Shown here one piece after another: positions 1 through 64,000 of a stretch of DNA of 64,000 nucleotides (position 1 is the stretch's first letter; every line of letters starts with the position of its first letter). The notes beneath the pieces were generated by a model. It searched no databases. It saw only the letters and a list, made by a program, of their open reading frames with translations, and had not been told where the DNA came from. Source of the DNA: Curvularia clavata (lineage: Eukaryota). A program made the position numbers and the translations under genes. Where the stretch lies: the NCBI GenBank assembly GCA_023920165.1, contig CP089275.1, positions 558,001-622,000 of the forward strand. Reading direction: 5' to 3'.

Positions 1-689
1 GCGCTGCGGTAATGGAAGAAATTCCGACGTAGGACGAAAGTCGGTCGACTGACATGGACAGACCGTTCACATCGTCGGAAATACCCTGGACTCGAAGCTG
101 GTGTTTACGTGCCTCGTCCCAGTACGGATCTTCAGGTGGAGCTTGTTCGAGCGCCTCCAGACTTTCAGGCCCGTCAGAAGCAGCTGGAGCGTCAGACAAG
201 GCCTGTGATTCTGTTGCAGATGTGGTTGCTGCTGATGGTGATGTGATTGGGTTGTTTGCTCCAGACGACAGAGCGAGTTGCAACAGCTCTTCACGTGGAA
301 GATCAGTCAAAGACTCGAGGTTCTTTACGCCATAGAGCTTGGTCAGGACACTCTTGTACTGTTCAATGTTGTTGGAGAGTTTATCGACCAACCTTTTGGA
401 TCAATTAGTACAATACATTCAAAAAAAAGGGGGTCTGGCACACTAACTTTCTGCTAGGCACAACTCTCTGTGCAGGTTTTGAATAACCACAAGCTTCTGG
501 GTGTTGGTACCACTGGCACTGGCCACACGGCTGTAGACCATCGCACCGAATCTTGCGTCTTCTGCATTCGACACAGGCGTTGCTGGTAGAAATCCGACGT
601 GATCCTGGGGGCCGTGTTGGTTTTCCTGGGCTGTCACTGTCCGCACCAGGCGAGCGAACCCCCACGGACGACTGGAATGTATGAAACAT
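1..689 (-). CDS. Zn(II)2Cys6 transcription factor, possibly ClrB/CLR-2/ManR/ManS-like (3' part runs off the window)
   Basis: ATG at 689 (MFHTFQ...). Binuclear cluster CVECRRRKIRCDGLQPCGQCQWYQHPEAC. GT-AG intron at 393-447 gives ...VVPSRK/LVDKLS...DDVNGLSMSVDRLSSYVGISS. The subfamily call is from recalled similarity only. Confidence 0.9.
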
Positions 690-1148
690 GCTGGCGACAG
701 TGTGGAGGGTAGCTTGGCGGGTCGAGTCGCTAAGGGACCACCAGGGCAAGTAAGAGAAGAAGAGGAAGAGCGTGGCAACAGTGCACGCGTCAAGTGGCTG
801 TCAAGCCAGGAACCAGGAGCCAGGCACCAGGTCGAGGTGTAGGGACAGTCAAATAGTATGTCGCGTCTCTGAATACGAGTTCGGGTAGGCCAAATGATGG
901 TACGAAGGATGAGTACCAGTCGGTATGCCGAGAAGCAATATAGTTCTTGTGGGACTAGGAGGGCGATGAAGCCGGGGTAGTTGATATACCAGAGACGATG
1001 GGTCAAGCGTATGTGGGTAGCCTTGGAGGGCGCATAGCAAGCTGGGCGTGTGCAAAATTACTACGAGGCACATCCGACGGGGCTCAGGCGTGCACCGTCA
1101 TGATGGAGCGGGATGCGCGTGAGAGTGGATGCAGTTTGCGGCGGGAAG

Positions 1149-1216
1149 CGGAGCTCATAGGGCCGGAATGATGAAGAGACAGAGCAGCGAGTTGCATGGG
1201 AGCGGTATAATCCCCG
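1149..1216. promoter_or_regulatory. Candidate Zn-cluster binding sites upstream of the TF: CGG-N11-CCG (1149-1165) and CGG-N8-CCG (1203-1216)
   Basis: cggagctcatagggccg and cggtataatccccg, about 460-530 bp upstream of the TF ATG. Confidence 0.35.
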
Positions 1217-2609
1217 CATTATAGCCCATGAACCCTGATAGCCCCCTTGGATCCTTGCGCCCGTGCAGCCAGGGTTTTGTGCTCGTGGAGGAGAAAAAGA
1301 GGCGAACGTTGGACACGGGGCGGACGGGAACGATTGCGTCTGCGCAGCCAAGCGAGATTGCCATGGGACGCGCCACCACCCACGCCTCCACAGGCTTCGA
1401 GAAGGGTTGCAGAAGGAGTGGACAAAGTATTGCGGCTATTGCTATGGGAGGGGTCAACCACTGGACAGGCGATGGACGAGCCCACATACACCAGCACGCT
1501 CATCGTGCCTCTCGAATCATCGACCGCCGTCAGCCATCTCTAGCTCCTACTCTACCTGAACCTCCTCTGGCGGCGACGGCACTACTGCACGTCGTTTCAG
1601 CAAGGTGCGGACCATCCTTCCCGCCACGCTGAAGCAGACGGCGCCCTGGATCGCAGCAGAGAAAGAGGAGCAGGAGGCGACGGCAATGCCCTCGTATCTG
1701 AGAGCCCGAACGGCGATGCTATCGGGGAAAGAGAACTGGTACAGAAAAGAAGAAAAAAAAAGACGTCAGGGGTACCCCCTCCCAAACCGACGCCTCAAAC
1801 GTAATCGCACAGTGTGCCCATCCACACGTCTCGGGATAGCAGCAGCCGATGGATGAGTGGATGAATGGTTCCACCCCAGGTGCCAGGCCACCTCCTCTAG
1901 TTCTCGCTACCGCCGCCTTCTGCCGACATACCATACCAACGGCCGGGTCGAGATCGAGCCTGGGCCGACCAACACACCGTCCGCCGTTCGCCGCTGCCGC
2001 TGTATGCCGCTAGATTGGCTAGATTGCCCCCATCCTTCCCCAAAAGCAGGTAACCAACCAGCTATAGAGAACGAGAGCTGTGTACAATACCTAGCCTTGC
2101 TGGTCAATTAATTAATCTTGGAAATTCTCAACACGGCTTTGATAGACAAGCCTTCATATTGAGGGGGGACCCGCTTGGCCATGATGGATGTGTGCCTGCG
2201 CTGGCTATACTGTAGCAAACTCAATACAGGGCCCTATACTAGCCCCCACATATACCCCCTCCGAGAGACACCGTTGGACCACTCTACTCGACCAAACGTT
2301 GTAATGCCGCCCGCTTCTCACACACAGCACGTATTCATTTCCTCACTTGCTTTTCCCCTTGCCTATAGCGACTGGAACTCTAAGCTAGTGCAGCTCTCGT
2401 CAGATACGAGTGTCTGGTTGTAGTGGTAAAATCACCAAGGACTGTGTCACCATGGCTTAGCCCAGTATGCAATCCACCCTCGCCTTCAAGTAGCCGCAAG
2501 AGTCCCCATACCGTGGTTACTTCGCACAAGGACTGCATAATGCAATGCCCACCGTTTTGCCACCGTTTCTACCCGTCGCCGCCATGCCCAATCCGTATTC
2601 CATGCGCCT

Positions 2610-5430
2610 CTAATCTTTGCCCAGAAAAGTCCACTTCAACGGCTCATCCTGCTTGCCTAGTCCCCTCACTTTGATGACCTGCTCATCGCCAGGGACAACG
2701 TCTATGGCACTGTCGTGCACCAGGACCCCGGAGCGTTCTTCAAAGACAAGGCCCTTTGTCGGCTTCTGGGCCCTGACGACGATCGTCTCGCCTTGCGGTA
2801 TTACCTCCACACCACGCTCCCCAAAGTCCAGGTACTTGAGCGGCTGCGGCCAGTCAACATCCCGAGACACAATCTCCCCATCGACCCATATGCGGACCGC
2901 TAGGACATGCGGCTCCTCATTCCGGTTGTCAATCGTTCCCGACAGGACGTCCGTCGTACCGTTGGGCACAAGCTTGATGTCCTTCTTGACCACCTTGTCC
3001 TTAATCTCTTGCCCACTCTTAACACTAATATACCGCAGCTCAACCGTCGCCGTCACTTCCTCGCGCTGCTGGCTAGCAACCCAGACTTCGTAGTCGCTGG
3101 TGCTGGGCACTCTGGCGTGCACGACGCTCCAATCAAAATGCGCTCGTTTGACGGCAACCGCAATGGGCGCCAGAACCCTGCGCATCGCGTAGTAGGCTGG
3201 CTTCTTCCGCTGGAAGTAGTCGACTATCGACCACGACGTGACTGGCCAGCAGTCGTTGAGCTGCCATACCAGTGCGCCGCCGCAATGTCGCTTCTGGCCC
3301 CATTGCCGCCTCCAGCCTCGATAGCCAAACATTAGCGCTTCCGCCTGCGAGAGCTGCGTGAGATGGATAAAAGACTATTCGTTCCTGGGTTAGTAATCTT
3401 TCATACAGCCTATATTGCGTGGGGCCCACTTGGGCCACAACTTCTTCTCGACCATGAACCAGGTATTCGTTTGAATAAAAAAAGAGAATAAAAACGGTGC
3501 ACATACCTCCAAATCAGTCTTGGTGCGGAAATTTTCTACAAGGTACGTGGCGATTCGTCGCTCGTGGCCGTCGGCCTTGTTGTGAAAGTCGATCATGTGG
3601 CTTTGCGGGTATAGTTGAGTGGGATCCGTGCAATAGTATTTGATAGTATCGATATGGGGAAACGCCTCCATACCAAACTCGCTATTGAAGCGCCCGCCAA
3701 GGGTGTCGAAGATTTGGTACTTTTCCTGCGTCCCATGCCACACTAACATGCATTATTCAGTCTATTGAATAGCGGCGTAATATGGGGCATCCTTACCGTT
3801 CCATTGATGCATGTCACCCACAGTGGGGTTTGAGGTTCGTAGCCCGTCACCCCAGGGCGACCCCGGGTGATACGGTACATGCGGGCTCTCCGCTGCAACA
3901 ACGTCAGGGAGCAGCTAGGACGCATGCTAAGTTAGTGTATGTAACTTGGCTCAGGCCTTCATCGGTCGCGCACTTACCTTCTCGTAAATATAACGGGCAG
4001 GGAAATCAGTCTTGAGCCAGTTCTCTGGGTCTTTGTCCTCGTAATCGTAGGTCAAGCCATATGTCTCCTGCACCTGGTAGTCTTCGTTGTTACCCGCATA
4101 GATGATGATCGAGGGATGGTGTCGTAATCGCGTGACGTTGGCGTTGCATTCTTCCTTGATTGATCGCAGCAGATCCGGAAAGGCGGGATAGTTTCCGCAA
4201 CCAAACATGAAATCCTGCCACACCAGAACGCCAATCTCGTCGCAGATATCGTAGAAAATATCCTCTTCCCAGATGCCTCCACCCCAGATGCGAATCATTA
4301 CTTGATACCCATCCACCATCATCTCCAGCCATTTGCGGTACTTGTCCTCGGTCACTCTAGGCGTAAATGAGTCCGCGGGGATCCAGTCCGAGCCACCACA
4401 GAACACGTCAACCCCGTTGACTCTAAAGTAAAAGCTCTTGCCAATAGCATCTGGCTCTTGAATAAGCTCACCTTTGCGGAAGCCCGTTCTGCGTGATGTT
4501 TGATGTATTTCCGTCCCATCTGCGAGGGCCGTTGCAGTGACAGTATAGAGAGGCTGTGCACCATAACCATGAGGGTACCACAATTTCGGATGATTGACAT
4601 GGAAGTCTACTTTGGCCACGCCGTTGTTGATCTTTGTGGCTTCTCGGAAGACGTTTGTCTCTCCGTCAAAAACATTGAAACAGATGCTGTCTGCGGCAGC
4701 ACCCTCAATGACCGCTGATATCGTTCCCTGGACTGTCTTCAAGCTGTCGTCCAGTTTGTAGTCAATCCTCAAGTCTTTGATCCTGGCTGCATAAGTCTCC
4801 AGTCGCACCTCACGCCATGGCCCGCAGGTATTGAGAATGGGGCCCCAGTCCCATCCCCAGTGGTACTGAGCCTTTCTTACACCAAGTCGTGCCATGTCAC
4901 CATTGAAGCCCACCCATTTGTGTTCTGGGTGCTGTTCCTTGATCTTGATGGCTTCAAGGCGGGCAGATGCAAAGTCGATTTCCAAAACATTCTGCTTATC
5001 GGATTCAAGCTTCTTGGTGACATCGACACGGTGTGGAATGAACATGTTGTCGCTCTCAAGAATAGTTGTGCCGTTGAGCTTGACTGTCGCAAAAGTGTCC
5101 AGGCCATCGAATGCAAGCACGTGTGTAGTTCCCTCCTTTGTTTCAGGCACGTTGGGCAATTCGACTCTGTATCTCCAGGCCTTGTCCGCCACCCACTCAG
5201 CTTCGAGCTCATTGAAGCCCAGAAAAGGATCCGGGATTCTGGATCCGGTTAGTTGTTGCAGAATGTTACCTGTCTTGTTCACATCAGACATACTTGCCAT
5301 TGTCCATCAAGTCCAGGTGGACGTTCGTGGGGACTGACTTGACCGGCATCCAACCATCTTCGCGATCGTCGACTTGCTTGAAAGTCCATCCGTGGGTCAA
5401 TGGCTGGGGAGTGAAAGTATTTGTTGCCAT
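2610..5430 (-). CDS. Beta-mannosidase, glycoside hydrolase family 2 (MndB-like, no signal peptide), 5 exons
   Basis: ATG at 5430 (MATNTFTPQPLTHGWTFKQ). Motifs RKAQYHWGWDWGP, RIWGGGIWE, WQDFMFGC, GNNED, SEFGMEAFP and WQLNDCWP. Introns near 5245-5293, 3920-3977, 3744-3797 and 3377-3506 (approximate). Confidence 0.95.
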
Positions 5431-5592
5431 GGTCAATACTTCTCAAGGCAAATGATCAAACGGATCATCAACCTCAAGAACCGCTGGAATTGCCAATGGG
5501 CAGGGCTGAGAGTAGCACGACGAGGAAGCGCTTTTCTCTTGAACAATTCCAAAGGGGTTCTTTGACATATAACATCAAACGGTGGATTTGGC

Positions 5593-5680
5593 CGGAGTAT
5601 AATGTGCCGTGCTGAGACACATAGAGCAGTCCATGACACCAGACGGTCGTCCGGATTAGGTGTGCGGAGGTTGTACTCCG
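5593..5680. promoter_or_regulatory. Candidate Zn-cluster sites in the beta-mannosidase promoter: CGG-N11-CCG (5593-5609) and CGG-N10-CCG (5665-5680)
   Basis: cggagtataatgtgccg and cggaggttgtactccg, 160-250 bp upstream of the ATG. Each overlaps a SYGGRG (CreA-type) hexamer. Confidence 0.4.
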
Positions 5681-6465
5681 GTCTTAAAGGGGCTAGATGG
5701 ATGCTGGTTGTGGGGCACGACGGCCGCAAAACGCAGCGCTAGGCCGGCGTCGTCAGCCGTCCCAAGACCACGCGGTACAGATGCAGAATGCGAATCACAG
5801 AATGAGATCGGCCTTGGCTGCTCCGTGCCGCACACAACCATATGGAACAATGTTGGGGTTGTTGGGGGCTGCAAAGGTAGCGTTCCAGACGGTTGTGACC
5901 CACACAGTGTTGGATCATTTTTGCATCAGGTCTTGCATTGTTACTACTGCAGACTGTATATGGAGCTTCTGCTAAAGACCCGATTGGTACAAATCTAAAA
6001 ATCAGAAAGACACATGCTCATTGTGTTGCTGTAGTCGCGGACGTTATCTCCCGTCGCTATAAGCAAAGATACCAAGCATAATACTCAGTCGCCTACATTG
6101 ACTAACAATCTAGTACGCACCTTGCATCCAACATGCACTCTATTCTCTGTGCTACACGGCGCATTTCGCGGTGGTACCAAAGCATAAAGTTTACAGTGAT
6201 CCTTTTAGGAGCAATAAGAAAAGGACCGATACAACAAAGTAATGAAGAATATATTCGAAGTGCGACGCAGGGTATAGAACTATCTAAGCATGGAACAGCA
6301 GCAATAATATGGGTATTGCCCAAGTCTACATATAGTCATTGCAACACCGTCACGCTACCAAATCTATGCAATTGAGGCGATGGCAGTGGTGATGACACTG
6401 GCTACCAGCAGAGCACCGTCTAGCTGATACGTTCCCAGTGCAGAGCTTCTGCAGACCACGCCATT

Positions 6466-7703
6466 CTAGGAGCTTTCAAGACCCATGGGGGCTTGCTTTT
6501 CAATTTTTCCTTGTTGTGCCAACTGCTGCATCTCGTCTTTTTTTGTTGTGAGAATGGTCGTAGAGCGGCCGCCCGGGCAAAATACCACTTCGAAGCCAGC
6601 ACCCGATGGTATAATAAAAGTCGAAGTCTGGTCATCAAAAGCTAACATAGAGTGTTAATTGGGGCTTTTTCACACACTTCATTCGTGACTTACCGTAACT
6701 GTAAGCATCCGGGCAAACCTTTTTTACGTTCTTAGAGTAAAGGCTTGGTCGGCACGAGCTAGGGGATCCATATTTTCCGGTACAGCAGTCCTCGGGTCGA
6801 TTGTTCTTTGCGCATGCGGAATAGCAAGGATTGAATAGAGGCCTTTTGATGTTGTCGTCGGGGTAGGGATAGACACCGTCGCCGGGCTTCTCTGGTGGAT
6901 TCAATTGTAAGTCCCAGGGACACCACCTGGAGATCTTATTTCCGTCAACACTCTGGTCAAATGGAAGTGGAAAAGAGGCGTTTGTGCTGAGGAAGTCCGG
7001 ATGCTCTGGGTAGGGATCGTAGCCTTGGGGCGCGAGAAGGCCATCTGTGCCTTGGCATGATGGATTGGTCAGATTAGGCGGGATATCGTCTAGCGTAACG
7101 TTTTCGAGTGGTTGGAGAACAATTGCCATTGGAAGGTTGTAACCATCGACCAATGAGATGTCGTAGTATGTGTTTCCGTCACCGGCGTCCAATGTGAATT
7201 CAGCAAGCGAGACAGGAACATCGCCCTATGTACAAGTCAGTAGGGGGTTTGCTGCGGCCCATAGTGGCACATACTCCCGTCTTGCAGTTCAAGGCACCAT
7301 TGCAGTCTCCAGTTGCGCAAGCTTTTCCATGTCCAGATGCTGCAGCTGAGCCATCATCGTTGAAAGAGCAATTTGTCCTTCCCCATATACGGCCCTGCCA
7401 ATCTTCCGACACTGTCTGATTCTTGGTATCCCCAGGCTTCAGTTCAAAGCCGTTCTCACTGGGACCCGAGCCAGATTGAGTGGAAATGCCAGGCCAGATG
7501 CTTTCAGGACAGCGGTTCGTAACTAGCAATGGTGTGATGTCCATCTTTCTTCGATTGGTCTTGAGAGGTGCCTTGATTGCCATGTGGTGCAAACCCTGCG
7601 CTAAAGGTAGTCCGCCTAGTAGGAACAATGCGGAACATAGGCGAGCGATGGAGAGGGACGTAGTAGGTTGGGCACAACCCTTGCTGCGATTCTCGGTAGG
7701 CAT
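6466..7703 (-). CDS. Thaumatin-like (PR-5 family) secreted protein, 3 exons
   Basis: Hydrophobic N-terminal segment, then TNRCPESIWPG, GRIWGRTNC, CATGDCNG, YYDISLVDGYNLPM and CPDAYSY/AFDDQTSTF. Confidence 0.93.
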
Positions 7704-8110
7704 GGTGAGCTGCGATTGCGCATTCAAAACCTGCAGTCACAGTTCAAGTATTCGTGATAAGGAAATGGTACGTAGGGTCGAGATACAAGGGCCCGAGGGT
7801 GCTGACCAGAGGGACAATGTTAGAGAGATGGAGATGAAGCGGGAGTGGTGAGGACCCGGGAAACAAGGCTGGGGAATCAAGAAACATGTTGAAACCTTGG
7901 CTGATGCTGGTTACTGGCAAAGAGAAGTTGCAACTCGATAACGGTCAGTGACGCCATAGAGTGTGCCTGCCCCTGGCCGCCAGGATTGCAGACAAGGGGT
8001 CCACCAAGGCTGAGGCACGCTCGACAGCCTATCGTGGCCGCCCACGCCAGCCCGTTTCAAACGGTCGGTCCGGCTCGCAGTCGCTACCTGAAGTTTTGAG
8101 GACGCAGACG

Positions 8111-8141
8111 TGGAAACCCTGGAAACCCTGGAAACCCTGGA
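8111..8141 (+). repeat. 9-bp tandem repeat (TGGAAACCC) x3.4
   Basis: tggaaaccctggaaaccctggaaaccctgga, in the divergent intergenic region between the thaumatin-like gene and SCS7. Confidence 0.9.
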
Positions 8142-8936
8142 GGACTGTCACGCCCATGTGCCAGGTGCAGCTTAGAGTTGGCGGCCACGTTAGCGGTGTG
8201 GGGCCGTTGGAGACCAGGCGTGTACTGAGTATCCAAGGACTGCTCAAGGCCCAATTCTAGTGGCAGTGATAGACTCCGCGCACAACATTATAATAAGGCT
8301 GTGTAGACCCTCTCTCCACCATTTCCATTGTCGAAATGGCTCTTACAGCCAACAGCGTGAAGGTGCAGTTTGTGCAGGACGTACTGAAGGAGCAGCCAGG
8401 CGGACAATGTCACTCAGCGACCACGGCGGTGAGGTTGCTGTCGCTAGAGGCCAAACACACAGTAATGGCAAAAAGCTGTGGCCATCAGAAGGCGCCGTGG
8501 ATTTTCGAGCGCAGTGAAATTGCATCTCCTTTTCAACGACGGAGACTTTTGTTGCGGATCGGAGGCGGAAGGACGAGGATGCCGGTCTCGCCACCATTAG
8601 CTGCGGGTGGTGAGATGGGCCGCGAGCCATGTCTTGGCTCTCCTGACATTTCACTTCGCAGATACATTATTCCTCTCTGCCTGAGCCGGACATTCCCTTC
8701 TTACTGCTGTGCCCAGTCTCCGACCCTATACATTCCTTCGTTCCTTCGATACCCGTCTCCTGCTAAGACACAGTTTCTATTTGCGGCCTCGAGTTCCCCT
8801 TTCCCCGCAGACCCTGCATCGTCCGCGAGCATCCTTCGCCCCCAGAGTCAACCAGCGACCCATTCACCCAATCCCGCTGAATGCTCATTACACATAGATA
8901 CGGCGACAGATAGAAACCCTGACCACGACCGCTACG

Positions 8937-10211
8937 ATGCCTGCCCTCAACCTCCCAACGATTCCCACGGCAGAGGTGCGCGCGCACAATTCCGAAAAGT
9001 CGTGCTATGTAACCATTGGCACCAAAGTCTACGACGTCACCGACTTCCTCGAGGGCCACCCCGGCGGTCCTGAGCTCATTCTGGAGTACGCAGGCAAGGA
9101 CGTCGAGGCTATTCTCAAGGATGAGATATCGCACGCACATTCCGATTCCGCATATGAGATTCTTGAGGAGAATCTCATTGGCTTCATGGCCACTGAGCCG
9201 GTCATAAATGGCGCTGTGAAGAGCTCCAAGCCAGGGGAAATCATTCCTTTGCCGCCTTCAGAAGCTGGTGCTAAGGAGCTCAAGGCTATGTCGCAGAACG
9301 GCAAGCCAGTCTACGCTGCGACTGGAATGTCTTCTGCAGAAGACCTCTCAAGAGAGACGGACCCGAACCTGGACTACAAGGAGCACAAGTTCTTGGATCT
9401 CAACAAGCCTCTGCTGATGCAAGTCTGGAATGGCGGCTTCAGCAAGGACTTTTACCTCGAGCAAGTACATCGACCGCGGCATTACAAAGGCGGTGATTCC
9501 GCCCCACTGTTTGGCAACTTCCTGGAGCCATTGAGCAAGACGCCGTGGTGGGTTGTGCCTACACTGTGGTGGCCTTTTATCGCCTATGGAACAACAGTAG
9601 CGTTTGGCGGTCTACAGTCTGTGTCTGAGCTGGCGGGCTACTGGCTCTTCGGCTTGGCCTTTTGGACAATTATTGAATACGTCCTGCATAGAGGATTGTT
9701 TCACTTGGATGAGTAAGTACTATTTTGTCTTAAAGCCTCAATTGGCTCTGACATCAAGCAGCCACCTACCGGACAACCGTGTTGCAATTACCCTACACTT
9801 TCTCCTCCACGGTATTCACCACTACCTCCCCATGGACAGGTACCGCCTCGTGATGCCCCCGACACTGTTTGCCGCGCTAGCGACACCATTCTGGTCTTTT
9901 GCCCATGCCGTCATCTTTTGGAACTGGCATGCTGCCGTGGCTGCCTACTGTGGCGGTGTCTTTGGCTACACATGCTACGACATGACGCATTACTTCCTCC
10001 ACCACCAAAAGTATGTTCACTCACTCCTAACATGAACATCCTGCTAACAGGCACAAGGCTCCCCGCGTACTACCAGCAACTCAAGAAGTACCATCTCAAG
10101 CACCATTTTGCCGACTACCAGAACGGCTTCGGGGTAACAAGCCGCTTCTGGGATTGGGTCTTTGGTACAGAACTCGACATGGGCCCAGCCAAGGTCATCA
10201 AGGCCAACTAA
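8937..10211 (+). CDS. SCS7: Sphingolipid (ceramide very-long-chain fatty acid) alpha-hydroxylase with N-terminal cytochrome b5 domain, 3 exons
   Basis: Cytochrome b5 motif VYDVTDFLEGHPGG. EQVHRPRHY. His boxes HRGLFH, HGIHH, HYFLHH and HLKHH. C-terminal GFGVTSRFWDWVFGT. Confidence 0.96.
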
Positions 10212-10820
10212 ACAGTGGCCTATGCACACCATTTGCAATATCCCTGCCTGACACGAGTTACGAAGACTAGCATTGAAGAGGCGTTTGCAAGACCATTGTG
10301 GGTCTCCTAACAGTACCGTAGGCTGGTGCTGGCGTGCTCGCATTTTTTTTTTCTTCGTATAACTTCCCTCGAATTCGAATAGTAATAATAATGTCCAATG
10401 AAAATCCACGTCTTCCTTTTGCACTATCGCCGTCGTTTGCACCGTCATCGTCACCATCACATGTGGGTGGCTGCCTGGTGCTGCCTGCTTAGTCACGCCA
10501 GACCCTGCCAAGCCCCCTCCAACTTTTCAGGTTGTCTAGGCCAGGCCAATCCCTCTGTTGTCCACCTCACTCTACCCACACAATCTGTGCACAACAACAA
10601 CGCTTCAATCAAGCACACTCGCATCGAGTGCAGTCACATCCGAACAGTCAAGACGCCTCACGGCACTCGTGGTGACAGTTGTTTACGCACACACTCACTC
10701 AACTCACTATCTCAATTGAATCCACTATCCAAGCGAAAGCTCGCCTCTTCCATCTTGCCGTGACCAAGCTCATCACTTGCGGCCAACAACACTTATCGAC
10801 AGCTAGGCACCGTCATCAAC

Positions 10821-12738
10821 ATGTCTACTTCAGCCGCTGTCGACGCTCTCCTCGAGGAGACGGCGCGCGAAATCGAGATGGACCGCGAGAGGCGCGCCAG
10901 CCAAGCCGATATCGAGATGCGCGACGTCGACAGCCGCCGAGACGACCGCGACCGTAACCGCGACCGTGACCGTGACCGTGGGCGCGACCGCTACACAGAT
11001 CGCCGTGACCGCCGCGATAGGAGCCGAGACCGCCGCGATACAAGCCGAGACCGAGGGGGTAGTCGCTATCGTGAGTCTAATGGTGACCGGCACGGCAGCC
11101 GTGACAGAGACAATCGACGAAGCCCCCGATCGAGCAACTGTGCTAACACAGATGAAGAGCGTGATAGGTATCGTCGCAGCAGCTCCCGTGACCGACGCGG
11201 AGGCCGCGGTCGTGATCGTGGAGGCGACTTCTACGTCGGAGGTGGACGTGCCCGCTCCCGCTCCCCTCGTCCCCGTGGCGATGATAGGTACCGTGATAGG
11301 TCCCGCGACCGCCGCCGAAACAGTGGTGACTATGGCCGCAACAGCCGCCGCCGCTCGCCCCCGCCGCAGCCTGAGGTTACTGACGATGACCGTGACAAGC
11401 GCACAATCTTCGTTCAGCAAATCTCTGCGCGTGCCGAGACCCGCCATCTACGCTCCTTTTTTGAGCGAGTTGGCCCTGTTGTGGAAGCCCAGATTGTCAA
11501 GGACCGAATCACTCATCGTCCCAAAGGGTAAATATTCCCCTCTCTCCCTTCATTTCATCCACCCTAACTAACATGTTCAGCGTCGGATACGTCGAGTTCA
11601 AGGATGAGGAGTCTGTACCCAAAGCATTGGAGCTGACTGGTCAGAAACTGAAGGGTGTCCCCATCATTGCCCAACTTACTGAAGCCGAGAAGAACCGTGC
11701 CTCTCGCCCCTCGGAGGGTGGTGCAACGAGTGGTGCAAACGGCGCCCCATTCCACCGTCTTTACGTTGGCAACATTCATTTTAGTGTACTTGAGGATGAC
11801 CTCAAGACGATTTTCGAGCCTTTTGGCGAGCTCGAGCAGGTCATTCTTCAGCGCGACGAGATGAACCCTGGCCGCTCCAAGGGATACGGTTTTGTTCAGT
11901 GAGTGATACCGTTGTTCTCCCCACGAAAGAAGATTACTAACATGGGTTCAGATTTGTCGACCCCGCGCACGCCAAAACTGCTCTTGCAGAGATGAACGGT
12001 TTCGAACTTGCTGGTCGCCAGATCCGTGTTGGCCTTGGCAACGATAAATTCACTAACGAGTCAACCGCCAACCTGCTTCGCACCTTCAACCAGCAGGCCC
12101 AGTCTTACCAGGGCTCTGCGTTCAGTGGAGCGGGCGGACGTGGTGCCTATGCGGGTGGTAGTGGTGGTGTCTATGACCGTGGCAAGGATGACCCACGTGG
12201 CGTTAGCGGTGCTTCTGCTTTGGACGACACTGATGTCGCTGGAGTCAATTTCAAGACTTACGATCGCAGCAAGCTCATGAATGCTCTCGCTCGCCGTGAC
12301 AACCCCGAGTCCGCGAATCAAGGCGCCCAGCCTGTTGCCGCCAAGCCCCGTACGCCCGTCGTCGATCAGCCTCAGCCATCCAAGTGCATCAAGATTGAGA
12401 ACGCCTTTGATCCGGAAGAGTATGTTTTCCCTTACCCTTGAAGCCAATGTTGCTAACAATCCAATAGGGAGCAGCGCAACTATGGAGATAATTGGGTCAA
12501 AGACCTTGAGGTCGAAGTTAAGACTGAGTGTGACAAGAAGTATGGCAAGGTCGTCCACATTGCTGTAGACGCCAATAGCGAAGGCGATATCTTTGTCAAG
12601 TTTGACTCTGTCACCGGTGGTGAGAAAGCTCTTCAAGGTCTGAACGGTCGTAACTTCAACAACCGCAAGATCCGCGCATCCTACGTTGTCGATAAGATCT
12701 ACAACTCCCTTTGGGGCGCTGCTGCGAGTAAGTTTTAG
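10821..12738 (+). CDS. RBM39/CAPER (Rsd1/Pad-1)-like splicing factor: RS/RD region, two RRMs and a C-terminal UHM-type RRM, 4 exons
   Basis: RD/RS-rich N-terminus, DDDRDKRTIFVQQ, VGYVEF, RLYVGNIHFS, GRSKGYGFVQ, MNGFELAGRQIRVGLG and ASALDDTDVAGV. Stop TAG at 12736-12738. Confidence 0.93.
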
Positions 12739-14149
12739 TAAAGCTTGACACTGATGACGAAGGGCGCCCGGCATCCACCCTCTGGCGAGTGGCCCCCGTT
12801 ACTTAGGTGCAGAGCATACCATCAGCCTTGTTTTCATGGACCTCCCTGCGGCTCTTTCTTACGGTGTATGCTTGCCGCATAATCTTACTGGTCGGTACGT
12901 ATGCATGGCGTTGGTGGAATTCACATTTATCTTTTCTTCTTTTTCTGAATACAGGCCTTTGGGATGTATCAACGGCGGTTTTGTCGAGCGATCTTTCGCC
13001 AGTTTTTGACGCTGGGAAGCATATGAGGTACGACATCTCAGATGCTTAATGCATGAAGGACTGTTTCAGGCGGACGGTGGGTTCAATAGTAGCAAAAGCC
13101 AATAGCGGAGGGGTGTTTCTCGGATTCGGTATGTCAACAAACCTGACATGATCAGGACTCAAACTCACCATAATGTCCTAGGCTTCGCACAAATCACGAT
13201 GCATCAAAGGCGTTGCTATTGCGATATGTCGCAGGAGGTGGAGGACTCATGGCTGCTAATAGCACATAGGACCAGCTCGTCTCTTCCTGTCCCTGGATGA
13301 CTTGCCTGAAAACAATTATGATTTAGATATAGGATCCTCGCTGCCGTGGCCCTGATGTGGACAAAATTCAAGTGACGGAACTGAAGCGCGGTTTGGCCCT
13401 CTCTGCCGCTTGTGCTTGTGCCTGACGTGGTGGCAGATGTTAGACGATTCATCGATGTCTTGCGGCTCACTGGGTTTCCAGGTGATGCCTTTGCCCTAGT
13501 TCCAACATCCTGATACTGACATACGCACAGATCCACGGCTGTGAACGCACTAATCGATCAGTTGTTTTCTTACCATTAACTGTGGATTTGTAGTACTATC
13601 TCGCTCATACAGATGGTGATCGTCGTATACTGTAGCAACTGGCAGGTCTAAAGCAACCTTTCCACGTAATCGCAGGCGGCGTATCTGGGTTCTAGATGCG
13701 ATCTTAGAAGTGCCATGTCGCTGGCTCGCCATTAGCATTGGGCAGCCTCAGAGACTGGCTGTACTACACACACTGTATGGTTAAACAGTAGAACTTTAGG
13801 TCATGTAGTGACCTTAGTTTGGGTGAGTTACTGCCAGTACAATGCATAGTGCCGATTCAATCTTCACATCCGAGGGTCTTGTCATGAGATCGGTAGCCAT
13901 AATAGTTATTTATTTGAATGATGTACTTTACGCAGAACTATGTCCATCTTCATAATGCTGTGTCTCCAGTACAAGTGAACAAATGTATGACCAGGAGCGA
14001 GGGCGCGCTACCTCGCCAAAAGTAACCCCCCACGTGCACGTCCTCGCGAAAAACTTCCCCGCTAGAAAGTTCGTAGGCTAAAGCTTCAACTTGACTGCCA
14101 GTCGCGATTTCGAACCAACACTCAAGAGTTGAGATTTCTGTGTGCCGCC

Positions 14150-16596
14150 ATGTCAGATCCTCAGGATGATGTCGCGCGACCCGCGAAACGCGCTCGACTT
14201 GACAGCGATTCCGTTCCTACGCTCTCCGCAAACACCTCTGCGCCGGCCGCCCCAGAACAGCCCATTCCCTCTGCGCCTGCGGCAATTGACACCGATCTCG
14301 AGCGTGAAGTGCGCGCCGGAATAACAGAATATGTGTGCCCAGGCAATCTCGGATTTACGGGCGTGCTGAAGCAGAGATACACCGATTTCTTGGTCAACGA
14401 GATTGGACTCGACGGGCAGGTACTGCACCTTAAAAGTACAGAGGTGGAAGCAAAGAAGAGCTTGAAAACGCCAGAGAATACAAATGCGACAAACAATTCC
14501 GATAAAGCAAAGCCAATCGAGGCAGGCTCAAAAGACGAAAAGGCCGACGCGGACATGCAGGACGTGGGATCTGGAGAGGTCACGCTGCCTGTACCGACGC
14601 CAGTACACGAGGCACCCAAAGACACTGAAAATGATGCCGAGCAAATCATTGGACAAGTCAAGGCGACAAAAGAAGAACCAGAAGAAACAGTAAGTATTCA
14701 AAACTTTAAACACTCGTCATAAATGCTAATCTGGTGCAGCTTGCTGACGAGGACCGCAAAACATTGGAGTCGATATTCGGTCGCCAGACTACTGACGATA
14801 TTGTCAAGCTTGTGCAGCAAGTACGGAAACGCGAATCGAAAAAGGCAAAGGATTTTAAGCCTGTCATATCACCGCCCATCACAGACAAGGACACGCGAAC
14901 TCAGGCCCACCAAAGTCTGCGTCGGATATTTCCCAACTTGCTGGAGAGTGCAATGGAGAATGACCAGACAATCCGCATCAAGGCTGCGCCTCCAGCAGAG
15001 CGCAAAAACAAAAAAGGAAAGAATGGAGGCCGAGACCGAGAGGACCAGGGCAGACGGAGAGGTGGTATGGATTGGGAAGAGCTAGGTGGTGAATACCTAC
15101 ACTTCAACCTATATAAAGAGAACAAGGACACCATGGAGGTGGTAGGCTTTCTCGGCAGCAAGCTCAACTGCGGAGCAAAAGGCTTCGGCTTTGCGGGCAC
15201 AAAGGATAGACGTGCGTGTACTGTGCAGAGAGTGTGCGTTAAGCGTCAAACAGCGCAGCGTATCCAGAACTTTAACAAAGTACTGTTTAACGCTGCTGTT
15301 GGCGATTTCGAGCACTCCCATCGTGAACTCAAGCTTGGCGATTTGTTGGGCAATGAGTTTACAATCACACTACGAGACTGCCATTTCCAGAGCGAGGAGG
15401 GGTTAGGCTTTGAGCAGCGACAGAAGCTTGCCAACGATGTGGTTCGCAAGGCGATTACCGACTTCTCTGAGCGAGGGTTTATTAACTACTACGGTCTCCA
15501 GCGTTTCGGTTCGTTCGCTGCCAGCACTGACGCCATCGGCCGTAAGATGCTGCAAGACGACCTCAAAGGCGCAGTCGAAGACCTCCTCGCATACAGCGAT
15601 GTTGCTCTCGCCGCCGCTGACGGTACCTCGACCAACCCAGCTATCCAAGTCTCTCAGGATGACCGCAACCGCGCCAAAGCACTTCACATTTGGAAAACAA
15701 CAGGGAACGGCAGCGAAGCACTCAACCTACTGCCCAGAAAATTCACTGCTGAGCGTAACATCATCCAGCACCTCAGTTCACGCAACGGCAAATCGGGACG
15801 CTACGACCGCAAAACAGACTGGCAGGGTGCACTTATGACGATCCCACGTACTCTCCGCCTAATGTACGTACACGCCTACCAATCTCTTGTCTGGAACACT
15901 GTCGCTGGCAAGCGCTGGGCTACATATGGCGACAAAGTAGTCGAAGGCGATCTTGTCCTCGTCAACGAACACCGCGACAAGGAGACCGGCACAGCCAGCG
16001 CCGCCCAACCTGACTCAACTCTTGACCAAGACGGCGAAACCATCATCAACCCACTCGGCACCGAAAACGCAAACGCACCCGAAGCCAACTTCGAACGCGC
16101 CCGGCCCTTGTCCGCCGCAGAAGCTGCATCAGGCGCCTACAGCATCTACGATATTGTGCTCCCCCAGCCAGGCTTCGACGTCGAGTACCCACGCAACGCC
16201 ATCGGCGACTTCTACAAGACCTTCATGGCGAGCGACAAGGGCGGCGGCCTCGATCCTCACAACATGCGTCGTCCCTGGCGCGAAGTCAGTCTCAGCGGCG
16301 GATACAGAAAGGTACTCGCCAAGCCGCTGCGCCCGCTCGAGTACGAAGTGCATGCGTACGAGCGCGTGGACGAGCAATTCGTTGAGACGGATTTGCAGCG
16401 ACTAGGTCGGGAGAGGGATGGTAGTAATGCCAAGAGGGAAGTGGAAGAGCAAGGGCAGCAGCAGGAGGAAAAGAAGATTGCGGTTGTGATTAAGTTGCAG
16501 CTGGGAAGTAGCCAGTATGCTACTATGGCGCTGAGAGAGCTTATGAAGGCTGGGGGTGTTAAGGCGTATAAGCCGGAGTTTATGGGCGGGAGGTAA
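14150..16596 (+). CDS. PUS7: Multisubstrate pseudouridine synthase 7 (TruD family), 2 exons
   Basis: GVLKQRYTDFLVNEI, LYKENKDTME, FAGTKDRRA (catalytic Asp), GNEFTITLR, FINYYGLQRFG, MYVHAYQS and SQYATMALRELMK. Confidence 0.96.
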
Positions 16597-17447
16597 GGGA
16601 ATTTGATAGAAAGTGGAGATTTGTCTGAATACGAGAATGGGCGCATGAACAAAAAAAAGACTTATGAGAAGAAGAGATAGAATCGAAATGAATGGGATGT
16701 TGGCATGAAAGAAGCAGAAATAAATGTTGCTTCCTCGTCACGATTAACTTGAACTACGTCTTCCTGATCATAGTAGATATTGATATTTACACATGTCTGA
16801 CTTTCTTGATACGCACAAATTCTCTCCACTCCCCAATCTCACGACCCAGCGTCTTTATCAATCCATTCACACAGTCATACACAAAATTTATTTTACTATA
16901 CTGCCCCCCGAAACCCCCATCCCCATCCGTCCTTGCAAGCCTTCATTTCGTCTTCATGATTTAGCTTTTGAAGGCTCGAGTTGGAAGTGTTAGCGTGAGA
17001 AGATAAATCCACTAAGCTACCACGAAGCAGGAGAATATAATATCGCGAAAGAAAGGGCGAAAATTAAAATACAGCATAGAGGCGTTATAGGGCTGCTTGG
17101 ATGATACAGAAAAAGCAAATGAGATATATTTGGAAGCAGGTGCACACAATGGAAAAAGAGCAGATTGGTAGCACATAGGATGATTTGTATAGGCGTATGA
17201 TATCCAGGCATATACACAGCAAACACATGACTTGATTCAGACAAGTACCACTGGAAAGGGTGTCAAAGGGAAAGAAAACAAAAGATGCAATTGGTATCTT
17301 GCTCCATAACACCCCACTTTGGCGACACACCATCATCACACACATATCCAGCAAAACCATATATAATCAGTCCCTGAAAAGACGTCAGGACCATCAAATC
17401 AACCGCTCAATTCTCCATTTCCCTCGTACATAAAAACCCACATCTAT

Positions 17448-19753
17448 CTACCCCCTAAACACCGACTTATGCGTTAGCGGCGAATCCAGCTGTACCGGTG
17501 GCCCTCTTGACCTCCCTCCTCTTGTCAGCGGCGTGCGCCCCGTACAAAAAACACAAACGTAGACGGGCGGCAAGCTCCCCTTGTCCAACCCAATACATGC
17601 AAGATGTAGCCACATGCTACAAGACTCGCACTGCAGCATAGCTTTTTCATCATCGTCGTTGTCGCCATTGCAAACACACCGTGTGCTTTGGGACGAGACG
17701 ATACTTCGGTCAGTCGAAGGGGTGGTAGTTACAGAGCGATTAGAGTGAGGAGGATCGAGATAACTGGGGTTGTTCGTGTTGGAGTTGTTGTTGTTTGGGA
17801 ATTCAGCGGAAGCAGCAAGAGCCCAGCGTTGGTTGCGCGCTTTGAGCGTGGCTTGAGAGGCACAAGCACGTTCTGGAAAAAAGGGGGGCCCCCGAGTTAG
17901 CAAAGCAAGGAAAGGAGAGAAATTTCTAGCTTGCAACTGCCCTACCGATGCGTTGTTGGCGTGCCCCGACGACTTTTTTCAGCGCGCCGAGAGCGTCGCC
18001 GGGCGAGTCGGGCATGTGTTGGTCCTCGATGTTTCTGGAGTGCTTGGTCGAAGCTGAGAGATCCATTGTGCCGAGTCGTCGGGTCGAGTTGTCGCTTGCG
18101 GATCGGCCGGCCAGACGTAGTTTGTCCAACGAGGGCTTGTCGATGGTTCCTGCGACGGGACGGGAAGCTGATCGTGTCATTTTAGGAGGAGGATTGATCC
18201 GTTCGTGACTATCGCTATCCGCACGTGCATATTTCGGTGCTCGACGCTCAGGTTGTGGGACGGTAAAGGACGTCTTGCGGCTGATGGTTGCTGCTGGTTC
18301 GTCGTCTTCCGACTCACTATCATCCACCTCGTACAGACCGGGGTATTGCCGCCGGAGTTCTTGCTGTGAAGATTGGCGTAGAGCCTTTGGAGTCTTATCA
18401 TCATCTATAGCAGGTACAGTTTCTGTACGAGCACGACCAGTCTCGTCAATAACAAGGCGTGTCCGTGGTCGCCGTATTTCCGGAATAGACTTGAGCGAAC
18501 CGCCACTTTGACGCTTGAGCGGTGATGGACGCCGTGGTATGTTCGAGGCATTGCCCGGGGCGGTTGACCACGATTCCAGAGGAGGTACCTTAGACATCCT
18601 TATTCCACCATCGGTGTTACTTCGATGAAGTACAGGCCTCACGTCTTCGACCGAGCCAGAGGAAGAATTTGTATTGCTGCGAGAATGCTGGCTCCTCGCC
18701 TTCTTTGCCATTTCTCTTTCCGCCTGTGCATCCCGCAATTGCGTCTCATACGGCTGTCTTAAGCTCATGTCAATGTTCGACAGTTGGGGCATGGCACCAA
18801 AAGAAGCAGTCATGTCGGGGTGGGAGAAACTAAAAAGCATGTTGGGATCTACGCCAGTGGTTGCGGATGCGAATGAGCCTGGTCTTGACATTTGCCCCTG
18901 CTCCATGTGGCAGTTTGCAAACGACATGGGCCCCGGCGAAGCCTGGAAACTCTGAAAGCCCGGTGTCTGCATGATATTAGCCGCAGGGTGCATGCCCTGC
19001 CAGTTCATATTCTGGTCCATTCTCTGTGGTGTAGGGGCAAATGCGTCTACGCCCATAGGCAAATCAAGATCCATTTGTATGCCGTCATTCGCCGGGTCCC
19101 AGAAGAGCCTTGATTGCGGCATGGGTGGCGCTGACATGGAATCATGGCCAGGAAATTGCATCATATCTGGTGTATACTGTAAATTGCCGAACCCAAACGG
19201 GGTTTGATCGAAGAGAGCTTCTGACGGCGGCATCTGGCTGGGTGTCCTATGTATTACAGTAGCTGGCGTGGCTACTCCCTTCCCTGCGCTCTGCTGTAAA
19301 TTCCTCCTCGACGAATCATCCCTTGTTGGGGGCGGTGTCTGCATTTGTGAAAAGTCCATGCTGATAGGCCGTGACGAGGCGAAATGGTGCTGCGATGGTG
19401 CTGCTCCAACCTTGTTCAGCTGGCTGGGGTCCGGCGACGATGCCAGTCTGCGTGAGACGTCGACCGGCGGCAGGGGCAAATTCTGAGGAGCAAAGTGGTT
19501 GACATGGAACTCGGGGTCTTCGGGGGTGCGAACGGGCTGGCTATACGAGCTCGACGGCCGGTCTATGGGCGTCGATAGAGCGAACAGGGGCGCTTGGACA
19601 GGGGTTTGCTGTGCATTAGGTAGTGGGGTTGCCCAGGCGTCGAGAAAATGCGAATGGGGAATCGTCTCAGTTTTAGGAGTCTTGAGGTTTGAGTCCGGGA
19701 ACGTCAACGACTCTGGTGTTGAGGATGGACTTGGTAGAGGCCAGTCGGTCGAT
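17448..19753 (-). CDS. PHD-finger protein with a long disordered Pro/Ser-rich N-terminal region (5' exon not resolved, probably within 19.8-20.2 kb)
   Basis: C-terminal CVC...MLQCESCSMWLHLACIG...YVCVFC. Intron 17873-17945 joins the 593-aa ORF to the PHD exon in frame. Acceptor at about 19754 with a GCTAAC branch point. Confidence 0.85.
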
Positions 19754-22700
19754 CTAGCGTGTGACCCACGTTAGCCTTGGGCACATGCAGGTGCGAGCCG
19801 ATACATGGAGGAAAACAAAAACGTATAAGCGTGCAAGGGGGAGTGAACAGGAAAGTAGCAAAAAAAGAAGAAAGGCAAAAGGTATTTCTTTTGTAGGGAA
19901 TTGGCGAGTTTTACTGGAATACAGTCTTGGGAGAAGAGAGACTAGGGCCGGTGGCCAACGAGCTTCATAGGACAACCGTGCGGTGTTGCCTGCCCCTCTG
20001 CCTACCCCAAACCCCCATTGGGACGGACTTGTACCAGGATCGGCCCTTAAGCCAGGCAGAGAAAACATAGACGACGAGAGCAGGTCTTGACCACGAAGCT
20101 TGTTGCACCGGCCCTCTAACAGCAGCAAATCGCTTTGCCCAAGGGCTTTGAAAGAAGACAAAAGGGAGCCATACGCATGTGTGTGCTGATCCAGACTCAT
20201 AGCCAGCCCGGTAACACAGCGTTGCTGTCCTACGGACCATGTAGCGAGTAATATAATACGACGTTCGGCGGGTGTTCGAGCGAGGGCGTTGGGTGGACGG
20301 TGAGGGCTAAGGACAGCAGGCTGTGGTGGCCGAGACGCTTGGCTATCTAAATGTAGCCCGGAGCAGAGGCGGTACGCAGAGTTCGAAGGGAGGTGTGGAA
20401 ACTGTTGAGTAGTACGCTGGACCAGAGTAATGGCAGAGGGAAGGGAAGATGTGCTGGTGTTGTAAGACTTGGACGACGCAAGTCAGGTACAGAACAACCG
20501 AGCGAGGAGCAGCGTCACGGGCAGCAACGCAGTGAAGACGAAGCGGCAGGCTTGGACCGATGTTTGTCACTGTGAAGAATAGCCGGTGAAAGGTTTCTTC
20601 ACGTACTAGGCAGGGCAGTGGGGCCGGGGAAATCTGAAGCTGCAAATGCAAAAGACTGAAGTTCGGCAAAGATGAATAATTGCAAGCACCGATCGTGACC
20701 CGCAGCAGCAGCACATGCAGCGGCAGTAATGCTGAGGGACGGCGGGCTTGGTGGTCTCCTGAAGCCTAGCAAGAGTCGTCTAGCTCAGGTACCGAGCCGC
20801 ATGGCCCGTCCATGGCAACATGGTGAGGCTGGCATTATTGGGTGGTGACGGCAGGGAGGGAGACATGGAGGAATCGTCTTGCGTCGTCGGCGCCGCAGCC
20901 CAGGACAAAGCTTCACTCACCCGACCCCGGACTAGCAGCGAATAAGGTGACGAGCCTGGCCAAGCAGACGCATCCATGACCTAACTCACGAACGGACACG
21001 GAACGACTGCACCATGGCTCGGGGTGGGAATGCAGCGTGCCGTAACAAGGTGATGGGTAGACATGACAGGCTGACTGCTCAACTCTTTGCCTCGGAGACC
21101 CACGCGCTAAATCCGCGTTCTTTTGCTCCCCGCCAGCCACTCACACGACCAACACCGCCATGACCGGACCAGCACATGTCATGGCCCTGCCCTGCCTTGG
21201 ATAATCCCTTCCTTGCCCCCGTGGGATCCGGCGTGCGTCAACCACGCAGAATAAGCAACCTACCGATAAGGCAGGAAAGAAGGAAAAAAAAAAGGCCCCT
21301 TTGGCTGCTGCTGCCAGCTGGCAAGTCCCATGTGTCAGCAATGGACCGACAATCAGCCAAGAGGCGATGTCGATTAATCTAGCCGTCATGTCGTTATGCA
21401 AAAATCCCGTAGACCTGGCCCAAAGGCTCTCCGTTGCCCGGCAGATCATAGCCTAGACTTCACCAGGCCCATGTGCTTTGCGGAGAAACGCGATCCAGGA
21501 TAGGGCAGTCGTGTGGTTTTTCCCGGTCCCCTAGGCTACAGTAGGCCAAGTCTGATACATACGTGTGAAAGCGTCATCGACATTGCCGGGGCCTAATTTC
21601 CCCATTTTCATTGTTCCTCCATGTCGAGGGGGGTGGGGTGTGTGTGCAAGGCAATCTCTCCATACGATATGAAACTACTCGTCACTCAAGTACCTAATCG
21701 ATGCCCATTTGGACCCTAGCGCCAGCCCTCGCATGCAAGGTACCGGTGCCCTCAGCTCTCTCGTGTTCAAGGGCAAGCTCAGCTGTCGACGTGACTCATA
21801 GACGCTACTAGATAGTATAGCTGCTGATCAGCTTCATAAAGGACGCCGTCTATTGCATGCATCGTGTCATTAGACAAGTTCATGCCTGACTCTTGGAAAT
21901 GCTCCTGTTGAAGCATACGGAGCAGCACGTGGACCTGGAGAGCCGAAGAATTCATGCGAGACAGACCAAGACCGCTCAAAGCGTCTAGCCACAGCACCGG
22001 AAATAATGACGCCTGCTATCGCATCCATATCTGGAAATATGGCCAGTAAATTCGCACGTTGGTATTGCGAACGGTGTTTATCGTCGGCATGGTCCAAATA
22101 CAGTACGATAGCCGGTACATGGTGAATAGTCAGGGACAGGTTTATTGTGATTTTTTAAACTCGGCTGAACTCAGCGTGACCTCAAAGGTCGGGTTGGTAA
22201 GGGGTAGTGCAGCTGTAGTCGAGATTGTGACGATATACTTGACGTCAATGCCAAGGGCGGCTTGAAGAAGGGTCGCGTCTTGGGCTGATTATTGGTATTG
22301 CGAAGAGAGGCTCAAACTAGTTCCTTATCATGCAGGTAGCGAGTAGTATCTTCGGTCCAGCTCTGCTCAACCATCTCAGCATTGGAGAGATGGCGAAGCT
22401 CCCATGCTGTTGTGCTTGGTCGAGTTCGGACGACACCACGGCTAGTGTTTGAAGCTGTGCCAACAAACAGCAACGTGGATGTGATGTCAGGGGATCGAGA
22501 TGAGGGGCGGGTAAACAGTTCGTTGGCAATCGAGTATATCTGCCCAAAAGCAACTCGAAATGTGCGAACATGTTGAATGCGTGGCGACTATGCAAGTTTT
22601 GCTTCTTTCCCAGTTTAGCTGCATGCATTATACGCGGCAGGAGCAAACAGGCAGGCACAACAACAACGACACGCGGCAGCCACATGACTCTTGAAACATG

Positions 22701-22914
22701 CACTATGAGTTCTTCTTTCAGGCACAGCATGACCGAGTTATTACCGTATAACTAAGCTCAAACATGACTATCCGCAAACATGCAAAAAGAAAAGAAAAGA
22801 AAACGCCTCCAAGCTCCAAATTTTAGAGAGACCGAGCGAGAACAATGAGAGGAATAGAAGGAATGTTTTGAATATTATGTACACTAGAGAAAATGAATTA
22901 ACCCACTCCTACCA

Positions 22915-23988
22915 TTATCGTGTAGAGTATGGCCTGGCATGAACGTCGTGCTGAAATGACATGTCTGACACAACCGACATGGTCTCATCCGGATCGTCAA
23001 AGGGCGAGCGCTCCATGCCACGCGAACAAAGTGGACTCACAGGCACTCGAACGCTGCTTTGTCGTGAGGTAGTCATGAAACTGGGCGGAGGCACGCTGCT
23101 TGGTCGATACGGGGGTGGCGGGCCCATGATGCTGTGATTGTCCGCGAATGGGTCTGGACCAAGCTGGTTATTCGACGTGATGGAAACCATGTCTGAAGTG
23201 TCCATGCCAGTAAGATAGGCGCCATTCGAAGATGATCCAATAGGCCCCAGTATGATGGGTTGGACCTGGCTCGAAACAGACGTAGGCGGGAGGTGGACGG
23301 GCGGCGCATTGTAAGGCTGAGAGACAGACACTGCTGGTAAACCCGAAGGCAATGAAGCCATGTGAGCTCGTACTACGGGCGGGTTTGGTGGTCCCATCTT
23401 CATTTCTTGGGCAGAAGACTTCGCGGCAGCTTCTGCTCTGCGCTTCTTACGCCTGCGTAGACACACCAAAGTGATTGCTCCGATGATGGCCAGGATGATG
23501 ATAGGTACTGCCGCAGCTGCTGCATAGATGGGTGTCTTGTTCGAGTCCTTCTTGGCCCAATCCCATCCAGAAGGTCGGCCTCCGAACGGACCAATTCCCG
23601 ACGGGGACGAAACTCCCGTGCGAGTACCTGACAAAAGTTCCGTCGCTGACCATGGCAACGTCGTTCCGGCCTCAGGGTACGGGGTTTCTGCAATGCCTGC
23701 TGTTGTGGAAACGGACGTTTCCCAACTGTTTGTTGAGGTAGTGGGAGCCACACCTGCATAGGGCGGCCAGGGAAGCGTAGACGGATAGCCATCGGGTCGT
23801 GAAGTGGGACGATGTCTCGTCTGAGAGTCGTCGTTGTCGCCAAGAGACTGCGTCGAAAAAGCCATGGACACTATGATCACTTGCGAAGAGGAAATCGCCG
23901 TGGTTACAATGGTAGCATCAAAATCTTGAGTAGGCCAGGACAGCGGGTCCCATTCGTCTTTTTGCAAGTCGTCTGGCGGAGGAGCCAT
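22915..23988 (-). CDS. Single-pass membrane protein with a Ser/Thr-rich N-terminal part and a Pro-rich cytoplasmic tail
   Basis: 357-aa ORF. Transmembrane segment IYAAAAAVPIIILAIIGAITLVCL followed by RRRKKRR. Tail contains DPFAD, PPPPYRP and SPFDDP. Confidence 0.8.
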   Translation of the reverse strand: MAPPPDDLQKDEWDPLSWPTQDFDATIVTTAISSSQVIIVSMAFSTQSLGDNDDSQTRHRPTSRPDGYPSTLPWPPYAGVAPTTSTNSWETSVSTTAGIAETPYPEAGTTLPWSATELLSGTRTGVSSPSGIGPFGGRPSGWDWAKKDSNKTPIYAAAAAVPIIILAIIGAITLVCLRRRKKRRAEAAAKSSAQEMKMGPPNPPVVRAHMASLPSGLPAVSVSQPYNAPPVHLPPTSVSSQVQPIILGPIGSSSNGAYLTGMDTSDMVSITSNNQLGPDPFADNHSIMGPPPPYRPSSVPPPSFMTTSRQSSVRVPVSPLCSRGMERSPFDDPDETMSVVSDMSFQHDVHARPYSTR

Positions 23989-25380
23989 TGCGGCTGAGGT
24001 GATCCGCTGACGGGCGCTGCTTGCGATGGACAGATGGACAGCAGTTGGGCACAGGTATCAAGGCCCCTCAGACGACAGTAATGTGGTGAGATGTCTGATT
24101 ATTTGCTAAAAACCGAGGTGGGAGCTGCACTATGGTGTTAGTTTGGGGCTGCCTGACCAGTGGTAGGAGATGCGGGGCCGAAGGGAATGTCAGGGCTGAC
24201 CTTGGTATTCGAATCGATGACGCGAGACCAGGCGGCCGCGGCAGAGTAAGTCTGTGTATAGATACAACGGCAGAGAAATCCCAGCCACTTGATGGTGAGG
24301 AATGGGCGAGGGAATTAAAAGAGGGCAATCAAGCAAGAGGGGTAAACATGACCGCACCCCAAGCTGAAGAGGCGCAGGCATGTTGCTGTTATCTGGCGCC
24401 ATATGCGGATGCTGCAGGCTGTCAAGCCAACAAGCCCAAGTCCGACGTGCCGACAGCCAGTGGTCGGCCTAATTGGCTGCGTGCTGCGATGACCGTTCCA
24501 TTCAAGGCCCCAGCCTCAATGTGTTGGAGACTGGCAACCCCGCTGGCTCGGAACTGGCTATTTTGGGGCTTGGCCAACATCCTGGTCGTCGATCTAGTAA
24601 AGCTTAGTACGTGCGAACAGTGCATTCTCTGGGTTGTTGTGGAGATGGTGCATTGTTTTGCTGCATCGTGCCAACGTGCCCCCTCTTGTCTATGTGATGG
24701 GCTTGCCTGTTGCAGCCGGACGCGAACAGTCCAGATCGGCACGAGGAAAACAAAGGCGGGGATGCCGACAATCAGCCTTTACCTTGTCCTACTGTGCGCT
24801 GTGTGAAGATCTCTTTGTGGGTTATTTTTGCTGCCGGACATGATTGGCTGGGAGATATTGTAAGGCCACAGCCGGGCGTACATGGCTGGTGGCAGGCCGC
24901 ATTTCTCGTCTTGGTGGTTGGTTACAAGGATGTCTGGGTTGGGAAGCGAACGATGCCGCCAGCAAAAAAGTGGCTGAGCCGCAGCCAGGTCAGAGAGTAG
25001 TGCGGAGAGATGAAACGGTGGGCGCATTCTGACTGCACGGCTGGATGTCCATTAGTCCGGCGGGCGTTCCCGTTCCTATGGGCTCGTGAGATCGAAGTCC
25101 GCGGTTGTAGAGGGCACCACCTATTTGCACCACTCAGCGCCTGAGATTGATACCATCTGGCTCAAAGAGTTAGAAGCATGTTCTTCAAGGTAGTCTCTGC
25201 TGGTGATATGTGCTGCAGAGTATTGTTGAGCAGTCCGGACATGGGCCCAGGATGGTGGTGGTGGTTGCTTGGCTGATGACCTCATCGGGCCCACACAGGA
25301 AGTGGATCCAGATCTGCTGGTATCCGTGGACACCGTCTCCACGCCTAACTCGACATACTTGTACATATTCGTCGCCAGCA

Positions 25381-26715
25381 ATGGATAAGTTCAAGAGCGT
25401 GGCCAAGGGCGGTTGGCACCCCGAGCGAGAGCGAACAAACAGCGGCAGCAGTGCAGGAGGCCAGAGCGATTCCAAGGTTGGCCAAGTGGTATGCAAAGCC
25501 AAATCTCCCCTGGATGTTGTCATCCTAACTTGCTTCTGATAGAAAGGCTGGGTGGGCAAGGTCCAGGGCAAGGATGTACATGCAGAAGCCGCCAAGCAGC
25601 ATCAATCTACGCCTCTGTCATCACTCAAAGACCCGGCCTCGTTTGCTCCTCCACCCAAGCGACTCGACTACAGCACAGGCTCCTCATCAGCTGCTGGTAC
25701 CGGAGCTGCCACGGGTCTGGCGTCTGCGCCTGCTGCAGGGGCAAAGCAAAGACTGCAGGAGAAGGAAGAGGCGCGAAGGAGAGCAGAGGAGGAGGCCAAC
25801 AGACCGCCTCCAGGGCCATACAGAGTTAACACGACTGGACTGAGCACAGCACATCTGCCCAAACCACCAGCTTTCCGACCGGGTACAGCTTCTCCAGCTT
25901 CTCCGTCCTCACCAGCACCTCCAGTAGCCTCCGCCAAACCGAAGCCTAGCCTCCCTCCCCGACTCCCGCCGCGCCAGAATTCCAACCCCGACGAGTTTGC
26001 GCCGCCGCCTCCTCCGACATATCACGAAGCCACGCAACAAGAGACACCGACGCTCAACCAGGCTGCCGTGGGCCGTCTTGGACAGGCTGGCGTATCAGTC
26101 GCAGGCTTGGGTATTGGTCGAACGGCGTCCCCTCCTGTACCGCCCCGAGCGAACCCTTCCCCTCCCGTACCCCTGCGCGCGAAACCCTCACCACCAGTAC
26201 CGCCTAGGCAGAACTCTGGCGCGAGCGTCAGCGCACAGAGCTCAACCACAGCCAGTCATGGATCACAGATGAATGAGCTGCAGAGTAGATTTGCGAGGTT
26301 GTCTGGTCCAAAGTCGCCAGCAGAGACGCCAACGACGGGCACGTCGTGGGCAGATAAGCAAGCAGCGCTTCGTACGGCCAGCAATCTGCGCGATGATCCT
26401 TCCAAGGTGTCTGCCTCGGACTTGAAGACTGCGGCATCGACGGCGAACAACTTCCAGCAACGGCACGGTGACCAAGTTGCGGCTGGGTGGAAGTCGGCCA
26501 ATTCGCTCAACCAAAAATATGGCATCGCCGGCAAGGTGGGCAGTTTGGCGTCGTCAAGCACATCACCCCCACCGCCAGCACAGCCAGCGGCACCAAGCAA
26601 CGCGGGAGGACTGGGGAAGAAGGCCCCTCCACCGCCGCCGCCGAAAAAGAAGGAATTGAGCGGCGGTTCGAGCGAGCCTCCGCCAATCCCACTAAGTAGC
26701 AAGCCCAAGTTTTGA
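25381..26715 (+). CDS. AIM3-like proline-rich protein (probable actin-patch/SH3-binding protein), 2 exons
   Basis: MDKFKSVAKGGWHPE, an intron at about 25489-25542, PLSSLKDPASFAPPPKR, many PxxPxR motifs and the C-terminus PPPIPLSSKPKF. Confidence 0.8.
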
Positions 26716-27660
26716 TAGAGATACGGATGGACTATGTAGGAGTAGTTGACAACTTGTATATACCCCCTGTTGCAAAGGTGTTCCCCGCATGTACATAGTT
26801 GGCCCTCTCCAAGTCACCTTGCCAGTTAGGGCCCAGCGGCTCTCGTTTGGCAGCACTGCGCTTGGACTTGGCCTTGGGCCGGACCCTCAACGTGTTCGCC
26901 AGAATCCCTGCCAAAATTTTGCAGCGCGTTTTTTTTTTTTCTTCTATACGCTGGCGGAATTCGGACGAAAGGCTGGGCAGGACTCTGGGCAACGCCGCCC
27001 TTTGGCAACAAGAGCGAAGAGGGCAGCAAAATGTGTACATCGGTCTGCCGAATATCGTTAGCCTTGCGAGGCTGATTGTTGCCGCAAGGGACAGGCAAAG
27101 GAGAGACGAGGGATGGGTGGCTAGAAGGAGGGTCTGGCTGTCCAGTGGGAGCCGGCTGTGGCTTGCCTCGGCACGTCATAGCAATGTTATTCGCCCAAAA
27201 TTGTTACGTCGCCGCTAAAATCCTCACCAAAACCCAGACTGCTTGTCCACGTCCATTGCCTGCTGTTTCTAGCCTCCGGTCCGATGCACCTTTCCTCGAT
27301 CCGTGGTCGCTCCGAGCTCATCTGTGCGCTTTGTTCTCGCTATATCTGTGTGTCCGGCCCCGGATTCGTGCTCTGAAGCTGGTCAATTGCGTGAAACGGC
27401 ACCCGCCCTTTGTGTCTATCGGGCGATAACAACATAAACAATCGCTCCGACAACACCACCATCACCACCAATTGCCCGAGCCCTGCTCCGACAACAAACA
27501 CGCCAGACGCCCTAAGAGCTTACTCCGACGCTGCCTAGCGCAACGGCTCGGCAGTGCGCCTTTACCGAAAAGTAGAAAACCTTCCAGAGACCCTGGGGGT
27601 CCTTTCACTCCGCTCAACCACGTTTCAACCACAACCAGACTACTCGCACACTCAGCCATC

Positions 27661-29508
27661 ATGTCTGGCGCAGGCCCTGCTCTGCACCCCGGCGACTGGC
27701 CCTCCAGGGCTGTCCTCCAGTTCCCCCCCGACGCCGCTCCCTCGCCCATCCCACCTCCGTGGACTGGCGAGGCGACCTTTGCCAACCCATTTCCCATCCC
27801 AGAAGACATCTACCAAGGTGCGCTGTCCTACAAGGTCCCGCTGACCATCGCCTCCATCTACTTCGTCACCGTCACCTACATCAACTGGTACAATCGCCAG
27901 CATGGAAACAAGCCTTGGAGAATCGCCAAAACGCGGCCATTCTTCGCCTTTGTCATCTTCCACAACGTCTTTCTGGCCGTCTACTCTGCCATTACCTGTG
28001 TGGCTATGATCCGCTGCCTCAAGCGCTCGTTCCCCCACTACAGCGAGCCCAATGCCGTTGTTGGCACCATTGACGCTCTGTGCAAGATCCACGGCCCTCG
28101 CGGCCTTGGCGATGCCGTCACCTACAACAACACCAACGACGCCTGGAGCAGCCTCAACCCCAACGTGGCTCTGGCTGCCAATGGCCTGCCTGACAGCTTC
28201 GACGTTGGCCGCATCTGGAACGAGGGTCTCGCCTTCTGGGGCTGGTGGTTCTATCTCTCCAAGTTCTACGAGGTGCTTGACACGGCCATCATCCTCGCAA
28301 AGGGCAAGCGCAGCACCACTCTCCAGAAGTACCACCACGCCGGCGCCATGTTGTCCATGTGGGCTGGCATGCGCTACATGTCTCCACCCATTTGGATGTT
28401 TGCTCTGGTCAACTCTGGTATCCACGCTATGATGGTAAGAATCTACTCTTCGTTCAAATTGACCCCGACTGATCATTTCTAGTACACCTACTACACCGTA
28501 TCCGCCCTCGGCTACCGCGTTCCCAACGTTGTCAAGCGAACCCTCACCACGATGCAAATCACCCAGTTCCTCGTCGGCTCCGCCTTTGCCGCTATGCACC
28601 TTTTCCTTTCCTACACCGTTCCCGTCTCCGTCGCATACAAGGTCGCTGAGAAGGTCGCTCAAAAGGTTGCGCCTGAGGCAGTCTCCTCTACAATCTCGTC
28701 GGTCGTCTCCTCGGCAACTGAGTCGGCTGCCGAGGTTCTGCCCACCGCCAGTGGTGTCGCTGTGGCCTTCCTCAGGAAGCTCATCTACCGTGCTGCTGGT
28801 GACGAGGGTCTTGCGGAGAACATTCACATCCCTGGCCAGCCCGTCCCCGTCCGCCAGCAACCACTGCAACAGGTCAATGCTGCAGAGCCCTCCCCCAAGC
28901 ACAACGTAGTCCACAATCTCCTCCACCCTCACGAGACTGTCGAAAAAGTCTTCTACCGCACCGAGTACCAGACTGTTCCTTGTGTCGATACTTCCGGCCA
29001 GGCCTTTGCCATCTACCTGAACCTGATCTACCTCGCACCGCTCACCATTCTCTTCATGCGCTTCTTTTTCAAGTCGTACCTCCGCCGCTCGTCGCCCAAC
29101 GCCAAGCGCAACCAGAAGCCCCGCACTATTTCTGATGCTGCCGGCGAAGCAAGCCGCCAAGTTGACTCCTTGGACAAGTCTGCTGAGGATGCCTTTGCCT
29201 CTGGTGTGAACATGATGGCCAGCAACGCTGTTCGTGGAAGGCGACCAGCCAATGGCCCCAAGGATGAGAGGCAGGGCAGCATGAGCCCGGCCAACCAAAA
29301 GTTCCTCGAGACCGTCAACCGCCGAGTCAGCCAAAAGCTGCAGGAGATGGACGAGGGTGCTGAGGCTTCGGCTCAAAAGGCAAAGCAGATTGCCAGGGAG
29401 GTTGTTGCCAAGGCAGAGGAGGCTGGCGACAAGGTTGAGCATGCCTACGAGGACAACGAGGAGGATGTGGCCGAGAAGGCCAAGGCAAACGGCCATGGCT
29501 CAAAGTAA
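27661..29508 (+). CDS. GNS1/SUR4 (ELO) family fatty-acid-elongase-like membrane protein, 2 exons
   Basis: HNVFLAVYS, FYLSKFYEVLDTAIILAKGK, LQKYHHAGA, NSGIHAMM/YTYY and LTTMQITQF. Intron at about 28434-28482. Confidence 0.92.
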
Positions 29509-30294
29509 GCAGTGGGAGGAAGCATAAAGGATCAAACAGATACCTAATTGCAACGTCTGAGTCCGAGCCTGGGACAAACAACATCATCACCACCTTGGAT
29601 AAAAAGGAGGAGTTGTCTCAGAGGATCAGGGCATTGCCATCAAGTTACGTACTGACATGAGAGTAACTGATAAAAAGAGAGGGACGGATAAGGCAATCAC
29701 GAGGCAGTGGGACAGGACTTTGGTCTATATGATTCCCCAACCGCTGCCTTTGCCTCAATCAAGAAGACGCGGGGGTTTTCTTCCTACACATCCATGTAAA
29801 CAAAACTTTTTCCAAGCGTTGTATTAGAACTTTATCTTTTTTTTTTCGTTTTCTTCCATCTAGATATCCAAGCTCCCTTTTTTTTGTTCCTTTCCATGGG
29901 GGAGCGGGCGGCGCAGAAAATGGAGAAGAATGGAAAATTGAAGATGTTGAAAAAAAAAAAGTTTTGAGAAATGTGGTGTGGATTTTGTGTTGTTTTTGAT
30001 GGTACGCTTGTATTTCTTCGTGGTCTACGATGAAGTCGTGCTAGGTTATAATAGGGCGAATGGTAATGAGTTTCTGTTTGGGTAAAACGGACGCTGGATA
30101 GATGGATAAAGAGAGACTTTTCGGAATTATATAAATAGCTCTCCCAATGGCACGGAATCTGCCACATGCTTGATGCCGTTGCACAAATTGATTGATGGAT
30201 GGTATACTACATATGTTTGGAGCCCAGCCTTTACTTTTTTTTCTAGCAGCCCGCCAAACAAACAAACAAACAAACAGGATGGATATACAATATT

Positions 30295-31620
30295 TCACCT
30301 CAGATCCCCACCATACCCATCCCACCCGCCTCTCCCTGCCGCCCCAATCCCAATCCCACTCCCCAATTCGTACTTGTCCTCCGTCTCTCTCCTCTTCTTC
30401 CTCCTCGCCCCATCGTCCCTTTTCCCATCCCTTTCACCATCTCTCCCAGCAGCAACAGCAACCCCCGTCTTTGTCCCCACAACACCCACATCCTCATCAT
30501 TCCTTGCAAACACCTGCAGACCACGCAAATGCGTATCCTTGCCATTCTGGTGGTTCTCTAGAATCTTCACCTGCAGCAGATGGGCACGCAGCGTAGGCAT
30601 TTTGGGTGCTCGTGGGCGGCGCGGCGGCGGAGCACGGCGCGGGTAAGGGTTACTGGGGTGGGAAGGGGTGAGCGAGGTGAAGGGGGTGCGGGGGTAGTGC
30701 GAGGATGGGCGGGGAAAGGAAGGGGTTTGGGTATGAGGATCGAATGAGGAGGAAGGGGGAGCGAGGGTCTGAGTGGGGACTGGGGTGTGGAAGTGCGAGT
30801 CTGGGTGGTGGCGGTGGTTGGTGAAGGGAGCGGCGTTTTCGGAGTCGGAAGACGCTGCGTCGTGGTGGTGGGGGGTTGTTGTGGCGCCACCGCCGCCATT
30901 TGTAAGTGGTGAGGTGGTGGTAGGGAGTCTTCCTTCGTGATGGGGAGTATTAGTAGGATCTTGGTAGTCGTCGTTGTTGTTGTTGCCGTCGTCGTCATCA
31001 TCGTCGTCTTCACTGTCCACGTCACCTACGCCGGAGAAATCAGCCCAGACCCAGCCTCGGGGGCTTTCTAGCTTCATCTCGCCCCATTCCTGGAGGTCAT
31101 TCATCCCGCTGCCGGCAAGGAAGATGATTCGTGTAGGAGTGTAACTCTCGTCTTGCTCAAAGTCGAGGTATAGTCTGAGTCCGACTATGCGGACGAGCTT
31201 GAAGAAGTGGATGTTGAGGTAGTGGGGTTGGGGGCCATCAGACTGCCAGAAGAGATTGGTGTTGGCATGGCGTAGCTGCGGTATCGAGCAGCCTGGTTTG
31301 GAAGAGGAAACCGTCCATGAGGCTAGAGTGCTAATTTCACGGAGGTAAGGTGGTGGTGGGTCGTGATTGGGAAGGGTGCCTTGAGAAGGAGAGACGAGAC
31401 CTTCTTCGTCTTCTTCGACATTTCCGTCATCCTCTTCTTCGCCTTCCTCCTCTTCATCGTCTAGACCCACTAGCTCATCGCCTTCGTCCTCGCCGTCCTC
31501 GGCATCCATGTCGTGCTCCTCTTGGCGGGCGCCAAGATCCATGTCATTGTCGGTATCATCTGCCTCAAAGTTGGGCGACATGTGCTGAGGCTGACCCCGG
31601 TGGCGACGAGAAGGTGGCAT
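30295..31620 (-). CDS. APC10: Anaphase-promoting complex subunit 10 (DOC domain)
   Basis: LREISTLASWTVSSSKPG, FWQSDGPQPH, DESYTPT and ILENHQNGKDTHLRG. The start at MPPSRR (31620) is inferred. Confidence 0.93.
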   Translation of the reverse strand: MPPSRRHRGQPQHMSPNFEADDTDNDMDLGARQEEHDMDAEDGEDEGDELVGLDDEEEEGEEEDDGNVEEDEEGLVSPSQGTLPNHDPPPPYLREISTLASWTVSSSKPGCSIPQLRHANTNLFWQSDGPQPHYLNIHFFKLVRIVGLRLYLDFEQDESYTPTRIIFLAGSGMNDLQEWGEMKLESPRGWVWADFSGVGDVDSEDDDDDDDGNNNNDDYQDPTNTPHHEGRLPTTTSPLTNGGGGATTTPHHHDAASSDSENAAPFTNHRHHPDSHFHTPVPTQTLAPPSSSFDPHTQTPSFPRPSSHYPRTPFTSLTPSHPSNPYPRRAPPPRRPRAPKMPTLRAHLLQVKILENHQNGKDTHLRGLQVFARNDEDVGVVGTKTGVAVAAGRDGERDGKRDDGARRKKRRETEDKYELGSGIGIGAAGRGGWDGYGGDLR

Positions 31621-32928
31621 GGCTGTAGATAGTGCACGTAACAAACTGGGATAGTCGACCAGGCACAGGTTGCATAGGTGGCAAGGGTTCCAGGGAATAC
31701 CGGAGCTGAGCAAGCACACAAAGGCGCCGTTTGAGAGACCCGGGGTGTTGCGATTATCGTGTTTCCAAAAAAGCACTGCGAGTCTGGATCCTCATTCTAC
31801 CAGGCCAGACCTTTTTTGTTTTCAAGATTGCGCATGCATGAATGCAGGACGGAGAGTGGAGTGAGACTAGGCTCAAGACGTGACGAGGTGCAGATGACGT
31901 GTGGGTGTCGGCAGCCGTGGTGGCAGGCAGGGAAAGCAGATGCGGACGTACCCGCAACCTGGGATGTTGAACTCAGCGAGCAAGGTTTCAGCGGCTTGCG
32001 TATACGGCGTATACAGTAGGCGTTTGGTGGTGCGAGACGACGGCGTGCAATGTTGGTGGAGGAACTATAGGCTGGGCGCCGTGGTTGAATTGTGGTTCTA
32101 CAGGCGCGCGAAATTACTGCAACCGGTCAGGTACAAGCGCGTCCCCTTGCATCCCACCCTTCACCCACCTTTCACCTACCCACATCCATTACCTTGCCCA
32201 CATCCACAGCTACATTAACTCCCACACCCATACCCACCAGCCTCTGCTCCTACCATTCTGATCGAGATTCATTTCCTGCACGCGGATATGCAGCCCGTGA
32301 AGAACCATGTCAAGTCATACAATACTCCTAGTCTTGTCGATCCTGTGCATATCCGCCCGTCCCGCTGCGGTTTCACGATAAAGATCAAGATCGGCCTCGG
32401 ATTCGCTTCACCCGCGACTAATCTAGCCAGCTGGAGTCGTCGATGCTGCGCCCACGCTATTTACTCATCATAGCCAATGCAGGTCGAGGCCTACGACCGT
32501 TCGGTGGTCATCCGACGCAATCCCTGCACAGACTATGCGTATAGTTTACCTAAACCTGCCCACACTGCATACAACCCCCATCCAGGCCCCAGTTTCGCCA
32601 GCTTCAGCAGCCCTGTTGTGTTTTACTTTTTTCACGACACTGGCTGAAAATCAGCCTGTCGGATCACTTTTGTCTGCTCAGCTTTTTGCCAATCTCGATC
32701 TAGTCTGCATACACCCCATGTACACTCTCTAATTCTCCGTGCTTTTGGCAACGGATATGCTGCATTTTAACTATTCCTGGCGCCGCGGAAGTCGTTGTCT
32801 TGTCGGTATCTGCCATCCCTCCTGTACCACCTTTGCAGCTTCTTCTCACTCACATCCCGTTGTTCAAGTCGGTTTGCATACCGACGACGTACCTTTTGAT
32901 CTCGGTTCAAAGTGCCATCCACTGCAAC

Positions 32929-34232
32929 ATGGATACCATGTACGGTGGCGGTGATGTGCCACGGGTGATGCTGCATGCGTACAGAATCACTATTGCCTTC
33001 CTTGCCCTGGCATGGGTGTTTATACTGCTGAGAGTATGGACTCGCACCTTTGTCATCGCCAATTTCGGCTGGGACGATAGCATCATGGTGCTGGCAGGAG
33101 TGAGTTTTGCATTCTCTTCATTCACCAAGTCCTGACATGAGCAGTTGATATTCACGGTATACTGTGCAACAGTCCTTTTCATTGCTACACACGGCGGTGG
33201 TACCGTCATATCTGACTTTGAGCACTTGAAATGGCTGATGAAGGTAATGCCATTCCGATGCCTCTCTCCAACTCAGCTAACCACTGCAGCTTGCCAATGT
33301 CGCTGAATCTTCGTACGTCTTGGCCATGATGTTCATCAAGATCTCGATTGCCATCTTCTTCGCCCGCATCATCGCCAAGAGACAGCATATGATCATCATA
33401 TATGTCGCAATCGCTATCACCGTCGTATCATCAGTCTCTACCTATCTCTACTGCTTCCTTCGCTGCGGACCGGATTTAGATGAATACCTTGTACGACAGT
33501 TGACCGACGACTGTGCTCCTGTTCACCTCGACTTGTTCATGGCCTACCAGCAAGGTACGATGAGTGCTCACTCGCTACGGCCTACATGCAGCTAATTCTC
33601 CCTCCTTAGCTGCTTTCAATACCCTTACGGATGTCATCTTTGTTGCTATGCCAGTCGTGGTTCTTTGGAATGCTTCGATGGACCGGCGGGCCAAGGTCTC
33701 AGCTGGCTTCGTATTGATAATAGCCACACTGTAGGGTCTTACGAATCCACTACCAAGCTCGATGCTGACCTACAATAGCGGCGCTATTTGCTCCATGATA
33801 CGATTCAAATACGTTGAAGGCGTCCTTAAAATCGGCGACTTCTTTTGGCATGCCGTCAACATTTCCATGTGGAGCACGATCGAAGCAGGTACCTGCATCA
33901 TTGCTGCATGCACGGCCACGCTGAGGCCGCTCCTGAAGTCTACCTTGGATCGAGTACAAACGGCGACCTCGCCTTCCAGTTCCGGAACACCGCCTCCGTC
34001 AAGTAGTGCGAAGAGCGATCAGCAATCGAAACACCAATCTTTGCAAACGATAAGAGTTCCCAACGACGATCTAGAATACGGCAATATCGAAGCCACAGAA
34101 TCCTCTTGCGCACTCACAAAACCACCAGAGTACACCTTTGTCGAGCTCATAACTATGCCGGATTCCGCTCACCTTGCGCCTGAATCTGGTATCGACAACA
34201 GACCCGCTAGGCCCGATTCTATATTAGGGTGA
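32929..34232 (+). CDS. PTH11-like integral membrane protein (rhodopsin-like domain, no CFEM), about 5 exons
   Basis: LRVWTR...FGWDD, FIKISIAIFFARI, TDVIFVAMP, ICSMIRF and WSTIEAGTCIIAACTATLRPLL. Confidence 0.88.
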
Positions 34233-35163
34233 AGTCAAGATTTAAAAATTCGCGCAATTGCGTGAGAGAAAGAACAAACTTTGTCCAAAACAAGACAGCG
34301 TAAGTATGATGGCGCACCTGTCGTGTTCATGGGCCGGGGCGAGGCGGAGAAGGAAGCTAAGTCCAGCCACGCTAAGCACTATCAAGCCACTAGCATTATG
34401 GTTTATTGTGTCTACGCACCCACTTTTCGCCTATGGAACAGCGGTACCGTTCGCTGTGCATGACGTGCTGCTTGCTATGGACATGCCAAGCCGCCGTCGT
34501 CGTGCCACAACCCAACAACACTATTGGGCTTTGACATTACTCACTTGCCAAGGACGGCGAGAAACCATGGAAATGGAGACATGCTATATTAGATGTGTCT
34601 CCTCGAGCGCTTTCCGATCCGGTCTCGACTACGCCTGCCTTCCGACTCATACTTTCTTTGTCTTACCTTGGGTTTGCCACGGACATGTCAGACACCACAA
34701 TCCTCTGCCTAGACCTTTGGCTCTTGGCTATGGGTGTTTTATCAGCTGGCAGTCATCAGCAATGATGTGACTGTTTCGTGGAATGATGATGTACACATCC
34801 GGTCTTGTTTGCTGAGATATGCTTTTCTCTGGTGCTTTAGTAGTACCGTGCTTTTTAGAAAAAAGGTTCACACGTGGATGGGACTAGTAAAAGTTGGAAC
34901 ATGTGATAACGACACGCTTTGTATGATAATGAACTGGATGAAATGCATGGTAATTAGATGAAGCTTCTTGTGCTCATGTGACGTGATCATTATACATTAC
35001 GCATTCATTGTGTGCAAGCATCCATGGGTAATCCGAATAAGCCACTCTGACAAATACCAGTCCATCAACATCCACTCGGAATCCGCCTGTCACCACCGGA
35101 GGCGCACTGGATAACAAAAGCCCCACCCTCTGAATAATTGTGCGAGATTCCAGCCTGGCTGGT

Positions 35164-37275
35164 CTACCGAACACATATCTTCCCGTAGGAATTTCTTTCT
35201 TGCGTCAATTCAGCCATAGTATCAGCACTGTCAATGAAACATTCCCCTATCAAGCGATGCACATTTCCTTCTTTCCTAAAAACCAAGGGCACTTTGAACC
35301 CAGCTATAGCCCAGATCTCGTCATGCTGTCTGGTACCCCTTGGCCCCAGTCCCATTAGTCCTTCACTCGTCCGGAAGAACTCCCGATAACGAATATTCCG
35401 TAAAGCAAGTAAGTAGTGGTGGGTTTCCAGATACCGTCGCATTTGATCATCGTAGTCCGAGTATGCTGAGATTTGGAACATGGGTGGAACTTCTGTGATG
35501 ATGGCTGCATCTGGGGCTTCGGTAACCATGTCCATACAGAGAATATGAATGAGAGGCCTGGTAGGATAGAGTGGGCTTCTTCTAGAGCTGGAGTACCCGT
35601 ATAGTGACATCTCGTGGGCTAGAGATAGCCACTGCTGTAGTAAATCTGGGTTCTTGTCGAGAGGTACATCGGGCTCCATGTTAGTCAGTGTACATGTGGT
35701 GATTTCCTCGATGCAAATGCCTTCTAGGATAAGCGTATCAGGTAGGCTTGCTGTGCTTATTACCGTGCCTTCTGTGTGGTATGAACCTTCCCATGAGACG
35801 GTCGTAAGCCGAGGATCATAAATGATGTATTTATTGGTCTTTCCAGTGTGGCCGGGGCCTCCACCTATAGCCCGCGTTGTAGTCGTTGACTCGTTGGTCA
35901 CACGAGTCCCCCGCATTGTCATGGTAGTAGATGTCGTGCTCTCTATCGTTTGGACAGTATGGCCGCGAGACTGCCACCGCTGATAAGCTGCCTTTAAAGC
36001 CAGACGGGTGCGAATGATGCGTGATTCGTAGATAGTAGGGGGCCACCATGTCGTTCCGCTTGTTCTTCGTTCAACTTGCGTTGTCCATATGGGATTTGCT
36101 TTGGATTGAAAGGCCCAGTCTGGAGCCCAGGAAGGTAGTCGGCATTCTGGGCTATGATTGGCAAGACCCGCAGAGCATAGTAATGCCATAAGTCTGCTGG
36201 AAGGACCTTGCACAGCAACCGAGTCGGGATGCCATTCATACTCTCCTTCGTTCGCCTCAAGATTTGCTCTTTGGGAATTCGCTTTGAGCGCGTCGTCAAT
36301 AGCCTGATGCGCAACAAGACAATACAACTCTTCTTTCGGTATCCCGTAAGAAACTGGGAATGGCTCCTGCTGTCTCGAAAGGCTCAAGAATGCGTAAAGC
36401 TTGTCTCTGGGGTCAAACGCCGCAAGATGCTTGTATCTTAGAGCCAAGCTGACGATGTCGGGAGCTTTACGCTCTCGCAATGACCGCCGAACACGATCGA
36501 TGTCGAGCACGATGTTAGCAGGGATGTCCTCAGGCGAGCAACCTAGCACGTTCGGGGGGAGGACAAGATGAAGGGCTTGAAGCACAGCTACAATAGTGTC
36601 CCAATCTGTCCAGCCATGGCCCCAAGAAAATTGGGCAATATTGGCCATTGAGGCCTCTTGGACTATCCAGCTGCGAGAGAACCACGCGACTGACAAGAGG
36701 CTCTGGAGAGCCGCCCACCCTGTGCTTTTGGGCGAGGGCAAATTGAGGATGCTCATCTGCTTAGGAGTGAGCCGTCGGACGCTCTTGATATCGCATTGCC
36801 CGTCGAAACATTCCTTAGGCAGCATTTCATATACTGGCTTCAAACGCTTGAGAATTCTTTCTGTACGCTTCGGGTGTTCAAGGGCGCCTAGCCAGATCGC
36901 TACGCTTCCGGCGCATTCGTATATTCTCGACATGAGTTTGACCTGACGCCCTTTTTCCTCGTCATCGTTCTGGTTGATACATATCTGGTCGATCCAGAGG
37001 CGCACCTCCTGTTTGACATCCCTTAAGTTTCGAAGAGCGTTGTGGAGGTTAGGCGTGACCTTGAAAGAGCAACCATTGATGAGGATTTCTTCGGTGAAGT
37101 TCGGAGCGCCCCAACAGTAAGATAGTGCGCAAAATGCATTTGCGTCATCCGTGAAACTCGCTTCCTTTAGCACACCAGTGATGCGATCTTTCTTGGTTCC
37201 TGGGGAGATGAGGAATAGGCGGAGATCAGCGTTAGCAGTGAGTGGCTCGTAAGTGAATGCCGGCAAAGGCTCCAT
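35164..37275 (-). CDS. Heterokaryon incompatibility HET-domain protein (HET-6-like architecture), intronless
   Basis: ALSYCWG, LWIDQICINQ, QVKLMSRIY, WFSRSWIVQE, DPRDKLYA, LPSWAPDW and the C-terminal GLMGLGP...VPLV...LIGECF. Confidence 0.93.
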   Translation of the reverse strand: MEPLPAFTYEPLTANADLRLFLISPGTKKDRITGVLKEASFTDDANAFCALSYCWGAPNFTEEILINGCSFKVTPNLHNALRNLRDVKQEVRLWIDQICINQNDDEEKGRQVKLMSRIYECAGSVAIWLGALEHPKRTERILKRLKPVYEMLPKECFDGQCDIKSVRRLTPKQMSILNLPSPKSTGWAALQSLLSVAWFSRSWIVQEASMANIAQFSWGHGWTDWDTIVAVLQALHLVLPPNVLGCSPEDIPANIVLDIDRVRRSLRERKAPDIVSLALRYKHLAAFDPRDKLYAFLSLSRQQEPFPVSYGIPKEELYCLVAHQAIDDALKANSQRANLEANEGEYEWHPDSVAVQGPSSRLMALLCSAGLANHSPECRLPSWAPDWAFQSKANPIWTTQVERRTSGTTWWPPTIYESRIIRTRLALKAAYQRWQSRGHTVQTIESTTSTTMTMRGTRVTNESTTTTRAIGGGPGHTGKTNKYIIYDPRLTTVSWEGSYHTEGTVISTASLPDTLILEGICIEEITTCTLTNMEPDVPLDKNPDLLQQWLSLAHEMSLYGYSSSRRSPLYPTRPLIHILCMDMVTEAPDAAIITEVPPMFQISAYSDYDDQMRRYLETHHYLLALRNIRYREFFRTSEGLMGLGPRGTRQHDEIWAIAGFKVPLVFRKEGNVHRLIGECFIDSADTMAELTQERNSYGKICVR

Positions 37276-38170
37276 TCGTGAATTTTCTTCACAGAGATAT
37301 ATCAAGATTAGTTTAAAGAATCGAAACTATCAAGGAAGATTTCCTTGAGGGGCGACTAGTCAAGAGGCCGCGACGAAACTCACGGCCCCCAAAACGCCCA
37401 GCCCCCTCTCCGCACTGCCACGCTTCCTCGCCAAGTATAGCTGATTTGGACCTAGCGAAGGTTTAAGTTCCGCCTCGCTTCGCCATAAGCTTGCAATATC
37501 CAGTTAGACTTGGTCGTGCCGTGTTACTTCCAACAGGGAGATCCTCGATTGCAAAACTACAAATTGCCAGCGTCGTCGCATGTAAGATAGCAATGGCCGC
37601 TACATGGTAAATGAAAGCCTTCTCAGAAGTATGGGACCCAAGAAATTTGAACCGTACCGACTAGCAGGTTTAGGAGGTCAAAAGAGGGCGTGTGGTGGGT
37701 GTTGTAGGGAGAGATCGGAATTTCTTTTGGTAATGGGTGTCTTTCGCAGTGAGGCGCAAAGTGAACAAGGATATCGTATTTCAGGACCTGTTGGGCAAGA
37801 GATGCTTAGAATTGGCCACATAGCACAGCTCACCCAAGATGAATGCAAACCCCGAGGCGTGTATCTAGATAGAGTCTGTTGATTTGAATGCACATATGAC
37901 TTATCCGATTACGAGGTTACCGCTCATGCGGAGAGGGAGCTTGGCGACTCCCTACGCCGACAATATTTTGGCTTCGCCCAATCATATCTTTCTGGCCTCG
38001 ACCAATCAACCTACGGTACCAGACTAGCTGCGGCAGCCCGTCAGCCTTCCCGCCTGTATATAGATCGTCATCAATCTCCTCTTCAACAGCATATTCACAA
38101 ACATTATCTTGTTAGCAATTCACACTGAAGTCTCCTCGATCCAACAGAGCCCTTCTCACCCTGAACATCA

Positions 38171-39833
38171 ATGCCGCCAAGAAACAATTGTAAAAGCAGC
38201 GCCTCAAAGCCGAGGAGAAAGAATGCTAAAAGCCCTGACTACATATGGGTACAACTGACAGAGGAGGCACGCGCCAAGCAAGGCAAGAGGACGGAATTTT
38301 ACTTCCACGGTCAGATCTGCAGTGATAAGAAGATAAAGAAAAACATTGCAAAGAATGCTCTTACAGATCTTACCTATGCCCGTAAGTATCAAATTACAAC
38401 AAAACTTGGAGGCTACTGAACGGTCCTGCTAGGCGCACGAGGGATGCCTGCGACGCCCAAAGGATGGAGGGCGAGGTCACCTGAACCCCATAAGGAAGAA
38501 TCTAACGGGGAAGAGCTCGATTCCATGGAACTCACTACTAACCTGGTTCAACGATTCGGTGTCAGGGATCTGACCAATGACAAAGAAGTCCTGTATGGTT
38601 TCTTGAATACGAACGGCCGTGTCTTATCCGAAAACTTATCCAAGAACCTGGATGAGTTTATACGGTATATCCGATGGGTTCGATGTCCCGCTGATGTCTT
38701 ACGAGCAGCATTATTTCTGGCGTGCAAAGCTGGCTCAGACCGCATAGTCACTATCCTACTATCATGTGGAGTCAGTCCCAATTCGAGGGATGACGATGGC
38801 ATCCCATGCCTTATGGTCGCATCGTTGTATAACTCGGAGAGCATTGTTAAAATATTGCTCGAGGCTGGCGCTGATGTTGACTTGACTGATCGATCAGGGA
38901 GGACGTCGTGGGACCTCATTCACGGCTCAAGCAAACACGAATCCATTGCCTCAATGCTATGGCAAAAAGGTCTCGAATATCATGATCCGAAGATCCTGGA
39001 AGCTGCTGCCGCTAGATATGCAAACAAGATACAATTAGCGATTGAGAACGACGTAGATCCATCAAACACTCCAAAACTCGGACGCTTTGGGCCCACCTTC
39101 GTTGCAAGGTCTGGGCAAATGTCTGGGGTACCTAGGATTCTAGGGACAGGGCAGACACCTTTGGTACGTATAGTTCTAGCGACACTTGTGCTTCACTGAT
39201 GGGTTCCTATAGAGTGATGCGACTCTCGAAGCTGCCGTAGTAATCATCGAAGCGGGCGCCGCCGATATCATTAAGACGGCTCGTTCGGCAACGACTCCGC
39301 TTGACGTCGCTCGTGGTCCTATGCCGATTCAAAAACCGCTTCCAGGACGGCTAGCGATGCCAGATATCAAGGAGGTCCCCATTACAAACGGGATGAAGAA
39401 TATGCGGATAGACAGGAGAGGTCAATGCGTCCTCAACGAACGAGACCTCAACGGTGAGGACAGAAGCAAGGGTAGAGACTCGGCCAGTCAGCCTATACCT
39501 GTCAAAAAAGATAACAGGGAGGGCAGAAACTCAGCCACTCAACCCGTTCCTATCAAACAAGGTAGCAGACAGGTAGCAGATGTCAGCCCTTCTCCCATGT
39601 CATGGCTGTATACAGCCCTAGGTGCTCCAGAGGTACTCAAGGAATCTCCGTACAAGCTGAGCCGAATGCTTGGCGTGAGTACCCATTCTGCTGCAATGTC
39701 CATAGATGGATCTTCCTATCGTCCTTCTGCCCCTGGACAAGCATCAGATTCACTAAGAGCAATACTGGGGAAAAGCAACCAGGGATCGCACAAGTCGTGG
39801 GCAACTACTCCTCCTATGCGTACACCACGATGA
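38171..39833 (+). CDS. Ankyrin-repeat protein with a basic N-terminus, 3 exons
   Basis: Introns 38382-38432 and 39164-39212 join three ORFs in frame. Ankyrin repeats ALFLACKAGSDRIVTILLSCGVSPNSRDDDGIPCLMVAS and IVKILLEAGADVDLTDRSGRT. Confidence 0.85.
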
Positions 39834-40383
39834 CGCAGCTTTCATGACTTCAAAAATCTGTACATTCTCGTATTCTGTATTTAAAGCTGGCGTTTGGCAT
39901 TCTTCGGTTATGCAAACTCTTAATAGAACTTTAGAGGTAATGATTCCTAGCACTATATATATGACTCATGATATCCTTATGATCAAGCATCTCGGCCCTT
40001 GATGCAATATTGTATACTGTTATTAAAGAGGCAGAACGACTATGCGTGCGAAATACTTTACTATGTTCCTATGTACATAGTAAGACTGGTAAATGGCGAC
40101 CTACCTTAAAGGTAATTGTAGTTGCCACAAGCATGTAATTTTTGGCTATGTTCTTAGCATTGACAGCTCTACTTTCAAAAATAGTGGTAGTTGTCACAGC
40201 CATATGTTGTCTCTATTCGTAATTTTGAATTTTGGATTTTGGATTTTGCTGGTTGTGGGAGAGTTAAACGACTTGGGTTTTCCTAGACATACCTAACAGC
40301 GACAAAAAAACGAGTACACAAAAATCGCACTCTAAGCTCTTTTTAGATCGTAAGAACATACAAAAAAGATACAAAAAAAGACA

Positions 40384-40470
40384 CGAAGCCCAAGGGGCTC
40401 GAACCCTCAACCTTTGGTGAACAGGCAAACAAGGCCGAAAACCAACGCGCTACCATTGCGCCAAGGCTCC
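40384..40470 (-). tRNA. tRNA-Arg(TCG) with a 15-nt intron (40420-40434)
   Basis: Minus strand reads GGAGCCT TG GCGC AATGGTA GCGC G TTGGT TT TCG G [intron] C ACCAA AGGTT GAGGG TTCGAGC CCCTT GGGCTTC G. All stems pair, and a downstream T-run could act as the Pol III terminator. Confidence 0.95.
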
Positions 40471-41039
40471 AATGCTAGTTTTGATATAAAATTCGTCCGT
40501 TAAAAACTTCATATCGTCCATTACCATTGTTTCGATAACATCTGGGATCAGCAGCACCTTCGCATGAGCGGGGTGGCAGGTTGAAATTCGGATGGTAAGT
40601 GGGGTAGAGCCTTGGCCGAATCGGCCTATCTGCACTTGCCCCTCATCGCTATCAGCACGTGTGAATAGTTCTGTCCTTTCCCCCTGCTTTTGACGATGCA
40701 AATGGAGTCCAGCATACTGAGTTAGCCCAACTGTATTGACACTGAATATGACTGCCGAGCTATCACTTCCTCATACCGTGCGATAAGATGTCAAATTCAT
40801 AAGCCGGTCCAAAGGCTTAACCATGCAGAGTTCATACATTGTAAAGAATGTTAAATTCATCAACAAGACGAATGAGTGTATATCTACCGATCTACTAGCA
40901 CACCTAGTAGCAACAATAGTATATTACATTGACTGACTGAGCATTCCAAATGTATCCATACGCCAGACCATGCTATCGCTAATCAACAAGACAATGATTG
41001 TACAGGCAACACGTCCTTCAAGGAGCATGGCTGGCAATC

Positions 41040-41882
41040 TCAATTACGCGGCTTTCTCCACAGCTCATCCATATCCAGCTGCTGCTGAGATCGTACACCG
41101 TTGGTGGACTGTGAGGCAGAATACTCGATGCCGCAAGATCCGCGGTCGAGAGCCAGCGTGTTCAGATCCCAGTGTAGTTGCTCTTCGGGATCTGTAGCTA
41201 AACTGGTACGTGTGCGACCCTGAGGTTGAAGCGGGACATGATCGGCTGTCGATGTGTTCGACGCCATCAGCGAGAGTGATAGAGAGTCGAGCTCGTTGGC
41301 AAACTCCATTTCTTCTTTACTAGCTTCCATGGCGGAGCAAATGTTGCTTGGGCGCGTTTTGGCCTTGAGCTCCATCTCGTAGACTTGCTGGTCACGGGAA
41401 AACTCTGCTTCCAGTTGTCGATGTTCGGCATACCATTGATCGTACTGCTCCTGTGGCATTTGCTCGATCGGTGGGTATAAGGCGTTGTGCTGCGCTTGTC
41501 GCTCTTCCCATATCTTGGCCGCCTCGGCTTGGATGCATTCGTGACAGATAAAGGCAGCTCCTACGGTACTCCCATAAGGCTCGACGCAGTTTGCGCCACA
41601 GTCTTCAACCAAATCTGTCCGGATGCGATGCGAGCACAAGAGTTGATGGTAAAGACGACCTTGGCAGGGCGCGAATCGCTTTGACCGTACATTGTTGACT
41701 GTGGGTGCCGAAGACGAAGGTTGTGTGGAGGTGGCAAAGGGCGAGTTTGCGCCACCGCTCTCTGAGCTTGGCGAGCTGGTCCAACCCCATCTACATGCCA
41801 TGACGAGGTTTGCGTGAGACATAACGTCGTTTGAGACTTTAGAAGTCGTTGCAGACCGGAAAGCGCTACTTGAGAAATCCAT
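41040..41882 (-). CDS. Hypothetical protein with a Cys/His (putative zinc-binding) domain, family member 1
   Basis: Open frame from MDFSSS. Contains PCQGRLYHQLLCSHRIRTDLVEDCGANC...FICHEC followed by a helical Glu/Gln-rich region. Confidence 0.8.
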   Translation of the reverse strand: MDFSSSAFRSATTSKVSNDVMSHANLVMACRWGWTSSPSSESGGANSPFATSTQPSSSAPTVNNVRSKRFAPCQGRLYHQLLCSHRIRTDLVEDCGANCVEPYGSTVGAAFICHECIQAEAAKIWEERQAQHNALYPPIEQMPQEQYDQWYAEHRQLEAEFSRDQQVYEMELKAKTRPSNICSAMEASKEEMEFANELDSLSLSLMASNTSTADHVPLQPQGRTRTSLATDPEEQLHWDLNTLALDRGSCGIEYSASQSTNGVRSQQQLDMDELWRKPRN

Positions 41883-42653
41883 GTTGAAGGTGTGCAAAGT
41901 CCAAGTAGGAGTTGAAGGGTATGTATACGGCAGTGTGTCTGCTGACGACACGTGGTTGCCTTGGGAAGGTCCAGATATAGTGTACAAGGTAATCCAAAGA
42001 ACGAAGTGGTTTCCGTTACTGAAAAGCTAACAAAGGAAGCGGTCAAGGGCGTGGTAAAGCAGTTGACGTATTTCGTATGGTCTTGTGAAAGCGCATCGTG
42101 TGTGCACAGGGCACTTGCAGTCGTGTACAACTAACGCTAGCTATGGCAAAGGGCAGGGTCGGTTATCAGCGCCACTGTTGAGCAGCCAAGCGGAAATGTC
42201 AAGACAGAGGCGGACCGATGGCGATGCTTAGGCGGAGGTGCTAACAGAAGCCAGATGAATGATGTGCTGCTGGGATGGAAGGTTGCGGACGAGTGAGAGT
42301 TGATGAGTCGCGACGCGCTGTGCCAGACTCGTGATGGCGCTAAGCCTCGCCCGGCCCGATGACGCTATGGAGGGTTCGAGTTTCGTGCCGACCCCCAGCC
42401 TTCCGAGCCCTGTTGTTTGCGATTAGACCCTAGCAAGTTGTGCGAAACAAATCAAACAGAACGTAAAGTGGACTGTGCAAACTTTTAATCACCATATATC
42501 TTCATGTCCATGCGCCTTATCAGGCGGTATACGGCTGTGCGGATGATCAGGAGGTGGTGGCGAAAAAGCAACAAGAGAAGACCAGTCACTTGACAGTTGT
42601 TTCTATTGCATCTCATTCCCCTAAATCTCCTACAAACTGTTGATATCAGACCC

Positions 42654-44373
42654 CTAGATAAGGAACCTGAAACCACGACCTTGCCCACCACGCGGTACGC
42701 CGTTGATTGCACCCTCGACGTACTCTCCGCGATCCAATTTCTTGTTGAGTCGCACGAGAATGATTCGCATAATGACTGTCATGATGATTGCCAATGCCGC
42801 CGTTGCACAATCTACACTCAAGGGCACAGTCAAGTTTGGCTGGCCCTTCTTTGGCTGTGGATACATGTAACTGGCGTAAATGGAGCTCGAGTTGCTGACC
42901 GCGTTGATGAATGCTAGTGCTGCCGCTCTCTTGGCAGGCGGGCGCGGTAGAGAGTTGGAAATCCAAGCCAGAGCGACAACGTAGCCCGTGTAAACTCCTG
43001 GCACCATGAGCATCATGGCGACATATCGAGGCGCTGTAGAGTGTGTGGCGGCGGCGAGAATGAAGGCTACCACGCCTACACAGAGAGGAATAACGATGTG
43101 GAAGAAACGTTCACCGGTGCGGTCGGCATGCCAAGCATTGAGGTAGGTTGTGATGACCGCAAGGACATAAGGCGGGGCTGTAAGCAGCAGCGTTTCGATG
43201 TTTGGATATCCAAGCGTCTTTACGACAGTGGGGAAGAAGTTCGTGACCGAGGCTGACGAGACAATGGAAAGAAGCAGGATTGTCAAGACCCATGTCTTGA
43301 TGTCCAGCAAGGCCAGTTTGAGGCCGTGGAAGAAAGTCTGCGACTCTGAAGATACCCAATCATCTTCACCAATGTCCTCTTCTAATCGGTAAGCAGCAAG
43401 CTGGCGTTCTTCTTCACTCAGCCACGACGTTGTGCGTGGGAAGTTTGGAAGGATAAAAAATGCACACATGGCAATAGCCACAGTGATGATACCCTAGGAC
43501 TAGTCAGCAATCTCTCTTTCCAAACCCGTCGGATTATCTCACCTCAATTATGAACACCCAACGCCATGACCTCAGCCCTTGTGTTCCATCCATGTTTTTT
43601 GTGATGCCTGCCGTGATGAGGCCGCCAAAGGCACCCGAAATTAATGATCCAGAGTACAGCACTGCTGTCCTGAAACCAAGCTCTTTCCTGGTGTACCATG
43701 TACTGAGATAGAACAAGCATCCCGGAAAATATGCCGCTTCTATGAATCCGAGGAAGAAGCGACATACCACCAGTCCAGCAAAGTTTTGACATGCAGCGGT
43801 AGCTCCGGAGATAATGCCCCAAATAATCATGCAAGTTGGCAAATATATTGCGGGCTTACCGGTCTTGTTGAGAAAGAGATTCGACGGGATTTGCATGAGG
43901 ATGTAGCCGACAAATAGGATCGAGACGGTTGTCTACCCTGGGTCAGCATACAGACTACCCTATTGTGCATAAGGTTTCGCTGCCATCGTACCTGATACTG
44001 CACGCTCGAGAGGTTCAACTCATCCTGGAGACCTGCCAGACGTACGGCTGCAATGTTGTTTCTGTCAAGGTAATCTACCAAGATTAGCATCCGTTTTGCT
44101 CAGCGCGTCGCCAAATCGATCACACTTACTCATGATATACATCAGAATTATCATTGGAAGGAGTCTGGTATCCACCTTTCTCCTCAACCGCTTCTCTGCT
44201 TGCTCTCGTTGCTCGGCCGTCATAGCAGCTACCAGTGGTGGCGGCTGCAACTTTCTCGTTGCCCCATCAGTGCCAGCACCCGCTTCCAGTGTCGTAGGCG
44301 CAATTCTGTCGTCTGAAATTTCTTCCACAGAGGCCTTCTGGTCGGGATCGACCACAGTTGTTATCTCCACCAT
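42654..44373 (-). CDS. MFS transporter, anion:cation symporter (Dal5/Tna1-like) family, 4 exons
   Basis: KVDTRLLP, YLDRNNIA, CRFFLGFIEAAYFPG, WYTRKELGFR, WRWVFIIEG, ILPNFP and AKRAAALA. Confidence 0.94.
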
Positions 44374-45199
44374 GGTTACTCAAACCGCGTGCGTGATGTC
44401 GCAGCTGTGTGTAAAGCAGAAGGTGCGACGTCACCAGCTCAGCGAAAAAGGTGAAAGACGGCAGAAAAGATGAGAGACAAGATTCACCAAGCAACATGTC
44501 AGGGCCCCAAGCTTCCACTTATACGAAGCTTGCCTGCACGTTGGAGCACCATGGCTGGGGTAGCTGCAAGCCATGTACGTCGCCAACTCTCCGCACTGGC
44601 CTAATTACGCATGCATTGTCCCACCACGAGCCTGTACCGACATGCGTACTATAGGGACAACGGGCCGCGGTCGAGGTCAACGAACGTAACAGCATGCAGG
44701 GCAATGGGTGATTGGCCGCGACCACCATGATGAACCAACGCTATCATGCGGTGTGGGGAGGGATGACCAAAGACGGGATGGTGGGTGCCCCGGCTAAGGA
44801 GGATAATATCAGATTGCGGGGTGTTGATCGACCGAGAGGGCCAAACGTCGGTTACAAATTCCGGGGTCACGGGACGGTCAACAATGCGGCAAGCTGCAGC
44901 CGAGTGCTGCGAACCAGTTTGTTCAAGTTAGTTAGATAGCAGAGGCCGATATGACTAACTAATGTCAATGTTGGCTGGAATTCGCTGTCTCTGAATCAGC
45001 ATGTGACTAGCCATCATCATTCACGGGACATTGTATGCAACTATGAGAACAAAAAATAACATTAGAGGAAACTTCTTCGGCACCAAACCTTCATATAACC
45101 AGTTTACCAATCCAACTCCAGTATAGATATCACCGCTGATCCTACACAGTCCCATACCATATATACGCGCTCTTTACTGCGCCCTCATCCTTACCCGTC

Positions 45200-45502
45200 T
45201 TACTCAACAATAGCACTACACGATTGAAGCCCCTCATTCTCAATTCTCGACTTATACGTCGCTCTGCAATGCTCGCTAGTCAAGTTCTCGTACTCACCGT
45301 TGAAGTGCTTCGTGAAACAATGAGTACAGAGAAACCTCGGTAGAATACTAGTATTGGGGTTGGCGCCCTTACAGAGAGGTGAGCACTTCGAGGACGAACC
45401 ATGATTGAAGGCGGATGCTTGCACAATGTGCCCACAGTTGAGCTCGTGGACTACGGATCCTGCACACGGTTCCAAGTGCTTAGTGATGAAGTTAGGGGCC
45501 AT
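45200..45502 (-). CDS. Small (100 aa) Cys/His-motif protein, family member 2
   Basis: PCAGSVVHELNCGH...CSPLC...FLCTHC, the same ligand pattern as the 41.0 and 52.9 kb ORFs. Start context ttcaaaATG. Confidence 0.7.
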   Translation of the reverse strand: MAPNFITKHLEPCAGSVVHELNCGHIVQASAFNHGSSSKCSPLCKGANPNTSILPRFLCTHCFTKHFNGEYENLTSEHCRATYKSRIENEGLQSCSAIVE

Positions 45503-45722
45503 TTTGAAGTTAGTGTTGAAGTTATATAGTCGAGTTGAATACTAGTGTTGGTCAGTTGAATGCTTTGCCACAATAACCGGAGGGGAAACCTGGGTGATAT
45601 ACAATCGAGCGATGATTTTTAAACTACATATTTTACACTACAAACAATGTATGAGGCTAGCCCCAAGCATCATGACGTCCCACAATAAGCTTTTTGATAT
45701 CCCGTGCTGTGTTTCGCGCTAT

Positions 45723-46982
45723 TTACATCGGTGGCGGGTTGAGATCAAGGCCCTCGACAGTGAGCTTGAAGCTGTCCATGCGCGAATAGCTTCCTGCAGA
45801 ATCAAAATCAAGTCTGCCTCGTTCGCAGTCTTCAAAGTCGACTTCGGTGACAATGAGCTCATCCTCTTTTTCCCAGACTGGCCCAGCAAGCACTTCACCA
45901 AGAGGCGATACGATCATCGAGCCACCACGGCAGACATACTCCTCGCCATCTGCAGACGATGAATGAGGTTGCGAAAAGAGCTGCTGTTTGATGCTGGGTG
46001 ACTCTTCTGTAGAGTCGATTGCCGAGGAGTCGCCGTTGATCGTCGAAGCATGTCCTTTGGGGATTGGCAGGCATATCTCATGGCCCTCCTCTGTTATCGT
46101 AATGGTGCTTCGTCGTCGCGCAATACCACTTCCTTGCTGAGATATTCTTCTTCCAACTCCGCTGCTGCTCGAAATGCTGGGTGAGCGGGCTGTCTCTGTC
46201 TTCTTCCCACCTGATATCCATTCCGGAAGATGCTTTTTCTTAACACACTGGTTTGAGCTGATAACGAAGCAGCGCCCCTCGCATCCGACGGTGCGCATGA
46301 GCGCCGCCCATGTATCGCGTGCGTCTGCTGTTGGTGCAAACCAGAGATTGACATTTTGGCTGTAGAGACTCTGTCTCAGCAGCGGCATGTAGTTCTCCCA
46401 GCAAATCGCTGATCCCATGCACAGCTTCACGCCCTTGATCTCGGTCGTCACAGCCCGAAGAGTGTTCGCGCTGCCCATCCCCCAGACCAACCGCTCACTT
46501 CCCGTCGGCATCAACTTCCTCCTCTTGCCGATCACACCCCTCTTCGGGTCTACAAATACGGATCCGCAATACAGGGTCCCTCCAGACTTCTCTACCAGCC
46601 CCGTCACGATGAAGACGCCTGTTTCCCTTGCGATTCTCTCCAGCTCTTCTCTCGTTCCATCACCCCTGTACTCCTTTCCTCGGGGTAGTTCGAGCTTTCG
46701 GTCAACCCAAGCTTCGCCAGCGCCACTCGGCGTATCTCCCATGTCGACAGCATCGTGGAAATAGTGTAGAAACTGTTCACGACCTTCAGGTGCGCGTGCG
46801 CCAACCGCCGCACCAAAAGAGCACGTGCGAGGATATCCGCCCAGATAGGCTTCTGGAAAGAGGAGAATGTCTATTCCCTGGGCTGCGGCACGCTTGGTAG
46901 TAGCTTCAAGAGCTGCCAGAGTTTCCGCAGTTGTGGATAGAGTGCGGGACTGCGCGGATGCGATCTTGAGAATCTGCGGCAT
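45723..46982 (-). CDS. Nitrilase / carbon-nitrogen hydrolase (Nit1-like)
   Basis: Catalytic E-K-C triad in [21 protein letters not shown] and [10 protein letters not shown]-terminal [10 protein letters not shown]. Confidence 0.94.
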
Positions 46983-47500
46983 TGCGTCGGTGAATTGAAT
47001 CGAGACGAGGTGATGCACAATTGATTAATGACCAGGATACTGAGTTTATATACGATGGGGTGAGAGTAGATTATTTATATACGCGCCTTTGACACATTCT
47101 GGGATGACGGGAGAGTAGCTGTCTTGGTTTACCCCACTGTGGCATTTATTGCCCCGCGCACCGGACAGTGACGGGAGACCGCGGCAATCTGCACGACTTC
47201 GTATACACCGACTAATTAGTGAGTCAAAACATCACCAAATTCTGATCTGAGAGCTCAAGTCGCGAACAGAATGGAAGTCATGAGAGGACGTTGAGCAAGC
47301 AGGGATGTAGTGGAGCCTCTAACTCCAACTCCACTACGACGTCACAGTATGGGTAGATAGCACTAGCAGGACGAGAATTTCTTATTGTCCGCGATCATTC
47401 CACGTGTTACACAACAACACCTTCCATATATCTCACAAAAACCATCGCGCCGTATCCAAGACACATATTTTCGAGAAAGTCTGGAATACCAGTACCCAAA

Positions 47501-48481
47501 ATGTCATCCTCCACCGAGCTTGCGACCCATCTCCAAAAACTCATACCAGATTCACATACCCAACTCCGTGACTCTGTCCTACCATCATTATTGCAATCAA
47601 TACATGCCATCGCAGGCCACCTACGCACATCGCCCAGCGTAACACAAGTCGGTACAGCCAATGCCTTTGGCGACGACCAACTAAACGTAGACGTACTCGC
47701 CGAGGAAGCCATCCGAAAGACCATCAACGATTGTCCCAGTATAGTAACTGCCAGCAGCGAGGAAGACCCAATTGAGAAATCTTCCAAGACAAGCAATAGC
47801 TCAGAGGATGGCGAGCAATACACCCTAGCCTTTGACCCTCTCGACGGCTCTTCCATCATCGCCCCCAACTGGAGCGTAGGCACCATCATCGGAATATGGA
47901 CAGGATCCTCAGCCCTCAACTCACCCCCTTCCACGCACCAAATCGCCTCTATCCTCGGTGTCCTTGGCCCTCGCACCACAGCCATCGTCGCCATCCGCCT
48001 ACCCAACACCCCAGGCACCTGTTTCGAAGTAAGCTACTCCGACTCAGGCACGATGCACGTCGTCCGAGCAGACGTGCAACTCGCCGCCCCAGGAACCTTC
48101 AAGACACGGTACTTCGCACCCGCCAACATGCGCGCAGCCGCCGACGACGAACGCTACATGTCTCTCATCACGCGCATGATTCAGCAAAAGTACACTTTGC
48201 GGTACAGCGGGGGCCTAGTCCCAGACGTCGTTCACGCCCTCGTCAAGGGCCACGGCGTCTACATTTCACCTGTGACGCAGCAAAGCCGCGCCAAACTACG
48301 CCGTCTGTATGAACTAGCGCCCATAGCACTCATTCTCGAATGCGCGGGCGGTGCAGCACTCGACTCGGCAACTGGGATGCCCGTCTTGGGCGAAAACGTG
48401 GCAGATACCGATGAGCGGGGCGGCTTGATATGCGGTACCAAGGAAGACGTAGAAGCTGCCAGACTGGCGCTACTGGGGTAG
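47501..48481 (+). CDS. Sedoheptulose-1,7-bisphosphatase-like protein (class I FBPase superfamily)
   Basis: NAFGDDQLNVDV, ASSEE, FDPLDGSSII, NWSVGTIIGIW, YTLRYSGGLVPDV and KLRRLYELAPIA. Confidence 0.9.
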   Translation: MSSSTELATHLQKLIPDSHTQLRDSVLPSLLQSIHAIAGHLRTSPSVTQVGTANAFGDDQLNVDVLAEEAIRKTINDCPSIVTASSEEDPIEKSSKTSNSSEDGEQYTLAFDPLDGSSIIAPNWSVGTIIGIWTGSSALNSPPSTHQIASILGVLGPRTTAIVAIRLPNTPGTCFEVSYSDSGTMHVVRADVQLAAPGTFKTRYFAPANMRAAADDERYMSLITRMIQQKYTLRYSGGLVPDVVHALVKGHGVYISPVTQQSRAKLRRLYELAPIALILECAGGAALDSATGMPVLGENVADTDERGGLICGTKEDVEAARLALLG

Positions 48482-49328
48482 ATCAGGGTGTTGGCGTTGA
48501 GTTTAAGCAACGACATTGCAGTCATACGTAGTGGTACACTATCGAAGCAAGGTCCCTTTTTTTCTGCACTTCTATTGCTTGTATGGTTCTCTCCATGTGT
48601 AGATCTTTCTGGGCGAAAAGCACCAAGACGGCAGTGGGAAACCGTGCGTGCATTGTTAGACCACTTTTTTTGCTTCTAAACCACGTGCTTCGGGGCCTTT
48701 CGCGGCCGTATTTTCCTTTTCTCCTCCCCACATTCGTCTCCAGATCAGCAAGTGACAGCACATCGCAATTTAGTTAATCGCCGTTAAGCAAAATGTCTCA
48801 AGGCGAACTGACACTGCCGTGCTCTGACAGTGCTGATCGCAGGTCCCGGCATTGAGACTTCCCGCGTGACACTTGCATGGTCCCTGTGTTTGCCCCATAA
48901 TGGGGACGATTGCGTGATAGATTTGGAATGCAAAATGTTTGATAGGCGATGTCGTATTGTTGATCTTTGGGGTGATCTTGAGTTCCGTAGATATGCAGTA
49001 TTGTGGAAGAGGAGAAGAATATGTTTTGATGAGAAACGAGTGTCTTGAGCGCTATTTTACGAAATAAGGGGTATATACATGTACGGTGCTCTATATTGAT
49101 TAAAAAAAAGTTCAAAATACCGCCCAGAAATATGTCATCCATGTGTTCAGCCTTGTTTTTGCTTCAGCATTAACCTTCCGAAGCATGCGTCGTGTAAATT
49201 CAAAAATTCGTCAAGTTTGTAATCATGCGCTCCTGGCGAAAAGGAAATATAATGGTATATGGCTCCAAAGTGAGGGAATGTTGTACAAGATGCGCTAAAG
49301 AGAGGAAGCGTGGGGAAGGGCTCCGTCT

Positions 49329-50874
49329 TCAAAGAGTCCGACCGGCTTCGAGATCTCCTTCACGGGCCCGGGATACTGAGGGCCCTCTGCTGCCTGGTCG
49401 TAAAGCAGCCCGTACACTCCCCCAGTCTACTCTCTCTCGCCACCTCTGATGGGATTCTGGTAGCGCAGTCAATGCCTTTGTGCTAGCAAAGCTCTTTTGG
49501 CTGCAATCATCCGCCTCTTCAATCTTGATTTGTAGTTTGTGGTTGACGTGTATGCCATGCAGAGGAATCTCCTCATCGCTATTATCTCCACCTCGAATCT
49601 GAGACTGCTGTGTGGAAGATTGCGAGTGTTTCGAGGCGAAGGCATTTGTTGCTAATCTCGACGCATCGGGTGTTTTTCCGCGGCTGAGCTCTCCAGTGTA
49701 TCCAGAACGGCTGGTGTACTGGGTAAGATAGCGGTTGAAGAACACTTTGAGAGAAGGGGCGGAGGCACAGATCACGGCCAGCTGCGCTTCAATAGTGGTC
49801 CAGACCCAGCCGTAGTAAGCGATCCAAGTGATATCATAGGTGACTGCATCACAACTGTCAGCTTCTCGAGTCACACATTCTAGGGGGTATTGCTCTTACA
49901 AAAGTACAGCTTAGTGGCATAGTATGTACGCATCAAGCCACAGAAGCAAGTGATCAGTCCCATGCCAAAGATGCCGCAAAGGGCAAACTTTTGGCGCTTG
50001 CTGATCTGCAAGTTCCAGATCAGCAGAATGGGAAGCATGCAGACAATAAAGTCCTGGACGGAGCTGATGGCTGCGCATGCCACGATGATGGCTCCCTCGT
50101 TACGACACTTCACTTCGTTCTGCAACCTCCACATTACGTCGAAGTAACGCCAGAATCCCTCGACCGGCGTGCAGGTGAAGAGGATAGCAAAGGTGAAGAT
50201 GACCCCGTAGATAACACAGAAGGCAATGGTGCCGTATACCCCTATTGTACACATACAAGGTCAGTGTCAATGTTTTGTTTGGAGATAGTAAATCCTGCTT
50301 ACAGTAGACAAACTGGTTTGTAAGGCGTCCAGTGATGCGGCGATAGAAGCAGAGAATAGAAACCTTGATCAGTGTCGTGGACAGCATATAGTTGAGTTCA
50401 ATAGCCAGGGCGACCTAGAAAAGTCAGCAAGTGCAAAGGAAGATGACCTGGAATGTGGTGGTATACCTCTCGCGTGGTGACTAGAGTCTTCAACGTTTGG
50501 TCCCAGACATGCCACTGGAAGCCGTATGTTCGGATGCCTTCACTTGTGAGTACAGACGATGGCGTAGTAGCGAAGAACTTACCGAGGATGGTTGCTATCA
50601 CCAATCCAAATAGCGGCAACATGGAGATGCTTATCAAGACATCATCGAGCCCAGTGTTCTTCGATATAGCGATCCGGGCCCACATTCGCGCAACATATAC
50701 GAGCAAGGTTACGACCATGAAAACAATGAGAACAATTGGCGCCTCCCATCCTCTCTCCTCGGGGTCGATGTGGTTCGCTTTCGGCCAGCTGAGTATAACC
50801 TCTGGTGGGGGATGGAGTCCTCCACCACGAGCAACGAGGCTGCCGCCATGGAAGCCTTGGCTGGTGGCGTCCAT
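49329..50874 (-). CDS. PTH11-like integral membrane protein (no CFEM), about 5 exons
   Basis: PPPEVILSWPKANHIDPE, ARMWAR...GLDD, YGFQWHVWD, IKVSILCFYRRI, LFTCTP and WTTIEAQLAVICASAPSLK. Confidence 0.9.
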
Positions 50875-52885
50875 GTTATCGAATACGGGCTCGTAAGGTG
50901 AACTGAGAAAAGATGGGAGCAAGATGACAATCAGGCCTCATATCAGAAGGCCCCAAACGTGAAGGGCGGGAACGGCATGTATAAGCCAGTCCGAAAGTGG
51001 CCTCAGAGCCAATGACTCCCTAGCGTGCTGTGGGGTTCACGTCTACGGCAGAGCTAGTTCAAACGCAAGTGGAGTGATCAACAGGATGATACGACACATT
51101 CCCTGTCCACTGGGAACGTATGTGTACGTACATCACCTTTGGTCGATTTCTCCTATGTTTAGTTCGAATCTACTGGGAAATGCAAATGATGACAATTCCG
51201 ATAAGCATCGGTACTTCGCAGAGCCATGAGATACACCATGAGCATTGAGGTGAATGGTAGCGCCTTATGTATGGGCTAGGCATGCATGCTATGAAAATTG
51301 CGAAAGCGAACTCGCGAAAGCGAACGTGAGTGGGTACAGAACACCGGCTTGTGGTCCCTTGTTCTTAATGGTGTATACTCCAACGTGCTGTTCGACACCG
51401 GAAGCGGGTAACCATGGCATCGCACGTGGCATACGTGACACGGTAGTGTGTTGGCGTCGCCCGGCTGCATATGTTCTAGGGTTCAAAACGCCTCTTTGCG
51501 GCAAATAATCGGGTTGGTCGTCTCGTGGTTTGTTTAGATTTGGCCACTTTAGAGAAGCTAAGAATCAGAAAGGCTAGCATACCTTGATCTCTCCACGAGG
51601 CATGTCTGTCGATCCAACTATAGCGGCTCGGTTGCCTGACGGCCCTTTTAGGACTGGCCATGGCGGTCCCTAGAAAGGGATTATCCTTCCGATCGAGCAA
51701 TTACCTCCTTAGCTTAGTAGGTCTGGCAGACCACTAGGATTTCCAACGCAAACAGCCCGCCAAGGCTCAGACCTGATAGTACATCTATGGCTTTTCTGGC
51801 CCAAGAGTTTATCTTTACGCCAGCCAGGGGACCCACTAGATTCATGGGCGAGTTCGGTTGAGATGGCAAGTGAGCCGGGGCAATGACTGCAAGTGTGTGG
51901 CTGACAGATCTAGGCAATGGAAAGAGAGGCGAAGTATTGTACCAGGCTGCCAAATTCTCGCCTCAATATCATGGAGATGCTTAAGCGGAATGGGCGAGCG
52001 GGATTGCGAGCAGGGACAAGGCAAATATCAGTCTTAGAGTCCATGTTTCGCATTGAGATGGATCCACCAAGGAGTTGTGCCCGAGCCGCTAGTGAGCTAG
52101 CAAGATTTGTCGGCAGAGCTCATACTAGCAGTACTGTGCTGGTGGTGGGAGGGGCCATGTCAAACCTTAATTCATGACTACCCAACCACATCCGACTGGC
52201 GTTTTCGCCACGCCATCGCGCAACTTCGGCGACGAACAAAGGGTTAGAGAAGATCGTTTGTAGATCTCGGAACAAAGGAAAAGGCGCGCGTGGTGATGGG
52301 TGGTAGTCCAGGAAGCGTCTATCCGGAGGTTCTTCCTGACTAAGTGCTGACATCATCATCATCATCCTCATCGTCCTCCCCTTGCTCCCGCTGCGCACAG
52401 ATGTCTCAACGCATCCTCGCCCCTGCATACTTGTTGCGCCTGCATCTGCCCTTGTTTTTGCCCTGTTCGACAGTCTGTTTGGCGACCTCTTGGCTTCGCC
52501 TTTTGCCCCAACTTGGCCATAATACAGCCTGCTATTAATTGGTGTTCCCTACGCCGCCAATGGTCGGATCGGGAAGAGTTCCAGCCTACGCCAAGATCTC
52601 CGAGAACGGCTCGGACGATACAAGCCGACGTTTTCCTGTTGCGTGCCTGAAGAACGTGCGGCTAATAGCATGGGCGGACTTGATGCCTATATTTCCTCTC
52701 ACCGGTTGCGTCGATGACTTGAGCCGCAGGGCGAATGCCGAGCAATGTGGTTTTTCGGCCCCGCTGTCTCTCCGCTTGACGTTGAAGCTCAACATGACCA
52801 TGCGTTGGTCATGTGGTTGCTCTATCCAGATCAATATGTTAGAACGTGACAGTCTGTTCCAGCTCAGTGAGGTCTCTTCCAGAGC

Positions 52886-53692
52886 TTAGGCTAGGCTGAA
52901 CGCTTCCATAGCTTTCCGTACCGCCTCTGTTGCCGCGCTTTCAGGAGGAAGATTAACCCAGGTCTCGGCGGTCTGGCCAGGATTTCCATCCATGGCGCCA
53001 TTAACTCCTTCTTTGTTATTCTCAATCCTCTTTTTCTCCTCTGTGGGACCCTCAGCTGTTGACCCACGGAAGTTCAACGTTCGAGGTGTCTGATCCGAGC
53101 CGCTTCGCCTAGGCGTTGATTTTCTTGTAGCCATGCCCGGGCGCTTACGGGGTGTCACGGGCTCCTCTTTCTCACCCTCGTCTTTTACTCCACCAAACCC
53201 ATCCTGCCGCATAAACTGATCAAAGAATTGGAGACGCGGCTCATCAAACTTGGAGACTGCCTTGCAAGCGCGGTAGCCTCTTCGGAGCATTGCTGCGATA
53301 TACTGGTCCGCGACTCTGCGCACTTCCGACTCCTGACTCGACTCGTTTTCCCGCATTGCCTCGTCATGATCCAGTTTCAAAGTAAGACCTTCAAGAGCTA
53401 CTTCGGCGCGCACCACGTCGATGAGACACGTCGGGCAGGCGAACGGATAGCCCTGTACAGGCCGTGCACAGAGCCCACCACAACTTGCCGTGTATTCAGT
53501 CTGGATCCGATGCCCACACTGAAGATCGTGGAATGTTGACGAAGAATTGCAAGGACTGTACATGTCCTGAAATTGTTGTTGGTCCTGTTGCTCCCAGGCT
53601 TGAAATTGTTGCTTCTCAGCCGCAGCCAGTCTCGCGTGGAACGCCTGAATAGTAGCGCGAGCGCTGGCAGTAGTAGCTTTGGTTGTTGACAT
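52886..53692 (-). CDS. Hypothetical protein with a Cys/His (putative zinc-binding) domain, family member 3
   Basis: 268-aa intronless ORF. PCNSSSTFHDLQCGHRIQTEYTASCGGLC...FACPTC, plus the basic segment PRKRPG..RKSTPRR. Confidence 0.8.
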   Translation of the reverse strand: MSTTKATTASARATIQAFHARLAAAEKQQFQAWEQQDQQQFQDMYSPCNSSSTFHDLQCGHRIQTEYTASCGGLCARPVQGYPFACPTCLIDVVRAEVALEGLTLKLDHDEAMRENESSQESEVRRVADQYIAAMLRRGYRACKAVSKFDEPRLQFFDQFMRQDGFGGVKDEGEKEEPVTPRKRPGMATRKSTPRRSGSDQTPRTLNFRGSTAEGPTEEKKRIENNKEGVNGAMDGNPGQTAETWVNLPPESAATEAVRKAMEAFSLA

Positions 53693-54169
53693 TTACGTAG
53701 CTCGTGTGTTGCGATTTTGGTAGGATTCAGAAGCCGTGCGCGAGCTGATTTTGAAGGCGAAAATCCAATGCGGGGGCGATCGACTACTGTCACCCTACAG
53801 CAGCCCCATCTCGCTAACGATGTCGCGTAGGTATCATCTGCAAACGCATGTTGTCATGTCCGTTTGTCGGTCGCATGTTGTCCAGAAGCATAATCTTGAT
53901 GGTTTCTTGATATTTGAATGGTGGTCGTTTGTTTCCGGGTCAGCGGACGACAAGGCCATACCGAGCTCGGCAGCCATCGCTGGGCTAACGTAGGCCCGCA
54001 TGCCATCATCAACCTTCAAGTACAACAAATGATGCCATACCAAGATGGATTCACTAGGATACCCTTCATGTTCCTTGAATGGTTCCTCTATCATGGATGC
54101 AGCAGGAGTCATTGCACCCGCTGAGCAAAACAAATATGATCGTGTGACCTGCTAGTGTGTTTCAAGAGC

Positions 54170-56189
54170 CTATATTCGAGCTGCCACAATGTTGAACGGA
54201 GGATAATGCAGCTCCACCCTATCTCCATCTGTCACTGTCACGACTTTGGTCAACGGCCACCCGTTGTTGTCCTGGACACCATCAAAATCCTGCCAATTGC
54301 ACTGGTCCCCCGGAAGTGACATTCGCCAGACTTGGGCGGTGGGGCCAAACTGCGCGGTCTCCGCCGCACCATCTGCTGGTTCCAGAACCGCGCCTTGGGG
54401 CCTAGAGAAAAACACCGGCTGCGCGTCAGCAGTCCAAAACAGACGGTCTATAGCTTCTAAAACAGACTTTCCCTCAACGACTAGGCTCCTGAGGTACAGA
54501 ATCTGGTCTTGAATCTCCAGCTGCGCATAGGTCACAGTCTTGTTTTTGGCAGTGTCGACCTGGTCGGTAATCAAGCCCTCGTCCTTGCCAACCGTGTATC
54601 TTCCTGCATATCGATCTCTTGTTCTATCACCGAGGGCTTTTGCAAAAGCAGGAAGAAGAGTCGAATGCATGTCGTCCTGCAATGCCCCTGGGTCTATGCC
54701 TTCGTAGTGTTTAAGACCGGACTGCTGCGCTAGAATAACGATGCCGTAGCCCAAGTTCGGTACATTGTCAATCCAGCTCTTCCAGCCTCCACCACCACCT
54801 GGCTTACCAAAGATACTGTATTGTTTCAAGGTTTTTGTTGCTGAACTCATGTTGTCGTTTGTGGATACATATCTAAGCCCTATCTCCCAACCTGGCCCCG
54901 TTTGCTGTACGCTGTCCGGTATGCTTATACTTGGTCTCAACACATCTCTGCGCTGGAATGTTGTAACCAGCTCTGGTTCAGGCGCTAGCCAAATTTTATA
55001 CAGGTAGCTGGCTAGATCATTGGCCGAACTCCACATGCCTGCTGCTGGATCGTATCCCTCGCCTACAATCAGATCCGCCCAATTTTCGCCGCCTGGAATG
55101 CTGAGATGCGGAATGAGGTGTTGCGGCACTATGCCGAAGAAACTATGCGTCATGTCTAGCGGAACGAGGAGCTCCTGCGTAGCAAGATCGGACCATGGCA
55201 AGCTGGAACCTGTAATGTTGCTGTAATACGCAGCTACGGCAGCTGGATGGGTAAGTCAGTACTTTTCAAATACACGTCTCGCATGGGAAAAGAAGCCAAA
55301 CATACCACCGAGCAGTCCTATGCCAGCATTCGAATCTGCTCAGCATTAACAAATCAACACCTAAACCATCGTTACGAGGCGTCTCTTACACGCAGCCCTC
55401 TCCCCAGGCCGAAACATCAACCCTTTCCTCGCAATCCCCTCAATCAACACCTCCGCGCTCTGTCCCGCCCAGCGCGCCCCAATCGTCTCTGCATCCGCCT
55501 TACTCGCCCCCAGTAGCATGTTAAAATCCGTACTGTAGCTCTCCCGTGGAATGCCGGCAGTATGGCTGGCTAGCATACGCAGCGTGATGCCGCTGCCACC
55601 ATCCGCCCAATCTAGCGGCTGCAACGCAAAAGACGGCAAGAGGCGTCTTATTGGCGAGTCGAGGGTTAGCTCAGACAGACCGTCTGCTGACATTTTTCGG
55701 AGTTTTTGCGAGACTACGAGTGCAGATGTAACGGCCAGGGTTTTTGTGATGGAATTGATGCGGAAAATGGAGTCGCTGGTTACAATATTATCGTGGGATC
55801 CTTGGTAAGGAGTTGTGTCGTTGAACTTGAGGGTCCCGTTGTTGAAGGTGTAAATGGGGATTGGGCTTGATGCGTGGACCTAGTTTCTAAATCAGTCATC
55901 TTCAATCAGAATCTCCTTGCATATTAGGGGGAAGTTGAAGGTAAAGGTATTTTAGCACATGATCCCCCAAAAAAAGACGTACAATCGCGACACTAAGTCC
56001 ATCCCGCGTCGTGCCACTGGTATATTTCTCAGAGAGATACTGCTGTACATCTTGCAGTGCCTGTACCACAGCTTCATGCTCCAGCACCTCTTTCTCGTAG
56101 ATTAAATTTCTAGGCACGTCCGGGACGCAAGCGCTCGCTGCGAGGCCGAATACGTAGGAGCCTGCGAGTAGTATAACGAAACCCCGCAT
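54170..56189 (-). CDS. Secreted serine beta-lactamase-family (penicillin-binding/D-peptidase-like) hydrolase, about 4 exons
   Basis: Signal peptide MRGFVILLAGSYVFGLAASA. SxxK in FRINSITK, ITLRMLASHTAG, YSN across a splice junction, and PLDM...PAAGMWSS. Confidence 0.9.
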
Positions 56190-57356
56190 CTTGTAGCTAC
56201 ACCTCTTCTTATCTCCCCTCTTATCTTCACTCTCTTCAGCATCCACGAGCACACGGCGGAAAAGAAAGAAAAAGAAAACCAACCAACACGAATACAATTG
56301 AGTTGCTGGACAATCTTACAAGTATATATACTTTTCCCTTTGACCTACACCCCTCAGATCTGCATGCATATCCGCCAGCACATTTCCAAGGCGGCTAGCT
56401 ACAACCGAAGATCTTTATCTACACCTAACCACGAATAACGTGTCGTGCATTAGACCAGGGACAATCGCAGCGGCCCTTTTTTGCTACGGTACCCCTAGCA
56501 TGTATTACTCGGAGGGTAGGCTTGACCTAGGGCTGTGGCGTCCTTTGCCGATAGCTTTGCGTGATGCGGGTGGGTTACACTGCATTTTGGGGGACGGAGG
56601 AAAAGCAAACACGTGGGCGTATGGCCAGAAAGACGGTAAGGGGGAGAGTGTTTTGTGTACGGAGAACATAGAAGGAATTTGTTGAGTGAGATGGAATGAA
56701 GGTAGAGAAGGTCCGACTTTGAGCTTTATTTCAGCGGGTATGTCAGAACGGGTGAGGTACCGGTTGTGTGCTGGGAATACATTCTTTTTTTTGAGTATTT
56801 CTCTTCTTTCCTTCTCCCCGTTACCACCCGCAGCTCTGCTTTTTTTTTAGAGCTATGAAAGCAAGCACCTTGCCTCGTTTCTGCTTTTCTTCTCGTCGTC
56901 TAACGACTCTGGTCCTTGCGCTCGGGATGCTTCGACATGCTTACGTCGATCATGCAAATGCAATGCGGGCGAGATCCTGGTACCTCGCACATCCCCATAT
57001 CTAAAAACTTTGTCGAAAAACAGGGTCTTGAGTGTGGACGTTAGACACGAGCAATCGAGTAAGATACTCGTAAACATCAAAAGCGAGTGGAATGAGAAGG
57101 AATAAACGACACAGCTCATGGACGATTAAAATGTTTATTGGAATTGCTAAGAAAGAACAGGAAAGTGTATCAAACGTATTTGCTTGCCAATGTGGAAAAA
57201 TGGTGTATGACACCTGGACCTCCCAAAACTATGCCGCTAAACACAAGTAGGAAGCCGCCCTTGTCGCCAACGTAATATATGCTAAAGACCGAAATGAAAA
57301 TTATTTAAGTGTGCTAATCGCTGATGAGCACTGAATGTGTAAATAAGATACGGGTT

Positions 57357-60086
57357 TCAGAGAGGAAGTGACATCAAGTTCGGCATCGATGGCCGCGAAG
57401 CAGGGAGTTTTCCAGGCTTTTTGTGCTTTGTCGTGCTGTGGCTGCGCTCCTCGAGATTGCCCACACTTAACTGCAGTTCTTCTACCTTCTTCTGTAGAGC
57501 CTCTATTACTTGCCAAGAAGCCACGAGACTAGGGTCATGAGGTCTGTTCATTGGTAGAGAAGAGGGTGATGCCACCTTAGGAGGCCCGGATTTGGATTGC
57601 GTGGTCGAATAGTTGTGAGGAGAAGAGGGTGATGTGGGCTGCTTTCTCAAGGTAAGAGTCTCATCTTGCAGCGGGGATCCGAATTGCACACGTGTGAGTA
57701 ACGGCGCTTTCGGTTGCGTTGAACTGGTGTTTGGATGAGAGTGCTGTAGCGAGCGAGATACCCTTTGCTTTTCCCTGTTACCAGAGGGGCTTATTGGTAT
57801 GTCTGCTGAGGCCCTTTCGTTCCGTGAGGCTGACACATTGGAGTTTTCCCGCCCAGTTTCCACAGTATCTTGCTTTGCACAGCTCTTGGTGGCCGGTGTC
57901 GCTAGCACAGGTGAACTCTGGATAGATGACGTAAGATTTCGCCTCAATCGATCCAGTGTTTGAACGAGAATGATACAGTTCTTGCATGCAGGCGAGCTCT
58001 CATTATCTGGTTTCATTCGTGGTAGCGAATCGATACTCGAGGCATCACCCATATAGATGTGCTGCGTAACAGAAGTCGAATCACCGCAGACGGGTCCCAT
58101 CTTCCCGATGCTCTCTGGAAAGGGTGAAGTTGCTGGCTTCGTATCGCGTTTTTCCCGCCACTGCTCGATTCTTTCTTCTGTTGTCATAGAGCGCGCAAAG
58201 TTGGAGAAGAGCGACGGTATTGGTGAAGGTTCAAAGTCTAGGTCTTGTTGATGTCTGAGCTTGGCGGGCAAGGTCGAAGCTCGTGTCGGTGGCTTTGGGA
58301 TGGGTTGCGGCATTCCCTTCGGGATTCCTGGCGCGCGTAGAAGTGGTACTTCTGCTTCGTAGCTCTGTCTACGTGACGGTGGCGTTCTTCGATCCAGCGG
58401 CTTTGGTCCGTTGGCCTTGCCCTGTCTGATGATGTGAAGCATCGCCTCACCCTTGGGAGCTGTGGTAAGATTCTCGTAGCCCCTGGCGGTTATCAAAATA
58501 TCATCCTCGATGCGAACGCCCCCAACCGGTAAGTATCGTTTTAGTGCATGAACGTTGATGAACTTAGAATGTATCGGAGATGGAAGATAGAAGTTTTGCA
58601 AGGCGTAGATGGAGAAATAGATGCCAGGCTCGACAGTCACGACCATTCCTTCCTCAAGATGGCTACTGTAAGGATCAGCTGGCGCGCGACAAGTCTCAGG
58701 ACTGTAAACAGAGGCGTGGAAGTTCTCCGGGTACAGTGAAGGGGCCTATGACATATTAGCAGCTGCCAACATACGCGGGCGCTTTTCAACTAACTTGTTG
58801 TTGCACTAGTTTGCCTCTTCGGACGCTCATCAGTTCCGCCTGGCTCGGGTCATGGACTTCCAAGCCGACATGATGTCCTAAGCCATGAGGAAAGAAGGCC
58901 CTACTGGTTCCAGCTTTGTAGATCTCTTCTTTGGTTCCATTGTGCAGGATACCAAGCTGCAAGAGCCCATCAATCGCAATTTGATGCGCTAAGATATGCA
59001 GATCTAGATACCTAACACCTGGAGCTAGTCTTTCTATGCACTTTTCTTGCATGCGCTCGACAAGCTTGTAAATATTCTCAGCTTCCTTGCTGGGCCAAGA
59101 AGCAGAAAGTGGGAAGGTACGCGTAATGTCGCTTGCATACAATTCATACTCGCAGCCAGCATCCAAGCACATGAGCTGGCGACCTTTCAAGCTCTCATTG
59201 TTTGCATCATAATGCAAAGTACCTGCATTTGGTCCGGATGCAGCAATAGGATCGTAGGCTTGTTGCTTGGCTTGATGTGATATGCACACGTCCATGAAGA
59301 TACCTTCGACTTGGGCTTCGTTATTGAAACTAAGAATGTTCTCTAGCACTCTTTCATGCGCCTGGGAGCTGATGTCGTTGGCTTGCCGGATGAGGCCGAT
59401 TTCATGACTATCCTTGATCATGCGACACAGGTTCATGGCTGGCTGAAGGGAATGGAAGTCTGTGCGAGATACGAGGTTGTCACAGCCGGGTACCCGCGAA
59501 GATGGGTGCAGGACGTAGATTCCGGCGTGGTGATTACTGTGAGCCCAACCTTGGACAACATACTGAAGCTCATCTGAATAAAAAACCTGGTCAATGTCAT
59601 ACTTGGCGAGTGCTTCTGCTCGGGTGGAGCCACGGCCGTTCCAGATGACGCGCTCAGGATTAATGCGCGGAATAAACAAACTTAGGAGATCGCGTCGGAC
59701 ATCGTAGACCAGGTGGCAGTTTGGTTCATTACATCTTCCCATCATCAGCAGGCGCTCAATCGAACAGTCGATGGGTTGGGCGCAACGCACCCGCTCAAAT
59801 AGTAAAAGTACCGTCGCTGACGAAATGGCGCGGGCATGTCGCTGTCTTCATTGTTTCTGGCGGGCTGGCCTGGAAGATAGATCAAGCCATGCTCGATACC
59901 CATTTTTTCCTGCACCCGGCGGGCATGTTGTTTTGCTGGGCAAGGTTAGTGTGACGCGCAAGTCGAGAAGCTGGCGTGCGCACCTGGGTACTTCTCGAAG
60001 GGCGTGTCGCCTTGGAGGCGCAAACAGTAGTCTTTGGCTTCGCATGCCAGACGGTCGGCAAGAGTGGTCGCATCGAGGACCTGCAT
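57357..60086 (-). CDS. Xaa-Pro aminopeptidase/prolidase (M24B) with a long C-terminal extension, about 4 exons
   Basis: [16 protein letters not shown]...[28 protein letters not shown] and GGVRIEDD. The start at MQVLDA (60086) is inferred. Confidence 0.92.
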
Positions 60087-61041
60087 GATTGGACCTTTTT
60101 CTGACCTGCAGAAACACTGCGAATGCGAAACTTGAAGTTTCGGTGGAGGCGCGGCCGCTCTATTAGTCCTGACGAGCTCCTCACCGGTGAAGCCCCCGAA
60201 TCCGTGCAGGCGCCAAGATCCGGTCAGTAATCCGTGCAGCACCACCGGTTTTTGTTTTCGAGATGCTCAAAACGACTCTAGCCCGTCATCTTCGTCTCGA
60301 TCGCATACAATGCTGACACTGGCTTGACTCCGCGATGAATGCGTTGATGGGGGCGAGATTGAGTGGTGGTGGTCAGAGGTCGCTTGACTGCCCTTCTCTT
60401 CTCGTCAGGCGGTCGCTATACTTGACCCCGCGCCTACACTCGCCCTTCTGCCAACGCTTGTTGCGTGCGACATCGTGTCCATGTGATGTTTGTACTTCAG
60501 CTGGACGCCAACATGATTCTGAACAACGCTTGATAGGTGACACGAGACAAGTGGCGCCGGTTTCGGGTCCGTCGAGCAGGAGAAGAGGGATTGCCATATA
60601 GCGGCCTGGAGGGCCCACTGATTGGCCGCTGGCTTGACCGGTGCCACCTACGCCTTTCCCTCGCCTTTACACTGTTGGGGGCAGCAAACTGGCATAAACC
60701 ATAGGAGTCGCTGACAATTTCTGTCCAATCATGATAATTTGTGTAGCGAAGTAGCCGGAAGACGCACTCCTTGACAAGATGAGGAGAGGGTCAAGTAGCA
60801 GTGTGGAGGCGGTCAATACCCTTGTATCTCACGAGAGCAACTCTTGTAACACGCCCCGCAAGCCCTAGTCTGTTCAGGTCATACGCAGAGTAACATTTGC
60901 AAATATTTTTCATATCCTTACATCGTGAGCAGTGTCACTATGGCAGAGGTGTGATAATGAATACCGAGTGACTCATCTGGTCTATGCAAATTCTCCCACA
61001 GCTGGTGAAACCGGAACATGGTCGCCTACAAAAGCCACTGC

Positions 61042-61443
61042 TTTGAAAAGTTGCTGTAGTTATCACAGGAAGGTTGTACTGTATTGAAATCGTGCGTGAG
61101 CTCGTTTTGATTTTCCGATCTTAGGTACAGGTTGTGGGAGAGACACGGTCATATCCACAGCCTCATGTTCCGCCCATAGAACCCGTCACTTTGCACCGGG
61201 CCGATATCATCTCACTACATGAATCAGCCCAACCAAAGCTTCTTACATAGAGCCATTCCCCGAGTGTCAGAATTCGTGCATCACAAACCCAAATGCCCAT
61301 TTTGCAACCACAGCACCACAGGGTCTGTACAATCTAGTAAATCATTCCTGTTGAAAGTAGCTGTAGTTGTCACAGTCATTGATCGTTTGCTGTGTTGATT
61401 TCTTGTCTTATTAGGTGAGCTCGTTGAGATTATCTGATTTTAG
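61042..61443 (+). repeat. Imperfect two-block direct repeat (61042-61124 and 61351-61443)
   Basis: ttgaaaagttgctgtagttatcacag...gtgagctcgttttgattttccgatcttag versus ttgaaagtagctgtagttgtcacag...gtgagctcgttgagattatctgattttag. Confidence 0.75.
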
Positions 61444-62106
61444 GGCCTCCATGGTTCGGTCTAGTCAGCAATGAAGACGAACAGGTACACATTACCTGAT
61501 TGTTGCCAGATATGTTGATTATAATAGCGATGATGAGAACTCATAACCACAGTAAGGGCCATGTTGACGTGCGAGACGCACAACGGAAGAAAGAAACCGT
61601 GCCAAACATCAAAGAACTCCGGTGGTGATGGCCCATCCCGCAAAGTAGATCTGCAGCTTCGGTAAAAGGCTTGAGCGTAATTCGCAGAGCTCATGACATG
61701 TTGGTATCTCATGGCGAGTGACAAAGTGGAGTAGCAGAGGAGCTGTGCCCTGAACGCAGGTGCCTGTTTGACTGTGGGGCGGGTGCAGGTGCGGCAAGTG
61801 CAGGTGCAGGCGAAGGCATGATGTCACGGGTCAAGATGGGTGACCAGGTGGTGCTCTCCTTAAGATTGAATGCGAAGGTATGAACCATATACCTACCTAC
61901 CAAATAGTTCTGGCACTGCGAAGTAGCCAATCGAACCTGATTGGATGACCATACGTGATTGTAGACAATTCTTTGTTGTATTGGAATTCATCACCATTTT
62001 ACTCTTTTGGTGAAGTCGAAGTTAAGCCTCGAAAAAAGCCGTGTAGTTACCTCATCAAATACATTAATCGAAACCAAAAAAATTTCCATATGCATCCCCA
62101 ACCAGA

Positions 62107-63543
62107 TCACTCTTCATCGTCGTCATCCTCGGACATCTCATCCTCATCCTGGTACTCATCCCCTGAATTCATATCCTCGTCATCTTCACCACTACCGATG
62201 CTTGCAGGAGCTTGCGGATACTGCACAAAGACCTGCTCGATCAACTCAGCCCAGAACTTGAGCATCCCTGTTCCCGTATGTTCTTTCTGCTTCAATGGCA
62301 CGCCATGCTCGTCTTCCCTGAAATTCACATAGTGATGGTCCTGCTGTAGCATGCCGACTTTGAGGTGACTGGGGTTAAGTTGCGGAATGTTGGAAAGCTT
62401 CTCGAACAAGTCTTTCCAGAGGTTTGTTTGTTTGGCAGTAGGAACCCATACCACGACGTCAGAGAGGAGGTTTATCCTCCAAAGACTGATGGCTTCCAAC
62501 GTCGGTGCAAACTTGGCGATGAGAGTAACAAGCTTAGGGGCATGGACATGCACCTGGCCTAGCTCTAATGTTTTGAGTAACGGTAGTGCGATTGGAGCAG
62601 GATTCATAAATGTGCTGTTTGTCCCCGGCGCGGGTGGAGGTCTGCCTAGCCAGTCTAGGAAGTGCTCGTTATTAGCGACTAGGTGCTTTTCGAAATTTAG
62701 CCGCAGATGCTTCAGGTTGGGTGTTTTTCTCAGGAAATGTCGAAGTAAACGGCCGGCATGGCAATCTGCCGAGGTTCCGTTGCTGTGGGTGTGCACGAGG
62801 CGCGTAGCCAGACTGACGGTCAACAACAGTGTGGCCATATTATGCAAGACTGGCTCAACCGTTGGAAGAAGAAATTCCGGAAGAATGAAAGCCGTATCGA
62901 GAAGGCCGTGCAGACGAAGCAGCACCTCAAACTCGGGAGCTTGTCGATTAGCCTTCCCCAAGGCATACAATACACTGGAGAAGATGCGGGACACGAAGCG
63001 TGTGCTGATGTCGGTCGAATACGATCCACGTTCAGCAAAGGTCATTCGGATTCCCGTTTCACGGTAAACTGTTGTTGCGCCCCAGGATGACCAACTCTTG
63101 CCATCACGGACGCGGTTGTTGGCATCGAAGTCGCGAATGCCCACAGTCTGGAGATTCTCCAACCGCGAGAATGCCTCAGTAAGCATCTCACGATCTAAGC
63201 CTGTGCATAACAATGCCTTTTGATCTTCGTGTCCCTGGATGTATCGAGCAGCCGCTTCTTCATCCCTGAAGCGCAGTGGTGTCTCTTCATACATGTTGGT
63301 AGCAATGATGACGTGTGTCAGCTTCTTGGAGAAAGCCGCATGCTTGGAAATATCGACCAGAGCCTGGAGACTCTTGTGTGTGAGCATGAATTGCTTTTTG
63401 CTAAAGAACTCCTGAGAGAACCATTCGTAAAGCGACTTCTCAGTTTGTTTGCAGACCAGACGAAGTGCACCAAGATCCTCGGTAGGCAGAAGGGCTGAGA
63501 TTGCGACGAGCAACTCGAGTGGAATAGTGAGAAGCGACGCCAT
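62107..63543 (-). CDS. F-box domain protein with leucine-rich-like repeats and an acidic tail
   Basis: N-terminal LLTIPLELLVAISALLPTEDLGALRLVCK. Repeats LENLQTVGI, TPNLKHLRL and LLKTLEL. Confidence 0.88.
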   Translation of the reverse strand: MASLLTIPLELLVAISALLPTEDLGALRLVCKQTEKSLYEWFSQEFFSKKQFMLTHKSLQALVDISKHAAFSKKLTHVIIATNMYEETPLRFRDEEAAARYIQGHEDQKALLCTGLDREMLTEAFSRLENLQTVGIRDFDANNRVRDGKSWSSWGATTVYRETGIRMTFAERGSYSTDISTRFVSRIFSSVLYALGKANRQAPEFEVLLRLHGLLDTAFILPEFLLPTVEPVLHNMATLLLTVSLATRLVHTHSNGTSADCHAGRLLRHFLRKTPNLKHLRLNFEKHLVANNEHFLDWLGRPPPAPGTNSTFMNPAPIALPLLKTLELGQVHVHAPKLVTLIAKFAPTLEAISLWRINLLSDVVVWVPTAKQTNLWKDLFEKLSNIPQLNPSHLKVGMLQQDHHYVNFREDEHGVPLKQKEHTGTGMLKFWAELIEQVFVQYPQAPASIGSGEDDEDMNSGDEYQDEDEMSEDDDDEE

Positions 63544-63830
63544 TTTGGTAATGGGCTGGCAAAGACAAAGTTGGAGACTACAGCGACTATAGCTACTACG
63601 TGGCTACGATGGTCTTCTTATCATGTGGTAGCGCGTCGACGGCGTGCAGGCAGCCACAGGGAGCTAGTCCGCTTCAGGGCTGATGCCTAAGGGTGCTGCT
63701 TCCCACGACGCGCCACGGCCATGTTTGGGCGGGCGCCTGACTGACGTCGCGAGAATGCTCAAATACTCGCTCTGTCCGCTGCTTCAACTGCAATCTTCTG
63801 CACCCATCGCCTCATCCTCAAACTCTACCA

Positions 63831-64000
63831 ATGCCTCCTCGTAAAGCTGCACAAAAGGCCGCGCCCCCGGCGGCTCCACCCCTTACCGGGTGCTCCATCG
63901 CAACATCGGGTCGCTTCCCCGGAACATCACAATCCGCACTACAGTCGCGTCTCACGTCACTGGGTTCTAACGTAGCATCGTCCGTTACGGCAAACACGAC
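63831..64000 (+). CDS. 5' end of a BRCT-domain protein, probably fungal poly(ADP-ribose) polymerase (partial)
   Basis: Open to the window end: MPPRKAAQKAAPPAAPPLTGCSIATSGRFPGTSQSALQSRLTSLGSNVASSVTANT. This resembles the start of a BRCT fold. The ORF is not in the supplied track. Confidence 0.65.
   Translation, partial: MPPRKAAQKAAPPAAPPLTGCSIATSGRFPGTSQSALQSRLTSLGSNVASSVTANT

Follow-up and report, generated by a model that had tools for sequence, protein, structure and literature searches.

The known domains closest in form to the proteins reported here are small zinc-binding ones. RING fingers follow the consensus C-x2-C-x(9-39)-C-x(1-3)-H-x(2-3)-[CH]-x2-C-x(4-48)-C-x2-C. Like the RING and SP-RING (zf-MIZ) domains, the family described below has eight Cys/His ligands in four pairs, probably in an interleaved two-zinc arrangement, with one pair, L-x-C-G-H, predicted in the turn of a beta-hairpin and another of the form C-P-x-C. 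PHD fingers (C4HC3) are also small interleaved two-zinc modules, but their ligand order and spacing differ from those of the family. Treble-clef fingers in general would share with it a knuckle in a hairpin turn and two ligands at a helix N-terminus; however, they form a fold class and not a family, and membership says nothing about function. The module here, at ~130 aa, has additional helices and a second predicted site. Finally, there are the DUF-type fungal families, which are similarly small, annotated as "hypothetical protein" (as the present family members are), found in one fungal class, and intracellular, as the present proteins probably are. The present family differs from these in having no Pfam entry in the copy searched, and in its confidently predicted metal-type core.

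The locus lies in a 64-kb stretch of DNA from a fungus of the Pleosporales, analysed as a whole and called the window below. In it we find three genes, A, B, and C, and at somewhat better than even confidence we favour the reading that they are selected genes representing three old subfamilies of an undescribed, mainly Dothideomycete family with a probable two-zinc module.

Three related genes in one window

A six-frame scan of the window with the regular expression C-x(4-8)-H-x3-C-x-H-x(6-20)-C-x3-C-x(8-18)-C-x2-C returned three full eight-ligand matches, all on the minus strand. Gene A (41040..41882, minus strand, 280 aa plus stop codon) is an intron-free ORF carrying the motif C-x5-H-x3-C-x-H-x9-C-x3-C-x13-C-x2-C at 41535..41666. 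Gene B (45200..45502, minus strand) is a short form of 100 aa plus stop codon, with C-x5-H-x3-C-x-H-x14-C-x3-C-x14-C-x2-C at 45317..45466. Gene C (52886..53692, minus strand, 268 aa plus stop codon) is again an intron-free ORF, with C-x6-H-x3-C-x-H-x9-C-x3-C-x10-C-x2-C at 53426..53551. An earlier note on this DNA had given the same motif coordinates, spacings, and protein sizes, all of which proved exact. A, B, and C also share the further likenesses that it listed: P ahead of the first Cys, L-x-C-[GS]-H, and F-x-C-x2-C.

The likeness of the three proteins goes beyond chance. BLASTP between window proteins paired A with C at E=4e-8, B with A at 8e-5, and B with C at 8e-4. A domain HMM matched the A, B, and C ORFs alone within the window (E from 1e-13 to 1e-23, the HMM having been built with A, B, and C included). 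In a reciprocal test, each profile drew on the orthologues of a single gene, the window proteins being excluded, and all 1364 window ORFs were ranked. These single-gene profiles placed the other two genes at ranks 2 and 3: the C-orthologue profile gave A at 2.7e-8 and B at 0.021, the A-orthologue profile C at 1.5e-7 and B at 3.1e-5, and the B-orthologue profile A at 3.9e-6 and C at 0.13. The three proteins thus detect each other, as the relationship claimed in the earlier note would have it, and by sequence comparison they are members of one protein family.

Size, range, and subfamilies

A profile search found 202 representative relatives at E<=1e-3, of which 80 reached E<=1e-10 and 16 reached E<=1e-30; all eight ligands are present in 109 of the 143 newly listed matches. 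Across these 109 relatives and the three window proteins the spacing is C-x5-9-H-x3-C-x-H-x8-17-C-x3-C-x9-25-C-x2-C, in which H-x3-C-x-H and C-x2-C are fixed and C-x3-C holds in 106/109. Column counts over 125 sequences show the six Cys and two His to be invariant, and the same sequences yield a signature of P before ligand 1, [YF]-H-x-L-x-C-G-H-[RK]-[VI]-x-T, C-G-x-N-C, and P-F-x-C-x2-C. The eight ligands and this signature mark the family, and both are present in each of A, B, and C.

The three window proteins fall into three separate clades, each holding orthologues from other species. This agrees with the old duplications proposed earlier, and on these clades A, B, and C are three old subfamilies. 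The A type is the most conserved, with the motif C-[QR]-G-R-L-Y-H-Q-L-x-C-S-H-R; it has 173 homologues at E<=1e-3, and among the 120 listed the identity is 51-92% and the eight-ligand motif is kept in 119. The C subfamily is confined to Pleosporales, with 22 homologues at E<=1e-3 (identity 41-92%). Its motif is kept in 19 of them, the three exceptions being short and covering only 54-72% of the query. For gene B, a word-indexed search gave one close homologue (76% identity). An exhaustive profile search recovered a B-type subfamily, including six representatives with the conserved start M-x-P-x-F-I, and B as an orphan was therefore dropped. The B ligands are invariant in 8/8 B-type proteins.

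Each of the 11 clusters for which an organism is named comes from a fungus, a Dothideomycete in 10 cases and a Lecanoromycete in one. No Pfam family matched A, B, C, or the module of their relatives (105 and 125 scanned), and a sequence-profile search of the PDB found no relative, the best match (E 0.13) lying outside the module. The ESM Atlas returned Ascomycota clusters only, none of them named, for gene A, and no usable named match for gene C. Within the texts reached by a full-text literature search there was nothing on a family of the A/B/C type, and six locus tags of named members occurred in no paper there. The Pfam and PDB sequence searches thus produced no confident match to a characterised domain, and the earlier description of the family as uncharacterised and taxonomically restricted stands. 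As judged from these sequences, it is an undescribed, mainly Dothideomycete family of small proteins.

One architecture departs from the rest. P0177 and P0300 are a single 448-codon ORF in locus L021, with a PHD finger after the module, a fusion confined to one cluster among the 105 and 125 relatives scanned. The Pfam PHD model (PF00628) matched only there, at P0177 256-303 and P0300 335-382, both outside the family module; it matched neither A, B, C, nor the module itself.

The structured module

Gene C residues 36-175 (53168..53587, minus strand) were modelled with AlphaFold2 on the 125-sequence family alignment, giving a mean pLDDT of 91.3 and a pTM of 0.81, with model residues 1-60 at 95-98. 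The model runs in the order helix, ligand-bearing beta-hairpin, two long helices, R-A-C-K-A-V strand, and final helix. Strands 19-22 and 27-29 enclose a turn that holds C24 and H26; helix 52-73 has C51 and C54 at its beginning, and is followed by helix 82-102 and strand 109-111. A full-length AlphaFold2 model of gene A from 90 A-type sequences has helices 114-134 and 144-175 at pLDDT above 90; its mean is 52 and its Cys/His part is below 50, the A-only alignment being shallow. On the module model, the core of the family is an N-terminal module of ~130 aa that reaches beyond the ~45-aa motif.

The earlier note had held the proteins to be unalike outside the motif. For A and C this is wrong: like most relatives, the two have in common a helical hairpin, a segment with a conserved Arg, and additional motifs; K-R-P and a C-terminal A-T-E-A-V-R-x-A-L-E recur across the family. 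Past the module, A and C continue with a low-complexity basic linker and then a short conserved C-terminal helix. The conserved Arg (108/119 sequences) stands two residues ahead of the column of a ninth Cys, which the note had placed in all three proteins. That Cys is homologous in B and C and invariant in 8/8 B-type proteins, but the Cys of gene A sits three alignment columns further on, and the column is Cys in only 66/113 family sequences. Gene B carries the Cys/His motif, then a helical part that is reduced in length, and at its end the strand segment G-L-x-x-C-S-A-I. B-type proteins retain the Arg-containing strand segment, and it is in the window copy that the hairpin is shortened. B is the minimal form of the family, ending just past the module.

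The invariant Cys/His pattern looks zinc-binding, as was noted earlier, and the six Cys and two His most likely hold two structural zinc ions. In the model, the position of C-G-H in the beta-hairpin turn and of C-P-x-C at the N-terminus of a long helix suggests a treble-clef-like arrangement with interleaved sites. Site one would be formed by ligands 3, 4, 7, and 8, and site two by ligands 1, 2, 5, and 6.

Such interleaving is the topology of RING and PHD domains, and L-x-C-G-H and F-x-C-P-x-C resemble ligand pairs 3-4 and 7-8 of RING and SP-RING. On this reading, raised as a possibility in the earlier note, the module would be an atypical cross-braced domain of RING type and the proteins would act as ubiquitin or SUMO E3 ligases. 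The earlier remark that the pattern fits neither RING nor PHD spacing is upheld across the 109 relatives and three window proteins. It lies outside the RING consensus: pair 1 is C-x5-9-H in place of C-x2-C and stands just 3 residues ahead of pair 2, and the C-x3-C of pair 3 follows pair 2 at a distance of 8-17 residues. In the model, a 22-residue helix begins at the last pair and makes a hairpin with the second long one, after which a further strand and helix round off the module. Gene B has a very weak match to Prok-RING_4 (E=1, 9.7 bits, cut-off 27), the sole RING-type match of A, B, or C at E<=10; in the scan of 125 members, RING-clan Pfam models are absent at E<=10, and also from the 25 families shown. 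Foldseek against the PDB with the 140-residue model gave 0 matches at E<=0.001. No RING chain is among the Foldseek or VIA matches listed, in searches that were dominated by the helical hairpin. We consider a RING-type ligase unlikely.

Linkage around a nitrilase gene

Between A and C lie gene B, a carbon-nitrogen hydrolase (nitrilase-type) gene that served as synteny anchor (45723..46982, minus strand; Pfam CN_hydrolase E=6.7e-36), and genes of unrelated housekeeping types: an MFS transporter, an FBPase-like gene, and a fungal rhodopsin-domain protein. The order C - nitrilase - B - A recurs in loci L001 and L009, so that the synteny in relatives raised by the earlier note does exist. All three genes are seen at 2/80 loci, most loci being too short to show all, and two family members lie on equal-sized contigs in each of three named genomes. 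B starts 223 bp past the nitrilase stop codon in the same orientation, and 210-240 bp past it in L001, L004, L009, and the window. An alignment of the nitrilase-B spacer from four loci shows little conservation, too little to mark the intron described below as shared.

Past the nitrilase stop codon, and 39 nt ahead of the ATG of gene B, lies a 61-nt GT..AG intron (45542..45602, minus strand). It is defined by the joint 45541->45603, CT..AC on the plus strand, in one RNA contig of run X1. This contig covers 45363-45541 of the B side and extends over 45603-48766. RNA over the 3' part of B (45203-45362) is missing among the contig pieces listed, which is no proof of absence. The intron belongs either to the 5' leader of B or to a shared nitrilase-B transcript.

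These data bear on the possibility that the linked paralogues are one functional unit (a hetero-oligomer, developmental switch, or conflict system), with B made from the nitrilase transcript. The recurring gene order, the close spacing of B, and the single contig joining the nitrilase gene, the spliced intron, and B would all suit such a unit. So would the fast evolution of B and C, with dN/dS of 0.30 and 0.18 (dS being saturated in most comparisons) and identities of 29-52% between relatives. However, a contig over two genes is no proof of a single transcript, and the intervening genes are unrelated. B is absent or undetected beside the nitrilase gene in several close relatives (L002, L003, L005, L006, and L021), and L002, L003, L006, and L021 lack B, or A as well as B, at that place. 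We regard a functional unit as improbable, and read the linkage, conserved in some relatives, as inherited synteny. A more far-reaching version, with a new interleaved two-zinc fold that has no solved relative, a Dothideomycete-specific class of nuclear regulators whose three subfamilies stay linked through joint action, and B dicistronic with the nitrilase gene on the same spliced transcript, seems to us decidedly improbable.

Metal, expression, and selection

The Cys/His cluster might hold an iron-sulfur cluster, or act as a redox or metal sensor, in place of structural zinc. Six invariant Cys and two invariant His, with a frequent ninth Cys nearby, would be compatible with this, and one of the 125 members has a Rieske_4 match at E=0.011, which is chance-level. 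A knuckle combined with a helix N-terminus is, though, typical of structural zinc sites, and no Fe-S family motif recurs in the 125 members. We give this alternative very little weight, and keep to structural zinc as the most likely ligand-bound metal.

The genes are expressed, as RNA contigs show. Contigs of runs X1 and X5 span gene A in full without a joint, and likewise span 51583-53900 without a joint, covering gene C in full. The joints listed are of GT..AG type on the minus strand in 9/10 cases, and A and C lie wholly, and B partly, inside contigs of a spliced set. Metatranscriptome run X14 gives no more than low-depth cover, over parts of gene A and the genes beside it.

Among strain differences in gene A, 10/11 listed in the CDS and 6/6 listed inside the motif are synonymous. 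Its dN/dS is 0.04-0.10, again with dS saturated in most comparisons, and over the three genes the values of about 0.04-0.3 must be read with that saturation in mind, as it left 7/12 pairs with no dS value. Together with the ligands kept in orthologues, these figures bear out the selection that the earlier note had proposed, and we conclude that A, B, and C are expressed genes under selection. One could still take the ORFs for non-genes, with a motif that arose by chance or from a repeat, and cite the 100-aa length of B, its single close homologue by word-indexed search, and its 3' part outside the RNA pieces listed. Given the conservation in orthologues, the cover by RNA, the bias towards synonymous change, and the profile matches in both directions, this has a negligible chance of being right, and for A and C it is ruled out.

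Possible role and meaning

As to function, we tentatively suggest a recognition or adaptor module that would work inside the cell, probably in the nucleus, and would bind protein or nucleic acid without being an enzyme; we think this idea would sooner prove wrong than right. Read by eye, A, B, and C show no hydrophobic N-terminus, and the basic stretch P-R-K-R-P...R-K-S-T-P-R-R of gene C looks NLS-like. These features, alongside the PHD fusion in one relative, are weak hints of an intracellular or nuclear place.

Many such unnamed families exist in fungal genomes, and because of this the finding is useful and, without a function, not surprising. Should the zinc part turn out to be a new variant of the cross-brace, the treble-clef repertoire would grow, and should B truly be co-transcribed with the nitrilase gene, the two would form a dicistronic pair of a kind rarely documented in ascomycetes.

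What was previously seen as an isolated 45-aa finger in unrelated proteins is corrected to a family that spans the full length and has three old subfamilies. Its domain limits and invariant residues are now in hand, along with a confident model of the ~130-aa predicted zinc module. Several hundred Dothideomycete "hypothetical proteins" thereby gain a well-delimited domain family; many plant pathogens belong to this class, as do rock-inhabiting and lichen-associated fungi.

Three related genes and their motif

Genes A, B and C are minus-strand ORFs of 280 aa (41043-41882), 100 aa (45203-45502) and 268 aa (52889-53692), respectively. When the full 64 kb was scanned in six frames with a regular expression, the complete eight-ligand pattern came up three times on the minus strand, at 41535-41666 (A), 45317-45466 (B) and 53426-53551 (C), which reproduced both the coordinates and the spacings of the motifs as first read from the sequence. 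The domain HMM likewise matched A, B and C as the only ORFs of the window. The window is of fungal origin, its genes having their best homologues in Pleosporales such as Exserohilum, Alternaria, Pyrenophora, and Pyrenochaeta.

Whether the three proteins find each other in profile searches, a question raised in the earlier note, can be answered in the affirmative. For each gene a profile was made from its orthologues, leaving out the window proteins, and run against 1364 window ORFs; in every direction the other two genes ranked second and third. The C profile retrieved A at E=2.7e-8 and B at 0.021, the A profile C at 1.5e-7 and B at 3.1e-5, and the B profile A at 3.9e-6 and C at 0.13. Pairwise BLASTP gave E=4e-8 for A-C, 8e-5 for B-A, and 8e-4 for B-C, the last pair being the weakest link. 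This likeness is far above chance, and the pattern first reported is genuine and not trivial.

Family extent and conserved sequence

The three domains and 13 orthologues gave a family profile with which 1.84 billion representative proteins were searched. Thresholds of E≤1e-3, 1e-10, and 1e-30 left 202, 80, and 16 matches, respectively. Among 143 newly listed proteins, 109 have all eight ligands, 13 have the N-terminal half and 21 have neither, some of these last being fragments aligned to other parts of the profile. If the six Cys and two His are taken as four successive pairs, the 109 complete relatives share a firm pattern: pair 1 is C-x5-9-H (x6 being commonest), the H-x3-C-x-H spacing is found in all 109, pair 3 is C-x3-C in 106, and pair 4 is C-x2-C in all 109. 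The gaps are looser, at x8-17 between pairs 2 and 3 (x9 in 74) and x9-25 between pairs 3 and 4. The ligand-region consensus reads P-C-x-x-x-S-x-[YF]-H-[DQ]-L-x-C-G-H-[RK]-[VI]-x-T ... C-G-x-N-C ... P-F-[IVL]-C-x-x-C.

The family is larger than first read, consisting of full-length proteins with a 130-aa module. The view that the three proteins are unalike outside the motif is contradicted by column statistics and models, which place a long helix, a second long helix and a segment with a strongly conserved Arg (108 of 119 sequences) downstream of the last Cys pair. In most full-length members the Arg segment is followed by a helix with D-P-x-L-Q..F-F, the motif K-R-P, and, at the C-terminus, a helix with [ED]-D-[DE]-A-T-E-A-V-R-x-A-L-E. 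The "ninth Cys" reported downstream in each protein does mark a common segment, lying two residues past the conserved Arg, but it is no ninth invariant ligand: the column holds Cys in 66 of 113 sequences. All eight B-type proteins have this Cys, the C orthologue P0019 has Ala instead, and A-type proteins have Ser there and a Cys three columns further on.

A-type proteins have two further His and two further Cys, invariant in 90 aligned orthologues (H23, C30, H237, and C250 of gene A). These form one pair near each protein end, in M-S-H-A-N-L-V-M-x-C and E-Q-L-H-W...R-G-S-C-G, in regions of gene A with AlphaFold2 pLDDT <50, and could make up a third, split metal site.

Comparison with known families

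The domain was first described as unassigned, and it still is. Neither A nor C matched any Pfam family (2025 copy) at E≤10, and the sole match of B was Prok-RING_4 at E=1. When 105 relatives were scanned against Pfam, nothing exceeded the curated cut-off except one PHD finger, located after the module in P0177, and no family was matched at E≤10 by more than two of the 125 alignment members. Against all PDB chain sequences the top match of the family profile had E=0.13 and fell outside the module, and Foldseek with the whole-module model reached E=1.9 at best against PDB. In the ESM Atlas, gene A led to unnamed Ascomycota clusters only and gene C to nothing usable. No paper on the family appeared in the portion of the literature reached by full-text searches.

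An atypical E3 ligase is an unlikely rival reading. Two of the four ligand pairs recall RING or SP-RING, and the topology is probably alike; the module fails both RING ligand spacing and RING profile matching. We regard it as a new zinc-module family, probably of the treble-clef or cross-brace class.

Among the relatives scanned (the sets of 105 and 125) a single domain fusion turned up, and the fused domain is a PHD finger, which reads chromatin. In a close relative, it is encoded at 3538-4881 (+) of metagenome locus L021 as a single uninterrupted 448-codon ORF (P0177/P0300), in which the module precedes the PHD finger at the C-terminus (PF00628, E=5e-6 to 7e-6).

Predicted structure of the module

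With a 125-sequence family alignment, AlphaFold2 modelled gene C residues 36-175 at mean pLDDT 91.3 and pTM 0.81. In model numbering (residue number minus 35), residues 1-60, which include all ligands, score 95-98. A module of ~130 aa with eight invariant Cys/His is confidently predicted. The model has helices at 2-10, 52-73, 82-102, and 117-128 and strands at 19-22, 27-29, and 109-111, the last being K-A-V of R-A-C-K-A-V.

C24 and H26, the C-G-H pair, are in the hairpin turn, and C51 and C54, the C-P-T-C pair, are where the long helix starts. Treble-clef zinc sites are recognised by a knuckle combined with the N-terminus of a helix, and we infer with moderate confidence that these four residues form one treble-clef-like site. 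If so, C13, H20, C36, and C40 would make up the other, and the two metal sites would, at the same moderate confidence, be interleaved as in RING and PHD fingers, judging by ligand positions in the secondary structure of a metal-free model. That the eight Cys/His are putative ligands of two structural zinc ions is a fairly safe reading.

Alignment diversity, not depth, set the quality of module prediction. Modelled from 90 sequences of its own highly conserved subfamily, gene A scored below 50 in the module, compared with 95-98 for gene C with 125 diverse members; in the gene A model, made from A-type sequences only, the zinc region is below pLDDT 50 and helices 114-134 and 144-175 exceed 90.

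Expression and selection

Four public runs were compared with 40900-53900, of which X1 and X5 are contig sets labelled "RNA?". Nine of ten listed contig joints in these two skip short CT..AC segments (+ strand), that is, GT..AG introns of minus-strand genes; the contigs therefore derive from spliced RNA, from a strain ~99% identical to the window. One contig per run spans 40900-43492 without a joint, with the whole gene A ORF inside, and another spans 51583-53900 in the same way around gene C. For gene B, an X1 contig covers 45363-45541 and, past a 61-nt intron (45542-45602), reaches the nitrilase gene; the listed contig pieces do not include the 3' third of B.

The ligand set is complete in 119 of the 120 A homologues listed, in every one of eight B-type proteins, and in 19 of 22 C homologues, the three others being short proteins with 54-72% query cover. 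Among the strain differences listed (a further 153 lie beyond them over the whole stretch), 10 of 11 in the gene A CDS are synonymous, including 6 of 6 inside the motif. In pairs with computable dS, Nei-Gojobori dN/dS came to 0.04 and 0.10 (A), 0.18 (C), and 0.30 (B); with dS at 1.1-3.0, these values are rough. A, B and C are expressed, conserved paralogues of one undescribed family.

Taxonomic range and history

Of 30 representative clusters examined, 11 have an organism name, and these are all fungal (10 Dothideomycetes and one Lecanoromycete), in keeping with the earlier description as lineage-restricted. The Delitschia, Lophiotrema, Stagonospora/Phaeosphaeriaceae, Trematosphaeria, Massariosphaeria, and Karstenula clusters we take to be Pleosporales, one of them bearing the UniRef tag 9PLEO. 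Tothia belongs to Venturiales, Saccharata to Botryosphaeriales, and Vermiconidia to Mycosphaerellales, as presumably does Fulvia fulva; the Acarospora cluster (Lecanoromycetes) is a weak match at E=4.4e-5.

In a FastTree module tree (124 columns, 125 rows, many forks unresolved), A, B and C belong to three distinct groups, each split off by a single branch (support 75, 92, and 99). They are therefore old subfamilies rather than recent tandem copies, which bears out the proposal of old duplications. A is the slow subfamily, with 173 homologues across Pleosporales, the 120 listed being 51-92% identical; C has 22 homologues. B-type proteins evolve fast and have a length of just 100-159 aa, and window B is without ~40 hairpin-region residues present in the others and keeps the terminal segment.

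Synteny and gene neighbourhood

As first described, the genes are interleaved with unrelated ones: an MFS transporter, an FBPase-family protein, and a fungal rhodopsin-domain membrane protein. The last (PF20684; 49329-50937, minus) has four short introns from RNA joints (49844-49899, 50241-50301, 50413-50464, and 50537-50581). The MFS transporter gene (42654-44379) adjoins gene A, so the name "pantothenate transporter liz1" given in the public record to P0033, an A orthologue of 277 aa from Pyrenophora seminiperda, was probably taken over from the neighbour gene and is probably an annotation error. Gene C RNA contigs extend ~2 kb downstream (50947-52886, minus), with a spliced 61-nt intron at 51522-51582 and an ORF at 52120-52548 that has a Met run, no Pfam match, and a 3-nt indel between strains at 52351. 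A further small gene missing from the annotation, or else a long 3' UTR, is the probable explanation.

Synteny in JGI metagenome contigs was anchored on the nitrilase-type gene (Pfam CN_hydrolase; 45723-46982) that separates B from C. We retained 80 loci with flanks of up to 10 kb, many just 1-6 kb long and some apparent duplicates (L007/L009, L012/L013); 13 have at least one family ORF. Synteny of the whole triplet holds in part. All three genes are present in L001 (nitrilase identity 84%; C 3988-4803 (+), nitrilase 10001-11254, B 11495-11719 (+), A 13903-13070 (-)) and in L009 (nitrilase 71%; C-like 3879-4397, nitrilase, B-like 11439-11705, A 18775-19599 (+)). Members are missing in L002 (83%), which has C only, A and B being absent from 8.4 kb downstream, and in L021 (84%), which has the PHD-fused member at the C position and no B. 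L004 (80%) has B and A, its upstream flank ending before the C position; in L011-L014 and L016 (64-65%) a single family ORF follows the nitrilase gene at a distance of 2-3 kb; and L003, L005, and L006 (74-83%) have no family member within their available flanks. Pyrenochaeta sp., Trematosphaeria pertusa, and Lophiotrema nucula have two family members each, both assigned to contigs of the same length (775,085, 2,078,179, and 1,589,828 bp, respectively), which suggests that both members lie on one and the same contig in each species.

B shares the orientation of the nitrilase gene and begins no more than 210-240 bp past its stop codon in the window (45503-45725, minus) and three relatives (L001 11255-11494, L004 5422-5651, L009 11228-11438). 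One spliced X1 contig bridges the nitrilase gene, the 61-nt GT..AG intron and the start of B; the two genes could be transcribed as a dicistron or as overlapping transcripts, but a contig by itself is no proof of one molecule. Linkage is old and recurrent, but short of universal, and a functional A/B/C unit or nitrilase-B dicistron is an unlikely reading.

Proposed role and meaning

Our tentative suggestion, possible rather than probable, is that the family proteins would be intracellular, probably nuclear, recognition or adaptor proteins. The cues for it are an N-terminus without a hydrophobic stretch, the basic P-R-K-R-P...R-K-S-T-P-R-R stretch of gene C, the family-wide K-R-P motif, a disordered linker with a conserved short helix at its end, and the one natural PHD fusion. 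The functions put forward in the earlier note are speculative. An Fe-S or redox site is a very improbable reading of the ligands, and the chance that the family is an artefact is negligible. Unnamed families are numerous in fungal genomes; this one lends itself well to structural work and to an entry of its own among protein domains.
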